The notes under the pieces are model-generated. The model had not been told where the DNA came from and made no database searches. It saw only the letters and a list, made by a program, of their open reading frames with translations. Below are positions 1 to 64,000 of a stretch of 64,000 nucleotides of DNA, one piece after another (within the stretch, counting starts at the first letter, position 1; each line of letters begins with the position of its first letter). Where the stretch lies: assembly GCA_973895155.1 (NCBI GenBank), contig OZ316894.1, positions 12,874,828-12,938,827 on the forward strand, given 5' to 3'. The DNA is from Marsupella aquatica (Eukaryota > Plantae > Marchantiophyta). Made by a program: the position numbers and the translations under genes.

Positions 1-3000
1 GCATTGATGCTGCTCGTTGTGATAGGGATGCTTGTCTTCTGTCATCATTCATGTCCCTGCCCATAACTAAGGCAGATGCTGCATTGTACATATCACGTAC
101 TGCCTCAAGGCCCATATCCATCATTCGGTTCCTAGGCAGTGCATCAGGGTCCACGGGAACTGCGTCTTTACCACTCCATTTGTCTTCTCCAACTTCGACT
201 CCTGCACCAAATGTGAAGTTCTCGCTCGTAGCTTGAGAACTCTGTTTGGGGTCCAGTTTGACCCCTACAGGCAAACTTATATCCAAAGCTGATGTTACCT
301 CTGCCGGCTCCCTGGCCTCTGCCCTAGCTTGAGCCCATGCCTCTGCAATATCAGAACTTGGACCGGCTTCCCAGGCTAACCTCAACTTTTGACTTGCAGC
401 ACTTGCAGCACTTGCAGGCGATGCCTGGGCGGGAGCCTGTCTTGCATCTGCATTTCTTATGTCTTCTCTAATCGGTGATCTATGGTTATAAACTGACGAT
501 GATCTCTTTCCGAGAGATCGGCGTGGTGGTGGCCGGTTTCCTTTCTGAGGCGAAGGGCTTCGATCAATGCTAGGTCTCAACGTCTTGGTCCCACCTACCA
601 ATTTTTCTTGGATCAATGAGGAAGAGTCATTGTCACACATTGCTCCGTTGGGAACAACAGATTCCTCAGCCGATGTCTTTTCCTGGAAGCTTTCCAAAGA
701 GCCTCTGTTTGCACTCTTGGATGTACTAGCGAAAGAACTGTACCCAATTTGTTTCAAATTCCCACTTTGCTCAGCGGTGTTGATGCCAATCATGGATGGT
801 ACTCCAAATTCGCTGCTATCGTTGTCTGAAAATTGACTAGCACCCTGGTGTTTGTTTACCCTGAAATCGACTCTAGCTCGTCAGAGGATACCACCATAAA
901 ATGCAATCATGAAGGCAAAACTTGGTATTGGTGATAACAAAAGCCTGAGGAAATCGATGTGCATCTCTGAAGCAGTGATTCACGTCACTGATAGTCTCCC
1001 GTCAGCTTTCTCAAAATGCTGGGCCTGCTCAACTTTGAACAGACGGTTTTCCCACTTCACAGTGACGTTTAGACCTTCCGAAAAGTGAACATGCCTCTGT
1101 TCAAAGTTGAGTTGAGCAGGCCTGGCATTTTGAAAAAAATGGTTACTAGGAAATTCCATTGCATGATAAGATGAGCCTCGAGGTGCTAGTTTAATATATA
1201 GGTAGTACCTGGCGATGATTATTGTCGCTAGTTTTACTTTGCTCTCCAGCATTGGGTTCCTCACAGTACTGATTATCAATTGTAACTCAGGACCCAAGGT
1301 TTGATGGAGAAACGATTTCCAAGCTCCCAATTCTTCCTTACTTTGATCCAAACAGCTAGCCACAGTGCACAGCACCAATCGTTTGGCTCCCTGAACATCA
1401 GTCAGAATTTCAACGGTAAATCTTCCAGATCTCTAAAGGACCAATAGGTGCAGGATGCATGCCCACATCTTTCAACCTGGGTCACCAATGAAATGCATAT
1501 CTCTTCCACTGGCAACATACATTCGTGATTGGAGTCATGCATCATCTGCACTAGCTGTCTTGCAAGTTCTCATAAACAAGGGGAAAAAACGGTACTCTAT
1601 TTGACTTACAAAAGGACGATAATCAGAAATCGGGGCCTCAGCCACAGCCATCTCGATAGCTTCTCTAGACGTATCTCCTCTTCCAGAACCCAACCAGGCC
1701 CTGCCTGCATGTTGCAGAATCTGCAGCCATTGAACGCTCGCTCTTGTTGAATAATCTTTAAGTACACTACCATCCAAATTAGGCACTCCCCCTCCTTCAC
1801 TTCCATAGATCTACTGTTGATAAAGGGAACTACTAACATCAGACAAATTTAAGGTTGTGCTCTTTCCCTACACCATAGGCCAAACTTAAACCCAAATTTA
1901 GATCACCCACACCAAGAGGACAGCAATAGCTATAAGTGCTCAATTTGACGAAAAACAGAAATAATGTCGGTAGGATCGATGAAGGGCGGGCCCAAACCTT
2001 CATCATATCGTCAGCTGTGGCATGATTACGCTCGATCTTTGTATCGAGTGACACATCAGCATTTCCCTGCTCAAAACTACACACAAGTCAGCCTGTGAAG
2101 CAAATGGATAGTTCACTGAGATTCAGAGGAAAGTTGTTCCGAGAACTTTTGGAACGATGGTCATAAGTAGGTCATAAGTACAAAACGAAACGTCAACAGC
2201 TGAAAATTGCATAGCAAGAGAATCCTACCGAAAGAAGTTCAGCAATGGTTTTGATGCTGAGTAAAACAGCATTTTTAGCTAGAGTGGATGCTTCTGACAC
2301 AGTCACTATATCTCTCCTCAATAATCCATCCTGCTCCACCACTGTACAGAGAAAAGCAATATCGTTACGTAATGCAACTATCGAGTGTCGCAAATAAGAC
2401 ATGAAATACGATCAGAACTTGAATGGCAATGCAGGCCAGCTCACCTAGTAAGATATCGGTGCATCCAAGCAGATCATCAATGAGTTGATTGGCCTGTCGA
2501 TAGATCACTATGTCAGCTTCACTTCTCGAGAGCAAAGGTTGACTTTCCTCTCAGAAACGTAAAATGGGACCCCAAAGTCAACTAAACAAATTGACATGTC
2601 AGCCCGTCCAGCTTCTACTTATCCCACTCCACAAAAGCAATGTAGTGAAAAGAATACGTTCTAAATGTGTCCTGCATCCAAAGGGCTAACACATGTATCA
2701 AGGATCGTACATAGTCGGAATTCGGGAATGCAACGGCTGCGGCCCAAAGCTTAAAATTTATAGAATTCAACGACACCCATCTGACAAACTGAGAAATATC
2801 AACACGAGAAGAGCTAGCTAAAATTCGTTGAAAAGAAATATCTTCAGACAAGGGACGCATTATTAATAATCTTAACAAGACAGATACCTGTTCCAAGCGC
2901 TTTGGGCCCTCAAACATAAATGGTTGTATGAATATGCCAACAGCAAGACACCCTCTAGACCGGACTCCTTTGAGTTGTTCTGGTACAGTTCCTAAGCCAA

Positions 3001-5015
3001 CACCACTTCCAACTCCAAGAACCTGACACCATGAATAGGGTGACCGTGATAAATATCTGACACAGTTATTCTTAGAGGAACCAGATAATGCTTCGAGTAA
3101 AATCCAGGAAAGTTAATTACAAAGCCAGGTGAGACAGACGAATATACTGTACGACATTTCTCCATAGAATTAAGATTTTTAACTGACCCTCGCTTTATAA
3201 ATACGAGTGACAAAATTTAAACGATTCAACGACAACATCGGAAGATTGATATCAACATTTAGTAATAGTTAAGAATTGGAACAAACCAGAAAGACTGTAT
3301 CCTCGTTGCTGTCATGAGAAATGGGCGTATCTGTTTTGCCTTCATCATCTGGCCAGGTAAACCCAGACAAAAATTCAATGGCAGACACGTCAAGTCCTGC
3401 CCATGGCTAGTAGGAAACAAAGATAACCTCCAACTAAACGATCACACAGAACTCCTGTTCGAGGTGCTGTTACCCGTAAGTTCGTTACTAGTTGGTAGAT
3501 TGTTCCGACATTAAAACAGTGTGGATTCAGATTAAAGGCGGAAAGTTTGCATTCACAGCCCGGTTGATTTCCAGATCACAAGCAATATCCCTTTCGCTTC
3601 GATTAAACGAAAATTGCGGATGGACTACATTTCTACTAGATCTAACCTCGCATAAATGCCTTGTACCAGACTAGAAAACCAATTAGGAGTTTACAAGAAA
3701 AAGAAAAAAAAATCCTCACCGAATCCATTCCTAGCTGACTTTGATAGTTCAATATTAGACGGCAGAACAGGTTCAGACGCCACGTCTGAGCTATACCTGA
3801 AATGAATACGGCCGAATCGGTTGGGTAAGATCTCATGATGGAATATAAAGCCCAGCAAGTCTGCGCCATTTTGACGATATCGGACATGGAACTAGGTTTT
3901 AAAAGTAAAAACTACTGCGATTAAATGTATAAGCTACATAACAAGAATTTTGTTGTCCACTTGAGCCACGTAATAAGAAAAATTTTGAATCCTTGTCGTG
4001 GGTGCTTGACAAATTCTTCAACCTCAACTCTATTCAAGTGGACGAGCAAAGTTGCCCAGCAGGCCCTCACACCAAAAAAAAAACCTATTCTCCCTAGAAA
4101 AAAACACGTATTCTCCCTCCACACAGCCACTCGTCTTGCTTTCAGTGCCCAGGTGTTGTCTGCAGATCCACAAGATTCGTTCGCTCGACCTCCAATCCCC
4201 TGATTGTCTAAGGTCTGTAAAGATTACAAATTGAACTTGGAAGTATCAACGACAAATTGTAGTTCGAAGATCCACCAGAATTGTGCTGTAGGAAGAAGGG
4301 AAGACTGTTGACAAAAGCTCAAAATCGCAGAAGCTCCTGCCCCGGCGGCAACCACCTTGGCCTTCGCTCCATGCACTTCAGGTGATACAACCAGTCCATT
4401 ACCTGCCAATGTTAAAGCAGTGAAATCGTCCTGCTGCCCTCGGACCTCGTGCTTATAGTTCCCGCAGTGACTTCCCTGCCTCTGAGGGCTGCGCACAAAT
4501 TTGGCGGGAGCATTCACGAATTTAAAATTTGTCGACCTTTTTCCCTCGGTGGCCCCCCTGAACTCGCTTCTCCAACTCCCAAGACCACTATTCAGAGCTC
4601 GTTTCCCATGCGTACGATCTAATCTCGCGTGAGAATGGGACTTCCTCTTGTATGGATGGACGACGAACATAATCTCTTTCCTCCACTGGCATTCCAGGCC
4701 CAAGATGTACAACGCTGCGCCACTCTGAAAGGTCAAGTCCATCCCGCCACCTAAAGCAGAAACACCATAACCATTCTTCGCGGGAATTACCGTCCTTTGA
4801 CAGTCATCGTAAGCGAGAACATTTCCTCCAAGACTGCCAAAACTTGTAAAACCCCTGAACTGCTCCAGCGAGTACGCCCGTCGGAAAGCCGGATGACCTG
4901 TGGGAGGGAAAACCATACTGGACATATTTGTTCCAGTCCGATTTCCGACCTGGACCTCCATTGCACGGAGCTGGGGTACCGGCCAGATGGCACGAGCTTC
5001 GACCCACGGTAGCAT
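1..5015 (-). CDS. ARC3: ARC3 chloroplast division protein (FtsZ-like domain plus middle domain); multi-exon, 3' end (MORN repeats) lies outside the window
   Basis: GT-AG exons read on the minus strand: 5015/4961-~4276 (transit-peptide-like, ending KVVAAGAG...QFW), 3022-2888 (VLGVGSGVGLG...LAVGIFIQPFMFEGPKRLEQ, FtsZ-like), 2493-2445, 2341-2229 (EQDGLLRRDIVTVSEASTLAKNAVLLSI), 1810-1610, ~1432-1209 (LCTVAS...LIISTVRNPMLESKV), 1121-984 and 860-1 (open to the edge, ending SLSQRAASM as just before the ARC3 MORN region). Exons between 4276 and 3022 were not resolved. Confidence 0.85.
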
Positions 5016-5424
5016 AGGGCAGCCACCCCAACCAAGTCAACGAACCTCCATGCGGGCATGCAGGATGTGGTGCGCGAAATTGAGTAAATAATTAGACCCA
5101 CGGGGCGCGGAAAATCTACGACATCCGGTAAGGACTGGAGAGGAGAGTCGGAGGAGAGAACCTACTTGTGAGAACCTCTAGTTAAATTTATATCAGGTTA
5201 ATGTTCTCCCATATTCCTGGGCCTGTACATTGTCCTTCCTAATCCAGGATGTTGCTACCTCTTTGGCCCAAGTTTGACAAAACATAACCAAGACTTTACC
5301 ATTCTGTCACCCGCTTTGGCTCGATCAACTTTGTGCAGTTGACTTTAGGTTTATCTTTTGGCACCCTTCACATTGTGTCGCCCATTCCGGCCTGATTGAC
5401 TTTGTGCGCACCATCACCTTCTTC

Positions 5425-5895
5425 CTTGTGGAATCATGGTTCATGTTCTGGCAACACTTTTTTCCAACCGAGTCATGCTTGCTTTGTAAGAGAGTCTCAT
5501 GTTAGTGTTGAGAGAGAGCCTAGTACTTTGCTTAAGAATCATGATCAATTGATAGTCTTGATTGATGTTCTACCAAATGTTTCTTCTCTATGAAGTTGTG
5601 GTTTATGTTTCTGGCAACACTTATTTCCAATGAAGTCATGCTTGTTTCCTAACAGTGTAAGTGTTCATGCAGAGCTTAGTACTTTGGTTATATAAGAATC
5701 ATGATTGGTAGAGGCTTGGTTGATGTTCTGCCAAATGCTTCTTCTCTATGGAATTGTGGTTTATGTTTCTCACAACATTTCTTTCTAGTGGAGTCATGTC
5801 TATTTCATAATCGAGTCTAAGTGTTCAAGCAAAGCCTAGTACTTTGGAAAAAGTCATGATTAATGATAGAGTATTGGTATATGTTTGGGCAAATT
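5425..5895. repeat. Degenerate tandem repeat, about 3 copies of ~160 bp
   Basis: The block TGGTTYATGTTTCTGGCAACAC...GAGTCATG...AGTACTTTG...TCATGAT recurs at about 5430, 5590 and 5748. Confidence 0.8.
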
Positions 5896-6750
5896 AACTT
5901 GGGCCGGAGCAGACAGCAGCATCAGGGACTTGGGCCGGAACGGGTGACAGCAAGTGAAGGGGTGCCAGAACAAAAACCCAAAGTCGATTGCACAAAGTTA
6001 ATCGGGTCGGAGCAGGTGCCAAAATGGTAGAGTCTTGGTTTATGGCCAGAGCGGCCAGTGTACGGGGCCCCAGGAATATGGACACGGTGTAGATTTAACA
6101 CGTGGTCTTGTGAGATGAACTCTATGTTTCAAGAGCAGAAGAGGGTTCTAAACTTCTGATTCATGTATTGGGTAATGACGGGTTTGGTATTACTAGTCAG
6201 TAACCCCGTGGCCGCAGAGAAGCTTTCTGAACTTTGGGGAAACAGATTTCAGACTCCAACCCAAAGAGTCTATATCATACATAATACCTGTCCGGGAAAA
6301 AGATTATGAGGTAAGACTGTCTGGGCATAGGGTTATGGAAATGGTAGCACCTAGTAGAAAAGGTTACACACGGGTTACCTTTCTTCTTGACAGGAATTAA
6401 GATAAAAGCACAAAACTGCAAAGCCATCCCGTAGAAGCGCATCTGTTTAAAATTTATTTTAGAAATTGATGTAAATATTAAGAATGCTCTAAGCATCTGG
6501 GTTTGAAGCGACTGACTTTTCAGTGGATACTATGGTGTTAAAGTTACAAACTGAAATCAAGAGGATAATATTTTGGTGTTGCATAGTATACTGGAATAGA
6601 AAATGATTAATCTTTCGTGTAGATCCTACAAGAACCGGGATGTTACCATGGTATAAAGTATGGTAGTGTTGTTCAGGCTCTCAAAGTACTTGCGAAGTGG
6701 TGCAGGTTACAGCCACAGGCCAAAAGAGCATATCAGCCAGCACCTACAAG

Positions 6751-6846
6751 ACAAGGGATGGCAGGAAGTCATGGCACTAGGCAATCTATAAGAAAATCTA
6801 TACAACAAGGGATGGCAGGAAGTCATGGCACTAGGTGATCTATAAG
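6751..6846. repeat. Short direct duplication (~42 bp, 54-bp period)
   Basis: ACAAGGGATGGCAGGAAGTCATGGCACTAGGYRATCTATAAG at 6751 and 6805. Confidence 0.85.
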
Positions 6847-7935
6847 AGGGTCTGCAACTGCTGGCACAAAATTGACCAAGAAAATTATGGAGAAATATAC
6901 TGTCCATTTAGTACAACCATGTTCTTGTGAAAGGGTTAACCACACAGCTTTAACTATATAGTCTCATAAGAGTATGGTTGGTCTGATAACTCCTGGCCTG
7001 CACCTGGTTGGTTGCCATACCCATATCCCTCCAAGAATTAAGAAATGCTTCCCAAACAACTAGAATGCACCCCCCAAACCATTCAAAATTGGTGCTAAAG
7101 CTCATTTACAATATTGACTTTCATGCTAGCTTCCATCCCATAATTAGCCCTCTTTCGAACAGGGCAGTAGCCCTCCAGCATACATCCCACAATCTGTGGC
7201 CCATAGCTTTTTGGCCTGCACCCATAGGGGCTCCCCCTTCCATTCCATAGCCCTCCACCCTCCATCCTGAAACTCTCGGGTCTCCATCCCAAAACCCTCC
7301 GGTCTCTAGCCCGTACCTCTCCCCATCCATCCCATAGCCCACAGCCCTCCATCTCATAGCTACCCACCACCCTCAGTCCCATGATTGGATGGCTTTTCAA
7401 CTATCATGCATGTTCACTGTTTGTGCGAATGAGTTTTTTCAGTGACAATAAAAATTTTAGGTTTCGTTTTTCTCCTCCAAGCGCAAAATACATGAAAAAG
7501 AGCGGAACTTTGAGTATTTGAAACCAAACAAGTGCGCCCCTTCAATGAGCTTGTACATTTGCGTTGTTGCGTGTCCCCAAGCACTAGGGTACCGCGATGT
7601 GTAGATTCTCTAATAAGCCCGGCCCAAAGTGCTCCGTACTTGCATCTGGCAACATAAGCCGACGCCGCAGTGCATCAGCAACTCAGCAACCTGTGTGAAT
7701 CACCGTCTCCGAATCAGCGAGCAGATACGGTACCGTGGTCGTCCCGTCACCGCAGAGAAAATTTATTGCGAGCACAGACAGCTCAGGGCAGCTCCGAGGG
7801 ACTACGTGGAAACTCCTAAACTCCAGCGCAACTTTGCCAGCCCCAGGTAGGCGAGTAACAAGTACTTCAACCTGCAGAGAGGAATTGTTTACAGCAGAGC
7901 AGCACAATCTCGGGGAGCGGAGACGATTGTCAGCG

Positions 7936-10724
7936 ATGGCGATGAAAGAAGTGGGATTTCTCGGTCTCGGCATCATGGGCTCGGCTATGGCGTCCAATCT
8001 GCTTAAGAACGGGATTCCCGTCTGCGTCTGGAATCGCTCGTCCGACAAGGTAGGTGTACCCTACTCAAACAGTGAATGAGTGATTACGAATTTCACTTTC
8101 GGACTGTACAGTACTAGATTCTAGATTTTCACTCGTCGGAGAGCACGAGCTGAAGCGAAGGTCCATCGCTGCAAATTCTTGATAAGAGGTTTACTGGACG
8201 TTCAATATCTGCACTGCAGAGTTTGAGCTCATAGGAAGGCCCATTGCTTCTCTCAAGTGTCAGTGTTCAAGCGTACGTTGATTACTTCAATCGTGAGTTA
8301 AATTTGATGCGAAGGTCCATTGCTGCACTCGAGATTCCGAATAATTGCCAATATTGCCAATATTAGACTGAAAAGAATTCAAAATGGTTGAGTCCAAATA
8401 AGTAGACATGCTAACGATGAAAAATTGGAGCGAACAAGGTCCTCAAACCTCCGACAAGATTGCATGGACCCTATCCACGACACTGGAAATTGAAGAATAT
8501 CATGATTTTGAAGCTCCAAGTTGCTCGTTTCTGGAACTCGTAATGCCTTTACACGGTTGATTTGTTGGCCTTGTGTTTATGCTTCGTGCTCCTGATGACG
8601 TGTGCAGACTGAACAGCTCGTGGCGAAGGGCGCCTCATCTGCAAAATGCCCGGCAGAAGTGGTGACCAAGTGCGGAATCACTTTTGCGATGCTAGCAGAT
8701 CCCGCTGTTGCTCTATCGGTGAGATCAAACTTTCCTTTGCCCAACAGCTTGAAGAATGTGACAATGTCAGTATAGTGGTGAACCGTTCAAGTAGGTCATC
8801 ACAAGTGGGACGAGGAAAATGTGGCGATAGTTGAATGGGGCTTTGTAAGTACAAGGACTGAAGAACAGATACGCAAAGAAGAACAGTGCCTTTTTGAGCT
8901 TTGATTTTGATCCTACGGCCTTGATGGCAGGTAGCTTTTGGTCCTGAGGGTGTTCTGGAGGCAATGACTTCGGGAAAGGCATATGTGGACATGTCTACTG
9001 TCGATGTAGAGACATCAACAAAAATCAGTAAGGTTTGATCTCTTATGCGAATTTTAGCGCAGTCAGTTGAACTCGTTCTCTTTCCTTCCCCTCAACGACA
9101 GCTTTCATCAAGTGGGAGTCCCCTTCAAAGGCAAATGACACGAATTTGACTTCCGAATTTATTTATTTATTGTGATGGTGGTGCTCCTGACTGTGTCCAG
9201 ATTTTTACTGTTGCGGGTAACTTATAATAGTGAAGTCAACGGAACCTTTTTACAGAACATTTCGCAATTCGCACATATCATGGTCGATCGGATCATATGG
9301 ATACCAGATGCATTGCAAGGAAATGTCTCCAGAAGGGTTGAAAGAGCTCACTGGACTTTGAAACTCCAGTTGTTGTGTGAGACGTGTCCAGGGAGATTGT
9401 CCTTCCCCCAATTCTACTGCACAGCGATTCATTGGTTCCCTCTGAAACACCTCCTAAAGTATTCGCAGTTTTTTGTGGCACGGGTTAGTCTGAGCAGTGT
9501 GTACCACAATTATGAAATTCGGATGTGTAGGCAGTTATTAAAAAAGGAGGACGATTTCTAGAGGCGCCTGTTTCGGGAAGCAAGGGTCCTGCTGTAGCTG
9601 GTGCTCTAGTAATTCTATCGGCTGGTGATAAGGTTATAACATCCTCTCCATGGCAACCTTATAACCTGGAAATTGAATTAGACGATCAAGTATTAGCTTC
9701 ATCATGGTGTCTTGTGGGCCATAGAGAAGGGCATCACATTATCGCTGTCATTTTAAGTGTTTGTTGTTTGTTCTTTCGTTCAGTCTGCAGTCACTCATGC
9801 TTGCTGTTGTCAATGGCAGTTGTTGTATGATGAGGTCATACCGGCCTTTGATGCCATGGGGAAGAAGTCATTTTATCTTGGAGAAGTTGGCCATGGGGCC
9901 AGGATGAAGCTAGTTGTAAACATGATTATGGGAAGGTAAGACTCTACCTTTTGTATTTAAGTGTATCATCATCTCTTGGTGGGATCAGAACTGTCTTCCG
10001 TGTTCGCTTGTGCACCATTGTTCTATTGACCTTCCATCCTACGCGGCCAACATTTGATAATCTTCAACTAGTTCGCTTTTCTCCCGCTTGACTCTTTGCA
10101 GCATGATGACGGCTTTCTCAGAAGGCCTTTCTTTAGCAGACAAGGCAGGTCTAAACCAAAACGACCTTCTAGATGTTCTGGTAATCTCTATGAGCCGTTG
10201 AGCGAGTGTTTATAAGCTTGAGAGATTCTATATTCAACGGAAACTTTTTCGAATTATATAGCGGAGATTGTTGGTTGTTAACAGTGAGTGGGATCGCTCT
10301 AATGCGGATAAAATGATGGTTATGTGGGCAGGACCTTGGCGCCATAGCAAACGGCATGTTCAAATTGAAAGGCCCAAGCATGATCAAAGGGGAATTTTCC
10401 CCTGCATTCCCTTTAAAGCATCAACAGAAAGATATGAGGCTTGCCCTGGCCTTAGGGGATGACCTGGCTCAGACAATGCCAGTTGCCGCAGCGGCTAATG
10501 AGGTATGAAGCTCAACTCCAAAGTGATCTCCAAGTTTTGCATATTGGTGTTAACTTGTCCAGAAGAATAGAAGTGAAATTGAGCATTTCATGTTAGCACT
10601 CTGTGAACTGAAGAGACGTGACTTACGGTGGGAATTTGCGTTGTTTTTCCAGTTGTATAAGAAAGCCAAAAATCTTGGGCTTGGAGATAAGGACTTCTCA
10701 GCAGTCCACAGTACAATTGCCTGA
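7936..10724 (+). CDS. GLYR1: Glyoxylate/succinic semialdehyde reductase 1 (cytosolic type, beta-hydroxyacid dehydrogenase family), 8 exons, complete
   Basis: Exons 7936-8049, 8608-8718, 8931-9032, 9531-9632, 9820-9935, 10102-10180, 10332-10502 and 10653-10724 are all GT-AG and in phase. Motifs: GFLGLGIMG (Rossmann), [40 protein letters not shown]. No transit peptide. Confidence 0.95.
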
Positions 10725-12142
10725 AGTCGAATCCTGGAGAGCACCATGACGATTATGTGAAGTCGATATTTCTGGGAAAGTGTTCTTCCCATAAACAAAG
10801 AGACGCTCAGAGTGTATTACTGCCCCAACTCTGCAAGGGAAAGGATAGCCTTCGAGGGTCTCCTTACTTCTGTGTCCAGATTCAGTGACATATATTTGTT
10901 AAATAGTTGGCAAAAAATATTCATATGTAAATCAGAGTGTAATGGCGCCCCATTCGGACCCAATGGATGTATCTTGTAGAAGACTGGTGTATCTTGTAGA
11001 CCTGTCCTATGCACAGTGATAACGTCACCCGGAATGTTGCACCATGCTCCAATTTCATGGTCTACATTCTTCACTTTTAAGTCGGTAGGTACTTATCGGA
11101 GGTTTGTCTTCACACATATTAGAACATATCGGATCTCAGAGCTGGCTGTCTCGACGAATGTGTGCGATTGAGTATACTCCGAACCAATGTAATACGAATG
11201 CCTGTCGTCAACATTTAATTCACCCAGTAGCGATGCCTAGAGACCGCTCGATGGGGAATTCAGAGCTTGATGAAGACAAATTATAAGCATTGAAAAACTT
11301 CGAAAATATTAAAGTGGTAAATTGGGGAACGGATGTGATCATGTTGCCAGTAGGCAAGCTAGCAGCAGGAAAATGTCTTCCACCTCAAAATAAGATCGTC
11401 AATAGCTACTTTCCTCGGTCCTTTATTTATTGTCATGCTGATGACGGAACCCATTTTGGAGATTTTAAAGTCGGCTAGAGCTTGAAAATTATAAGCTCAA
11501 GCCCACCTTTGTACTGTGTGCCTAGACAAGTCCATCTTATATTTTTTAAGAATATTAGGAGAGATTTGATCGTGGAACCAGTACATGAATTTTTACGCTA
11601 GTGTGCTGAATTAGTAGAGGGTTGTTGATGTTAGGCCTGGCTGAAGTGAAAGCCATGGCCCTCGGTTGAGGTTGCAAGCTCTGACCTCATGATGCAAAAA
11701 ATGTGTGCAGGTCAATTGGAATTTTCTACAAAAGTAAATCTATGACCGTCATGCACCACCGATCTCTTGTGCATCTTCATACTAAGGTTGTCCCTGACCT
11801 GCCACAAGGCCAGAGGAAATACATAAGATTACGGTGGACACAGAGTTATTGGAGAAGAGTCGGAACGATTTGTGTGAGTCCAGAGAATTGCCTGAGATCC
11901 CAGCTGAGAAGGGATACACATCCTCCAACATCTAGAACTTTTGTCTTGCACGACGTATAGATGTGGTTTATTTCATTTTGTCATTAGTGAAGCCCTCAAC
12001 CCCTAAATAAGCGCCACACGTAGAGAAAGAACTACATGGGCTGGGGTTTGAGGCAATTGAAGGGGCAATAAATCGAAGGGGAGAATAAGATTTTCTTTGG
12101 AGCTCACTTAGAAGACAGAACGTGTTGGAACTTTCAACAGCA

Positions 12143-12213
12143 TGGACCGGCTAGGAATTGAACCTAGGACCTCCCGTGTACATCGTAGTGCTCTACCACT
12201 GAGCTACAGGCCC
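12143..12213 (-). tRNA. tRNA-like Pol III cassette inside the TRIM LTR (probably not a decoding tRNA; isotype uncertain)
   Basis: GGGCCTGTAGCTCAGTGGTAGAGC...GGTCCTAGGTTCAATTCCTAGCCGGTCCA: intact A box, B box, D stem and T stem, near-complete acceptor stem, poorly paired anticodon stem. Confidence 0.75.
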
Positions 12214-12337
12214 TTTGTGGCTGTATCCATCTTCGTTCGAGTGTGGTTCATTTCCAACACCCACCCTTGAGCCGCACTCGCTACAAGGGAAACTCCTTTT
12301 CTTTGGCTCTGATACCATGTTGGAACTTTCAACAGCA

Positions 12338-12408
12338 TGGACCGGCTAGGAATTGAACCTAGGACCTCCCGTGTACATCATAGTGCTCTACCACTGAGCT
12401 ACAGGCCC
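12338..12408 (-). tRNA. Second copy of the tRNA-like cassette in the other LTR
   Basis: Identical to 12143-12213 except one G>A (12185 vs 12380). Confidence 0.75.
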
Positions 12409-13229
12409 TTTGTGGCTGTATCCATCTTCGTTCGAGTGTGGTTCATTTCCAACAGAACGTTCCCCTTCAGGAGGCGGAAGCAACCCACACCTGAGATCCC
12501 ACACCTGAGATGAAAAATTCATGCTTATTGCACTCTACTGGTTTTTAATTTCAATAGAGCAAGCCTCCCACACTACAGGTGGACGAGGTAAAGAAGTCTT
12601 GGACCCCCATAAGGAGTGGTACAAAATTCTAGCCTCCTACAATACACTCCAACAAAGTAAAGTAGTTCTCAACCCCCATAAGAGTCATTTACAAAAGTTT
12701 TGGTACCATGTGCAGCACCGCCAACTATTTGCATTGCAAACTTGAATGACTATGTTTGTGACAAGAAAAAAGCACTATTGTTCATGTTTAAAGTGATGCC
12801 AGCAAAAAATGCACAGCAAAAAATGGTCAGACTCCAGATTATAAAACACTCAGAAAATTGAAGGGAACATTCCGAACAACAAAGAGGAGGTGGAAAATTA
12901 ATTAATTGTAAACCCTTATTTTCAGAGTATGGCATAATGCCATAAATAATTTATTTTAAAAACACACTTTGTAAGCATCTTTTGTATTCATTTACTTGTT
13001 GTTATGCTCTGTTACCAGAGAGGTTCCAATCTCGACTCTCATTACACTCTTATTAGCGGCTGGCACATCTCTTGGGCACACAGGGAAATGTTGGCTTTGA
13101 ACATCAATCACAAAGACATAGTGAAAGGTGTTGTTGATGACAAGAGGTTTTGTTTCCAGAATGTAAAAGCTCAAACTAGGCAACGAATGCGAAAACTTCG
13201 GCTCAAACTAGGCAACTAATGTGAAAACA

Positions 13230-13530
13230 TAAGAACACACTCAATCACACACTAAACCAACGAAGGCAATGCGCATTGACATTTGTTACCACTTCATGCG
13301 TGAGGCAATTGAGACAAAGCAAATGTTTTTATTTGGAGAAGGTGGGTTTAGAGGGCAATGCTACAAAACTGTTTACCAAAGTTGTACCTACCAATAGCTT
13401 TACACATTGTGTAGATATGGTTGATGTTAGGGACAACCCAAAGAGTTTGTAAATATGTCACTTAGTTACAAATTTTGCTCAGCTTTTTTTATTGTGTAAG
13501 AACTAAAGTTAAGGTGAAGATTGCTAGGCA
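13230..13530 (+). mobile_element. Ty1/copia remnant (RNase H C-terminus and possible PPT/LTR start)
   Basis: Frameshifted translation RIDICYHFMREAIE...EKV...NATKLFTKVVP resembles copia KHIDIRYHFIRE...NPADMLTKPL; followed by AAGGTGAAGAT-TG near 13511-13522. Confidence 0.65.
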
Positions 13531-14712
13531 TTTACTTGAGTTCCCAACTATAGCCAGCTGGCCTTACAAGGATTATTAACCATGATTAGATTTTGATCAG
13601 ATTTATTTACTTTTAGGCCCATATATCTCAGTCCACCTTGGGGGGTTTAGGTTGGAGGGACAGCATTCTCTCCCTCATTTTTCAAATGTACTCTCATGTG
13701 TTCTGGATCCTTCATGAGTTTCTCCATTGGTGACTTCTCGTTGGTTTAGCATGTGATTAAGTGTGCTATCAAAATTTTGCATTTGTTGTCTAGTCTGAGT
13801 AGACAGTTTCTAACATAGAAGCCACTTGGTCCAACAATTGTCTGCATTTTATGTACTTGCACATATTTCTTTATCTATTCTACTCTACATCATGGAGATA
13901 TTAACTTGCAATTCGCTGGTATTTGTACTTTGTTCCATGGCCTTCTCCGCCCTTAGAGTATTTGGCATAGAGCTTGCTTTGAAACCTGGTTGGACAACTT
14001 CAAGCGTAGATGATGAAGTCCTTTGGTGTAAATTTTGAGTAACGTGCATCCAAGACCAGGGTTGTGCTCTAGCTTGCAAAAGGGAATTGATGTTCAAAGA
14101 AACACAATGGGGTGTTGGGTTTTGGCTCATCAATTCTGCACATCATGCTCAACAGGACCTCTCCAAGTTGATAAGAACTATGTGGTACGGCTTCAATTAA
14201 TGCACAACAACCTTGGCCTTTGCTACACACTAGTCATTTCAGTGTTAGTTATGAAACACACTTAGGAACATGAATGTTTCTAATTGTGATATGTGTCTAG
14301 CTAAGTTGCAAGTGTACTCTTTTGCTTGTGGTTCTTGTGATCGAGGGATTTGCTTGGTGGGACCCCAAATGAAAATGTTTTACTTGATAGGACCCCTGAG
14401 TGATCCACACCGTTGATTTACCTTGAATAGACGGACCTAAACTTTCAAGGGTCCAATTAAGTAAAACATTTTCATTTGGGGTCCCACCAAGCAAATCTCT
14501 CTCTTGTGATCCGGTACTGATCTTGGATTTACAAAGGCAATTCAAGTTCTGTTTAAGATCAAGGAAAAAATGATCATTTCTGTCAGTATCATTCATCAAT
14601 TCCCAGATCCTTGCCCAAACAGGAGTTTGTGTGAGCCCAATCAGGTGGATTAATGGCATTTGTTCAAGTAGTTGTCTTTATCGTGCATTGAATGTAATTC
14701 CAATCTTATCAT

Positions 14713-15990
14713 TGTGTGACTCTGATAGTGCATCACGTATAAGGTGATACAACCTTATCCAAATAAGGTACACCTTAAGTAGCCGTAGTAGTATGTGGTT
14801 ATGAGTATAAGACAAGTGGTTAGTTAGTAATGATGATTAGGCTAGGCATAGGTTAGTTAGGAGTTAACCCCGGGCTGGCAGCACGGCACCTGAAGTACAA
14901 CATGATTAGGAGCATGTTAGGCTGTCAGACTTGGGTCCGTATATATCTCTGGTTCCGAATTGGATCTTAGTCACGCTTGGACCCGGACCCAAGGAGTGGG
15001 GCTCTAATTACAACCGAGTACGGCCAGGCCAGCCATCACGCCTGGACCAAACAATTCAGGGAACACCCGAGTGTATAAAAGGGGTGAGCTCTCCATTTGA
15101 CTCCCTTACTTCTCTGGCAGTCGTGCAAGCTTTGAGCTCACTACTTCCCTTCTAGCTCTCACTACTCCCCTTCTAGCTCTCGCTTACCAGCATCCACACC
15201 AATTCCTCTTCCTTGGATTATCAATCATATCCGTCAGGTTATTACGAGATTAGGCTCCACACTTAGTGCCTCAGCCAGTTCTGACAAGTGCTCCTCATGT
15301 CTATGACAATTATGTCCAGTTTTGTCGTCTAGTGCTGGAATGCTTTCATCTCTATAGGCTACCCATATTGCAACATCTTTTGCCAAACACAACCCGTGAC
15401 GATGGGAAGCTGAGAAGAAATACGCACGGCCCATCCACATCACCGCCTGCAAGCGTTGCAACAACAATCTCAGTCTTCCTTTTCAGTCAAAGTACACCGG
15501 ACCTGAGGATATCAACAAATTCATCTTTGATGGAGATAAGTTCCTTGGCTTTGGGGAAGCCATCTTTGGGCTCCCCAACCCTGTCTTCAAAATCCTTGGG
15601 ACTATAGACTTTGCAGTGCCACCACTTTGACCCCTTACCCGTGAGGGTTCAAGAGTTCATATGGCATCAGTTTGACTCACCCTTAGGCGGATGCTAAGAG
15701 CAGCCTCAGCCTCCTCCACAGTTGCCCGCAGCAAGTGTGGCCCCGGACCCCATGGCAACCCCACCCAGCCCCAACGCTGAAGTCAAACGCCATACCACAG
15801 CAGCAAATATTGCCACCCCGAGCACCTATGAATTGTTCATTGCCCCCGTTTGCACCGTCAATTCAGGTACAATTGGTGGTAAATGCAGTGAAATTGAGTT
15901 TGGATGAGGAGTCTGTTCCACTTATCCACCAACCTCCAGCTCCGAGACGGACACCCTCGGCCTTGGCTTCCCAGACCACCCAAGCTCAAG
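14713..15990 (+). mobile_element. Degraded retroelement terminus plus accessory ORF-A remnant (copy 1)
   Basis: Starts TGTGTGAC, with TATAAAA at 15074. The broken ORF from 15297 (MSMTIMSSF...FQSKY...INKFIFDGDKFLGFGEAI...HHFDPLPVRVQ) is clearly homologous to ORF 32348-31990. The right boundary is uncertain. Confidence 0.6.
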
Positions 15991-16921
15991 CCTAGTAACG
16001 ACCCCGGTAGATGAGACGATAACGGTAGCCTCCACAAAACCTATACCAATAGCAGTTGCCTGCCGCAACGGTTGAATAAGGAGGAGGGAGAACTCTTGTC
16101 CTTGGCGGATCACTTGGGCAGCCAGGTCTGGGGAAAAAGAGGAAGAAGCCGGCCTCAACGTCTCACTTGACCATGGCCACGGTAGTTGTGGCCAAACTTA
16201 CTACTCAATCCTTACAACAAAAGATCTTCTACAAAATCCTCACACTAAGTATGGACCTCACCTCCTTCTCAAGCTTAGCCCCAACTTAGCAAGGTAGAGA
16301 CTCTACTTCAAGAACTGAGAATTCAAGGCCCTTAAACAAAAGAAAACTTCTACCTTATATACTATTCTCCTTCCATACCACACCAGTCCTCCTAACACAC
16401 AAAGTCCAAATCTATAGTTCATAGCCCACTCTATAACCTGCTATTTTGACTCCTTCCAAGCCCTGGAATATGCCACACATAAGTTGCATGCTTTGACCTC
16501 CAAACCTGCTTCCACTTATGGTCCTCACCAAATTTCCACCCCACTTGAAAGCTTGCAAAAATAGTGAGTGAGTCCCAAGTTATGTCTAGGCAAAGTTGGC
16601 CTTATTTTACTTGTAACCCTTTTACTACCTTAAGTAAACCGCCCTATCAACTTACTTTCCTTGCCCTAATGGCCTTTCATCTTTACCCAAAGTTAAGTAC
16701 CTTTCTCTGGAGCCTAAATAAAGTGGTATGAGTGCAAGAAAGGTCAATCCCTTAATCTGGTGTTCATTCCCCTATGTTGGCTCCGGTTTGCAAGCTATCT
16801 GGACCCCCTCTTGACCTTGGCTAAAAATATCTTTGAGTGTTTCTTTTCCTGGATTTCCACCCTCACTAAGGAGGCTTTACCTTCCTTTGACTTAACACAA
16901 AAGCGGTTGGGCCCCAATGGA

Positions 16922-19900
16922 TGTGTGACACGGGTAACGTGTCACTTAACCGAACCCAGGTCGTAGATTAGGTCTTATACGGACGTTAGGACCGTAGCCG
17001 TAGCGTAGAATAGCACGTATAGCCGTCCGTTGCCATTATGAATAGATTAGGAGTAGGTTAAGATGACCGAATGATTATGAGTTCAGGAAGAGGATTATTA
17101 TGCGCGACCGAGGTACGGTGGCGGCAGCGGAGTAAAAATCAGTTAGAAGAATCATGCTTGGACCGAGGCGCCGACTTCAGCTCATTATCAATGACCAAAA
17201 TGGCCTGGCCTTCTCACGCTCGGACTCATCCTGGCACCTCCATAAGAGAGGAGCCGATGGCGCTGTGGGCCATTTGCTCATTTCCACCTTTTTGGAATTC
17301 GCAGACGTTGCCATCCACTCGCCTTTTTGATCGAATCAAGTCGACCTTTACAAGGAGATTATCGAGGGATAAAAGCAGAATGTGGCGAGATTTAGTCAGG
17401 ACGAGCGAGGCCTCCACGAGAAAAAGGACCAGCCGGGTGGGAACGTGGACTCAACGAACCGGACTACGAGGTTAGTATGACCCTTACAGCCTTGGGATTA
17501 TGGACCTTGTTTGGCGAGGTAGGTGCTAAGTTCTCCGAGACTTACTGGTACTCTTGTCCTGAGAAAGCCGCTTACGAACGAAGATACGCGAAGCTGGTGA
17601 CCAAGGTAGCATTGGTTAATTGCGAAAGGACAGCCATCACCAGGGATTCTAGCTACAATGAGCTACGAGACTACATCACCAAACTATATCTCAGCGAGGA
17701 AGAGCTTAGATCGGTAGCAGAGGCGATTCTTGAAGTCCCAGCAAAGTTCTTTAAGCTGAAAGGCAGCCAGCGGCTTACTCAAGCAGAGTTTGACAAGATT
17801 CCGGGGTACCTAGACCAGCAGATTGCAGCCAAAAAGCGTCAAGAAGACATCAACAGATAACGGGAAGCGGCGCGTAATCTTACGTTCCTGGGGGAAAGCT
17901 CCAACGCCTTGAACTGGGATATGGCTACCCCGATACCACCAGTGCCTCGGCCGATGACCACCGGCGTACCGCTGAATAGGTCCCAAGTCCATCCAGTGAT
18001 CAACACAGAGTGTTCTTCGGGTTCCGAGCAAGTTAGTCCGCAACTCGAACAACGTTCTCGTAAGCGGCCAAGGACGACAACGGCCCCCGAATCAACAACG
18101 CGAACCAACGCTGCGCCTGCACCTACCCCGGAAAACCCCCCGGCCAACCAGAACCAACAGCCCCCGAATAACTCAAAGTCCAACTTATTATAGGTAATCC
18201 GCATCCCCGAAGTAGTCTGGATCGCGATCAAGAAACTCGAACACGCGGACTATCTGAAGGAGCATCAGTTGGAGCAGTTTGCTCACTTGCTATGGAGACC
18301 GTGCGCCGTCGGGCCGAAGGAGATTTGTGAGTTCATCTCCAATTTCGACACTGATGCATCAACCACCAAGGTTTCGGGGCAGGCCTTATCACTCACGGAG
18401 CATCGGTTAACGCAAATCTTCTGCCTACCAACCGGGCCCTTGCTGGTTGAACTCCAAGTTCGGGATAAGGAGTATACACCGCGGCACTTCAAACCTGAGA
18501 GTAAGACGGACAATGGATACAAGCAGGGGTCATGCACCAACTTAATCTACATGGAGCGTCTTAACTTCATACAGACTACCTTACACATGATTGAGCCACG
18601 ATTCGAGATTTCCCTCTGCACGATCGTGCAGGTGGAACAGTACAAACGGCGGAACTGGGCCCAATTCTTCTACCAAAGATTCTCGGGGGAGCTGAAGCGG
18701 GCTCAGGGTGGTATGGCTATTGGGGGAAAACTTACTTGGGAAGTCATATCGCCATTATCCTCGCCTGGTACAAGGCACGGCGGGAGGCCAGAGGAAAGAA
18801 TATGGCCACCTCAGCCCCGACTAATGTCACCCCCGCCCCAGAGGAGGCAACCCCAAGCGCGCGGACTACCGTCCCTCGGGCAAACCCTGAGCCGGAAGCC
18901 CCGACTAATACTCCACCACCTCCTCCTATGGAAATTCTGCCGCCCCCTTTCGTCGAGCCTCCGCTACCCGCAGTACAACCACCCCCAATCCCTCCACCAT
19001 CTGAAGAAACCTTCCCCTCCCCAACACAGACTACGGAGGAGCTCGTTGCCCCGCCCGAGGAACCACCGGTACCCGAGAGGATGGAGGACTACCAAGTAGC
19101 CCCAAGGACCATGGCCTACGACCTGGTCCAGAAGTTTAGCCAGACTATGTTTGGGGAGCTGGCGACGTACATCGGACAACAAGTCTCGGCGTACTTTCAA
19201 CCAGCCTTCTTCATGTTAGAGCACCAACCACGGATCATAAGCCGCTTGGAAGAAGAACTCATGGCGAAGGGGAATGAGATCGGGCGCCTTCAGATGCTGG
19301 TAGAGCACCTCGAGGAGGAGGCCACTACCCGCCGTGAGGAGTTAGTCCGCATCGTCAAACAGAGGGATGGACTAACCCAGGAGTTAAGCGGAGCGCAAGC
19401 AGATCTCAAGAAGCTGGACGATACCGTGCTTCAATTACGCTCAGAATCTTCGGCTTGAGTTACCAGCCTGACCGACCTCAATAAACAATTCCTACAGGCA
19501 CCGCAGCAGGTGGCTAGTCTCTCCGCCAAACGGGATAAATTGCTGGCGCAGGACCAGATCCATCGCGACTCCATTAACCAGCTCAACCTGGAGGTAGCGC
19601 AGCTCCAGATCGAGGCCGATAAAGTTGCAAACGAGGCGGAGGAGGCGGTGTGGGACAACAAGGCCTTGCAGGACCGCGTTACCTTGCTCGTCCTCTAGCG
19701 GGGAAAACCTGGGCCCACCTCTGATCAAGGCGGCTCGAGGTCTCGCCCTGACAAGGGGACAAGCCCTGGTCCAACCACAGCACCCACATAAGGGGTGGTT
19801 AGCGAAGGGTGGAAGCAGGTGCCGCGCGAGGCAGTTAAGTCAGCGGCATCTTTCGGTTAGGTGCAACGACAGAATGGCTATCATTAGGCGCCGATTAGCG

Positions 19901-19990
19901 GCAGTAGGAAGAATTAGGGTCGGATCAATTAGGATCAGCCAACGTAGGATGGAGTCCATCAACGGACTAGATTTTTGTCAGTAGGCTTGG
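16922..19990 (+). mobile_element. Retroelement accessory-ORF region (copy 2): ORF-A 17477-17860, then frameshifted ORF-B ~17900-19750 (Athila-ORF1/PMD-type domain, Pro-rich linker, coiled coil)
   Basis: Starts TGTGTGAC. ORF-B motifs EFISNFD...KVSGQ.LSLT...IF.LP.G, NWAQFF and YLGSHIAIIL are homologous to the minus-strand ORFs at 25315-26949 and 28030-28250. Confidence 0.65.
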
Positions 19991-20790
19991 CCGCTGCCAT
20001 CCCGGTCGGCACCCTTGTCGTCGACGGTCAACCAGTCAGTGCGGCACGGCCAGTAGTTAGAAGGTAGTTAGTCAGTAGGTAGTATCCCGGAAGGTAGTAT
20101 CCTCCGGTTCTCATCCGCAAACTGTAGTATTTAGGCTTCCCCTTCTGCTATGGAAGGGGGAGAAGGCTTAGTTATCTCAGCAGAAGAAAGGTGAGGCACG
20201 GGGAGTCCCGGCCTGAGCAGGGTCAGAGCGCACCAAGGAGTGAGAGCCAGAGTCGAGCTTGCTGGGCAAGTGTGAGGCGGGGCCTCGTAGAGACTGGGCA
20301 TCGACTGCCGTTGGGCCTGCTGACCCCCTTTGAAGTCGAGTCAACCATGTAAACTGATGCTTCGCTGAGTAAACGTAGTCTTTTCCCTCTAATGTTTCCG
20401 CAAGTAACTGGTGTTGTGAGTATGCTTTGTCTGGGCAAAGGCACCATTTTAAGGGACGTACCGGGTGCGGACTAATGGTAGGGATTGCCACCCATTGTAT
20501 GTCACAAGGTTCTCTCGCGTCGATGGCTTGAAAAGCCCCAAGCCGGGAGTTAGTCCGAGTCACTGAGGGAGGATTCCAGCGGTGGAAAATAAAAGATACC
20601 TATGACTAGTACGAATTGCTTAAGTGTTATACTAGTAAGTATATCGGCTTAGCCCGACTTAGGGCTAATCGGGGCCACTACACACCTCCTTGCTCGAACC
20701 CTCACCCCTACTAGTGGTCGAGGTCGCGCCATGGCACTAAACTGGATTTAAGGCCCAGGTTAGAAACGCGACATACGACGACCGGTTTTT

Positions 20791-20807
20791 TGGCGCTAGA
20801 TGGAGGG
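20791..20807 (+). promoter_or_regulatory. Primer-binding site, probably tRNA-Asn
   Basis: TGGCGCTAGATGGAGGG closely complements the 3' end of plant tRNA-Asn(GTT) (...CCTCCTTCTAGCG-CCA, recalled), and lies ~80 bp upstream of the gag ATG. Confidence 0.65.
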
Positions 20808-20887
20808 GGCACTCATTTTGCCTTACGAGTGGAGCCGTGTAGTGAGCTAATAACCTTTGATTTTGTACTCGACGTGTAGGAAGGGGC

Positions 20888-23800
20888 ATGCCCCTTACCC
20901 GGTCACGTTCTGCGTATTTACAACAACCAGACAGAGCATCAAGTTTGGAAGGGAATACCGCATCCGGCAGAGCGGGGAGCTCGGCTTCCCAAGCAGGATC
21001 GCGTGTTGTGATGGGTACCCAAGCACCAACGGCGGGAGGAACTCCACCAGTTCCACCAGTCCCGCAGGTACCAGGTGCGTTGCGGCCCCCTACGGCTCAG
21101 AACGTGTCACAGCGATCCCGGTTTCACTATCGACCCTTTAAGGGACGACCCACGGACGACCCTGATGAATGGATAGCTGAGTTCGAGGCCACGGCCAAGG
21201 CGAATGGCAAGGAAGCCATTAAGCTAACCATTCTTCCAGGCGTGCTACGAGGAGAAGCGCGCCCGTGGTATAACTTACAACCCCCTGGTTTCACATGGGG
21301 CCAGTTCCAGACGGCGTTCTTGCAAGAATTTAGGCCCGTGGGGATCGAATCTCGGGCCCTGTCAAAAATCGGACGAATGCAGATGGGTAAGCATGACTCA
21401 CTTCGCAAATTTCTGCAGCGATTCCAGAAGGTTGCCGCCAAGATTCGGCCTAAGCCAGATGACTCTCTGCTGAGGAAATGGTTCGTCAACGCGCTACCCC
21501 AGAGGATGGCGTTCTCAGTGCTAGAAAAGAAGACCACCACGCTACAACAAGCAATTGATAGTGCCGAATCCTTCAGGAAATCGCACTACGCCTCTCAGCT
21601 TAATAGGAGGACCAAGCATAAAAAGAGCAGGAGGTATCATACCTTCAGCGACTCCGACTCTGAGTACGACGAGAAGAAAAGGAAGAAGAAATGATGACAT
21701 AAGAAAAAGGGTCGGACAAGCTCTTCGTCAGACTCTGATTCAGAGTCTAGTGATTCCTTGTCCAGTAGCCCGACGTCAACTGGCTCATCCTCCAGCGAGA
21801 CCGAGTCAGAGTCTCGTAACCATAGAAGAAAGAAGGGATCACGGTCAGATACGGGCAAACATAAACCGCGAGCCAAGGTCGTCACCGCGGACCCCAAGGC
21901 CGCTGAGGTAGAAAAGCTGAATGAAATCACAGACCGGCTGAAAGCACTATCGGTGCACTTGGCGGAGAAACCTCCTGACAAGAAGAAACCACCGGAAATC
22001 TGAGCGCATGCTTGGTGCTCCAAGTGTTATCAGTCGGGACATGTGGTGCAAGAATGTCCAAGATGGAACACACGTGTGCACCAGATAGAGTTGGAGCCTG
22101 GACAGTCCGAGCCAGAGGGATGCACGATGGAGTACTTCTTCGAGGATCCAGGTGAGGCGGTGTTCCAGATGAGTATGACGGGACCTCGCACCCTAAGCGG
22201 CCACAATCCAGGGTTCCATACCCCTTATCCATATCCGGTGAATGGGCGTGGCCCCCAGATGGTCAGCAATCCAAGTATACCCCCTAAACCCGGCGTTTGG
22301 CGGACCCCGGTTTGTTATAATTGCGAGAAACCCGGTCACTTTGCCCGAGAGTGCACGGAGCAAAGGAAGCAAGGGGATGGGAGAGCGATTCCATTGTGCC
22401 AGGTCTGTCGAACCGAAGCACATTCCACGTCAAACTGCCCCTTGGTGCTAGCCACGAAGGCCGGCGCCGTCAGAGCTGCTCAACCTGCGGCCCCACCAAT
22501 TACGGATGCAGTAGTACAAATGGTAACAATGGAATGGCAGGACAACTCCACCGAGTGGATCGACCTCATAGAAGCAGTCGAGCAAACAGGAATGCACACG
22601 AACGACGAGTGCTACCGCGTTTCTACCCGTTCATCCCGCAAGAAGGACAAGTACAAAGAACGAGCTCTGAAGGACGCCAAGCAGAAAGAGGCGGTCGCGG
22701 ATAAGAATAGTCCGATGGAACCAGACGAGCAGGAAGACTACCAGCGGGATAACCCAAAGTTATTCTACCCGCGAGTAGAGGAACTGGTCAAAAAGCAATT
22801 GGAAGCCTACGAGGCCCAAGAGCACGAAAAAGCCATTAGGAAGGATATTGCCGATGCTAAGGCGGCCGAAGAAGCCGAAGAAGCTAAGACTGCCTTGCAA
22901 GCTGAAGTCAAGGGAGCAGAAGCATTAAAATCTGTGACACCACCGTCTGACCAATACGACATCAAAAAGGATGTTCAAAATTGTGCAGCCACGGCCACTG
23001 TCGGACAACTATTGCAGGATAACCCGAAGTATCGGCAACAACTCAAGGAGATGCTGATAGGGAAGAGGAGGCGACGGCTACCTCGGGTAAGCACCTTAGC
23101 CGACTGTATGATGATTTACCAGGACTTAGGAGCGCCGGAAGTCTCTATCGAGATAGCGGGCTGTACTGTTCGGTTTGTACCGGTAGATGGCGGGTCCGGT
23201 GTAAACATCATGACGGAGGACACTTCCGTAAGGTTGGGATATACGTCTTATCAACCCACGGCGCGCGCCATTCGGTTAGCAAACGGCGCCAGGATCATGC
23301 CACTAGGGACGTTAACCAAGATATCCACGTGGATTGGAGGCCTCGAGTTTTTTCTAAATTACCTGGTGATGCGACCAGTCCGACCCTCTTCTTATCCAGT
23401 ACTGTTGGGCAGACCCTGGTTATACGGTGCCCGAGTCGTTACCGACTGGGGAAGGAAGGAATTACGATTCGGTAACCCAACTACGACGGTGTCATGGAAG
23501 GAAGAAGACTATCAGGGTGAAACGCCCCAGGGACCCGAAGAATATGACTCGGAGGAGGAAATCTCAGAAGATGAGGTAAATATGGTGGAGTTAATCTCTC
23601 GGCTGGATGAAGAGGAAGTCTTCGGGGTAAGTGCCGTCCGAGAAGCCCATATTCTGAACCAGCCCGGACCAGCGGCCCAAATCGAAACACCAGGGAGACC
23701 AGTAAGAGATGATGCGGCAACGGGCAAAGAATTCCCCGGAATAGTGAGCCCTACGAAGGCAGTTGGCCGGCTTCCCTTGCCAGGTATACCCGAGGAAAAC

Positions 23801-24956
23801 GCTACTCAGACCGCCACTCCTCCCACAAAAAAGAAAGTTACATGGAGCCCCGAGATTCCGTCCGTAATAGAGGAACCCAAGGAGCTCCCAAAGGAGCAGC
23901 CGACAGTCTGGAAACCTGTGGCCTACGATGGCACCAGACTAGAGGAATTGGAGGCTCATCTTGACCAGGCCACCAGATACCATGTGGATGTAATCCGCAA
24001 GGAACACTATAGCAAATACACCACAAAGAGGGAGAGAACATTCAACGTTGGTTATGGCCTACGAGCGCCAGAGGAAAAGGCCATCCAAGAACTCCTATCG
24101 GAATATGAGGACGTCTTCGCATGGAGTCACCGAGACTTAACCGGGATTTCATCGGCCTACGGCGAACACGTCATTGATCTAAACTTGGGTGCTCATGCCG
24201 TCCGAGAGAGACAACGAAGACTAAACCCAAGACATTCCATCTTGGTAAAGGAGGAGTTAGATCAACTGATCGCGGCGGACATAATCTACCCCGTCTTATC
24301 TAGCGAATGGGTGTCCTCCATTGTGGTGGTTCCTAAGAAGGTAGGGCCTGATGGTAAACCCAAAATTTGAATATGCCAAGACTATCGGAAGCTCAACGAC
24401 GCTACTTGGAAAGACCCCGCTTCCCTACACGGATATGGTCCTTGACATGGTAGCCCGAAATGAGGTGTACACGTTCCTAGATGGATATTCGGGTTATAAC
24501 CAGATTTGGATCAGATTGTCGGACCAGCTCAAAACCACGTTCATAACGGAGTGGGGAACCTACGCGTTCAGGCGGATGCCCTTTGGCTTATGCAATGCCC
24601 CGGCTATGTTCCGACGAATCATTATGAACATTTTTCATGACTTCTTACAAGAATTTTTGGAGGTATTCATAGACGATTTTGCCATCTTTGGAACAATCGC
24701 CCAACACCCAGAACACCTGAGGCGGACTTTGGAGCGGTGCTGAGAAGTACGGTTGAAATTACACCTGAGTAAGTGCTTCTTCGGGGTTATGGAAGGAGTG
24801 CTACTAGGACACCGAGTATCCAAACGAGGGATCGAGGTGGACCAAGAAAAGGTGGCCGCGTGGATGAATGTTCCTTACCCAGCGGACCAGAAGGCGGTGC
24901 GATCCTTCTTAGGCTGCGTAGGGTACTACCGACGATTCATTCAGGATTTTGCCAAA
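20888..24956 (+). pseudogene. gag-pol polyprotein with premature stops and a frameshift
   Basis: Retrotrans_gag (FKGRPTDDPDEWI...LRGEARPWY...W.QF..AFLQEF); three CCHC knuckles (CSKCYQSGHVVQEC, CYNCEKPGHFAREC, CQVCRTEAHSTSNC); protease VDGGSG...LLGRPWL; RT DYRKLN, FLDGYSGYNQI, MPFGLCNAP, FIDD. In-frame TGA stops at 21692, 22001, 24368 and 24741. Confidence 0.92.
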
Positions 24957-25314
24957 GAGGAGCTCAAGCTGCTTCCAACGCTGCTATCCACGCAGCAAAT
25001 GGTTGAAAAGAGAAATTGGGAGAGGAGGCGCAAGCTTGCAAAAACTATGGAGGAGGGCCAAATCAGAAGTACATAGCCAATTCAAGATAGAAATAAAGTT
25101 GCGAGTTAGGGTTCAGTAGTTAGAGATAGTGGCGGCTCTATTAGGGCTGGGATGGGGCTCCAGCAGCGTAGCATCCACCCATTTGGGCTCAATGTGAGAG
25201 TATATAGAGCAGCCCCTCGGTAGAGGCAAAGGGGGGGGGACTTTAGTTGTGTCATCTCATGTAGACTGAGGAGTAGGGAGGAGCTCTGAACTCTATCCTA
25301 AACCTAATCCGCCG

Positions 25315-28250
25315 CTAATGTCTGGCACGCTTGCCAGACCCGCCCGAGTTGGATTTAGAGCGGCCATCCCGTTGCCTCCTGAGCCGGTGGGCGTCCTGCT
25401 TGAGCAACTGGACTTGGTCCAGCAGAGATTCGTTCTCTTGCTTTGCCGCGTCCGTCTCCTCCGCAGCTTCCTGGCATGCCTCTTCCAATTGTTGGGCGTC
25501 GCTCGTCAGCTTGTCCATCAATTGGGCTTGCTTTGTGGCTTTCTCTTGAAGCCGTGCCACTTTCGCCTTTAGGAGATCCACCTCGGCCGCATCTCGCTGG
25601 GCCCGGGCGTCGGCCTCTTCCACGTCTTTTTGGCAGATGACGGCTTGCCCCTTCAAACCATCAATCTGGGTCTGGAGCCGTGCGATCTTAGCATCCTTTC
25701 CGGCTCCGACCTGTTCTGCCAAGGCTTCTCGGGCCCCAGCTTTGGCCACCTGCTCCAATGCGGCCGCTAACTGAGGTTGCAGCAGTTGAAGTTTGGTTTC
25801 TCGGGCTGAGGCTTTGTTTATCAGGTGGGTAGCCTCAACCCGATACTGCTCTATCTTTCGTGCGGCCTCAGTCTGCGTATGCCCTGCTCGTACTACCGTA
25901 ACCAATTCCTGGTTGAAGAAGTAGGCCACCTTCCGTGCCATGAAATCCCCTGTATCCCGTGCAATGTTTTGGGAGAAGTCACCCAACAACCCATTCAAAA
26001 ATGTGCCCGGTGCAAAGAGTTCCGGCCACTCCAGGCTATGCCCACTCGGGTTCGAGCAAGGACAGACCCCAGCTTGCGCGGGGGTCGGAGTGGTGACATC
26101 TAGTCCCTGAACTATGAAAATGGAGGGGGCTGGGTTCTCCGCAAGGGACAGGGAATTCTCCTGGACAGCCGTGGAGGTACCGGGGTGTCCTTTGTAATCA
26201 CAATCTTGGGCCCGGGGCCCGGGGCCGACTTCTTCCAGCCCAGCTTCAATGGTTGCGTTGGCCTGGTTGATCGAATCCAGGGTCGCAATAACCGCATCGT
26301 CTAGTATAGAAGGAGAGGTAGCAGCGGCTGGTTGCGGAGCCAGGGTAGTTGTGGGCCCCACGGCCATTGGACTTCTGGCCTCGGGTTGGGGTCACCTTTC
26401 CTGGGCCGGGAATACCCACCGTGATGGGGTTAGCTCGGGCTCATTGAGCCACGGGAGGTTTCGATGGTCGAAACGGGCATACCATTCGATGATTATTTTG
26501 ATGTGGCTTGCGAGGTATGCTTTCCCGCTGAGGTACAAGGTCTTCCTTTGTCGTTCCATCTCCTCATGGAACTTCTTGACGAAGAAAGAAGCCCACTTCC
26601 TAGGCCTATAGTTCTCAACCTGGATTACTTGGGCGGCGGATATCTCGCCCCTTGGCTCCATCATGTGGAGAGTGTACCTCTAGAACTCTAGTCGCTCTGC
26701 TATCTCCGGGATGAGGCATGTTCTCATCAAGAATCCGTTGTCCATTGCTCCTTCGGCCGAGAAGCTAGAGGACTGATACTTGGCTCCCTTGCCTCCGGGA
26801 GCCTATGATTCTACCCAATTTATTCCTTCAGGTAGGCCAAGATCAACTTGAACCGTGCCTCGCTTAGGGACCTCACTCTCCCATGCGCACGGGTTTGTTG
26901 GCGGGCCTCGTCAAAGTTTTGGATGAACTCTATTGTCCGGGTGACCGTGTTTTCTGGTAAGAGCATGTTGGCTCTTATGAAGTTAACCTTGCATGCCCAT
27001 AAGTTCTACACTAAAACCAAAATGATAACTCTTGTAAGAAGGGTGGTGGGTATTAAAGAAAGGTTCAGGTGAAACTAATATACTATTAAATCCTACTTCA
27101 CCATACTTGCGGATCAACACATCTCGGAAGATTAGGGATATCTCTCCCTCCTGGATTCATAATGACTCTTATTCCTTTGCTATCCGAGCCAAAGGATGCC
27201 CCACCCCTAAGTTCCCAAAGAGACCTTGTTCCCTAAGATCCCATCTATAAGTCTACCACTCATTCCTTTGCTATCCGGGCCAAAGGATGCCCCACTACTA
27301 TGTACATAAGGCAAAAGAATAGAATAGAAAGATAAGAGAAGAAAAAAGGATCGCTTCGACGCGGAAATTATCAAAATGTGAGAATGAAAAGAGAGTGCCC
27401 CTCACCACTTTATTTATATTGAATCCAAGAGGGCATGGATTACGCCCAAACGCTTGGATGAAAGCCAAGTGGCACACATCCAACGTAGGAATGTGTGCTA
27501 GTACTATTGCAATCAAAACAAATAATGCATGCAAGTAAAACAACTAATGCATGCACCTAAAATAATTTGTGCATGCATGCACCTTGTGGCTTGCACATTT
27601 GCTCACCTTGCATGCGCATAAAATAACTAATGCATGCAAATAAAACAATTTGCATGCATCTAAAACAATTTGTGCACGCACCTTGTGACTTGCACATTTG
27701 TTCACCTTGCATGCACATAAAATAACTAATGCATGCACCTAAAACAATTTGTGCATGCACCTTGTGGCTTGCACATTTGCTCACCTTGCATGCACATAAA
27801 ATGACTATTGCATGCAAATAAAACAATTTGCACATGCATCCAAATAATTTGTGCATGCATCTTGTGGTTTGCATAGTTGCTTACCTTGCATGCACATACA
27901 TAATAGTTACCCCGTAACAATATATAAAGCTAACCTATATACTTACTTATATACTTAGTGGTAATGATTTCATCATGAATAATTGAATTATCACGACACC
28001 ATCATATCTTGCCTATAGTACCTACAAGTATTCCAAGTATTCCAAGGGAGAGCGGCGAGGTGCTCAAACCCTTGGGTCTTCAGGTAGCGTGCATGCTTGG
28101 GGTGGCAAATATTCCTGTGGACATTCTCCCCTATGCGATGCATGGTCAGCTTGGCCATCGCAACCGTGGCCAAGGGCAGCCCGGATACAGCGACGAGTTT
28201 CTTCCTCTTCCTACCCCGAGACTGGTTCCCGCTGTCATCGGGGAAAATGT
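25315..28250 (-). pseudogene. Accessory ORF-B (copy 3), split by an insertion at ~26950-28028
   Basis: HARYLKTQGFEHLAALPW (28100-28045) continues as TIEFIQNFDEARQQTRAHG...LHMMEPRGEIS...KWASFF...YLASHIKIIIEWY (26949-26400), then coiled-coil ORF 26367-25315. Colinear with ORFs 18190-19700. Confidence 0.75.
27520..27905. repeat. CATGCA-rich tandem repeat (~4 units of 75-100 bp) inside the 1.08-kb insertion
   Basis: Recurrent ACCTTGTGGCTTGCACATTTGCTCACCTTGCATGCACATAAAATAACTAATGCATGCA. Confidence 0.9.
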
Positions 28251-30330
28251 TTGACGATTGAAGTGGAGTGTGCCGGAACTTGTTTTTAGTTCGGCTTGGA
28301 ATGTAATAGTTCTCTTATTGTGAAGGAAAAGAAACAAAGAGAAAACTGAATTTGAGTTGAAGGTTAGTGAGACAAAAGAGGAATAAAGAGTGAAGAATGT
28401 AGCTTAGGCTAAAAGAAATTAGGGCAATTATTGTGGTTGCGGCACGTGGCAGGCTGAGGGGATTTGAAATTCATAAGAACGTTCATGGCAGTTGAGGCGC
28501 GAAAGAGGCTAGAGTGATCTTCGGGAAAACCAAGGGAATGGGATGAAGGAGTTGCGAGTGCAGAGAAAAAGCCCAAGGGGAGTGGTAAGCAGCAAGAAAG
28601 AAACGGAACGAGTGGACGATCGTGCGAGGACATGGGGAGATGATAGTTATCATTCACAAAAAGAAGAAGAAGAAGGGAATGTTATGGCAGCATAAAAGCT
28701 TTTCATGAGTTGCAGAAATCAGGGACTGAAGCCGGATCGATTCTTTTGCTTAGATTCGAGGCATTCTTTTGCTTAGATTCGAGGCAGTGGCAAGGAAAAG
28801 GCAAAGAGAGGTGGAGGTGTGCTCGAGAGTTCAGAGGGAAAGAGGAGAGGGATTCGGCCAAGTAGTGGACGGGAATTTTTGGACTTCATGGAGAAATACT
28901 GTGCGCGCGCGATCTGAATTTAGAGCTTTTGAGTGAATAGAGGATTTCAGCTGAAGAGAGGGAATGGAAGGGGCGATGGTAAGTATTGAAGTGAATAGGC
29001 GAAAAGAGAGAAGGGAACATTAGGAACGAAGAGGGATTGAAGCAGGTTGCAAAATGAATGTAGTGAGCATCGAGCAAGAGTATGAAGCGGGAGTTAGTTT
29101 CATTCACGAGAAAACAAGGAGAAATGATGGCAGCAGAAAGCTTTTTCATGAGAAGCAAGAGAAAGACGAGAGGAGGTGGAGGCGCACTTGTAAGCTTCAG
29201 GGCCTTCGAGGGGACAATTGAATTGAGAGAGAGTGTTGCGACAACAGGGAATGAGCCAAACGAGCATTAAGCAGGAAGACAGCCAAAGACGAGGAATTCT
29301 GTGAGAGTTTTTTTTTTTAACTTTTCAAGAGAAGGTTGAAAGGCAACGGAGGTTCATAAGGGAGGAGAGTGAATTGCTGAACATGGGAGTTGCGGGAAGA
29401 GCCCTTGGGTGAGCAAGTTGAAAGAAGGCAAAAGCGAAGGGGGGAGCAAAAACTGAAATGTTTGAGTTCTTCAAGGATTGATTTTATTGAGGAAAAATTT
29501 GAGACGAACTCGGCCGGTGGAGTTTGATGTTAAACAGTGTGATTGAGGCACGTAAAGGGCGCAAGGAGGGTAAGAGGATCACAGAACTGAGAAGGAACGT
29601 ATGAAGAGAGGAAATTTATTGGTTTTGAGTGTTCTGTGATGCAGCTCAAGAATGAGTAAACAGAGAGATTAAACCTTTGGAGGGTGAAACGCGAAGCGAG
29701 ATTACTTTTGAGAAAGAAAGCAAGTGTTTGATAGGAGATGAAGAAAGATTTTTGGGTGCAAGGATGATAAGTGACAATGGAATAATTCAACTACTTAAGA
29801 GGGAAAAGTGTTAGAGCTTTGAAGCTTTTCGGTCGAAAAGGAGTAAGCAGAATGTGAGCTATGAAACGAAAATTAAGGCATCGAATGAAAACAGCAGAGC
29901 CAGAAACGCTGAAAAATTAACTTTAGATGTAGGAGATTAAAAGGAAAAATAAGAGTTGAAAGGTGGAGGGCCATGGAGTATATTCAAACTTAATAAGCAG
30001 GTGATAAGATCGAGAGTACTAAAGAGAAAAGGAAAAGGTGAACCTGCAGCAGACAGGTCATAAGGACTTGGTGAGTTCACTTCACAGGAATCGAAAGTGG
30101 AAAACAGTTGGCAAAAGGAGAGATAAGCCGTTTATGAAGCTTGTTAAAAAATTTCAACTAGAGTTATGGATCACCCCGACCACTATGGACTTGATGGTGT
30201 GGAGTTTTTGTTTTGAGTTTAAACTAAGGAAATTGATTTCATTTGATGAGTGAAACCCGGTGATTGGGTCCATTTTTAGACTAGGGATTGTCCGCTGCCA
30301 TGGGGTTTGAGGTTACCGGCCGTAGGTTTT

Positions 30331-31705
30331 TTTGTTGTAGGACTGGAAGCTTGAGGAGAGGAGGAAGAAAGGACAAGAGGAAGAGTGCAAGAAGAACGAG
30401 GACATGAAGGAAGCTCGCCGAAGACTGAAGTTGTGTTCAAAATGTCTGGGGGAAACCATTGACGAGCTTGAGACCGAGACCTGACCTGTTGACCTGAACT
30501 GAGTTTAGTATGGAGACCTGAGTTAGAGGATGAGCAACCGAATAAACATTTTGTAAACCCAAACCAAAACTTCTTCTTTTGAGAATAAAAGAAACAAATG
30601 ATGAGTTTGGACTATTTTGTTGTGATGGAAATGATGGGATGTTGTTGTGGTGAAAATGCTTTGTTGTTGTTGAGATGAAAATGATGAGTTGAAGTTAGTT
30701 GAAAGTTATGTATGAGCGTGATCATGAATACAATGAATTGTAAATGAAAGAAAGTGATGACTTAGTGTTTTAAAATGACTTAGTGTAATTTGGTACCACT
30801 TTGATGCATCAACAGGCTCAGAGGCGACCCCGATGGACAATGCGGTGACAGTGGCGGCCTCGGTGCCAGTACTTACGGCGGTAGCACTGCCACCGCCTGA
30901 TAGAGAAGACGGGAGATATCCCCCTCCACGAGTCACCCCGGTGTCCGGGGACCAGTTTAAAGCAATGTTAAAGTGAACTTTTTATGTTTTTAGGGACTTG
31001 GCCATAACATCATATTTTCATAGGTTGTTTCAATTTCTCTTAACCCTATTCAGTTTTCATTTTAAATACCAAATTACACTAAGTCATTCTTATTTAAACC
31101 ACTAAGTCATCACTTTCTTTCATTTACAATTCATTGTATTCATGATCACGCTCATACATAACTTTCAACTAACTTCAACTCATCATTTTCATCTCAACAA
31201 CAACAAAGCATTTTCACCACAACAACATCCCATCATTTCCATCACAACAAAATAGTCCAAACTCATCATTTGTTTCTTTTATTCTCAAAAGAAGAAGTTT
31301 TGGTTCGGGTTTACAAAATGTTTATTCGGTTGCTCATCCTCTAACTCAGGTCTCCATACTAAACTCAGTTCAGGTCAACAAGTCAGGTCTCGGTCTCAAG
31401 CTCGTCAATGGTTTCCCCCGGGCATTTTGAACACAACTTCAGTCTCCGGCGAGCTTCCTTCATGTCTTCGTTCTTCTTGCACTCTTCCTCTTGTCCTTTC
31501 TTCCTCCTCTCCTCAAGCTTCCAGTCCCACAACAACAAAAACTGGTCCCCAAACACCGGGGTGACTCGTGGAGGGGGACATCTCCCATCTTCTCTATCAG
31601 GCGACGGCAGTGCTACCACCGTAAGTACTGGCACCGAGGCCGCCACTGTCACCGCGTTGTCCATCGGGGCCGCCTCTGAGCCTGTTGATGCATCAAAGCG
31701 GTACC
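30331..31705. repeat. Near-identical inverted duplication (~630 bp) with permuted segment order
   Basis: 30331-30795 is the reverse complement of 31067-31537, and 30792-30958 is the reverse complement of 31539-31705. Confidence 0.92.
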
Positions 31706-32811
31706 CAGCCCGGTCCCATAAGAACCTGGTGGACTGCCGATAAGGGGAGGGGCCTCCTCATCCTCTGAGCTGAGGTTGACCTCATTTACCACGGACCGCA
31801 CTCGGGCAGATGGTGCGATGGGCGGTGGGGAATGGCTAGATGGATGCCGAGGCGGAGTCTGCGCCGGTGCTGGCCAGCTGGTTGTAGCTGGAGGGGGTGC
31901 CATAGGACTCATAAATTTGGAAGGGAAGCCGAGGGATGTCAGTATTGAGGGCCCACCCGCACTCGGACTTCTGTTAAACCAAAAGTTGAGGTAGGATTGA
32001 ACTCGGGTAGGTATATTGTCAAAGTGATGACGTTGGAGATCCACGGTGCCCAGGATCCTGAAGACCGTCCGGGAGTTGGAGGAGCGCTTCTCCAAATCCG
32101 AGGTACTTTGGGCCGTCAAAGAAGAATTTGGTGATCTCCTCGTTCCGCAAGTACTTGCTCTCAAACTGGAGACTGAAGTCGTTGTTGTAGTGTGAGCGCG
32201 CGTTTCTTTGGATAAGTTGTTCGTACTCTCTCTCGGCTTTGTATCTGCGCAGATTGTGTCCGACGAGTGACTTTGCAAGATGGCTCCCGATGCGTAGAAA
32301 TTGAAACCAAAATCGAATGGCGAAACTAGACATAACCATGACAGACATAAGTGTATGATCGCTCCAAGGGAAACTAGAGAGGCTGGGATCAAAGCTGGCG
32401 CGCGGAGTGAACTAGTGGCCCAAGACGGGGAAGATCTCGCCTTTTATACTCTTGTGGTGCGTTGACCGATTGGTTCCTCTTGCCTGTGATAGGCCGAGCC
32501 CCTCACGCTTGGGGGGGGGTACCGACCACTCCGCAGGTCCGGTTCAGAGCGTGCCAGTGGGCCGTCTCCGGATCTATTATACAGATCCGAGGCGGACCGC
32601 CATAATGCGCCCTTAATCCGGCGGTACGTCAGGTGCCACACCGCCAGCTCGAACACAAATCCCTATTATTACTAAATCCTGTCCTAAACATCATGACTAG
32701 CTAATTTGTGTCTTTATATTAATAACTACAGGCTACTAAGTCTACTTCCAACTTACGTAACACGGGTTAAGCCATATTACTCATTACCAGCCGTGCTGGC
32801 GGCGTCACACA
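31380..32811 (-). mobile_element. Retroelement terminus plus accessory ORF-A (copy 3)
   Basis: Minus strand begins TGTGTGAC at 32811 and shares GCTGGCRGYRYGGCACCTGA.GTAC with 14874-14898. TATAAAA at 32448-32442. ORF from 32348 (MSVMVMSSF...FFFDGPKYLGFGEALL) frameshifts into FRILGTVDLQRHHFDNIP and a Pro-rich tail. Confidence 0.65.
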
Positions 32812-34723
32812 AACACAAATTATAGTCAAATTTGGTTGTTCTTGCATAACTAATGGTTCCTGTTTGTGATTAATCATGCCGATGTGGCTGCATGTGCATC
32901 CAAGAATTTTGGAAAGAACTTCCCATGAGGGTCTGTAAAGAAATACTCATACGAGTCAACGAGTAAATGGTTCCTAGCACGAGTAAGACTTACTATTAGA
33001 GGTAAACCAATTACGTGTATGAGCAAGATTTTTGCTTGTAACAACAAAACTTTTTGCTTGTAGCATCAAACGTTTTTGATGTTTGCTGTCAGAGTGGTTA
33101 TATCCTTGATGCCAACAACACTCAATCAATCACGCTGATTCGATCACATACATATGTCAAGCCTAATGTATCTTGCACTCAAGGAATCCACGTTCATGTG
33201 CACACAACCTGGTCGGGGCCACACCATAGCCGCCAAAGCTCATGTTTGAAGGCCTAACATTGAAAGATTGATAAATGTCCCTCATAAACCCTATTGACTC
33301 ATATAGCACACATACAAAACCTCTATACCTAACTAGTATGATATACTGCTAACACTTAGAATGGTGTGATAGTTGTGTCACACCAAAATGTTAGTCCTTA
33401 AGTGGATTGCGCCTTAAATGCAACATAAGCTTGGTTAATATTGAGGGTTTGGTGAGGAGGGACTTATTGTCTGTGGTATTTCACCTAAACTAAAACTAAG
33501 AGTGCACCTTGCTTATAAAGCGCCAATTGCAAGCTAGAGTTGGGGCCCCTAGGGCTTAGAGTAAAACCCCTAAAACACGTGAGAACAAACCAATGAAATT
33601 TGAAAAAATACATTAATAAATTATTTCAATTAAAAATACCCTTATACCTTTTATTATATGACTTTGACAAAATTATAAATACCTTGCTTAATATAAAAAT
33701 TAATATTTTTACCAAAATTGGATTTGTAAATGCTTTTAGTACAAGTTTTTTATTATAATTATTACACCAACAAGATTAAAAATAACCTTCATTTGTTTGC
33801 ACCCCGTTTTAATAATCCAACGAGTGATTCCTGAGGGGTTGGGGCCTAGGCTTCTAGAGTGAAACCTCTAGACAATAACTACATGGCTCATCATGTGGAT
33901 GAGAAAACTCATGACTATGATATCAAACAATAAATAATCATGCATGTTTTTTATCATGCTTTTTATTTATATTAAGAAATGAGCTCTATTGCCCCACCAT
34001 TAATATGTACATAGAAAGAGGGATGTGCATAGAAAGAGTATGGTATGTTATGTATGATTATTAAAATGATGACATGCATGATGGTTTTTTATCATTTCAT
34101 TACCTTCAAAAAATGTGAATAAAGAAATTATTTTGGTGACATTTTTATTGTCCTCCCCGCTATCCAGGGTCAAAGAATGAGTAGTCCGGGCTAGTATTAT
34201 AATAACACAAAATATTTGGGTTTGTGCTTTTCCATTTCTCCTCTTTCTCTAGTTGCCTTGTTGGTGCACATCTAAAATTTATTTTAGACTAATCATCATC
34301 AAGGTATGGGTTCAAAACTCCTTTGGACCACCAAACTCCTTTGGACCACCCAAAATGTGTGGTCCATGGGAGCACCATGTTTACCATGATGGTCCATGTG
34401 GCTTCACTTTCATTGAGAGGAGAACTTTTTTTCTTAGTTTTTCTTTCATGAACTAATTTGTAACTATAACCATAAATACTAAATTATTTTTTGCAACAAC
34501 ATCATTGACCAATAACAACATGACCTCAAAAATGAAATGGCTACAACAATGAAATGATGATTGCAGCAAGGAAATGGCTGTAACATCAATTGTGCAACGC
34601 ATGGGCTCATGCAAGTATCACAAAAAAATTCAATCTTGGTATCGATGGACCAAAAAAGGCGATTGCATTGTCTAACTCTCTCAAATCATGCAAAACAAGC
34701 TACTGCTACTTTTTGGAAAGCTA

Positions 34724-36018
34724 CACTCTTTACAATATTTAGTGTCACAAAATAATTGGTGTCACTAACAATTAGTGTCACACACACTAATTAGGGGTAG
34801 CCCTTGATTTTCAGCCAAGTGACACTATTTACCGTCACCCCCAATTTTGAAAAATAAATTAACATATTGAAAAATATTGATAATTAGAGGTGACTATGTT
34901 ATCGGTGGTAAACCTAAACTGGACCCACTCCAAAATTATCCAGACTACCAACAACATCTCTTTGTGTGTATGTTCTTAGAAAGTTTCTTTGTGTTTTAGC
35001 TTGTCAGTCTTTGTGAAAGGAGGTTGACAGATTGAGAACATGGCAGGAATGGATTGGCCATCATAGCTGGATTTGCTAAAGCAAGGGAATTCAAAAAGAA
35101 TCAAGACTATATCAAAATGTCACTGGTAATTAATGTGCATCTCCTTTGGCTTATCCTCGCTTCACTTCAAAAAATGAAAAATGAAGACCCCAAAAATGTG
35201 GGGACTGGAACATAGGGCACATCTGGGAATTGATAAATCCACACAAACATTGTTTTTGACCTTGGCAAGGGACTCTCTAGGTAAGGGAAACATTTTGTTG
35301 ACAGACATAGCATGTCTTATGCACAAAATTCAATGATAAACATCCATTTGTCTCTAAATGTCAATGGTGTATAGTTGGAAATCAACTTACACTTGAGCTT
35401 CAAAATAGCATAGCGAAGTATGGAGTGAATTTTGAAGTGAGTAAAGTTGGCCTTGACATTGATGCTACTGTTGAAGTGGCTCCTGATGTGGTGAACCAGG
35501 TGAAGAGCCAGCTCAATCCACTTCTCTTGGGGCTGTATGCCGTCTTGCAAAGATGAGACACAAGGGACAGGTTATAAAAGTGTAAAAAGGATGTTAGTTT
35601 GTAGCTTATGTGAGATAACATGTGTTATTTGTAGTTGATAGAAGTGAATCAAACAAATCTTGTTTGCTTAGTGTGGTTGAATACCCCAACTGCAATTTTG
35701 TGTTATGTGAGAAGGAGTTATAAATTTTTGAAGTTTGCTCAATGTTTGGGTAATATATGGAAGGAATTATAAGTTTCTTAAGTTTTCTCAATGTTTGAGT
35801 AATAATTTTGTGAACTGTAATTAAATATTGTACGTATTTTTAAAATTTTTTAAAAGCAAATTTGACTAGAATTGTCCATTCTATATTTTTAATTTAAGTG
35901 TATGTGACACTATTTGACTTGTGACCAGAATTAGTGTCACACACCCTAATTACCGTCACTTACCTCAAATATAACCTCACAGTAATTAGAGTGTGTGAGA
36001 CTAAATATGTAAAGAGTG
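34724..36018. mobile_element. 1.3-kb non-autonomous TIR DNA transposon (CACTC termini, TA flanks; CACTA/CMC-like)
   Basis: Left CACTCTTTACAATATTTAGTGTCACA vs right (reverse complement) CACTCTTTACATATTTAGTCTCACA; TA on both sides; subterminal ATTAGTGTCAC repeats. Confidence 0.85.
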
Positions 36019-36395
36019 TACTTTTAAAAACTGAACCGTCCAGTGATGACTGAACCCTATATTTTACGTGGTACCACAAGCTTAGCAAAATTGTGATACG
36101 TCATGTGTTTAGATAACTACAGTAGATGATGGTGTGCGAGAGCACCTCTGTATGCCTTCAAGACTTTTCTCGTCGTATGTTTCTGTGCTCTATGTCAAAC
36201 ACACATGAGAGGATGGTATCATTTTCATGCAGACCTGTCCATTCAAGGCTGTTGCTCTTCTCGTCACAGTTCCTTACGGGACATAGCAAATGTGATAGAG
36301 AGGATGTAAATAGCTGTCCAGTTAGATTGTGAGCACGTTGGTGATGTTGAGAGTTGCAATTCCCGCTGGCTGAAGTCTACTCGAGAAAGGATCCA

Positions 36396-39300
36396 ATGGA
36401 GCAGGGGGTGTTAGGGTCAGCGCCAGTCCTCGATGGAAACAAGAGGAAAAGAGCTGATGCTAAGGCAGCATACATCTCTAGCATGATGCAGGGCAACCCG
36501 AAGCTGCTACTCTCCGAGTCGCCATTGTTCGAAGGGTTAACGCAGCATCAACTCCCATTTTGTGTTTCATTGTTAGGAACGCCTCCGGACGCACAGTATC
36601 AAGCCCGCATTTCTCTGCGCCTTCAGGTATGACATCTTCAGCAGTCACTCTTAGCAATGGATTTCTTCATTCGGTGCCGTGGTTGGGAAGTTGGACATTT
36701 TCGAAGAATATTGACTAGGAACTCTGTAGCATGCCTTTTCTTCCCACTACTATGATACGACGAATATCAGAGGACCAGTCGTTCCTCTGAGACCAGAGCG
36801 ATGCTTTTTACCTTTTTCTGTCGTAGTGTTCGCTGGAGATGTTTCGACTAAACATCAAAAACTGAGTACAAATCAGGAAATTACTCTAATCCTCGAGGAC
36901 TTGGCTTCGCACCATCTTATTGCAGATTGCATATTGATTCTTGTTGAGGTTTGTTACATTCTTGGCACGTCCTTGAAATATGATCAATGTGCACCTTAAC
37001 CATCAAGAGTATTCGTGCTGTTTCTGCGGCATCATTATGAGAGTCAGTCGTCAACTTCACATGTCGTCTCGTTGGGTCCTTGGGAATGAAAGCTCAGTGA
37101 ATAATCACTTAGGATCCTTTTGATATGATGAGTTGGGCCACTTGCAGGATGCCCATGTCCCTAGCATTGACGTTCCTCGTGTATTGGTCCATGGAGGATC
37201 GTAGAGTTTCGGGTGGTTTATTTTCCTTGGTGACACCAACGGTTGGTGCTCAGCTTAACGTTGGGAGCCAAAGTTTTACACAAAGTTTTAGCACAAAGTC
37301 AAGGATTTCCTTTCGCATCGATATCGAAGCTGAGGTCCTGAATCGGTCAACTGGCGGACGTGTGTACCATGTTGAGCCGATTTGGTGGGGTTACTAGCAT
37401 CGGTTGGTTTCATCGTAAATGTTACAGATAAATCAACAGAGGAAATGACGCACTTGCTCTTTGACACTGGTTTTACTAAGTTTCTCGAGTGTTAACTCTA
37501 CTTGCTTGCATTCCGCTACTGTGATGAGGTGTTCCCACATCCTACACTGAGCGGACGCTGGCTTTCCTACCTCTCATTCTCGTCTGGGGATGCATGGACT
37601 TGAAAATAATTTCTATTGAAATTTGACCTTGAATAAGTGGCTTTCGCAGATGTGTGATTATTTCTCTTTCGCTTTCTTACGGCTAGTTTTTCTTTCGCAC
37701 TTCTCTCTCCTTCATTTTCCCTTGATTCTGGCTCAGAAGTCTGTTACCCCGGCACTTCTGTGTTCTTGAAATGTGATGTCACATGGCAATGAGACTTGAG
37801 CTTGCTGGATCCAGGATAATTCAGAAACATGGGGCGTAGGTGTTGCTCGGACGAAGAAGGAGTCTGAGAGGGTTGCCGCTGTGGATGCTTGCAGGATATT
37901 ACACGTATGTGTTTCAAAGGCAATATCAAGTTGACATGGAACAATTTTGATTTCCTGGTAGATGGATTCCCCTTGAGTGTAGCCGTCATACTTTGAAAAC
38001 TTCTCATCCCGTCTAAAATTGCGTTTGGATATATCTCTCCATTGTCCAAGCTTCTGATGGACTAACCGTGTAGCTAACAGGAGAATGGACTTCTTCTGGG
38101 TGTCAACAAGAATGGCGGAAGCAGTTCTGGGTGGGGAGACAATCCGAAGAACACCCTTGTCACGAGTGTAGCATTTCGTGACGTATGCTGTGGAGGAAAT
38201 GCACGAGCCCTGCCCATCACTGTGCGATCCTCTGGCCCGGATCATGCGAAGGTGCATATCATTGTATTTACTTAAAAAAATGTTCTCTCCGATGGCCTCA
38301 CCGCGGTCAGCGTCGTGAATTTACCCACCTGTTTAGTGCTGTTGGCAACTTTCAATAAACTTCTTGCGGACCAACTCTAACAAACTTGCCGCAATCTATT
38401 TGTAGAAGATATGTGTACAGGACAGCATACCCCTTATTTTCCCCACACCTTAGTAGGCTTCTTGTTTGGTTATCTCTAGAAATGTCAGGTGCGACTTGTT
38501 TGAGGGACAATTACCACCAATGGCCACAAGACCCAGCTGTAGCTTTCTGTATCGATAGATACGATGTGCAGTCAAGAAATGTTTGTCGCAATGGCAGGTC
38601 TTTGTTGCTGAGTTGACTGTTCCCCTGCGATCTCGTCATGAGGTGTTTGTGGCAGTCGGGCAGGGCCGCAACAAGTCTGAAGCAGAGAGAGCTTGTTGCA
38701 CAGCAGCCTGTGAGAAACTTCACCAAGAGGGCCTCTTGAGTAAGCCTATTTCCCAGAATCCTTCCTCAGCTGTTCCAGTATTGAAGCCCGGCCCAACAAA
38801 AGCTGTACAATTTCAACAGGTTAGCCTTCTTCCATGCTTATCAGTTTGTTCTCCGAACAGATTTAATGGGTATATCGATGATTGCTATTAATGACCGTAT
38901 TTTCCCAATAGCGCCTCTGGATTTGCGGATTGAATGCCACATAACTACACGATCGATATCCGTAAGGTTTTTTGTTACTTTATTTGGACTAAGACTTTCA
39001 CATGGAAGGATTAATACACTTGATTGGGAATGGTTGGACTGTAACCTGATTCTACAAGTCAGACGATAACTTGTGAGATTGCTGATTTTAGTAGCTCGTC
39101 GTTTTCCCCAACAGTGAAGAATTTAAATAAACGAAAGAAGGTCATGTCTTCAAACACGCGCTGGATCCACTGCAGGTGCCTGCGATATTCCTGGTAATAG
39201 GAGCACTTAATGGGGAAATAGGGTGAAGCTATATTGCCATCGCTTGAGGCTTGTCAATTGTTGATAGGTGAACCATTGATAGAAGATTGATTTGTTTGAC

Positions 39301-42300
39301 GATTTGATGATTTTCGTCTGAAATTGATGTCGTTCTAGGGGTACTTGTCCAGTCTCTAATGTTCGATACACTTTCTGAAGCCAAGTTACATGGTTGTGGG
39401 TTTCCTTGTAGCAAAACGAGCAACCGGCAATTGTGGGATTAAGAGATGAGGAGCTTGCAATGATGGAAGATGCCCTGCAGCGTCTACATTCTGAGTTGCA
39501 AAACTCAGTTCCTCTGATGTGGCATTCAGAAGGTGTAGCATCTTGCATAGGTCACGGAGCCGAAGCCGACCAACAGCATTATGACATTGATTTGAAGTTG
39601 AGTTCTATCAGCCGAGAGCAATTAGCAACCGAAAACGCTATGATGCGATTAGAAGCAAGGAAGAGGACTTCCTCTTCAGAGTTCTCAGAGCAAAGGCGTT
39701 CTCGGCAAAAATTACCATCTTGGATGGAAAGACAGAAAATTGTGGAGTCAATAGCCCAAAATCGTGTCATTGTCTTGACGGGGGAAACTGGATGCGGAAA
39801 GACCACTCAGGTATTGTATTTGTGTTACGTACCCAGTTTAAATCATTAAAAAATGTGCTCGTTGCTCATGTGTCACCTATGTTATAATGGTCTTGTGCTT
39901 GCATTGTAGCAAAGGCTTGTGATTTTCTTTGCAAGAATGTAATTTGTGCCAATGAAAGCGCCTTTCTTCTGTGATGGGAATCGTAGAAAATTGTCATCCG
40001 TCATATGACAGTGCTTCTAATCATCAATTCAGAGATTCCCCACTTTCTACGGCCCTCAAAGTTGTGCAATGAAGCTCATTTCACCATTTCTGATCGCGAT
40101 TTGTCTGCGAAACTATTGTTTGCTTCTTTCCATAGATCATACTTGAGAGGAGCTGGTATAGCCAAGCTCATTATCCTCTTCAGGAGTCCTTTTCGATTGT
40201 AAAACATTTGGATTTAGACGTAAATTCCATGCAGGTGCCTCAGTTTGTCTTGGAGGATGCAGAAATGAGGGGTGTTGGTTCTGATGTCCATATTGTTGTG
40301 ACACAACCAAGGAGAATAGCGGCTATAAGGTAGAGCATCTATTTGTTTCTATTGTTTTACTCTCAAGGTTACACAATATGAAGTTCAGGCCCCGAAACCT
40401 GGTAGCTGTGCCTTATTGGGCCGTCTTTTCCCTGGACTTCGAATGAGCAACGGAGTGTTTTTAGGATTGAAGACTGGATAAACTTTCGATACTGCTGCTG
40501 CCCTAGCGCTCAGCATTACTTATTTAATGTATCACATTGTACTCAGGTAGTGTGTTATAGGGCTGTACTGGGGGGTTTGGTTTCGATGTTTTTGATTTCA
40601 AATTGAAAATATCTTAGTGTTGCATCAGTTGGTTATTTCGCAGTTCAAGGCTCGAACTCATGTTCTAGTCTTTTTCTCACTCTGATCTTAGTGTCTATTT
40701 GCACTCTAAACTTGTTTGCGTTCCTGTCGAGATGGATATCATGGCAATTCTGTTGTTCGTATAAAAATGAGCAGACGCTAAAAAAATGGGAATCCAAAAT
40801 GGAGTAAATACTTGGCACCTCGGGGGCTCGTTCAGATCAACTGTTGAGCACGTTCTTAAGGATTGGTTTGTCCAACTCAGCCTGTTCTGTGGTGAATTGT
40901 AGTGTTGCTGAGCGTGTAGCTTGGGAAAGAGGCGAGGCTGTTGGAAAGAGTGTTGGTTATGTCATCAGACTGGACAATGCACCTCCCAGGGCTCACGGAA
41001 GCATTCTTTACTGTACGACGGGTATATTGCTTCGCAGATTGCAGGTCTGGTACTCATACTGTCAATTTGTCTGTGAACTATATGTTTCAAAGGTTTTCTA
41101 AGTTATGGGAGTCTATTGATTATGAAATCGATGTCAAAGTTGGCTGGGGATATCTGGGTTAAAATTACCAAATGGAGTTAAAGGCTGAGTTTGTCCAATC
41201 TCATACCAACTCTTGGTTATAAAAGCAGTAGTCATGTATCTGGAGGAAGTAGAATAGATGAACAGCGAGGATATTTGAACGAACCATTTGATTGGCTAAC
41301 AGGTCGGCATCTGAGCTTTAAACGTGTTCTCAAGTCCGGTTGGTGGTTCGTAAGATTTTCGGAAGCCAGAACTAGCTGTCGTTTCTCCTCGTAGTGTCCT
41401 AGATTGCTGTCCTTCTAGATTGCCTTGTAGGATTGTCCTGTCATAACAACGCTGGTAGCATTTTAGGGACGCCGGCATGCGAAATCAAACAAGATCTCAT
41501 ATCTTCTGAGCTTGCAATTTCTTCAAATGAATGGATTAGATCATCCCAATGTGACCTAGATAGAAAAAAAACCAGATCTCTGATGAAAACAGAGCTGTTT
41601 TGGCCATGCTATTTATCCTAATCCTAACGAAAGAGACTTTTTGCAAGGTAAGTGTTTAACCAGGTTAAGGTCAAAAGTTGTATGGGCTAGTGCGATGCTA
41701 TATAACCAGGTTTTAGCATGCTGATGATGCTGTTTCAATTTTTGGCCCAGAAGTTGCTTGCTTTGGGATTTGACTTCTGGGCTTGTTCTGATTTCTCTCT
41801 CAGGAAAGCTGCAGTAGTTTTCTGGTCTCTTCAGAGCTTTGTGGGATTTTTTCCTGTTTGAGTTTGGCAACACTGCACGCGAGTACTCGTCAACTCTCGT
41901 ACATACGTTTTTTAGTATGTACGAGAGTTGACGGGACCAAGCCTCTGTACTCATCCGGTTTGTCTCTCGTGGCGAATATCAGTTCTTCATTGTCTTAAGT
42001 AGCCGAGTTGTGTTATTCTTGAGCCAATGCTGCCTTCTTGGTGATATAATTAAACAATGACCGAAACCCTTTATTACTTTGTCTGTAGTGACGAAGCCCA
42101 TCCAGCCTGTTTCTTATCGTCTTAACTGTTATCCTTGAGCCAGTGCTGATTCACTTAGAGCTATCTTACACGTCAGTGTCGTAAACTTGAGTCCTTCCGT
42201 ACCTCCTGGTATTGCTCCCCTGTCTGGCAACATACCTGGAAATACCTGGAAATGATTCTCTTAGTGTCCCTAATACACCTCCTTCCCGTCCTTTGTTCAC

Positions 42301-45300
42301 TGATCCTCCTGGTGTTTATGCTAAGGACATGGTGAAGAGAAAGACAATCATTTAACACGGTAGCAAATTAAGATCACTCTTCTAAGGCCCATCTATATGC
42401 AAGACGGCTCTTAGTGACCTGTGTGAAATGGTAACCGGGTCCGCTTGAGGCTGCAGGCCCACACGGCGCCTTCCTGATGTTTCCTGAGGGGATTTAGAGC
42501 TCTTCAAATCTGCTTGTGCTCTGACCCGTTAGTTCATTGACGCTCCTGAAATTGAGCTCCTTCCATGGAGTAGTGCTTTCCATCGTACTACTGATCAGAA
42601 GGGGGCCCCTTGGATACTTGTGCGTTTCACTCTGTAATTTTGTATTTGCATGGTCGTGTTCAGTTTACAACGTATCGTAGGGCCTCAGTAGATTAGGAGG
42701 TCCTTAAGTTGCAGGTCTGGGGGTATGAGCAGTATCTGGATAGTAGCAGCAAATTTTTAGGTCCCATGAAAGGGAAATGGAGAAACATAGAAGTGGGAAA
42801 ACTAGCCAACTGCGATAGAAGGGAAGATAATGCAACAAAAGGGTGTAATTCACAGCATAACAGTTTGGGGGTCTTCCTAGACAACCTTTATGATTAATGC
42901 CGTTTCAGTCTAGAAGGTGTGAACCCAACAGAAGAGTCTTTTAATGAGAGTTCTCTATTTCGACGTGCTTATCTTGAAACAGGCATGGTTGTCCGTTTAA
43001 GATGTCTTGGATTTGATCTCCCTGTAGCACGTGCTCCTGTTAGAATCAGTATTTGAGGTCAATTCTTTCATTTGCGTTTCTCCTGCAAAACTTTCTACAG
43101 CATCTCGACTTATGCTACAACTGACACATCTCAGATCAACACCTACAGGAGTTCAGGGCTAATCAATCACTTCCGAAGGCAAAGTTTTGCGTCCATGAAC
43201 TACCTATTTCGGGAACTCCTGGTAGCCTGCAATCCTACGTTGACCTACCTAGAAGCTGCTAGCTCCTTAAAGTGTTAGAGTTAAGTACTGAACCTTTGTG
43301 GCAATTTGTCTTATTTGGGAATCATCCAAATTCAGCTGTTACGATAGCACTATGTTGGGAGGAGTACTCAAAACAGAGAGGGAAAGTCTTTGCAAGAAGA
43401 CATCCTGCTAGAGGCATCCTTTCTGATGCAAGTTTTCCCCTTTAAAGGTAAGAGCTATTACCATAATCTGCCTGGAATTATGCAACTTGCAATATGATGT
43501 GGGGACACATCTCAAAGATACGTCAGAGCACCGGGTATGAAGAATACTTGCTCTTGCATGGAGCACCTTCTTTATGACCGCTGGCGGCAAAGTCAGATTT
43601 AGACTGATAGACAGGCAGTACATATTAAATTTGGCATATTTTGGGAAGAAGACGATACAAGGGAGGACTTCCGACACACCCGCCTGAGAGTGCATCAGAC
43701 ACTACGAAGAGCAGAAGAACAGCAAGGTCCCCTTTGATGGCATCTGATTTGTAAAACTGGACAAATCATAATTTGTCAAAAGGAGGTATTCCTCTCTACT
43801 TGTCTGCTGACATAATACTCCGCTCGCGTTGAAATGGAGCTGAGGTTCTCTCACACGCAAAGCTGCATCCAAAAGCACACATTCAAGCAAGACTCTGAAA
43901 CTGGGGCCGCCCCACCAGTTTTGTGTTAGTCTTAGTCCTAGTCTTAGCCCTTGGCTTAGCTTTGGGTTCAAAAGGCAATGTTGGAATCTCACCTGTAATA
44001 CGTTTTAATGTTGGCCTCTTGCCCTTCGGGTTGCGACGCCCCAGGTTTCGTCATCAGACTTTCACCCCACATCCTTCTCGGATTAATTTGGACTCTTCCA
44101 CTGGGCCCTGCGGCTCTTGAGAGATTTCTTTCACACCTCCGGGCCCCACAACGGGCTCCACTGCCATGGCTTTTCAATTCTTGCTAATTTTCGATAAATC
44201 TCAAGAGGAGCCTTTTTCTTGTCCCCTAATCGTGTTTGGAATTGATTCTATACTAGATAAAGCAAGTTTTTTCTTGTCTGGTGTGTTTGGAGTCGAGTCC
44301 ATACTCACCTGCTCTCATGCTTTCATTGTTACAGCCTGGTTGCAACCTTCCGTTATTTTCCAACCAAATTTGTGCTTGCTCTGATGCATTCACTGCCAAG
44401 TCACAACAGAGTCGCAAACTTTGGGTAGTACTCGCTCTCATGGGTTCACTACCTAGTCACAACCTGGTTGCAACCGTTCTCAGGTTCACCAACCAAAGTT
44501 TTTCAAATCTTAACGTAGAAGGTTGGACAGCCTAGGGAGCCAACAGAAGTCGTCGGTGAGTGATTGTGTCGATTACGTCTTCAACTAGCCAACCCTTTTG
44601 CTTTCCTATCTATGCTTTGGCGCTTTTGAGGATATTTATTTAGATGGTTGTTGAACTGATGCTGGTTTGGTTGACGAGTGTGCTTCAGACGACGTACCAT
44701 TCTTGAAAATCGGGATGATGGAAGGTTTGTAGCATGCTCCAACTGAAGTTTGTACCCAAAATCTCACGCTAGAGTGTTGGTCTAGGCAATACCTGGGTTC
44801 CAAAGACGGGTCCAGGTTCAGCTGGTGTAGGGCACCAGTCCAGGACCGGCTTCCACTGCTGCAATCTTCCATGGTCCACATTTGGAGATGGTTGGAACCT
44901 ACCATGGTCCATATTTGGAGGTCCGTTGGAGTCTAGTCTATACCATTATTATCAGGCTGGCTAGGGGATTGTCCTTTATGCGAGTAAGCTTTACATAGTG
45001 ATTTTTGGTCTCGGGCAGATCTACTATCAAAGCTGGGTGTGAGGTCAAATACCTCTTTTGGAACCCACAAAATGCACCAATCTAGCATTAGCTACTACAA
45101 GTCCTGCTTTTGCAGACTGATTGGCCCTTGACTGATCAATTGTGCAAGTCTTGTTCCATTTGGCATCTCAAAGTTGGTGCTATCAACTTTATTGACAACT
45201 CAGAAAGATCGCATGAACATATATTAAAGTACCATCTCAAATTTCTACCCCCCATTTCCCAAGATTTTTGCAGCTAAATTCATAAAGTAGTCCATGCCAA

Positions 45301-48300
45301 CCCTACTAGGCCAGATAGACAATCTTGTGTTTTGCAGTCTATCTCAGTTCAAAGACAGAGAATATTCATTGCTTGAATGATCACCGGGTCCCAATGTGTA
45401 CAGAATGAGATTGGAGATAAGGGAGACCTTGATTAGCTCAGGTAGATAGGCAATGTCATCACTGTAATCTGATAGATTTTAAGCACTGCGACTTGTTTAC
45501 TTTTGTAAAGTATGTCATGATCCAGAGCCACTCCAGTGGATGCCCTCACTCCGCCATCCACCTCGTCATACCCGAGTGGCTCATCCAGAATAAAGAGCTC
45601 TCAGACCATCTTTGAGCATTGTCGTATCCAAAGCCGTCCAGACCACATCGATTAGAAATTTTGGGCTAAACATAAGTTCGACCGCTGCTAGAAATGGAGT
45701 TTTGGTTAATGATGGAGGACCGGTGTGTTGATCTACACCAAACTCGATGGAAAAATACAATGACAAGTGAAAGAAAGGATGGCAGGGGTTTAGGGTTTAG
45801 GGTTTAGAATTCGATGTAGACAATGTCCAAAGCCCCACAGTGGCAATCGACTCCACACTCCAGAAAAGCAGATAGAGATCATACAACAGCACCGTCAATC
45901 TCGTCGACAGCGTCAACCGTTGCACATTCTCAGAAATTGGAGCCCAGGTGAGAACCTCAGAAAAAATGAGCCAACGTGACCCAAGGAGGGCACTGATGAG
46001 ATCACAGATGTCGCCGCCAAGGTCTGACACTATACTTCCTGATTTTAATCAGCTTGGATCACAGAGGAGAAATATGGATATGGTAGAGAACCGATGAATC
46101 CATGTCATCCGTAAGCTGATTCTGTTCAAGAAAATGGAGAGCCTTTTACCATCTACGGTAGAAATATCTCACCTTGCACTAGAGCATCACATGGCCGAGG
46201 CAAAGGGCAAATGCTGGTAACCTTAGTTGAGCAGATTTTACATCTCCATGGACAATTTCCCAAGGTTGTCATTTTGAGAACCACAAACTTTGGCTTTTCA
46301 AATCATTTCTCAATTCTCACTGGCAAAACCATAAGGAAAATATTGAAGCAAGGCTAAACAGGCGAACTGACTTTGGAAGTCCCCAAACATCGGCTACAAG
46401 CCGACTTCTACGAAGTACTGTCACTTACACATAAACGATTCTAGTCTCTTGATCTCTCTGCCAAAACTGCCTATGGATTGTGACGTTGCTTTCAACTTTG
46501 AAAGCTTCTGTACAATCCGGGTCCCATGGTCCATGTGGGTCCCGTCGGACTGTAAAACATTTCATTCATTCACCCTCTCTAGATTGACTTGATGGAATTC
46601 AAACTGCTGCTGTCCGTACTCTTGTAAAAAGAGTCTAGTGGTTACATTCCTATCAAGTACATTTTTCTCCACCAATGTCTCGCTGGACTGTTGAATCCTC
46701 TCTCTCAAGCTGTGCATCGGTAGATGGAGTCCTCTACCCCAGGCCGGGGGCTCTAATTTTACCGTGTGCACAGATAAGGGTGTGCTCTTTGTGTCCCACC
46801 TTGTGCTGGTTGGTTCGAAGAGAGCGCACGTCATCTCCTCACCCCTAACAAGGTTGATTGCTTAAATTGAGAAAGGGGATAAATGGATGTTGCCGTCAGG
46901 TGCTTGACCTTAAATACCAGTCATGCATTCCTTTATATCGATAGGCATAGCTCTGTCCCACCAACAATCGTGTAGATTTTATAAGCCAAGTTAATAATTT
47001 TCTGGATGATTGATTTCTGTTTTAAGGGCTGAATTCAAAAAGTACATTTCAAATATGTTTGAGCCGATACAGACTGACGTATTAGAGATCATCTTCTGTT
47101 ACACCACTGAGACGTTCAGGAGATATCGTTAGGGAACCAAATGAAAAGAAAACATGTGGAACACAATGTAGCGATGGCCCATTTGGATGTAACCAAATAT
47201 CCTTAAAAAACGATTGTCACAGGAAACGAGTATGAAGTGTATGAAATAGCAACTCTTGGTGTGCTTTAAAGCAAGGCCTCGTCCTTGATTAAGAATGTTG
47301 TTGCGGATGACGCTCGTCTGCTTGCTGCATAGCGTGCCTCGTCATTAAACACTTCGATGAGAGGTCATTAACTCATGGGAGTGACTTTTGTCAATGGGCA
47401 GTCTTTTATGTTGAGAATTTGTGGATGCGGTGGGGTATGACAGAAAGCTGATGGAATGGCAGGAGTCAGCCATGTGATAGTTGATGAAGTTCATGAGCGT
47501 GACGTAGACACTGACTTCCTACTGGTGGTGATTCGTGAACTCCTTAGTCACCATCCCTCATTGCGAGTTGTAGTTATGAGTGCAAGCCTAGATGCTACTA
47601 TGTTCACAAGGTACGTGGGTCGTTTTTCAGTTAACTGAATACTGAGTAATGATGCTCTGATTCCCTACATTGCAAATTAATAATCACCTCCATTGGTGAT
47701 TATTTTGGCTGATCATATGCTCTTATGTTTCTGTTTTGAATGTCAAATGCTCGACTTTCAGGTATTTTGGAGGCTGCGCTTTGGTCAACATCCCAGGAAT
47801 GACACACCCTGTAGAAACTTTCTATCTGGAGGATCTTCCACAGCTCATGGGTCACCAGAGTATTCCTGCATCAAGGCTGGGGTTGGCACGATTTGGGATG
47901 TTGGATGAAGAAGATGTTGACTGTGAGCTTGTTGCATCTGTAGTTGCTTGGGTAGCCCAGTATTATGCACAAGGAGATGGGGCAATCCTTTGCTTCCTAC
48001 CGGTAAGCTCCAAAATGCGAATGCTACCCGGACCCATTAGGAAGTTATTGGTTTTTATTTCATTGGGAATCTTAAGAACCATTATGCAGCTTCTCGTGTA
48101 GATGAGTCAATTGGTGTGGATCTTGTTTGCGGCCTGCTAGGAATGTGAACAGGTCCTGATCCTGATCCTGTTCTTGTGCCGTGTAACTTCTTTGTCAGGG
48201 GTGGGACACAATTGCAATGGTGCGAGAGAGACTTCTGAAGATGCCCTGGAGCAGGGACCTGATGTTGGTTCCCCTGCACTCTCAGCTCCCAGCTGGGGAG

Positions 48301-50385
48301 CAACGTGCTGCTTTCGCTCAACCACCTATTGGTGTTCGCAAGGTGTATTTGACTTGGGGTTGCGTTCCCTTCTTTCTTGGTTTAGACGATTAAGTCATTG
48401 ATATTAACATGACTGTTGATTCTGTGGCAGGTTGTGCTGGCCACGAATATTGCAGAGACTAGTGTGACAATTGATGATGTAGTTTATGTCGTTGACTGTG
48501 GGAAAATCAAAGAGAAACAATTTGATGCATCACGGAATATGACTACAATGCGCGTCCAAGTATGCACTTTCAATTGCCGCAGTGATTTACTTCTAGGTTC
48601 AGGGCAGTTCTTTCTGCAATCTTGTGCAAAGGGTCTCAATACAATTAACTTTAAGAGGTTATGTTGATTTTACTCTGAGCATGTTAAACAATTGCAGTGG
48701 ACTTCACAAGCAAGTGCTCTGCAACGACAGGGTCGGGCAGGTCGTGTTCAACCCGGTTTTTGTTTTCGCCTCTACACTTGTGCCGTAAGTTGTTTCTATG
48801 AAGGTTTTCTGCATGTTTTGGATCAAATTTACATGAAAGCGTTCGAGCCGAATGTCCTGTCACTTTGTGATTTGTTCTACAGGTGACTTCTTTTCGTTCT
48901 TTGATAAGAAATCTCAATGCAGACACATCAAGCAATGCTGGAACATCAGATTCCGGAGATGCAGCGAGTGCCACTTGAGGAGCTTTGCCTGCAAATCAAA
49001 GCAATAGCAACACCGAGTTTGGTAATTATTCTTTCTCTTTCGTGCCATCTTTGTTAATGACAATCTAAATCTTTCGGAAAATGTTTTTGGGAATTTATTC
49101 ACCCGAAGTATCCTAAAGCTAGGATTGAGATGGACAATTGAATGGTAGGGAATGTACCTTTAGACTATTTTGATCGTTGCATTTACCTTACAATTGGCAC
49201 TCTCGGCATGGTGTGGAGCAGGTTACTAGTGCTGTTTCAGTGACAAGCTGTGATCTCTTGTATAAAACTAAGGATAAAGAATATAGGTATGTCAGTACAG
49301 GTATGAGTGACATTGCTACTTTCCTATCAAAAGCTATGCAGCCCCCCAAAGGTGCTGCAGTTCATGCTGCCATTAAAGTACTGCAACAACTAGGTGCCAT
49401 TGATGAACTCCAAAATTTGACGAATCTCGGCAAAACGCTGGCAAAGCTGACTGTTCATCCTCGGTTTGGAAAGATGTTGGTTTTTGGGGCACTGTTGGGT
49501 TGCCTAGACCCTTTGCTGACTATTGCAGCTGCTGCGTGCTTTCGGGATCCATTTGTTGCTCCTGTGGCAAGGAGAGAGGAAGCTGATAGAATTCGGGAGA
49601 GCTTCGCTGTGGGCCCTGCTTATGGAAGTGATCAACTTGTGGTAGTTGTGGCCTTCGAGCAATGGTTGGCAGCTCATTCGGTTGGGCAAGGATCCTCGTT
49701 TTGTGAAGCAAATTTTCTTGCTCCTATGACTATGAGGCTCATAGCAGGTATGCGGAAGCAGTTTGAGAGAACTTTGGCTGAAGCGGGTCTTTTTGAACCA
49801 TGGGTAACGATTACCAATGCTGCTGTGGGTGCACATGTGGCAAGATCACTGCTGACAGCTGGACTCTATCCTAATATTGCACGCTCGGAATTGTGCCGGG
49901 AGTCTAAAGGTACGAAGAATGGTACCAAACATGCTTACCGGTGGCGCTTGGGATTCCGAGTTCACAATGGGCGGGTTTTTATCCACCCCACGTCCGTTGT
50001 TTGTGAGAAACAGCTAAACCCAAACTTTCAGTACTATGTAGTCTTTCAAGAGAAAATGCAGACTAGTCAGGTTTTTGTGAGGGGATGTACTCTCCTTCCC
50101 ACCTTGGCAGTGGTCCTCTTAGGTTGGAACGTACATGTGTGCCAAGATACTGGGCCATCTGTATTGAATGGTGACTGGATACTTTTGGAGGTGGAAGGGT
50201 GGCTAAAGTTCCACATTGATAGGAGAGCTGGCCTACTGTTACTGCAGCTCCGGCATGCATTTGACGCAGTTTTGGCTCGTTGGGTAAGTGGTAGTACCCG
50301 TACAGAAGCAGAGCGTTGTGTTGTGGAATGCGTTGTGGCCCTACTACATGCAACTTGTCATGACATGCTTGTCGGCTCCATTTGA
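36396..50385 (+). CDS. DEAH/RHA-family RNA helicase with two N-terminal dsRNA-binding domains (DHX9/DHX30-like)
   Basis: Exons 36396-36626, 37815-37904, 38081-38251, 38598-38819, 39412-39810, 40235-40329, 40903-41044, 47444-47610, 47762-48002, 48199-48342, 48431-48559, 48698-48784, 48923-49021 and ~49222-50385. Motifs: [56 protein letters not shown]2 and OB-fold (FIHPTSV). dsRBD ends [14 protein letters not shown] and [13 protein letters not shown]. Confidence 0.9.
41200..46560 (-). mobile_element. Highly degraded L1-like LINE in the 6.4-kb helicase intron (41045-47443)
   Basis: Only faint minus-strand traces: AAGP near 44110 (cf. KAPGPDG), KGCL near 43415 (cf. RQGCPL), a KGG-like stretch near 42605 and a Cys/Trp-rich end near 41900, in L1 ORF2 order. 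Boundaries are approximate. Confidence 0.45.
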
Positions 50386-52617
50386 TATCTCCTAGCGATA
50401 AGTTTTTGCGAATTGACTCAGTTTTTAATGGAACCTTAGAGAGAGACAAATGCAGTTGTACATGGTGTACTATTGTAGATACCGGCACATTGCCAAAGAT
50501 TTGATGCGATAGTTTTGTCAAAACCTCTTAAATAATCTTGTTGTTCACCTGGTTCCCTGATGAAATGTGCTGTATTCATGGATCTGCCAAAAGAAGTTGT
50601 GCAGCAGTCCAACAATTTGGAGTGGCCACGAGGCTGAAGCAGGAACGCGTGTCTTCTTTGTGCTGATAGTTTAGTGAAGTCAATTTTGTTTAGAATCTGG
50701 GAAGTGCGTATTACACTACATAGACTCGCCTATGTATGTGAAGACGTTATCAGCACAAAGATATGGCAGGTAATTAACAATGAGTGCATATAATGCAGTT
50801 TATCGGTATGTTGATGGATACGCTCCAAATCAGGAATATAACGAGATGTATTCCACTATGTGGCAGACGTTCATTCTCTTATACGGTCCAAAATCGATAT
50901 CTTTGATCATTACGGTGTGGAGCTTGAAGGCTAGACTACGGCATGTGGCTCAGCTGGAATTGATCGTGTACCACTGAGTCAGGTTGGATATATACTGAAG
51001 AACTTAAAAGCAGAAGGAAGGTTAGAGCGGGGAAAACATAGTGTCATCCATTTTCCCCGCATACGCACTGCTAAAACTCGAATTTTAAGAGCATGAGTAG
51101 GAAAACAATGAATGTAAGCTTCGTTGTAGGCATTTTGTGCTGTGGATCTGAGAGTCAGCAAGGATATGACCATTGCAAGTTAAAAGAGACCCTTCGAGGA
51201 GAGTGACTACAAATGCGTAAGAGATAGTAACTTGAGATAGGATACGAGTGGAAAGTTAGATCAGAGGGCTCTCTTGAAGAGTATACAGATAAGTGAGACA
51301 CCATGTCTCGTCCTGAAAAGGAAAGTCAACAGTCTGCTGAGCTACTCAGTCCAATCTCAGACAAGGAAAATGCTCTGATCCTTTCCAAGATGTTCTGTCA
51401 TCCAAGAGGACCCTGTATTAGTCACGAGTCAAAATCTGCAAATCCTGACGGCGAATACTTTCTACAGACCTCTTCAGAAAGAAATGTTCCCAGCTCTGAA
51501 GAGAATCGCAAGTTTGCTTAGTCTCAAATGAGGTCACGGAAGCTAAGTTTAGGAGTGGGTTCCTAAGCTCTTTTGTTAAATTTCTGAGTTGTAGGTGTTG
51601 AGACTCCCAGTTTCCATCACAACCCTTCACTTATGAAGTTTTTCAAAGCTGTAGTAATCCCAGCATTGGCTACTCGATAGAGTGGACATCATTGTCATGA
51701 CCTTTTTTACGGGCCCTCACAGTCCTACTTGTGGCTTGGATTGCAAAGTGGTTTCAGAGAGTTTGAGCCGTGGAAGAATTTTCTTGCACCATTCTGGCTT
51801 GAAGAACAACCCATAAGATAACTAAGATTGTACCATTTGAATGCTGCTTCGATAGTAAACGAATGAGGGTATGACTACCATGTGAGGAAACAGGAAAAAA
51901 TTTGCTCGTAACAGTAATTTTTTGCTGTTACGAGTAAAAAAATTCCTTGTAATGGGTGATTTTTTCATCATACCAAGGTTTGGACTTCTTGGCCGCTAGT
52001 AACAGCAAGCCTTGCTAGCAAAAACCCATCCAACAGTCTGTTCGTATTTTAATGACTAATGTTTCTTTAAGAAACCTTTCGAGTGAAGTAACTTTTTTTA
52101 AAAACAATTCGGACAATCCAAAATAGATATAAAGATCACCACCGAAGCACTTGGCAAGCAGTTTTACTTGCAATTTAAATGATGGGCCTGGAGATTGGGA
52201 GTCATCAGTATCTCAGATAAACATACAAAATTGGCACCATAACCAACTTACAAGGTTGACAGTGATTTCAGGGAGACTTGCCAACTGTAAAAAAAAGCCA
52301 AGTCTGTAAGCCATGATATTCGACCTTATCAGGGTATGTGACTGTGTCACTGAAAGTTTTCTTAGTGAGTACCAAACCAGGGTCCAAAACATCAACCTAC
52401 AAACATTTTCAAAAATATAGCTAGCGACCTCGCTAGCAAAACCAATCAACCAATGTCTGGTGTTTTATAAATAAATTAAAGGGCACTTCATATGGAGTGT
52501 AAATATCATCTCTCCCTACCAACACACAAAAACGTCTACTCCCAACAGTACTTACATATATATTAAAAACCAATGAAAACCTTATTAAAACCAAACCTCA
52601 CTCTAAGGTGGACAATA

Positions 52618-55600
52618 TCAAGCCTCAACTCCCCTTTGGATCAGATCGGAAACTTCAGCGACAGTTAAAATAGGCTGCTTGACTACATCCGAAGTCTCTA
52701 GGTTCAAATGGTAAACATTCTTGTAAACCCAAAGAATATGTTTGCAAGACATGTAAGGCTTTCCATGTGAATGCCGCTTATAGAAATCCTCACAGGAGCA
52801 ACATGGGAAGACGCACAACTGAATCCAATATTTACTAGATTTACTAGGGTTGTTTTCATGCGTCGCAATCAAAAACTGTCTTCCCCATCCGTTTCCTTGG
52901 ATGATCTTTTCACAAGCCACAATCCTCATTTGCTCTTCATTTGCAGACCGAATCCTTTTAACAAGTTCTGCAGTGAAGTTGAAACGTTGACGAGCACCCT
53001 TCCCATTTCGTGTCCTCAGTCGTCTATTCAAATAGTTTACATCAAACTTTTCTGGAAAAGAGTTAACGTCAATTTGAAGTTCCACGCGACCTGGAGGAGC
53101 AACACTGCCATCTGGTTTGCCATCTGGTTCGCAATCCATGTAATATAGACCATCAATCTGAAAACCCAAGCCAATCAAGAAGCTGATTTCAGGAGGAGTT
53201 AAGTCTGTCCCTCGAAGAACTTTTAGAGACGAGGGTACTAAAGGAAGTCGGGCAATTGACTTGCGACCCCTGGTCTTGTGGCAGACATTGTTTGGGCAGA
53301 AGTATAAGAGTTGAGGATGTGGTAAGTCATCCTCAAACCATGGATTGCAACCCCAACCACACCGCAAGACCGAGTATGATAACCTACTTCCTTGATTAAG
53401 TTTCGACACTCATCTCTTCCATAAATGGTCCGATCCATAGACCCATTGCACACTGGACCATTTCCTTTCCCGCACCGCCTTAAGTGCCAAGTACCAAATG
53501 GCACATCAACTTCATTTACCGCAGGTATTCTCCTCGGTGAAACATAAACTGGTTCCTCTGGACAAACAGGAGATACATCTCGTTGTGGCAATGGTTTAGG
53601 AATTTCCAAAGTGTCATCTCCTGAGCTCTCAGTGTCATTCCCTTCATTATCGGAAAGAAGAATCATGACGGATGGATTTGGACAACTGGAGAATGTTGAA
53701 GGATGGAGTATGCCGGAAGTTTCCTTCAACTCATCGCTCTCTTCCACAACATTGACACTCCAGAAATCAGAATATAAATTTCTTGGATTTACGCCTCTTG
53801 TCACTGCCTCCGTCTGCATCACCTTATCATGTCGATGAGAGTTTTCAGCACCAACTCTAGCCGAAGCTTGGCCTTTTTGTTTTCCAGACTTTGTGCACAG
53901 ATCTCCATGAAGTGGTTGAGTGTGATGGTAATCATATTTTGGAGATGATTCAAGCAGAAGATTGGTTGCTTTCTCAAAAGCATCAAGGGATCCTAGTGTA
54001 TCTGCATTCCTATATGCAAGTTCAAATATGGTAGGTCCATGTCCCCTGTGGCATCCTTCAATGTATGCAGCAAAGGCAGCGATCTGCCCACCAGCATGAT
54101 TTTGATCAAGCTCACAAGCTTCAAATAGTCCAATCTTCTTCTTCATTTGACAAGCTCTCATTGAACCATATACAGATTTGGCTCCAGTACAATTTGGCAT
54201 CAATGCTGACTCCTTTGCTGTTTGAGTCTGAAGTCCAGCCAAAAACAAACACAATCATTGGGAGGCACATACTTGATTTCAAGATTGCATTCATACAAGG
54301 AAAGAATGCTAGCGACATCGCTAGCCAAAAAAGATGAGTTTACTTACCAGTCTGAAGAAGTTTCCCCACTGTCGTCATCGGACAACCCACCAAGCAATCC
54401 AGCCTTGCAAAGATCTCAATTTCCTAGGGTGACAATTTCCACACTTCCACCACTCTTGAATATCGTTAGCCACCCTGTAAGCTTGAACATATGTGGCTGC
54501 ATTCCTAAATTTCTCCCACATTTGGTAATGTTTCGAGTGTTTCCCTTCACAAATTCCCTCCACAGTATGACGTCTTAGTGACTGCGAGAAATGGAATGCA
54601 TCACTATGTTCTTTCTCAGGGAGACAAACACCATCAAAGAAAACATTTCTCAGAGCGATCCATCCAGCTTCAGCATTGTCAGCCATAAAACCAGCTATGT
54701 TTACATTGGAAATACCATTCTCAGCAGCAACTTCCAACATTAAACGCCATGTAGTTTCCAGTGACTCAACATCCTTGGCTTTCAATTCACAAGTGAAGAT
54801 AGTACAAAGAGCGCGATAAGTGTGATCGTATACATGAGCACTAAAAGTTAACCAACCAGTAGTTATTCTGTGCATCACATCAAAACTCACCCAAGCTCCC
54901 ACTAAAGTTCCACCTTTTTGCATCCGATTGAGAATGTCAACTCCAGAACCGGGACCTTTGGTACTCATCTTGAATACATGAGCTCGAATGGACTTGCCAG
55001 CCTGGCCAGGGAATAGGACCCTGTAGAAATGGAAATCTCACGCGCATTTGCATGTCACGAAGCGAATCCAACTCACCTTTCTTGGGGTTCCCAATTTTAA
55101 CGCTCCGGAAAATTGCATGGAATTTTGCCGGCGAGGACACAACTTTCATCGAGTTCCACAATTCCACCTCCTCTTCTTTTGAAAGATCATGACATGCCTC
55201 AGGATGGAGAAGAGATATCAATGTACCTATTGAAATATTCTTCACACGAGAAGGGGTTGCCAAGGGATGAGCTAACTGAATGCCTTGAATAACATCTTCC
55301 GCTTTTTTTTTGCAACTCGACACTTCCCCGTTCGGATCGGATGATCATGAACAATATGCACTGCGAGTCTAGACATGTGTTTTGAGTCATGAGAGTCCAA
55401 AGTTGGCTTTGCATAAACATAAAACATCATTGCTGGACAAGGCCTGACACAATAAGGTCTCTCATCACAAAAGCCACAAACCAAACCTCATTCCAAAACC
55501 AGGTTTCCCGGCTGGAAGACATCGGTCATTAGTGATCTTCCAGGAAATGTCGCTTCATTCCTCATTCCTGACTCCTTGAACCTTGAACAATTCAAATTTT

Positions 55601-56378
55601 GACACTGCACAACACCACTGCAACGGACCTTGAAAACAGACCAGTGATTACGTGGCTTCAGGTTAGCCGAAGTAGTGACCAATCGGGTCCAAGGGTAGCC
55701 ATCATTGTCGCGGTCCATGTCGAGAAGCCCTTGATCGCGACCAAATCTTGACTCCACCGGAGGAAGCTCATATACCATGTCTCCATTGTAACTTGTCGGA
55801 AGACGATCAACTTGGACATCAACCCACGAGACATCTCTTCTAAATCTTGCCAGCTCACTTGCCCCATTAATGCTCAAAAACGCTTCAAGGGCACCAATTC
55901 TGTAGACTTTCTGAAAAAGATGGCATCCCGAAGCACTTGGAAGAGGAGTATCTACTTTCAATTCTGTAGAACAACTTCCAAAAGCAGAATTAGTACCCTC
56001 AAGAGTGGTAAACCCACAACCAAAGGCCTGGACATTCGTTCCTCTCCCCGGGGGAGAGTCCAGGTCTACAAGCACTTTTCCCCGAGGATTCTGAAAAGGC
56101 TCTGGAAAATCATCTTTGCCTGACAAAACCTCAACCACGTCTCCGGAAGCAACCTCCCAAACTCTTGCACCATGTAGAGTTCTTGAAATAAATTCATCCT
56201 TCCTTGATCCATGAAGTGAAACAAGAAAGAACAACCTCAAAATGAAATCACAGTTATTGAGCCCAAATCTTGTCAAAAGAAAGGCCTCGGTCACATTAGT
56301 GATCTTTCTCATAGATGAAACTTCAAGAGTAACAATGTCTCCAGTGCTCCGACGCCAGAAGATGATGCTCGGAGCCAT
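52618..56378 (-). pseudogene. Mutator-like DDE transposase with N-terminal GCM-like Zn domain and C-terminal SWIM finger; frameshifts and stops
   Basis: GCM-like: DGYPW...CSGVVQCQNLNC...CGFC...PCP...HDHP. Catalytic core: WVSFDVMH, GFMADNA, AFHF, with the expected E position reading GAKS. SWIM: CSCEDF...CKHILWVY. Intron ~54347-54231. Confidence 0.8.
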
Positions 56379-57777
56379 CAAATGAGGACCAAGACAAGGA
56401 TCCAAACACAAACATCATGGATGAATATATAGAATAACATTACCTAGGACAATAAAGTTTAGAATAAAAAGGACGTCCATTTTAACATTGCATATACGAC
56501 AAAACTTCAACGGCTCTAATACCTTCAAGAAATGAATTATTGCTAGCGATATTGCTGGCCTAAATTTGCTATCATAAAGAGGTCCTTATCATCCAAAGTT
56601 ATATCTGGTAATCTTCCAAAAATTGCCTATAATGTGGACAACAAGGATAGCTTGGGTTGTAGTAGGATGTTTACTGAACTTGAAGTGTACTTGGGGTATA
56701 CTATAAGGATTATTGAACTTGGAGCTTTGTGTTAAACAACAGTTTTTACTAGCAACCACGCTAGACATAATTTAGGTAACTTTTCTGTGTTTAAGGTAGA
56801 CTCTAATCTTCAACCATCTATATTTTAGTGATACTAAAATATGATTTCCACTCACAAATTGACATTAACAGAGTAGAGGATTCTAAGATGTCCCATAAAC
56901 TAAACCTCTGAGAAACCCTGAATTAGGCCAGCGATATCGCTAGCCTGAAGCACCAGAAATTTAGGGTAGACTATTATTTGGGTTTGGGGTTCAATTGAGG
57001 GATATAGAAACAAATATATGGGCTATTTGTATAGTTTACACATGAAACATTGGGCTATTAGTATAGTTGAAGTCTAGTTTGTTGACTGTTTGAAGAAGTT
57101 AGGAAAGAATTTAGGAGAGAATTAAGGGTTCATTTGAAATAACCCCACCTCACTTTTAACCTACCCCATTAGCAGTGATTTGGCCAGCGATGTCGCTGGC
57201 AAAAAACTGTCTAAATACTTGTCTCAAACAAAGTATGGAGTTTGTCCATTTTGGCCTCAACAAGACCCATAATCAGTCATCTAATGTCAAAATTATATTA
57301 CCGTTGGAAGGGTTAACTTCATTTTGAAGAGTAAATTTTATAAAAACTTTGGTTCATACTTCCATCGGCATATTTTGTTACTTTGGAGAATGGTTAGTTT
57401 CGACGGACACCCAACCCAAGTTGGTCAACTATAGAGTAATTGACTCCAACCGTTGGAGTCAAATGTACATTTCATCCGACCGAGTTGTCAGTAAGTAGTA
57501 ATTAGACTCCTTGTTAACATTAACTGATGCTTTGTTAACGTTAATTAGCACCGCTGGGATTAACATTTGTATAGCTCTCATTGACAGATCTTTGGCATGA
57601 AGGTGTTAAATACTGATATTCCCTGTCAATGTCAGATACACCGTAGATTGGGTTGCTTTGGATTTCCCCTGAAATCTTGCTTTGGATTCCTAACACATGT
57701 GACTTTGGATTCCTTTGCAAATAACTATACCAATTCCTTGCATTCCCTTCACGTGGTTCTCCTCTCTTTATCAGTCA

Positions 57778-60700
57778 ATGGCAACTTTTGCATCCCCTGA
57801 GTCTATTTCGTCTGTTGCCTCACAATCAGCTGCCTCTCAACGTCGAGAGACCAGGAGTTCTACGAGCCACAAAGCACTTGCTTTGGGGCTGAAGACTCCA
57901 AGGAGGCGAAAGCTTGTTGATCCAATGGATATTGTGCCGCCTTCGATGGATTTTGCCAAGTCAAAGCCTTTCTCAGTTGTCATTAACTGGCACCTTTACC
58001 AGTTTGGGCTGGACAAATTTGGGTATCCTCTTGTTCCCCCCCGAATTCCATTGTGTCGCATGCAGAACATGCAGCTTGTAAGGTCTCTTCAGACAGATTC
58101 GAATGCAATCGAGACTTTGAAGAATGAGTTCCGGGCTCAAGGGTACATTGAGGACGCGCCTCATTTTTATGTGCAAATGACAAATGAGAATGGGGACGTG
58201 CAGTTTCTGAATGACACAATTAGACAGAGCTGGGATCCAATGTGGTTGGCGCAGAATGAAGCTTTCGAGAGGGAGTGTGATTTGCATCCTGATTTTGCTG
58301 TGCTCAAGGATAAAATGTTTTGTGTATTTGATGGCAATCACCGTCTCTATTCGTGGAACCTACTTGCTGCTGAGAATCCTCACGATGTCAAAATATCATC
58401 CTCGAGTTGTCTCAAAGATATTCAAAGGAGAGAAATATACTTTCGTGCAGATTGAATCTGCGATGCGTGCTCTCAACCGGTGAGAAGATCTTTGACACAT
58501 TTGATGTTTTTGCTTCATTTTTGAGCATGATCTGTTCTTGCTATTTGCTGAATTCTATCCTGAATGGCAGGTTGACACAATGCCATATCAAAAATTTGTG
58601 GGTGCTCAAAGCTGATCGGGTCCATAAGATTTTGCGCACGGACCTCTCAGTTTACAAAGATTTAATTGATCCAGAGAATTTCAAGTTATTTCAGCAGAAG
58701 ATGCAAAATGTGAAGAAGCCATCGTGGTATTCGAAGCATATGACCTTAGATGCATGCATTTATATTCTTTCAGCTGCAAACATAGCTTTGCAAACTGCTG
58801 ACTTACTCAAGAAGTTTGCACTGAAGGAGGAACTTAGTGAACCTTTGTCCAAAGCTACAAAGGATATTGCAATTCGAGATATGATGAAGGAGCAACTCTC
58901 TGACTGGAATGTCAAAGTTCCAAAGTTTTCCCCGCTTCTGAATCCAGACTTTGGGGATTTCTTCAAGAAATGTGTTGAGATGCACAATTATTGTGAGAAA
59001 GAAAGGAAGGAAGCTCAGTGGACGGATGATAAGGGGAGAGGGAATGTTTTGTGTGGCCTTGATCGTGCAAGGCTTTTCACCGGGGTAACTTCTCTGAGTC
59101 CACAACTCCGTTGCACTCTTCTCGAAGCACAGTGCAGACCAGAGTTGCGTAAACAATATTTCCACCCATCTCAATTTTTGGATAGTGAGACCAAGCTCTG
59201 GTTGCATTGATGGGCAACCTGGGAACAGGTAGATTCCATTGCAAGGTGCTTATTAAGTGAAGCAATCTCTGAGATTATTCTCACTGTCCCTGAATGTAGA
59301 ATTCTTTCTTCCCCAGAGAATAGTCAGGCATCCCTCCTTGTTGAAATTGATGATGAGTTTGAGGATTTCCTGCAGCGGGTTAAGGTAAGGTTCTTTAAGA
59401 GCATCTGGAACCCGAAAGTTGGGGAAAAGATTGACATTGCTGCTTTTCGACAAAGGGCAAAAAGGTATGTTTACAGGTTTTTTGTTGATCGGGAGGTGGA
59501 AAATAGATCTTTTTGGTGGTGTTATCCGGCATGTTTCTCTCAATGGGCACAATATGCAAGAGATGATTCCGGTTGTGAGAAGTTTGGGGAGTACTCGATG
59601 TACCCTATTGAGGACATTGAACCCTTGCGGAAGATAAGTGAATGGGAGGTGCTGCATTGTCCCTGGTATTTAGATTTGGGGAATTGGTCACTAACATTTG
59701 ATGTGACAAAGAAAGTTGCGCTTCAAATTAAAGATCAAGTGGCTTGGTCCCATAAGTTTTTATTAGTGAATCTAAATTGTGCAACCCGGAAGTAGAAATT
59801 GCTGGCTATGTGTCGATGGAGCAGGCATGCCTCGGGGTGGCACCGACTGTTGATAGGAGCCGCCCTCGGAAATTGAAGAGGGATGTTGCCAAGGAGGTAT
59901 CAAAAGACGGCTCTATGCTTTCTGGAAAGAAAAGTAAGTATACTCTTATCTCTCCAAAGCTTACTTCTATTATCTCTCCCAAGCTGCTATTCTCATTAAG
60001 TTCATGACATATCCTTAGGCTCTTGGGTTGCTTTTTGTATCCAGAAAGGAGGGAGTCTTCGGGTTCCAAGAGTGTTCAGACTGTGACTAATGGTCGTCAA
60101 GAGGATCTTGTTGAGCCTGAGTCACCCGACTTTGAAATTGTGACTAAACCGGGAGGTGATAAGTTAGGGTCCCAAAGGCTGAAGAAGAAGAGAAAGGTTC
60201 AAGTGTTGTCAGATTCTGATGAGGAAGAAATTTCAATCCGAGAGGGTGTCACAAGGCTCTGTGGACTCCAGTTGGATGGAAGAAGACATTTCCTTGCAAA
60301 GAGTAATCTTAGTTTGACGGTTGACTCGATAAGTATGAAGAAGGTTTGACCTTCTTGGATGGGGGAGGGGGATCAATGGCTTTCGGAGATTTCAAGTTCT
60401 TCCAAACACCCGAATCCCTTAAAAATCAAGGGGAAGCCTTACACTGGGACCGGTGCCCATCTGGGGTTCATAGCGCTTCCGACTGGGCTGAGGCCTTGTG
60501 TTACTGATGTGGAAGTCCCCCAATGGAATGTCTGGGTTGAGAAGCTCCCTTACTATTTCTTTGGAGTGATGAGGCCCATGTTGTCTGATGATGGTTATGT
60601 GGCCGTTCTCCACAGTGGAGAATTTAACCACACAAAGCAAATTTTTGCTGCTGTTGAACAGAGGAACAAATTTAAACACCTTCGGAAGTACCATGTTTTA

Positions 60701-61363
60701 TTGGGGTCCCCAATGTGGATGCCAGACATGAACATTGAGGTGAGATTTGAGTGAAATTTTCAGGATTTAGTGTGTTGTTTTGACAGCGACCTCGCTGGCC
60801 TTCCTGGATTCATTAATTGATGTTTTTTTGTTCCTTTCCAGGTTTGCAACTTAAGCCTTGATGTCTTTTGTCGAGTTGAATTCAATGGGAAGATCCCAAA
60901 AGACCCAAAGTATGTCCCTCTGGCAACGTCTGAAGATGCATCACATAAGACGATGTTGAGTCTTTGTTATCCGAAAAGGGATACCAGGGCAGAGTTAGCT
61001 TTTTCCGGTCCTTGTCGGTTGTCTGTTGGATTCATGCAGGCTGTTATGGAGCTTCTCACAAAGCCTAGAGACATTGTGCTTGATTGGAATATTGGAGACG
61101 GTAGTTCATTTTCAGCTGGAGAACTCTCTGGGAGGTTCATTGTTGGGGTCGAGGATAGGGATGTTCTCCATGGTGCTGCAGAGAAGGCATTGAAGAGTGT
61201 TCTTGAGAGACACAAGAAAATTGAAGACCTTACTGAAACATTGGAGGAGTTCGATTCAGATGATGAATTTTCTCTTGCAGGATCAAAGAGTGGAAAAAAC
61301 AAAGATGGAGCTCCTAATGTTCCTGATGCAAAAGATGGCAATGATGAATTTGACCTGGAGTAA
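57778..61363 (+). pseudogene. ParB/Srx-like N-terminal domain fused to a C-terminal beta-class N4C/N6A DNA methyltransferase-like domain; 4 exons, disrupted
   Basis: Exons 57778-58479, 58571-59933, 60045-60739 and 60842-61363 (GT-AG). FCVFDGNHRL is the ParB GxxR motif. LGFIALPTG, MLSDDGYVAV and ELLTKPRDIVLDWNIGDGSSFSAGELSGRFIVGVE follow the IV...VI...X-I-II order of beta MTases. Frameshifts near 58390, 59460 and 59780; stops at 59208 and 60347. Confidence 0.72.
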
Positions 61364-63389
61364 TGTACTGATCCTCTCGCTTATACCAGATCCCTATGCT
61401 TTAATCAATTGGCTGGTGAAGCTTTCTATTGTCTTTTGATTGGATATTTCATTCATAGTCCTCTGATTGTTTTCCTGATTTCAGAGATACTCGTGTCGAC
61501 TGGTTTTCTGAAGAGAGATTTTGGCTTTGAAGGAAGATTGAAGAATCTTGCATTGTTTCTCCTCAGAAGACGTTTACTCTGCCTTGCTATGCAGAGAAGT
61601 CGGCAATTCAGTCGGATAATGCTTTTGTAGTCACCTGGGAAGGCAAAGGTCGTAGGTCACATCGTGGCGCCAGACGAAATTTATATTGCTTGCCTTTTGT
61701 TGACGATGAGGCATGCCTTGTTAAGCAATATGTTGATGAGTCTGCTGAGTCAACTGATCGGGATTTCAGCAGTGACCAGAGCAACACTAGTAGTAGGAAT
61801 GATATAGAGTCGGATGAAAGTCATTCAAGTGACTTCTGATTTTCTGAGGGAATAGAAGGATATCCCTGCACTGTTTACTCAAACTTACTGTCAGTTTTGA
61901 CAAAGTATTGGAGGCAGTACTTTTTTTGGAAATATGACCTTGAAACGGGTTTGAAATCTGAGTTCATTCATTCACTATGCCTTTTCATATCCCCCTGGTG
62001 TTTTACTAGCTTGTGTATATTCATATGGTTTGTAGTGATTGAAGGCTAGCGACCTCGCTAGACATAAAACTGAATGATCCCATTCTAGAAAAAAGATTCA
62101 TTTCTGTTGTAGAAATCTCACTATCCTCCCAATCTGCCACTCTGACCATTAGTTTTACCTTGCTAGCAAACATTAACCTTGCTGTCAATTTCTCCTGTTT
62201 CCTCACACCATACAAACCCCCAACGAATGAGAAGTTCAACATTGTTGGACAACTCTTCCAAGTTTGTGTATGACATATTTTGGGAGTGAGTGTACCGTCA
62301 CCACTCTGGACAGTGGCTCATGAAGTCTGCAGTCATTCTGAAATCAGTCTGAAAGCCCCCGGACACAATAATGTAATTATCAAGCTGAAGTTATTTTGCA
62401 CCCAATTACTTATGACTGAAAGATGAGAGGTCCTCCATGCAATCTTGTTTGATGAGGCCAAAAGGTATTTGTCTTGTGGACACACAGCCATAGGCCGCCA
62501 CTCATGTCTTTTGCACGCCATGCAGTCAAAACACATTGGATGTAATTGCATGTACACAAACCACATAGGAGTTTACAACTTCCAAGGGATGAAAGTCCAT
62601 GAGATATATGGTCATCCAACAAGGGGTAAATGGATGGCACCAACGGAGGATAGGGGCACACACCCTAACCCTAAACTATTGATGCTTGGGCAAATCAATT
62701 TGAAATGCAATAAAGATGCTCAGAATGCCAAGGAAGTGTTATGGACAGATGCGAAGGAGCTCTAGCCATCTACCCGGGGCTACTGGACAAGACAAAACAG
62801 ATGCATATTGTCTTCGTTGCATGAAAACAGAGCGGACCATATTAAGACTCCGGAGTTAAACAAACCTGCCAGGTGGATCCACATAGATTTGTAAACAAAC
62901 CTTGTTGTAGAAACTCTCTTCCAGTCATATACTTTGTGTAGTCTAAGTGCCTAGATTCATTACAAAGCAATAGTACAGCTGTCCATTAATGTGTCTTGAC
63001 AGGTGAAGTGCCCAATAAAGGCAACTCCCATTTCATTGTGTTGAATGTATGTGGCAATGTCGTCTCAAATTTCAACCTCCCCACTAATTGTAAAGCAGTC
63101 CATACAAATCTAGCACTTGGTCAATTAGTAATTATTGCAAAAACTGGGGGGTAGGTTATTTACCTGATAGATAGTATAGCACTAGGCCAATTTGTAATTA
63201 TTGCAGAAATTTGGGGGTAGGTTATTCGCTGATAGAAAGTATGCTCAATTTGGTCGATTCAGTTGGTTAACATTAGGAAGAGAGAGAGAACAGGAAAATG
63301 TTGTAATGGACAAATATCTCATATACCAGATGCAAACTGCTACAACTACAGCTGGGAAAGATACATAGCATCATATAAATGTGGACACA

Positions 63390-63667
63390 TCATCGATCCT
63401 TTAGCAGCTCCCAATGTCCCACTGATTCATCTATCAACTTGACTTTCATGAATGAATCCTCTACATAGCGACCTAGGTGTTCCACAGCATGTTTCAGACG
63501 CCGCATCTGAGAATCTGGTATACCAACCTTCTTGTTCACTTCCGCAGGGCCATTGACTGATGACTTCAGCGAAGATTCGGTCTGTGCACCTAAGAAACGT
63601 TCAGAACGCACCGAGAGTACTTCCACAGCAGAATTGAGGATGTCAATATCTTGGAGTCTCATGGTAT
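63390..63667 (-). CDS. Probable last exon of an unidentified gene entering from the right edge
   Basis: TGATAG acceptor at 63668 precedes a ~92-codon protein-like frame ending in TGA; a GTAGGT/GTAAGT donor lies near 63775. No family recognised. Confidence 0.4.
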
Positions 63668-64000
63668 CTATCACAAAACACGTCCAACGGCAGAAGATGT
63701 GAGAAAATGAAATGCAATGATTGAAATCCAGGCCATAGCTGACTTGTCCAGATTTCTCAATTTGGCACTTACCTACCTCTAAACGTACGATGGTTTCAAG
63801 AGTCGTGAAACATACATAACAAATCTACAGCCCTAATGCCCTTCGTGTTCTCTTTGTACTGTTTTGGTGCTTTTATGGAGAAAATGCAGAGTCCAGATTT
63901 GGATTAGGATTTATGAAAATTTTCCTCTACTTTTCCTAAAAATAGGGAAAGAAAAACCTCATAGGCCTTTAAGTGTATTGCGGCGTGCTACGAGGGCATT

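Follow-up and report, generated by a model that had tools for sequence, protein, structure and literature searches.

The stretch of Marsupella aquatica DNA analyzed here, a window of 64 kb, contains a transposon in which a transposase gene lies beside a second gene of prokaryotic appearance, described in the initial annotation as a ParB–DNA methyltransferase cargo gene. The question raised by this locus is whether the second gene serves the transposon that carries it and, if so, by what means.

Boundaries, copies and decay of the element

The element at 51867–62221 (10,355 bp) is a multicopy, two-gene Mutator-like element (MULE), present here as a dead copy. When its ends are placed at these positions, they are flanked by an exact 9-bp duplication, AACGAATGA, and none of the other lengths checked between 5 and 12 bp gives a match. 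The duplication falls inside the range of 8–11 bp reported for MULEs (PMC6446971). The features at the two ends are as follows.

51858..51866, + strand: left copy of the 9-bp target-site duplication AACGAATGA, an exact match to 62222–62230
51867..51899, + strand: left imperfect terminal inverted repeat (TIR), 33 bp, starting with GGG, where repeat depth begins
51892..51947, no strand: subterminal hairpin-like inverted repeat with TTGCT half-site-like words (26-nt arms, 77% complementary)
62189..62221, − strand: right imperfect TIR, terminating in CCC
62222..62230, + strand: right copy of the 9-bp target-site duplication AACGAATGA

The TIRs recognized in the initial annotation are present. The left and right repeats are identical at 24 of 33 positions and include a perfect 14-bp core at 51882–51895, conserved as GTGAGGAAACAGG. 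The ends originally given, 51882 and 62206, correspond to this inner core and have been replaced by 51867 and 62221. Likewise, a target-site duplication exists as proposed, but it is the 9-bp AACGAATGA and not the inner 5-bp ACCAT.

The left end was placed by read contigs, and the right end from the duplication and the symmetry of the TIRs. In four public sequencing runs, repeat depth sets in at 51865–51869, and the flanks of other copies diverge before 51867 (seven contigs from three runs), 51866 (four) or 51863 (two). No loose ends at 51881–51882 occur among the 21 of 25 rows listed. Two shorter duplications, ACCAT (5 bp) and CCA (3 bp), were rejected from the flank divergence of the other copies; ACCAT also sits inside the element.

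In all four runs, each of the 28 inner depth bins was at least five times the higher flank bin, with depth steps at both ends; this depth is summed over contigs and is not a copy number. Other insertion sites have unrelated flanks at the left end and thus represent dispersed copies. Within this host, multicopy depth and unrelated flanks point to a two-gene MULE family and not to a one-off capture. None of the sequencing-run contigs spanned both genes.

That this copy is dead, as first noted, is borne out by stops and frameshifts in both genes. The transposase gene has stops at 55488–55490 and 54375–54377 and frameshifts near 55311, 55020 and 53323. The accessory gene has stops at 59208–59210, 60347–60349 and 61528–61530 and frameshifts near 58390 and 59755. 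Where they are visible, the lesions are specific to this copy: four of its frameshifts are missing from other contigs, the frameshift near 58390 is an extra base missing from other copies, and the stop at 54375 is a Trp codon in every covering contig.

The transposase and the accessory protein

The two genes are spliced and divergent, as had been described, with start codons at 56378 (−) and 57778 (+) and 1,399 bp between them.

52618..54227, − strand: transposase exon 2, with the third catalytic position, a linker and a SWIM-like CxC...CxH
54228..54347, − strand: transposase intron, GT–AG, 120 bp, holding palindrome 2
54348..56378, − strand: transposase exon 1, with a GCM-like Cys/His cluster and a MULE-type D...D core
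56379..57777, no strand: spacer between the divergent genes, 1.4 kb, with palindromes 3–6
57778..58479, + strand: accessory exon 1, ParB-like domain with a DGNHR signature
58571..59933, + strand: accessory exon 2, mostly helical middle region with no family match
60045..60739, + strand: accessory exon 3, encoding a linker plus the catalytic half of the beta-class amino-methyltransferase fold
60740..60841, + strand: accessory intron 3, holding palindrome 7
60842..61359, + strand: accessory exon 4, SAM-binding half, with motif I DWNIGDG and the acidic residue of motif II
61485..61839, + strand: accessory exon 5, with conserved LPxYAE and FVDDEA motifs and an acidic tail

From sequence comparison, the transposase is classed as a DDE enzyme of the MULE/IS256 clan. 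Pfam returned no direct MULE match to it; a homolog, P0007, which is 44% identical over the core, has MULE-clan families as its nearest clusters (0.90–0.96), matches IS256 with an E-value of 0.009 and carries the D, D, CxxH and E motifs. The third catalytic position is K in this copy and E in relatives, and a Cys is replaced by D here. The position of the intron is the same in L001, a distant relative, and at the ends of P0001–P0006. A pattern of seven Cys and three His, present in 9/9 transposases, agrees with a GCM1-type finger into which a ribbon is inserted (PMC1702500). Of the GCM/MULE/SWIM transposase originally proposed, the MULE-clan DDE assignment stands; the GCM part is visible as this pattern but matched by no Pfam GCM model, and the SWIM match is weak (E = 0.17, P0007 alone).

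The accessory protein is about 1,210 aa long and is composed of a ParB-like domain, a predicted helical middle and a beta-class N4/N6 methyltransferase fold. All three parts are matched in the same order in Riccia sorocarpa P0110 which, together with profile and fold matches, upholds the annotation of a ParB-like and amino-methyltransferase-fold gene. The middle region is 28% identical to that of P0110 over 369 columns (E = 4e-31), has no Pfam or PHROG match and is predicted to be helical at low confidence, from an alignment depth of 1. Exon 5 matches the C-termini of Riccia homologs (three of the six compared, with scores equaled by no more than 3 of 300 shuffles). Methylase-like homologs form 95 clusters at 50% identity, the named ones being from liverworts, and R. 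sorocarpa has at least ten named copies of the accessory domain on several scaffolds. Homologs, among them R1sor_008990, are known from two liverwort genera, Riccia and Calypogeia (C. fissa). Many of them are fragments and may derive from decayed copies. A metagenome scan yielded 56 candidate stretches that reduced to one locus of 2,078 bp, too short for linkage.

A ParB-type assignment of the N-terminal domain is moderately supported by its sequence motifs. The DGNHR signature is found in this copy and in 7/7 close homologs, and reads DGNHQ in P0110; an upstream Arg and a downstream Asn are invariant. This arrangement fits the ParB/Srx signature, a nucleotide-binding GxxR after a strand with an upstream Arg and a downstream Asn. 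The domain has no Pfam, NCBIfam or PDB-sequence match, and one weak ParB-like PHROG match was obtained among eight sequences (E = 0.27). Its atlas neighbors at 0.89–0.91 are DUF6551 (84%), DUF3723 (14%) and ParB_N (11%). Models of the domain are of low confidence (mean pLDDT 47, with a second model below 50 over much of its length), and a fold search with the first returned nothing above Z 3.1, which is evidence neither way. In the same low-confidence models and by family matching, no helix-turn-helix was detected in the accessory protein. Relatives of the ParB-like exon of the same length were found, and no long ones among 703 candidates. A bacterial origin of the domain is likely. Its homologs, searched by tblastn in plasmids and phages, matched nothing at an E-value below 4, and 30 pattern matches in a viral contig scan included no relative.

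Sequence and model comparisons assign the C-terminal region to the permuted beta-class fold, in which the catalytic half precedes the SAM-binding half. Exon 4 matches Pfam N6_N4_Mtase (E = 0.0016) and P0084 exceeds its cut-off (27.6 vs 26.7 bits). Profile matches to M1.HpyAVI and CcrM have E-values near 1e-6 (5hek, 6pbd, 5hfj; 8.5e-7 to 2.3e-6), and beta-class N6 DNA methyltransferases account for 9/9 Foldseek matches with E ≤ 0.001. For the catalytic half of P0110, modeled with confidence, the matches are CcrM, M.BceJIV and M1.HpyAVI; the full model had middling VIA-align scores (best Z 8.2). The fold, the order of motif IV before motif I and the SAM-binding motifs are shared with CcrM, M1.HpyAVI, M.MboIIA, Marchantia DN4MT1 and bdelloid N4CMT. 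Unlike these beta-class amino-methyltransferases, the protein described here lacks (D/N/S)PP(Y/F/W), is fused to a ParB-like domain and resides on a transposon. DN4MT1, which keeps TSPPY (bioRxiv 2021.02.12.428880), is absent among the named matches of the accessory methylase.

The loss of the catalytic motif extends across the family. In an alignment of 58 rows that includes this copy, six gapped rows were dropped and 0/52 complete rows have the canonical motif IV. The motif is ALPT in exon 3 of this copy (60473–60484); the commonest forms are ALPT (13), YLPT (5) and FLPT (4), with a single DPPT nearest to canonical. An aromatic fourth residue occurs in 0/52 rows and the catalytic Asp in 9/52. 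In contrast, the SAM-binding motifs persist, with motif I retaining Asp in 41/45 and Gly in 36/45 and 42/45, and motif II its acidic residue in 39/42. Because of this combination, the accessory methylase is best regarded as a probable pseudo-enzyme rather than a writer of 4mC or 6mA. Between the two options first offered, the sequences thus favor a catalytically dead derivative over an active writer. Replacement of SPPY by APPA is reported to abolish N4CMT activity (PMC8885841). The clade of this element (98/98 support) also lacks the Asp. A stepwise decay from DPPY is no more than a suggestion, because the tree of the methylase-like domain has a long outgroup branch and is not reliably rooted.

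Palindromes and a proposed role of the accessory protein

Eight 18-bp palindromes, GCTAGCG-N4-CGCTAGC, are all located in non-coding DNA of the element.

52420..52437, no strand: palindrome 1, with perfect arms, located downstream of the stop codon of the transposase
54308–54325: palindrome 2, transposase intron
56542, 56748, 56927 and 57183: palindromes 3–6, spacer
60782–60799: palindrome 7, accessory intron 3
62045..62062, no strand: palindrome 8, right subterminal region

Seven matches to AGCGANNTCGCT were found at no more than one mismatch where 0.91 are expected, and 0/100 shuffles reach seven. Over the 14 arm bases, eight sites have at most three mismatches and none lies outside the element in the 64 kb, in agreement with an element-specific array. 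All eight fall within the 30% of the element that is non-coding (P ~6e-5), and three of the four accessory-gene introns are free of them. The palindrome is conserved between distant elements. The exons of L001 are 66–68% identical to this element in the two longest DNA matches; all three of its palindrome sites lie in its intron (0 in 300 shuffles), and the palindrome is the best local match between that intron and the transposase intron described here. Since L001 comprises transposase sequence only, this relative ties the palindrome to the transposase lineage and not to the accessory gene.

The reading favored here, with a probability of roughly 0.45, is that of a decayed two-gene MULE whose accessory protein, which joins a likely ParB-type domain to a probably dead methylase, would bind the palindromes of its own element and oppose host silencing as VANC does. 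From what is known of such families, the transposase would cut and paste by binding the TIRs and the dyad would be read by a dimer. Recognition of the palindrome would fall to the accessory protein and not to the transposase, and from there the protein may spread over the element in the manner of a nucleotide-gated clamp. The outcome would be anti-silencing, with the element kept transcribable; this helper role is proposed by analogy, because VANC performs it for VANDAL elements.

The alternative that survives best, although rather unlikely, holds that the palindromes are internal transposase sites for synapsis or self-activation, while the accessory protein shields chromatin non-specifically or aids integration like MURB. 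Conservation of the palindrome in the transposase intron of L001 agrees with this, as does the GCM-like Cys/His cluster in 9/9 transposases. Half-site-like words are also enriched at both termini, where a transposase would bind: TTGCT/AGCAA occurs five times in the first 200 bp of the element, and the counts of five and three per 200 bp at the two ends compare with about three per kb elsewhere. Further, activation of cognate copies by a MULE transposase on its own is reported (bioRxiv 10.64898/2026.08.24.746577). However, the palindrome bears no relation to the TIR core GTGAGGAAACAGG, the distance between the full palindromes and the element ends is 150 bp to 5 kb, and dyads are a known type of ParB-family target (bioRxiv 2025.02.11.637652).

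It is distinctly unlikely that the protein is a phage-derived ParB clamp, loaded at parS-like palindromes in a nucleotide-dependent way and sliding over the 10-kb element, with a dead methylase fold that covers or flips bases and so blocks the spread of host 5mC silencing. If true, a ParB-type sliding clamp would be at work in land-plant chromatin, and it would join VANC as only the second self-targeting anti-silencing chemistry known.

That the accessory protein marks the DNA of its element, either as an active 4mC/6mA writer with a non-canonical loop or as the inactive half of a two-subunit enzyme, is improbable. The persisting SAM-binding motifs, the Asp in 9/52 rows and the one DPPT would suit a writer; liverworts use a bacterial-type 4mC writer (bioRxiv 2021.02.12.428880), and the algal counterpart discussed below is predicted to be active (PMC12477816). 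Against this, the aromatic stacking residue is absent in 52/52, the Asp is lost in this element's own clade, and the element has no partner gene. Least probable is passive, Pack-MULE-like cargo from a single capture with no role for the element: gene capture is frequent in MULEs (PMC6446971) and linkage of accessory gene and transposase is known from this host alone, but the domain is common to 95 clusters, recurs on several Riccia scaffolds and belongs to a gene that is multicopy as a whole in this host, and family-wide motif conservation implies selection.

Relation to known systems

The closest published design is Ectocarpus Sola1-1_Ec32, in which a gene for a ParB-like and N4/N6 methyltransferase protein lies on the strand opposite the transposase (PMC12477816). 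Compared by description, both accessory proteins are single and large (about 1,210 aa here against 1,104 aa in Ectocarpus), and for that of Sola1-1_Ec32 a role in binding the element that carries it, and in modifying it, is proposed (PMC12477816). In contrast to the present liverwort MULE with its 9-bp duplication, Sola1-1_Ec32 has a Sola transposase, a 4-bp duplication and a brown algal host. Its methylase is predicted to be active, whereas the catalytic motif is lost family-wide here, and the passages that describe it do not mention palindromes, of which there are eight here.

Plavaka elements are giant DNA transposons whose accessory genes PAG2 and PAG3, in Bostrychia and other red algae, encode ParB-like and N6-methylase domains, with inverted-repeat arrays proposed as ParB sites; homologs are reported on Chondrus crispus Mutator elements (bioRxiv 2025.02.11.637652). 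In Plavaka, one gene joins ParB to a 2OG oxygenase and another joins the methylase to SET, with the repeats arrayed in tandem next to PAG3, a ParB accessory gene; here, one protein carries both domains and the sites are dispersed.

The Arabidopsis VANDAL/VANC system is alike in layout, a MULE with an accessory gene and element-specific non-coding motifs. VANC21 binds short motifs in intron, intergenic and terminal non-coding DNA (PMC5735166). These VANC motifs are 8–9 bp, asymmetric, tandem and fast-changing, unlike the 18-bp dyad kept between distant elements. With the MULE superfamily in general, the element shares a DDE transposase, a 9-bp duplication, TIRs within the 14–500 bp range, a putative SWIM-like finger and an extra ORF (PMC6446971). 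It departs from typical MULEs in its short imperfect TIRs and prokaryotic-type accessory gene. The architecture, initially not recognized as a named family, is thus published in its ParB/methylase design for Ectocarpus Sola1 and Bostrychia Plavaka; no report was found in the literature of this design in a land plant, or combined with a dead methylase.

The element extends the algal class of ParB/methylase accessory genes to land plants and provides a candidate target, an 18-bp site whose sequence is kept in distantly related elements. For this branch, the loss of the catalytic motif argues against a simple model in which the element marks its own DNA. Marchantia is a transformable liverwort model, which puts the function within reach of a direct test. 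Epigenome editing would also gain a tool from an anti-silencing protein that acts sequence-specifically through a short, defined site.

Boundaries, copy number and decay

The element at 51867–62221 is real, well bounded and dead, one copy of a MULE family with two genes. Its 10,355 bp start with GGG and finish with CCC, and an exact 9-bp repeat lies on either side, the sole matching length among the 5 to 12 bp tested. The left and right ends match as terminal inverted repeats (TIRs) at 24 of 33 positions. The initial annotation had placed the ends at 51882 and 62206; the inverted repeat found there is genuine but represents the inner core of the longer TIR. When contigs of four public runs were aligned to 51835–51975, repeat depth began at 51865–51869. 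Loose ends fell before 51867 (three, three and one contigs in runs X1, X2 and X3), before 51866 (two plus two contigs) and before 51863 (one plus one), with none at 51881–51882 among the 21 of 25 rows listed. This base-resolution placement from contigs applies to the left end only. Since contigs sharing one loose-end position agree with each other at just 0.56–0.67, the flanks of other copies differ.

Parts of the element are contained in five runs from three studies, four of which were used for depth analysis. In each of the four, all 28 inner bins, spacer included, were at least 5x as deep as whichever flank bin was higher, where depth is summed contig depth rather than copy number and no one contig covers both genes. 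Together with the differing left flanks, this supports the earlier suggestion of a transposon family over a one-off.

That this copy is dead was also borne out by five premature stops, five frameshifts and a Lys as the third catalytic residue, in place of the Glu found in the transposase of the related metagenome contig L001. The frameshifts at 53323, 55020, 55311 and 58390 are absent from other contigs, and the stop at 54375 is a Trp codon in all covering contigs. Among the 40 best-supported differences (1,811 further ones were recorded), 21 are coding, with 15 protein-changing and six silent, a ratio as expected under neutral decay. From the differences listed, an intact copy is likely to exist elsewhere. 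In contigs of other copies, segments of the spacer are skipped or rearranged at joints (56532–56927, 57488–58105, and 62067 to 56804), two of the three starting or stopping next to a palindrome; such copies may derive from deletions or belong to diverged subfamilies.

In the surroundings, a decayed Ty3/gypsy-type retrotransposon with gag, zinc knuckle and aspartyl protease lies at 20861–24370 (+), and two 50-nt direct repeats (88% identical, spaced 66 bp) lie at 63111–63226. To the left, a DExH-type RNA helicase gene with HA2 and OB-fold domains contributes a long exon (49174–50385, +) that stops about 1.5 kb short of the element. The flanks on either side hold an 18-nt inverted repeat pair (51041–51058 and 62623–62640, 89% complementary), about 1.2 kb apart once the element is subtracted and possibly what is left of an earlier element at this site.

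The transposase and the accessory protein

The two divergent spliced genes first described were upheld, and are arranged with the palindromes as follows.

56378–54348 and 54227–52618, − strand: transposase gene, two exons, about 1,210 codons
57778–61839, + strand: accessory gene, five exons, 1,211 codons, every intron GT-AG
Palindromes: one past the transposase stop, one in the transposase intron, four in the spacer
Remaining palindromes: one in accessory intron 3, one near the right end

Eight transposase homologs, 43–71% identical across the core, were identified among 275 candidates; Pfam provided a family name for neither this copy nor the eight. The nearest clusters to the homolog P0007 belong to the MULE clan (0.90–0.96), its IS256 match is weak (E 0.009), and it carries D, D, CxxH, E and SWIM-like motifs. 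P0007 and P0008 are more distant transposases (43–44% identical, 1,050 aa) without the palindrome-bearing intron. A cluster of seven Cys and three His was found in 9/9 transposase sequences; it gave no GCM profile match and is compatible with the GCM1-type finger pattern described in PMC1702500. Because these transposase features are joined by the 9-bp duplication, the element belongs to the MULEs as defined in PMC6446971.

An exhaustive search with the methylase-like region of the accessory protein returned 95 clusters at E≤0.001. Species were looked up for 10 of these, with seven from Riccia sorocarpa and two from Calypogeia fissa; this copy clusters with the Calypogeia proteins (support 98/98, 14-row tree), which points to a liverwort as the probable host. 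The Riccia homolog P0110 (1,191 aa) aligns with the ParB-like, middle and methylase-like parts in the same order, which confirms the three-part fusion independently of the gene model. Exon 5 encodes conserved C-terminal LPxYAE and FVDDEA words (61576–61710, +) common to Riccia P0093, P0102, P0107 and P0110. The acidic FxDDEA presumably resembles histone-binding motifs of chromatin factors, an analogy by which it could link the protein to chromatin.

Seven ParB-like homologs among 73 candidates have an invariant DGNHR with an Arg upstream and an Asn downstream, a pattern that matches the ParB/Srx signature. Language-model neighbours carry DUF3723, ParB_N and DUF6551 (0.89–0.91); profile searches with the domain gave no significant match. 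The N-terminal domain is likely ParB-type. No helix-turn-helix for DNA reading was identified in the accessory protein.

The methylase-like domain

A 16-sequence profile matches M1.HpyAVI and CcrM (E about 1e-6). The catalytic half of P0110 was predicted with a pLDDT of 81–95, and every one of the nine Foldseek matches to this model at E≤0.001 is a beta-class N6 DNA methyltransferase. Motif IV, at its presumed location in the beta class, was placed in register by a Pfam match of homolog P0082 (model position 2, five residues ahead of DPPT) and by the Asp at the end of strand 940–946 in the P0110 model. Over the 52 of 58 aligned rows that cover the motif, the aromatic fourth residue is never present and the Asp is kept in nine; the clade of this element has xLP(T/N). 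SAM-binding motifs I (complete in 45/56 rows) and II (42 rows) are retained. In a bdelloid enzyme, changing SPPY to APPA eliminates activity (PMC8885841), and DIRS1 retrotransposons are likewise reported to have inactive N6-methylase domains (PMC4738411). The domain here is therefore a probable pseudo-methyltransferase, which may have kept its SAM binding. Of the proposed alternatives, a 4mC/6mA writer or a dead derivative, the missing aromatic residue supports the second and speaks against the first.

A candidate binding site and its possible reader

The window has eight palindromes (consensus GCTAGCG-N4-CGCTAGC), all of them inside the element, and so the array is element-specific as annotated. 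All eight are non-coding, compared to a 30% non-coding share of the element (P about 6e-5). L001, whose DNA is 66–68% identical to this transposase over the longest two exon matches, carries the palindrome three times in the same transposase intron, and no local match between these introns is better than the palindrome. The pattern points to selection on the palindrome as a protein-binding site, whichever protein binds it.

As is usual in the family, the transposase would bind the TIRs, cut and paste, and leave 9-bp duplications. The accessory protein would likely dimerise on the palindromic dyads and, once bound, oppose host silencing in the manner of VANC21, which does so on VANDAL21 through motifs located in introns, between genes and in the terminal regions (PMC5735166). 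This reading is tentative, with a probability of about 0.45. In the main rival, somewhat unlikely, the palindromes are read by the transposase: both element termini are enriched in half-site-like words, and a MULE transposase alone is reported capable of activating cognate copies (bioRxiv 10.64898/2026.08.24.746577). An active methyl writer is improbable given motif IV, and a passive cargo gene slightly more so.

The architecture was at first unrecognised; similar ParB/methylase accessory genes are in fact published for algal transposons. In Ectocarpus Sola1-1_Ec32, a gene opposite the transposase encodes a 1,104-aa protein with ParB-like and N4/N6 methyltransferase domains, for which a new class of accessory proteins that modify their own element has been proposed (PMC12477816). 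In Bostrychia Plavaka elements, ParB-oxygenase and methylase-SET genes occur together with inverted-repeat arrays, and homologs have been reported on Mutator elements of Chondrus (bioRxiv 2025.02.11.637652). In the literature searched, neither a land-plant example nor a version with a dead methylase was found; such families may already be catalogued in Repbase, Dfam, the source cited for Chondrus or the preprints' supplements. The design is one recently described elsewhere with a proposed function, and what is new here is the land-plant host, a methylase fold that is probably a pseudo-enzyme, and a candidate binding site that is conserved.

What the first reader, a model, noticed from the sequence alone, without database searches (positions are those of the whole stretch)
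52420..62062. parS-like 18-bp palindromes confined to non-coding parts of the element
Seen: GCTAGCGACCTCGCTAGC (52420), GCTAGCGACATCGCTAGC (54308, transposase intron), GCTAGCGATATTGCTGGC (56542), GCCAGCGATATCGCTAGC (56927), GCCAGCGATGTCGCTGGC (57183), GACAGCGACCTCGCTGGC (60782, cargo-gene intron) and GCTAGCGACCTCGCTAGA (62045). The arms are conserved, the 2-bp centre varies, and most CpGs survive in AT-rich surroundings. I saw none outside the element. Inference: binding sites for a dimeric element-encoded protein, comparable to parS for ParB or to VANC target motifs enriched in non-coding parts of VANDAL elements. Placement in short introns suggests selection for spacing along the element.
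Basis: partly seen in the sequence, partly recalled or inferred. Interest (0 to 1): 0.82.

Follow-up and report, generated by a model that had tools for sequence, protein, structure and literature searches.

The report
Plant transposon's private protein-docking palindromes
A broken 10-kb jumping gene in a land plant carries seven copies of its own 18-base palindrome, all outside coding sequence, which likely serve as landing sites for a bacterial-type DNA-clamp protein that the element is predicted to encode; this idea has already been proposed, without a test, for algal transposons.

Summary
Observation confirmed. Seven GCYAGCGA-NN-TCGCTRGC sites lie at the stated coordinates; shuffles give 0.07. 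All lie in non-coding parts of a 10,354-bp Mutator-type element (51868-62221, 10-bp target duplication). None lies in the other 53.6 kb. The element belongs to a multi-copy family. At the one site I could test across family contigs, 0 of 16 arm positions vary, against 21 of 86 other intron positions. The cargo gene is predicted to join a ParB-fold domain (GxxR kept), a weakly supported ParB-type DNA-binding domain and a methyltransferase-like domain lacking the catalytic DPPY. Two distant cargo relatives carry a different but related palindrome in a cargo intron. Best reading (0.6): family-specific docking sites for the cargo protein, like parS or KorB operators, probably helping the element stay active. 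The transposase (0.2) is the main rival. Binding is untested. Not supported or not shown: selection for even spacing, CpG survival as a sign of hypomethylation, a GCM domain by profile, and CTP as the nucleotide. The concept is in print for red and brown algae, so this is a land-plant variant with a precisely defined, testable site.

The parts
51868..62221 (.). Mutator-type DNA transposon, 10,354 bp, decayed copy of a multi-copy family
   Evidence: 10-bp target duplication; contig cover rises sharply over exactly this span in 4 of 4 runs
51858..51867 (.). left target-site duplication AACGAATGAG
62222..62231 (.). right target-site duplication AACGAATGAG
51881..51899 (+). core of the short degenerate terminal inverted repeat (left)
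   Evidence: 19 nt, 95% complementary to 62189-62207 (I19)
62189..62207 (-). core of the terminal inverted repeat (right)
52420..52437 (.). palindrome 1, 3' of the transposase gene
   Evidence: a diverged contig keeps 22 nt ending at 52441 while skipping the flank (hint only)
54308..54325 (.). palindrome 2, in transposase intron 54228-54347
56542..56559 (.). palindrome 3, between the two divergent genes (one CpG decayed)
56748..56765 (.). decayed eighth site; shares 12 nt including flank with palindrome 7
   Evidence: 4 mismatches, 11.1 bits
56927..56944 (.). palindrome 4, between the two divergent genes
57183..57200 (.). palindrome 5, between the two divergent genes
60782..60799 (.). palindrome 6, in cargo intron 60740-60841; arms invariant across family contigs
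62045..62062 (.). palindrome 7, 3' of the cargo gene
51995..52019 (.). pair of CpG-less half-site-like sequences, 9-bp spacer, near the left end
   Evidence: 3 mismatches in a variable-spacer scan
62162..62186 (.). pair of CpG-less half-site-like sequences, 9-bp spacer, near the right end
   Evidence: 3 mismatches in a variable-spacer scan
52618..56381 (-). broken transposase gene (Mutator-like DDE core, SWIM-like C-terminus; 2 stops, 3 frameshifts, K where annotated homologues have the third catalytic E)
   Evidence: 27 homologues at 46-69% identity; no Pfam MULE hit
57778..61821 (+). broken spliced cargo gene: ParB-fold domain (about 57990-58480), helical domain (58572-59750), methyltransferase-like domain (about 60450-61200); last exon 61485-61821 inferred from splice sites only

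Best explanation
The seven palindromes are family-specific sites confined to the non-coding DNA of a Mutator-type transposon, and they are likely the docking sites of the element's own cargo protein, which is predicted to carry a ParB-type nucleotide-gated clamp domain followed by a ParB-type DNA-binding domain. Mechanism (all inferred): a cargo dimer from an intact family member reads the palindrome, closes on DNA with an NTP (CTP or ATP, unknown), and spreads along the element from sites near both ends, in two introns and in the shared promoter region. This would let it act on every family copy in trans and on little else. The likely outcome is keeping the element transcribable and mobile against host silencing, as VANC does. 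The methyltransferase-like tail probably acts as a catalytically weak or dead DNA-binding or recruiting module rather than as a writer. Shown: sites, placement, family-wide conservation of one site, multi-copy family. Predicted: the folds. Inferred: binding, spreading, effect.
For: (1) 7 of 7 sites fall in the 30% of the element that is non-coding, p about 2e-4 on my gene model. (2) In cargo intron 3, family contigs from 4 runs differ at 21 positions: 0 of 16 arm positions and 21 of 86 others, one being the spacer; Fisher p 0.018, or 0.008 without splice ends. One contig spanning the stretch has 19 other letters in 171 and shows no listed arm change. (3) AlphaFold model of a liverwort homologue (pLDDT 81): ParB/Noc chains are Foldseek ranks 1-3 (best E 0.23) and the top 12 of 50 rows on re-alignment (Z 6.2-8.6; Caulobacter ParB 175 of 180 residues, rmsd 7.2, spanning both domains); KorB Z 7.4 in the wide search. 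(4) Model of the window's own helical domain (pLDDT 89): the only 4 of 50 rows that span the whole domain are Spo0J, KorB (2) and ParB-parS DNA-binding domains, Z 4.3-4.6, rmsd 3.1-4.1, 94-99 aligned. (5) Box II GxxR is present in the window (DGNHR) and in 96 of 150 hits. (6) 2 of 4 distant cargo loci (38-42% protein identity) carry a different but related palindrome in cargo intron 1, sharing an 11-mer with each other (9 of 2000 shuffles reach it) while their exons are 65% identical. (7) ParB cargo with adjacent inverted repeats in red algae, and ParB-methyltransferase cargo on an unrelated Sola transposase in Ectocarpus, are in print.
Against: No binding data. The DNA-binding-domain match is weak: Z 4.3-4.6 is tied with generic helical hairpins, Foldseek listed no ParB chain for that domain alone, and in the wide search of the two-domain model a generic helix pair ranked first (Z 8.3). 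No Pfam ParB hit in 95 members. The fuller model is of a homologue only 26-32% identical to the window's product. Conservation was tested at 1 of 7 sites, on contigs at least 80% alike, counting positions and not events; the conserved block (60776-60808) is wider than the motif. Half-site-like pairs lie near both termini, where transposases bind. A Mutator transposase alone can bind and demethylate its own family (bioRxiv 10.64898/2026.08.24.746577, section read). The other 2 of 4 distant loci show no palindrome in the 1.2-1.8 kb held. The effect after binding could be repression, as for KorB, rather than anti-silencing.
Confidence: 0.6

Rival explanations
1. The palindromes are binding sites for the transposase's own N-terminal zinc-finger-like domain, used for self-activation or for assembling the transposition complex on an element with poor terminal repeats.
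For: The terminal repeats are short and degenerate. CpG-less half-site pairs lie 127 bp from the left end and 35 bp from the right end. AtMu1c transposase alone binds, demethylates and activates its family.
Against: In that paper binding is at the terminal repeats, not at internal sites. Here the 7 good sites are 159 bp to several kb from the ends, 3 of them between the two promoters. Related palindromes sit in cargo introns of distant relatives, though those contigs are too short to show whether a transposase is linked. GCM domains bind a non-palindromic octamer as monomers (recalled).
Confidence: 0.2
2. The cargo binds the sites and its methyltransferase domain is active, writing 4mC or 6mA on the element as a self mark.
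For: PF01555 at E 0.0014 and DpnA at E 0.005; motif order IV then I, as in beta-class enzymes; D-x-P-x-G kept in 5 homologues; proposed for Ectocarpus. This is a sub-case of the best explanation, differing in the effector step.
Against: Motif IV reads ALPT in the window. The five homologues read DLPT, DMPT, DMPS, DFPI and DVPF, so only one keeps an aromatic fourth residue. Motif I is degenerate (DWNIGDG against DPFMGSG). Active Marchantia 4mC enzymes have TSPPY (passages).
Confidence: 0.15
3. The sites are bound by a host transcription or chromatin factor that the element exploits, or act as RNA hairpins in introns and UTRs.
For: 3 good sites and the decayed one lie in the bidirectional promoter region; the others are in transcribed non-coding parts.
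Against: No exact half-site in 53.6 kb of host DNA. Distant relatives use a different palindrome, which fits a co-evolving element protein better than a fixed host factor. Positions 3 and 16 vary without always keeping the pair (one C-A mismatch, one T-G among 7), and the centre is only 2 nt.
Confidence: 0.1
4. Neutral relics: remnants of a MITE or of local duplications.
For: Sites 56748 and 62045 share 12 nt including flank; the two intron copies in L055 lie in a local duplication.
Against: The flanks of the 7 sites are otherwise unlike each other; arms are invariant while the same intron drifts; CpGs are kept where neighbouring CpGs are depleted.
Confidence: 0.04

Closest known systems
Sola1-1_Ec32 accessory gene, Ectocarpus (PMC12477816; passages read)
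   Same: A ParB-like plus N4C/N6A-methyltransferase protein (1104 aa) transcribed opposite to the transposase; proposed to bind and modify its own element.
   Different: Sola rather than Mutator transposase; brown alga; no target site given in the passages seen ('palindrom' occurs 0 times in the main text; supplements not read). Sequence homology to the window's cargo was not tested.
Plavaka PAG3 and adjacent inverted-repeat arrays, Bostrychia (bioRxiv 10.1101/2025.02.11.637652; passages read; supplements closed)
   Same: A transposon-borne ParB-like protein, with inverted repeats proposed as its parS-like targets; the accessory genes move between transposon superfamilies, including Mutator in Chondrus.
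   Different: There the repeats form tandem arrays beside the gene, ParB is fused to a 2OG-oxygenase and the methylase is a separate gene. Here single palindromes are dispersed over the element, including introns, and ParB is fused to the methylase-like domain.
VANDAL/VANC, Arabidopsis (PMC5735166; passages read)
   Same: Mutator element with poor terminal repeats, an accessory gene, and family-specific motifs in introns, intergenic and terminal non-coding regions.
   Different: VANC motifs are 8-9 bp, not palindromic, often tandem, and binding and demethylation are shown. The cargo here is a predicted ParB-fold protein.
KorB/OB of plasmid RK2 (PMC11790492; passages read) and bacterial ParB/parS, Noc/NBS
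   Same: A mobile element's ParB-family clamp with a 16-bp palindromic operator acting up to more than 1 kb away; KorB is among the best structural matches for both domains.
   Different: No ParA or KorA-like partner is seen in the element; different site sequence; large insertions in both domains; eukaryotic chromatin; KorB represses.

Membership tests
Mutator (MULE) DNA transposon | 8-11 bp target-site duplication (PMC6446971) | tested here: met
   10-bp exact duplication
Mutator (MULE) DNA transposon | DDE transposase of the MULE type | tested here: inconclusive
   Conserved D53, D120 and D-x-F-H in 22 aligned sequences; E-S-V/M-H-A in 3 annotated homologues (signature recalled). No Pfam MULE hit in 22 members at E up to 10.
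Mutator (MULE) DNA transposon | terminal inverted repeats, long or degenerate | tested here: met
   short degenerate repeat with 19-nt core
Mutator (MULE) DNA transposon | SWIM and GCM-type zinc fingers | tested here: inconclusive
   C-x-C..C-x-H and C-x-G-V-V-x-C..H-D-H-P patterns seen by eye (patterns recalled); no Pfam or PDB sequence hit
ParB/parS clamp system | ParB/Srx N-terminal fold | tested here: met
   predicted model; PadC Z 7.1-7.4, rmsd 3.1; ParB 6t1f Z 7.9, rmsd 2.6 over 92 residues
ParB/parS clamp system | Box II GxxR phosphate-binding motif | tested here: met
   DGNHR in the window; R present in 96 of 150 hits (119 of 150 have the motif)
ParB/parS clamp system | central helix-turn-helix domain that reads the site | tested here: inconclusive
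   4 ParB-family DNA-binding domains are the only whole-domain matches, Z 4.3-4.6, tied with generic helices; collinear after the N-terminal domain
ParB/parS clamp system | palindromic site of about 16 bp on the same element | tested here: met
   7 copies of an 18-bp palindrome; sequence differs from chromosomal parS (recalled) and from OB
ParB/parS clamp system | ParA ATPase partner (partition function) | tested here: not met
   the element's reading frames are accounted for by the transposase and cargo genes; no P-loop ATPase in the 9 element segments scanned. It is therefore not a ParABS partition system.
ParB/parS clamp system | site binding, CTP-dependent closing and sliding | not testable with these tools
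   needs biochemistry; nucleotide preference cannot be predicted from sequence (PMC12704722)
VANDAL/VANC anti-silencing system | family-specific motifs in non-coding parts of a Mutator element | tested here: met
   7 of 7 non-coding
VANDAL/VANC anti-silencing system | short non-palindromic motifs, often in tandem arrays | tested here: not met
   single dispersed 18-bp palindromes, 256-3599 bp apart
VANDAL/VANC anti-silencing system | accessory protein homologous to VANC | not tested
   no direct comparison with VANC was run; the cargo's matches are to ParB and amino-methyltransferases
VANDAL/VANC anti-silencing system | induced loss of DNA methylation | not testable with these tools
   no methylome; CpG-retention test inconclusive
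Algal transposon ParB-methyltransferase accessory proteins | ParB-like plus N4/N6 methyltransferase-like domain, opposite strand to the transposase | tested here: met
   compared with the description
Algal transposon ParB-methyltransferase accessory proteins | common descent with the Ectocarpus or red-algal proteins | not tested
   their sequences were not fetched
Active beta-class N4C/N6A methyltransferase | catalytic (D/S/N)PP(Y/F/W) motif IV | tested here: not met
   ALPT in the window; D-x-P-(T/S/I/F) in 5 homologues
MITE | copies share flanks and have their own target duplications | tested here: not met
   similarity among sites is limited to about 18-23 nt

The most novel reading that the evidence does not exclude
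Land-plant transposons run a true bacterial-style clamp system in eukaryotic chromatin: an NTP-gated ParB dimer loads at the element's private palindromes, slides over the whole 10 kb and shields or marks it, with site and protein co-evolving family by family. The fungal Starship cargo family DUF3723, the top language-model neighbour of this protein, would be the same kind of clamp, making this a self-recognition module shared across kingdoms.
Probability: 0.3. Interest if true: 0.88.

Novelty: new variant of a known kind. Interest (0 to 1): 0.6.

Why it matters
Transposons that recognise and protect their own sequence are proven only for Arabidopsis VANDAL/VANC, according to the Bostrychia paper, and, in a 2026 preprint, for Spm and AtMu1 proteins. 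ParB-type cargo has been proposed to do this in algae, but the passages I saw give no defined site or test. Here the candidate site is defined to the base, one copy is shown to be conserved across the family, and distant relatives show a variant site. That makes a direct binding and sliding experiment possible. If true, a prokaryotic chromosome-segregation clamp has been reused by plant transposons as a sequence-specific chromatin tool, which could also serve for targeted epigenome editing.

Tried and rejected
No genome is held, so the genome-wide motif count and copy-by-copy alignment could not be run. Homodimer prediction for the cargo's first 400 residues: no verdict, alignment not used. 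Sequencing runs: no RNA holder listed. The motif in viral contigs: 54 loci with one site each, about what chance gives (my rough estimate) and none clustered. Relatives of the cargo or transposase in viral contigs and GTDB genomes: none. Word-indexed search for longer homologues of the ParB exon: none, although one search then found 216. Profile search of alignment A1 against PDB sequences: 0 hits. Foldseek with the helical domain alone: no ParB chain among the rows listed. Pfam gave no ParB, MULE, SWIM, GCM or DUF3723 hit; weak hits to DUF1015 and DndB in 4 of 95 members each (both ParB-fold fusions or relatives). Alignment A2 misplaced 5 helical-only rows and was not used for folding. A 5-bp duplication (ACCAT) just outside the repeat core was rejected as the target duplication in favour of the 10-bp one further out. 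CpG-decay test: 5 premature TGA against 22 CGA gives P 0.026 for at most 1 loss in 14, but at least one of those stops aligns to W in homologues, so the rate is an upper bound and the test is inconclusive. Even-spacing idea rejected. Literature searches without a land-plant report: DUF3723 with ParB, 0 papers; 0 papers; the library is incomplete, and Iyer et al. 2011, cited by PMC12477816 for green-algal elements, was not read.
Full report
The observation. The consensus GCYAGCGA-NN-TCGCTRGC matches 4 sites exactly and 3 with one mismatch. Nothing else in 64 kb matches at up to three mismatches, and shuffles give 0.07 on average. A weight matrix separates the seven (26-31 bits) from a decayed eighth site at 56748 (11 bits) and from the best site outside the element (9 bits). 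Even exact 8-bp half-sites occur only inside: 11 against 0.

The element. A perfect 10-bp duplication flanks 51868-62221. Inside it lies a short degenerate terminal repeat with a 19-nt core. Contigs of four public runs cover exactly this span far more deeply than the flanks, at 80-100% identity. The tool warns that this depth is no copy number, so I take it only as proof of a multi-copy, diverged family. The minus strand holds a broken transposase (56381 to 52618) with 27 homologues at 46-69% identity; the named ones come from the liverwort Calypogeia. Conserved acidic residues, a D-x-F-H motif, a SWIM-like tail and the duplication length point to Mutator, although Pfam gives no MULE, SWIM or GCM hit. 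The intron at 54228-54347 is at the same place in homologues. The plus strand holds a spliced cargo gene from 57778, head to head with the transposase. It has 216 relatives at E up to 0.001; of the 10 I looked up, 7 are named, from Riccia and Adiantum. Full-length relatives reach about 1200 aa and align with all three parts of the window's gene.

Placement and selection. On my gene model 30% of the element is non-coding and 7 of 7 sites fall there (p about 2e-4): one behind each gene, one in the transposase intron, one in cargo intron 3, and three between the promoters. I could test conservation at one site. Family contigs laid on 60705-60875 differ from the window at 21 intron positions: none of the 16 arm positions, one of the two spacer positions and 20 others; Fisher p 0.018, or 0.008 without the splice ends. 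The atypical A at arm position 2 of this site shows no listed difference, so it appears to be shared by the family rather than a private decay. Caveats: only contigs at least 80% alike are laid, differences near contig ends are not listed, positions are counted rather than events, and the conserved block is somewhat wider than the motif. In the wider lay, several joints of diverged contigs land beside sites (52441 to 52618, 54237 to 54303, 56532 to 56927, 56962 to 57173). This suggests the motif outlasts its flanks, but some sides are short and I count it as a hint. The spacing claim fails: gaps run from 256 to 3599 bp and 3 of 5 introns have no site. CpG retention (13 of 14, against o/e 0.28 nearby) fits selection on the motif; it does not show hypomethylation.

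Distant relatives. One metagenome scan gave 4 short loci with the cargo's first exon at 38-42% identity. Two carry a GC-rich palindrome in cargo intron 1: two copies in L055 (arms ATCTCGGC and GCCGAGAT) and one in L057 (TCGGAGA-GGG-TCGCCGA). They share an 11-mer that 9 of 2000 shuffles reach, while their exons are 65% identical. The inner right arm TCGC matches the window's, but the outer arms and spacer differ. The other two loci show nothing comparable in the DNA held. This is the pattern expected of a site co-evolving with an element-encoded reader. The contigs are too short to show the linked transposase.

The candidate binder. A model of residues 150-690 of the Riccia homologue (pLDDT 81) gives ParB and Noc as Foldseek ranks 1-3 at weak E-values (0.23-0.46). 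On re-alignment of Foldseek's 312 matches, the top 12 rows are all ParB-family (Z 6.2-8.6), several spanning both the nucleotide domain and the DNA-binding domain. In the unbiased wide search KorB (Z 7.4) and PadC (Z 7.1) appear among generic helical matches. The window's own helical domain folds confidently (pLDDT 89). Its only whole-domain matches among 50 rows are Spo0J, KorB twice and a ParB-parS complex, at low Z of 4.3-4.6; Foldseek lists no ParB chain for it. Box II GxxR is kept. So the ParB fold is well supported, the helix-turn-helix is plausible, and the nucleotide is unknown. The C-terminal domain resembles beta-class amino-methyltransferases, but motif IV reads ALPT here and D-x-P-(T/S/I/F) in five homologues, so I doubt catalysis.

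Mechanism and rivals. I commit to the cargo as reader (0.6): load at the palindromes, spread, and keep family copies active in trans. Binding, spreading and the direction of the effect are inferred. KorB shows that such a clamp can also repress from more than 1 kb away. The transposase is the main rival (0.2): an Arabidopsis Mutator transposase activates its family by itself, though at the terminal repeats, and CpG-less half-site pairs lie near both ends here. An active self-methylating cargo (0.15) is a sub-case of the best reading. A host factor or RNA hairpin (0.1) and neutral relics (0.04) fit worse.

Comparison and novelty. It works like parS or OB in design and like VANC targets in placement. 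It is neither a ParABS partition system (no ParA) nor a VANC system (other motif type, other fold). A ParB-methyltransferase accessory gene is described in an Ectocarpus Sola element, and ParB cargo with neighbouring inverted-repeat arrays in red-algal Plavaka elements, both with the self-binding proposal and no test in the passages seen. My searches found no land-plant report, within an incomplete library. Earlier unreviewed notes of this scan describe similar elements in the same genome, 32 of 43 fitting my look-up. They led me to the Ectocarpus paper and lowered my novelty rating; I did not check their sequences and do not count them as support. What is new here is the dispersed, intron-including layout in a land-plant Mutator, the family-wide conservation test, the variant site in distant relatives, and the lead to DUF3723 (feature score 0.97, 195 of 256 shared; a conserved Starship cargo gene; no alignment supports the link yet). 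Verdict: real feature, new variant of a proposed kind, interest 0.6.

Papers seen: PMC12477816, 10.1101/2025.02.11.637652, PMC5735166, PMC6446971, PMC12704722, PMC11790492, PMC4738411, 10.1101/2021.12.13.472469 and 10.1101/2021.02.12.428880 as passages; 10.64898/2026.08.24.746577 as abstract and one section. No supplements were read; those of the two algal papers may hold repeat sequences that bear on novelty.

Noticed in passing
cargo family, P0153 residues 150-520 (window about 57990-59200): The nearest language-model clusters are fungal DUF3723 proteins (score 0.97), a conserved accessory gene of Starship elements. With those skipped, a ParB_N cluster appears at 0.89. DUF3723 may be a ParB-type protein; a search for both terms found 0 papers.
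   Followed up: partly
L055:839-1069 and L057:697-803: A different palindrome (core CTCGGC..GCCGAG, shared 11-mer) in cargo intron 1 of two distant relatives.
   Followed up: partly
window 51892-51947: A 26-nt-arm inverted repeat (77% complementary) directly inside the left terminal repeat, absent from the right end.
   Followed up: no
window 51995-52019 and 62162-62186: Half-site-like pairs without CpG and with a 9-bp spacer near both ends; possible transposase sites or decayed palindromes.
   Followed up: partly
window about 17000-26400: GC-rich (about 53%) stretch with retrotransposon gag, zinc-knuckle and aspartyl-protease-like matches: an LTR retroelement.
   Followed up: no
window about 39400-50385: Spliced host gene ending in DExH-helicase HA2 and OB domains, 1.5 kb left of the element; a P-loop ORF at 39412-39849 may belong to it.
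   Followed up: no
window 63111-63226: Two 50-nt direct repeats, 88% alike, 66 bp apart, right of the element.
   Followed up: no

Follow-up and report, generated by a model that had tools for sequence, protein, structure and literature searches.

A decayed Mutator-like transposon of 10.36 kb (51867–62221) lies in the window, i.e., the whole 64-kb stretch of DNA that was analyzed, and contains a transposase gene and an accessory gene in divergent orientation (Table 1). Mutator-like elements (MULEs) are characterized by target-site duplications (TSDs) of 8–11 bp together with terminal inverted repeats (TIRs) (PMC6446971). Comparison of the flanks revealed a 9-bp TSD, AACGAATGA, which the following G would extend to 10 bp, and the 33-bp TIRs, which begin with GGG, are imperfect with a 15-bp perfect core. 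A 5-bp duplication (ACCAT) was dropped when the 9–10 bp repeat was found farther out. Contig depth showed a step at both ends of the element in 4 of 4 runs, with a rise at the left TIR, and the element is a member of a repeated family. The translation of the transposase gene contains what we take to be a WRKY/GCM-like zinc finger, a DDE core (FDVMH..MADNAEA..DAFH) and a SWIM-like CxC..CxH motif; the DDE and SWIM motifs were assigned by eye, and no transposase match was obtained in Pfam or the PDB.

Table 1. Features of the element and its flanks, in positions of the window
Feature	Position	Strand	Remarks
Left TSD, AACGAATGA	51858..51866	.	Longest direct repeat shared by both flanks, symmetric about the TIRs
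Left TIR, begins GGG	51867..51899	+	24/33 positions match the right end
Palindrome copy 1	52420..52437	.	Downstream of transposase
Mutator-type transposase gene, decayed	52618..56378	-	From translation; intron starts at 54350 on the minus strand
Palindrome copy 2	54308..54325	.	Inside transposase intron
Palindrome copy 3	56542..56559	.	Intergenic; one CpG-to-TpG mismatch
Palindrome copy 4	56927..56944	.	Intergenic
Palindrome copy 5	57183..57200	.	Intergenic
Accessory exon 1: low-complexity start, then ParB/Srx-like domain	57778..58479	+	Extra base near 58390
ParB/Srx-like features of exon 1			IPLCR..VR..GY..FYV, 42-aa insert, DGNHRL, MRALN
Accessory exon 2: ~450 aa, no known family	58571..59933	+	TGA at 59208; probable frameshift near 59760
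Accessory exon 3: linker, N-terminal half of beta-class methyltransferase fold	60045..60739	+	ALPT as motif IV; TGA at 60347
Palindrome copy 6	60782..60799	.	Intron 3 of accessory gene
Accessory exon 4: methyltransferase motifs X, I (DWNIGDG) and II; acidic tail	60842..61363	+
Probable accessory exon 5	61485..61839	+	In-frame GT-AG intron, exon-like composition; one internal TGA
Palindrome copy 7	62045..62062	.	Downstream of accessory gene
Right TIR, ends CCC	62189..62221	-	Imperfect pairing with left TIR
Right TSD, AACGAATGA	62222..62230	.

Structure of the accessory gene

The original prediction read the accessory gene as an intron-containing fusion of a ParB/Srx domain and an amino-methyltransferase. 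The motifs on which it was built were recovered (ATG at 57778, DGNHR at 58330–58344, ALPT at 60473–60484, DWNIGDG at 61082–61102), as were T-rich GT-AG introns at 58480–58570, 59934–60044 and 60740–60841. The gene probably continues past 61363, the end given in the original prediction: a possible splice donor at 61360 shares bases with the exon 4 TAA, and a fourth intron (61360–61484) probably leads into a fifth exon, whose last base would be 61839. Diverged contigs skip the span of this intron or resume at 61479–61499. No Pfam family scored above its cut-off on any exon; exon 2 matched no Pfam family, and exon 5 had no match in Pfam or the PDB. Without exon 5 the accessory protein would have ~1094 aa, and in one homolog (P0045) the end of exon 2 and the methyltransferase are joined in one protein. 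A 'longer' search, with exon 4 as query, gave 0 of 1228 candidates.

Judged from its reading frame, the copy in the window is a pseudogene, given the extra base in exon 1, the TGA codons in exons 2 and 3 and the probable frameshift in exon 2 (Table 1); the extra base is absent from other copies. Substitution patterns demonstrate purifying selection on the methylase exons: among the differences listed between copies, 22 of the 32 coding ones were synonymous, against 22% expected.

The methylase half and the ParB-like half

The C-terminal half of the gene carries the beta-class amino-methyltransferase fold that had been predicted, as established on the model of a liverwort homolog (P0018, pLDDT 63). 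Foldseek returned 74 matches at E ≤ 0.001 for the homolog model, and these included M1.HpyAVI (E = 2.4e-9), MboIIA, CcrM and PvuII (2e-9 to 3e-7 for the four) as well as N4CMT (E = 2.9e-7). In the window the methyltransferase-like C-terminal segment reads VMELLTKPRDIVLDWNIGDG...GRFIVGVE, and motif IV precedes motifs X-I-II, i.e., the permuted Rossmann order. Against the Pfam N6_N4_Mtase profile (PF01555, gathering cut-off 26.7 bits) the window exon reached 19.1 bits (E = 0.0014) and the plant-type homologs at most 25.0 bits, and one homolog (P0056) spans profile positions 2–212 of 221. The PDB sequence search matched the methylase part to 5HEK (E = 6.8e-4), and among the 20 phage matches listed, 19 were annotated, all but one of these as DNA methylases. 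The likeness to methylases in sequence exceeds chance; profile comparison with the phage methyltransferase was in register but weak (probability 1%, E = 0.053).

As predicted, ALPT aligns in register with the DPPY position. The motif IV of seven sequences reads ALPT, SLPT, FLPN, FLPN, ALPT, CLPN and DPPT, so that a complete (D/N/S)PP(Y/F/W) was found in 0/7 and the aromatic residue is absent from every one. Decay specific to this copy was rejected, ALPT-type motifs being common to the family, and the seven sequences in which motif IV was seen, a small number, show loss of the (D/S)PP(Y/F) motif family-wide. Of the SAM-binding residues, the D, G and G of motif I are kept in 35/40, 32/40 and 35/40 rows and the motif II E in 32/40, but the PF of motif I has become Wx (W in 34/40 rows). 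P, N and H positions in the N-terminal methyltransferase half are invariant. The original prediction had left the choice between a divergent active enzyme and a pseudo-enzyme, and the latter fits better because the ALPT-type motifs are a family trait. A link to DN4MT1 and N4CMT, judged from motifs, is unsupported, as these carry TSPPY and SPPY.

ParB domains share a box I Arg, a box II GxxR(L) and an Asn in the helix following the domain. Exon 1 likely encodes a domain of this type, as judged from its residues: R102, G122 and DGNHRL are invariant in 9/9 exon 1 sequences, and MxxxN follows the domain in 10/11 homologs (it is absent from P0008), and in the window in a shifted frame. Motifs support the ParB/Srx call, as do weak matches to profiles and features; no significant structural match was obtained. 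The Atlas neighbors of exon 1 were ParB_N, DUF6551 and DUF3723, all weak; the ParB-like phrog_1033 matched weakly in 3/9 exon 1 sequences and DGQHR in 1/9. The hhalign comparison with the ParB domain of a phage ParB-methyltransferase was co-linear, with E = 3.7e-4 after post hoc removal of 42 columns, and the unedited comparison scored 21.9 against a shuffle maximum of 21.7. Comparison with a YbdM-like ParB family profile did not beat its controls, and exon 1 and its eight homologs had no Pfam ParB match. The AlphaFold model of exon 1 was poor (pLDDT 48); with this model, Foldseek found 0 PDB matches at E ≤ 0.001 (a ParB-N chain ranked 22nd, E = 7.1), VIA-align gave no significant match (best Z 3.6; sulfiredoxin 15th, Z 2.9), and the viral structure library gave 0 matches. 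A PDB sequence search with exon 1 found none, and relatives of exon 1 were found among 0/28 candidates from viral contigs, among 0/30 from bacterial or archaeal genomes and in none of the phages or plasmids searched. A helix-turn-helix, the part of ParB that binds a palindromic parS site, could not be recognized in exon 2.

Palindromes in the element and a possible role for the accessory protein

Absent from the original prediction was an 18-bp palindrome, GCYAGCGA-N2-TCGCTRGC, of which the element holds seven copies, against 0.12 expected by chance and with 0/100 shuffles reaching seven. None lies elsewhere in the 64 kb, and 7/7 are non-coding in an element of which ~33% is non-coding (P ~4e-4). 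Two-fold symmetry around a free center is the pattern seen in parS. The sole difference listed between copies at copy 6 falls in the 2-nt center (60790), and the alignment of a diverged contig of run X4 covers copy 1 and nothing more, from a loose end at 52420 to a joint at 52441. Two of the related loci have other non-coding palindromes, perfect over 24 bp (L003) and 20 bp (L004), with 0/60 shuffles each; the intron of a third (L001) has two copies of one palindrome, and the single best palindrome of L001 is not significant alone (7/60 shuffles); L002 gave no significant palindrome (20/60). Near both TIRs there are half-site-like TTGCTAGCAA words, and at distances of 145 and 52 bases from the element ends there are related 10-bp palindromes.

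We consider it about an even bet (probability 0.5) that this decayed MULE accessory gene, with a methyltransferase fold devoid of its catalytic motif and a likely ParB domain, encoded a protein that binds the palindromes and keeps the element active. The protein would dimerize via its ParB-like domain, and the dimer would recognize the 18-bp palindrome as ParB does parS. The methylase domain would have lost methyl transfer but kept the SAM pocket, and may now function in DNA binding, base reading or scaffolding. Occupancy of the sites, perhaps with spreading, would shield promoters and introns from silencing by host 5mC or, alternatively, mark the family for its own transposase; either would be an anti-silencing or self-marking function of the kind that VANC proteins perform for VANDAL elements. 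A prokaryotic fusion of ParB and methylase, probably of the phage type, may be the ancestor of the gene.

The palindromes could instead be sites of the transposase, with the ParB-methyltransferase-like protein doing another job such as holding the transpososome or acting nonspecifically on chromatin, which we regard as possible but rather unlikely. The half-site-like words near the TIRs fit transposase binding, as do the related 10-bp palindromes near the ends and the presumed WRKY/GCM-like zinc finger. However, the full sites lie inside the element, with one in an intron of each gene, show no terminal clustering and have the symmetry and free center of parS. On its own, a MULE transposase is able to bind motifs and to activate its family, as the AtMu1 transposase does for its cognate copies, but the AtMu1 peaks are located at TIRs (10.64898/2026.08.24.746577). 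This ability and the DNA-binding domain of the transposase itself count against a palindrome-binding accessory protein.

It is improbable that the accessory protein, through a remodeled active site, acts as an amino-methyltransferase and deposits 4mC or 6mA on the palindromes or around them, marking the element as self. The conserved SAM-pocket residues, the invariant P, N and H and the purifying selection would suit such an enzyme, as would the DPPT kept by the Riccia homolog, the SLPT of one relative and an Ectocarpus analog predicted, in the available description, to make 4mC or 6mA (PMC12477816). On the other hand, motif IV may start with A, S, F, C or D and has no aromatic fourth residue in 7/7 sequences, and N4CMT, by the available account, loses its activity when SPPY is changed to APPA, i.e., at the same two residues (PMC8885841). 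Finally, that exon 1 is no ParB/Srx domain, DGNHR a chance likeness and the gene passive cargo is very improbable: the missing Pfam ParB match in the window exon and eight homologs and the blank structure searches would agree with it, but weak matches from four sources (Atlas, phrog_1033, DGQHR, hhalign) converge on the ParB group, and purifying selection disfavors it.

An extension of palindrome binding by the accessory protein, which we think unlikely, is a eukaryotic ParB-parS system in liverwort-type Mutator elements, in which a CTP-gated clamp slides from the palindromes, the dead methylase reads or masks cytosines, and fungal DUF3723 is another branch of this clamp. Loading at palindromes followed by sliding would explain how a factor that binds at points could protect a whole 10-kb transposon from silencing. 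If true, a clamp that CTP drives along eukaryotic chromatin would be surprising and could lead to targeted epigenome tools.

Comparison with known systems

The bdelloid N4CMT (PMC8885841) and Marchantia DN4MT1a/b (10.1101/2021.02.12.428880) have, as the accessory gene would, a beta-class fold that came from bacteria into a eukaryotic host. They are host genes with intact SPPY/TSPPY and demonstrated activity, and the available text of these sources mentions no ParB domain; the accessory gene lies inside a transposon and has no SPPY. Carriage by a transposon, which the original prediction had raised, is supported by this location in a Mutator-like element; homologs are named from liverworts.

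Phage fusions of ParB_N and N6_N4_Mtase near terminase genes (XTK82159.1 of PV036416.1; the ParB-Tls loci of PMC4738411) have the same domain order. XTK82159.1 (413 aa) shows a weak co-linear match to the ParB part of the accessory protein; FLPN aligns to the phage DPPY, and a motif-VI His is common to both. In contrast to the accessory gene, XTK82159.1 has intact DPPY and DPFGGSG and lacks introns, the long middle region and the 42-aa insert. The best Atlas neighbors of exon 1 (scores 0.93–0.95) were DUF3723 accessory proteins of fungal Starships, a likeness to fungal proteins below the level of alignment; DUF3723 and ParB together were not found in the literature searched.

In Arabidopsis, VANC binds motifs in introns and in intergenic and terminal regions of VANDAL (PMC5735166). 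As far as that source describes it, VANDAL too is Mutator-like, encodes an accessory protein and has motifs specific to the family in its non-coding DNA, where 7/7 palindromes of the present element lie. Unlike the 18-bp palindrome, the VANC motifs span 8–9 bp, lack symmetry and have multiplied through tandem repeats, and VANC function is demonstrated, whereas it is proposed here by likeness of description rather than of sequence. Red-algal Plavaka, Mutator and Zisupton elements carry accessory genes PAG2 and PAG3, with PF01555 methylase and ParB-like domains that are transposon-borne as here, and inverted repeats, in arrays beside the ParB-like PAG3, have been proposed as ParB targets (10.1101/2025.02.11.637652). 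From that description, SET is the fusion partner of the methylase and a 2OG oxygenase that of ParB, each fusion in a gene of its own, and the repeats form tandem arrays; the present element has the methylase and the likely ParB domain in one gene, and its sites are single and dispersed.

ParB plus N4/N6-methylase accessory genes have thus already been reported in algal transposons. In Ectocarpus, Sola1-1_Ec32 has such an accessory gene, for which its authors propose self-binding and self-modification (PMC12477816). Compared by the available description, both domains are again in one protein, close in size (1104 aa, versus ~1094 aa here without exon 5) and encoded on the strand opposite the transposase; Sola1-1_Ec32 belongs to the Sola superfamily of a brown alga, its methylase is predicted to be active and its binding sites are undescribed there, whereas here the element is Mutator-like and from a land plant, with a degenerate motif IV and seven dispersed palindromes. 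Judging by the motifs, the present family suggests that the methylase half can persist after loss of the catalytic motif, in which case methylation may not be what matters. With an 18-bp palindrome located in introns and promoters, the family offers in a land plant a precisely defined candidate site, on which binding, CTP dependence and anti-silencing can be tested directly. Relative to the algal elements, what is new is that the element is Mutator-like and from a land plant, that the active site is degenerate and that the palindromes are dispersed.

Carriage of the accessory gene by a Mutator-like element

The accessory gene, a putative ParB-methylase fusion, is a real and well supported transposon gene, as the ends of a Mutator-like element, its target-site duplication and steps in contig depth attest; the original prediction had named transposons as a possible vehicle. 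The element termini match each other at 24/33 positions, and the duplication AACGAATGA(G) flanks the element on either side with 9 bp (or 10 bp), target duplications of MULEs being reported as 8-11 bp (PMC6446971). Contig depth rises several- to ~100-fold at both element ends in 4/4 runs, which shows that the element belongs to a repeated family, a depth step not being equal to a copy number. The divergent minus-strand gene, whose motifs look to be of Mutator type, had no match in Pfam or PDB searches. Among 10 proteins looked up, four homologues of the accessory gene carry a species name, three of them belonging to Calypogeia fissa and one to Riccia sorocarpa, both liverworts.

Features of the window in and around the element
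Feature	Position	Strand	Remarks
Mutator-like element	51867-62221		10,355 bp; ends GGG...CCC
Second, divergent gene	56378-52618	-	DDE (presumably Mutator-type), WRKY/GCM-like, SWIM-like motifs, seen by eye
Accessory gene, start codon ATG	57778	+	
DGNHR motif	58330-58344	+	
Intron 1	58480-58570		GT-AG, frames joined in phase
Intron 2	59934-60044		GT-AG, frames joined in phase
ALPT motif	60473-60484	+	
Intron 3	60740-60841		GT-AG, frames joined in phase
DWNIGDG motif	61082-61102	+	
Hairpin, 26-bp arms	51892-51947		Just inside left TIR; right end without counterpart
TTGCTAGCAA	52012-52021, 62160-62169		10-bp palindrome akin to 18-mer half-site; near each element end, absent elsewhere in window
Span missing from contigs, runs X1 and X4	56532-56927		Contigs join at copies 3 and 4 of the 18-mer; deletion variant lacking the stretch between these sites
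Degenerate eighth 18-mer copy	56748-56765		4 mismatches
ACTCCAACCGTTGGAGT	57443-57459		Different palindrome, upstream of accessory gene
DEAH-box RNA helicase gene	39412-50385	+	Intron-rich ordinary host gene just left of element; HA2 and OB-fold Pfam matches in last exon
GC-rich block	~17000-27000		gag-, protease-, reverse-transcriptase-like open frames; probably decayed Gypsy-type LTR retrotransposon
Two 50-bp direct repeats	63111-63226		66 bases between; outside element

The predicted DGNHR, ALPT and DWNIGDG motifs were all located at their positions, and the gene contains introns as proposed, the first lying where the open frames of homologues end. The gene probably extends beyond the proposed end at 61363: splice signals, composition and diverged contigs that pick up again at 61479-61499 point to a further intron, the fourth (61360-61484), and to an exon 5 reaching 61839. 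The window copy is broken, with an extra base near 58390 (missing from contigs with 23-49% of local depth, 4/4 runs), an in-frame TGA at 59208, a probable frameshift near 59760 and a TGA at 60347, for which a share of the depth shows CGA in 4/4 runs. The predicted product of four exons is ~1094 aa. Both halves probably form a single protein, because of the splice phases and of two homologues, P0045, in which the end of exon 2 is joined to the methylase, and P0048, in which exon-1 and exon-4 sequence are joined.

Palindromes in the non-coding DNA of the element

The 18-mer palindrome YAGCGANNTCGCTR occurs in 7 copies at ≤1 mismatch in the window against 0.12 expected, a count reached in 0/100 shuffles, although the pattern was derived from the 7 copies themselves, so that this statistic overstates the surprise; an unguided repeat search likewise put these copies first. 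All 7 lie within the element and in non-coding DNA (P ~4e-4; non-coding share ~33%): each gene has one copy in an intron and one behind it, and the remaining three are intergenic. In run X4, a diverged contig aligned over 22 letters up to 52441, with a loose end from 52420; as it aligns over the palindrome only, the site outlasts its flanks. Judged from its amino acids (WPATSPA), the read-through intron of homologue P0010 may be compatible with the same palindrome. Four metagenome loci (L001-L004) have related first exons, on contigs too short for an element to show. A perfect palindrome built on a different core lies upstream in both L003 (24 bp) and L004 (20 bp), with 0/60 shuffles each; these two loci are close relatives and do not count as independent. 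L001 has a spaced palindrome twice in an intron, its best single site equalled in 7/60 shuffles, and L002 has no palindrome above shuffles (20/60). L004 also carries 64-bp tandem repeat arrays with GCTAGC (18-552 and 2551-2996) flanking its ParB-like first exon.

Because the element combines a likely ParB protein type with the site layout of VANC, the anti-silencing protein of Arabidopsis VANDAL elements, we favour, with a probability of about one half, the reading that the accessory protein would be a site-specific self-recognition factor with a catalytically dead methylase domain. Host methylation could switch its binding to the palindrome, since both arms contain a CpG in an element depleted of this dinucleotide (observed/expected 0.49). 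That the palindromes are instead bound by the transposase has a precedent in AtMu1, as reported (10.64898/2026.08.24.746577); given the combination of protein type and site layout, we consider it a possible but rather unlikely explanation.

The methylase and ParB-like halves

Exon 4 matched Pfam N6_N4_Mtase at E 0.0014, under the cut-off, and M1.HpyAVI at E 6.8e-4. The anticipated N6_N4_Mtase fold was borne out with a model of homologue P0018 (pLDDT 63; tblastn identity to the window 33%), for which Foldseek returned 74 matches at E≤0.001, best M1.HpyAVI (2.4e-9), then MboIIA, CcrM, RsrI, N4CMT and PvuII. A HMMER search gave 53 proteins, of which 39 were aligned with the window exon (40 rows) and 14 left out (8 fragments or chimeras, 5 unrelated repeat proteins, 1 bacterial methylase fragment). 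The Riccia homologue covers profile positions 2-212 of 221, and its DPPT aligns both to phage DPPY and to ALPT, which fixes the register. Motif IV in the 7 sequences covering it reads ALPT, SLPT, FLPN, FLPN, ALPT, CLPN and DPPT, with an aromatic residue in 0/7 and a polar first residue in 2/7. ALPT as decay of the window copy was rejected, since the differences listed between family copies at the codons for I and A are synonymous (covered in 3/4 runs) and the loss is family-wide.

Motif IV being incomplete in 7/7 sequences, we find a divergent active enzyme, the other alternative in the original prediction, more doubtful still than transposase binding, and the pseudo-enzyme is favoured. In the domesticated 4mC methylase N4CMT of bdelloids, replacement of SPPY by APPA is reported to abolish activity (PMC8885841), and DN4MT1 of Marchantia is described with TSPPY (10.1101/2021.02.12.428880), whereas the window protein carries ALPT. 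Motif I is retained (D 35/40, G 32/40, G 35/40 rows), as is the motif II E (32/40 rows), and of 32 coding differences between copies 22 are synonymous, where 22% would be expected (P 2e-8), the 32 being the coding rows within the best-supported 40 of 93 differences, 8 intron rows left out; the domain was therefore under selection without its catalytic motif.

Eight homologues (37-56% identity) and the window have R102, G122 and DGNHRL in common. Atlas neighbours of exon 1 are DUF3723 (0.93-0.95), ParB_N (0.89-0.92) and DUF6551; phrog_1033 'ParB-like' matches 3/9 members (best E 0.12) and DGQHR 1/9 (E 0.012). A phage protein encoded upstream of a terminase gene has ParB_N then N6_N4_Mtase, the order of the accessory gene, and 599 relatives out of 604 candidates. 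The plant profile scored 21.9 against the phage ParB profile (shuffle maximum 21.7) and, with a 42-column insert taken out post hoc, 28.5 over 74 co-linear columns (E 3.7e-4, probability 37%; maximum of 40 shuffles 21.5, reversed 9.0). A YbdM-like profile scored inside the control range against the plant profile. The predicted ParB/Srx fold of exon 1 is thus likely from conserved motifs and weak profile matches, while structure comparisons, based on a poor model, gave no significant match; a mistaken ParB call is improbable. The exon 1 core (57955-58392) lies closest in the Atlas to fungal DUF3723, the Starship accessory family, and to unnamed cnidarian clusters, a hint that ParB-like accessory proteins of transposons form a wider family.

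Comparison with known systems

Transposon accessory genes of this ParB-methylase kind are already described, with a proposed function: red-algal Plavaka elements are reported with PF01555-SET and ParB-2OG genes and inverted-repeat arrays (10.1101/2025.02.11.637652), and ParB-terminase loci have been noted as sources of eukaryotic methylases (PMC4738411). Listings of the openly available literature showed no paper that describes an example from land plants or treats DUF3723 as a ParB-like family. What is new here is that the palindromes are dispersed and that the catalytic motif has been lost throughout the family. The accessory-gene product probably shares the protein type of ParB, dimers of which are described as loading at parS via an HTH domain and then closing into a CTP-gated sliding clamp (10.1101/2025.06.10.659001). 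The layout of the palindromes resembles that of VANC21, reported to bind motifs in intron, intergenic and terminal regions of its own Mutator-like element, from which methylation is removed (PMC5735166).
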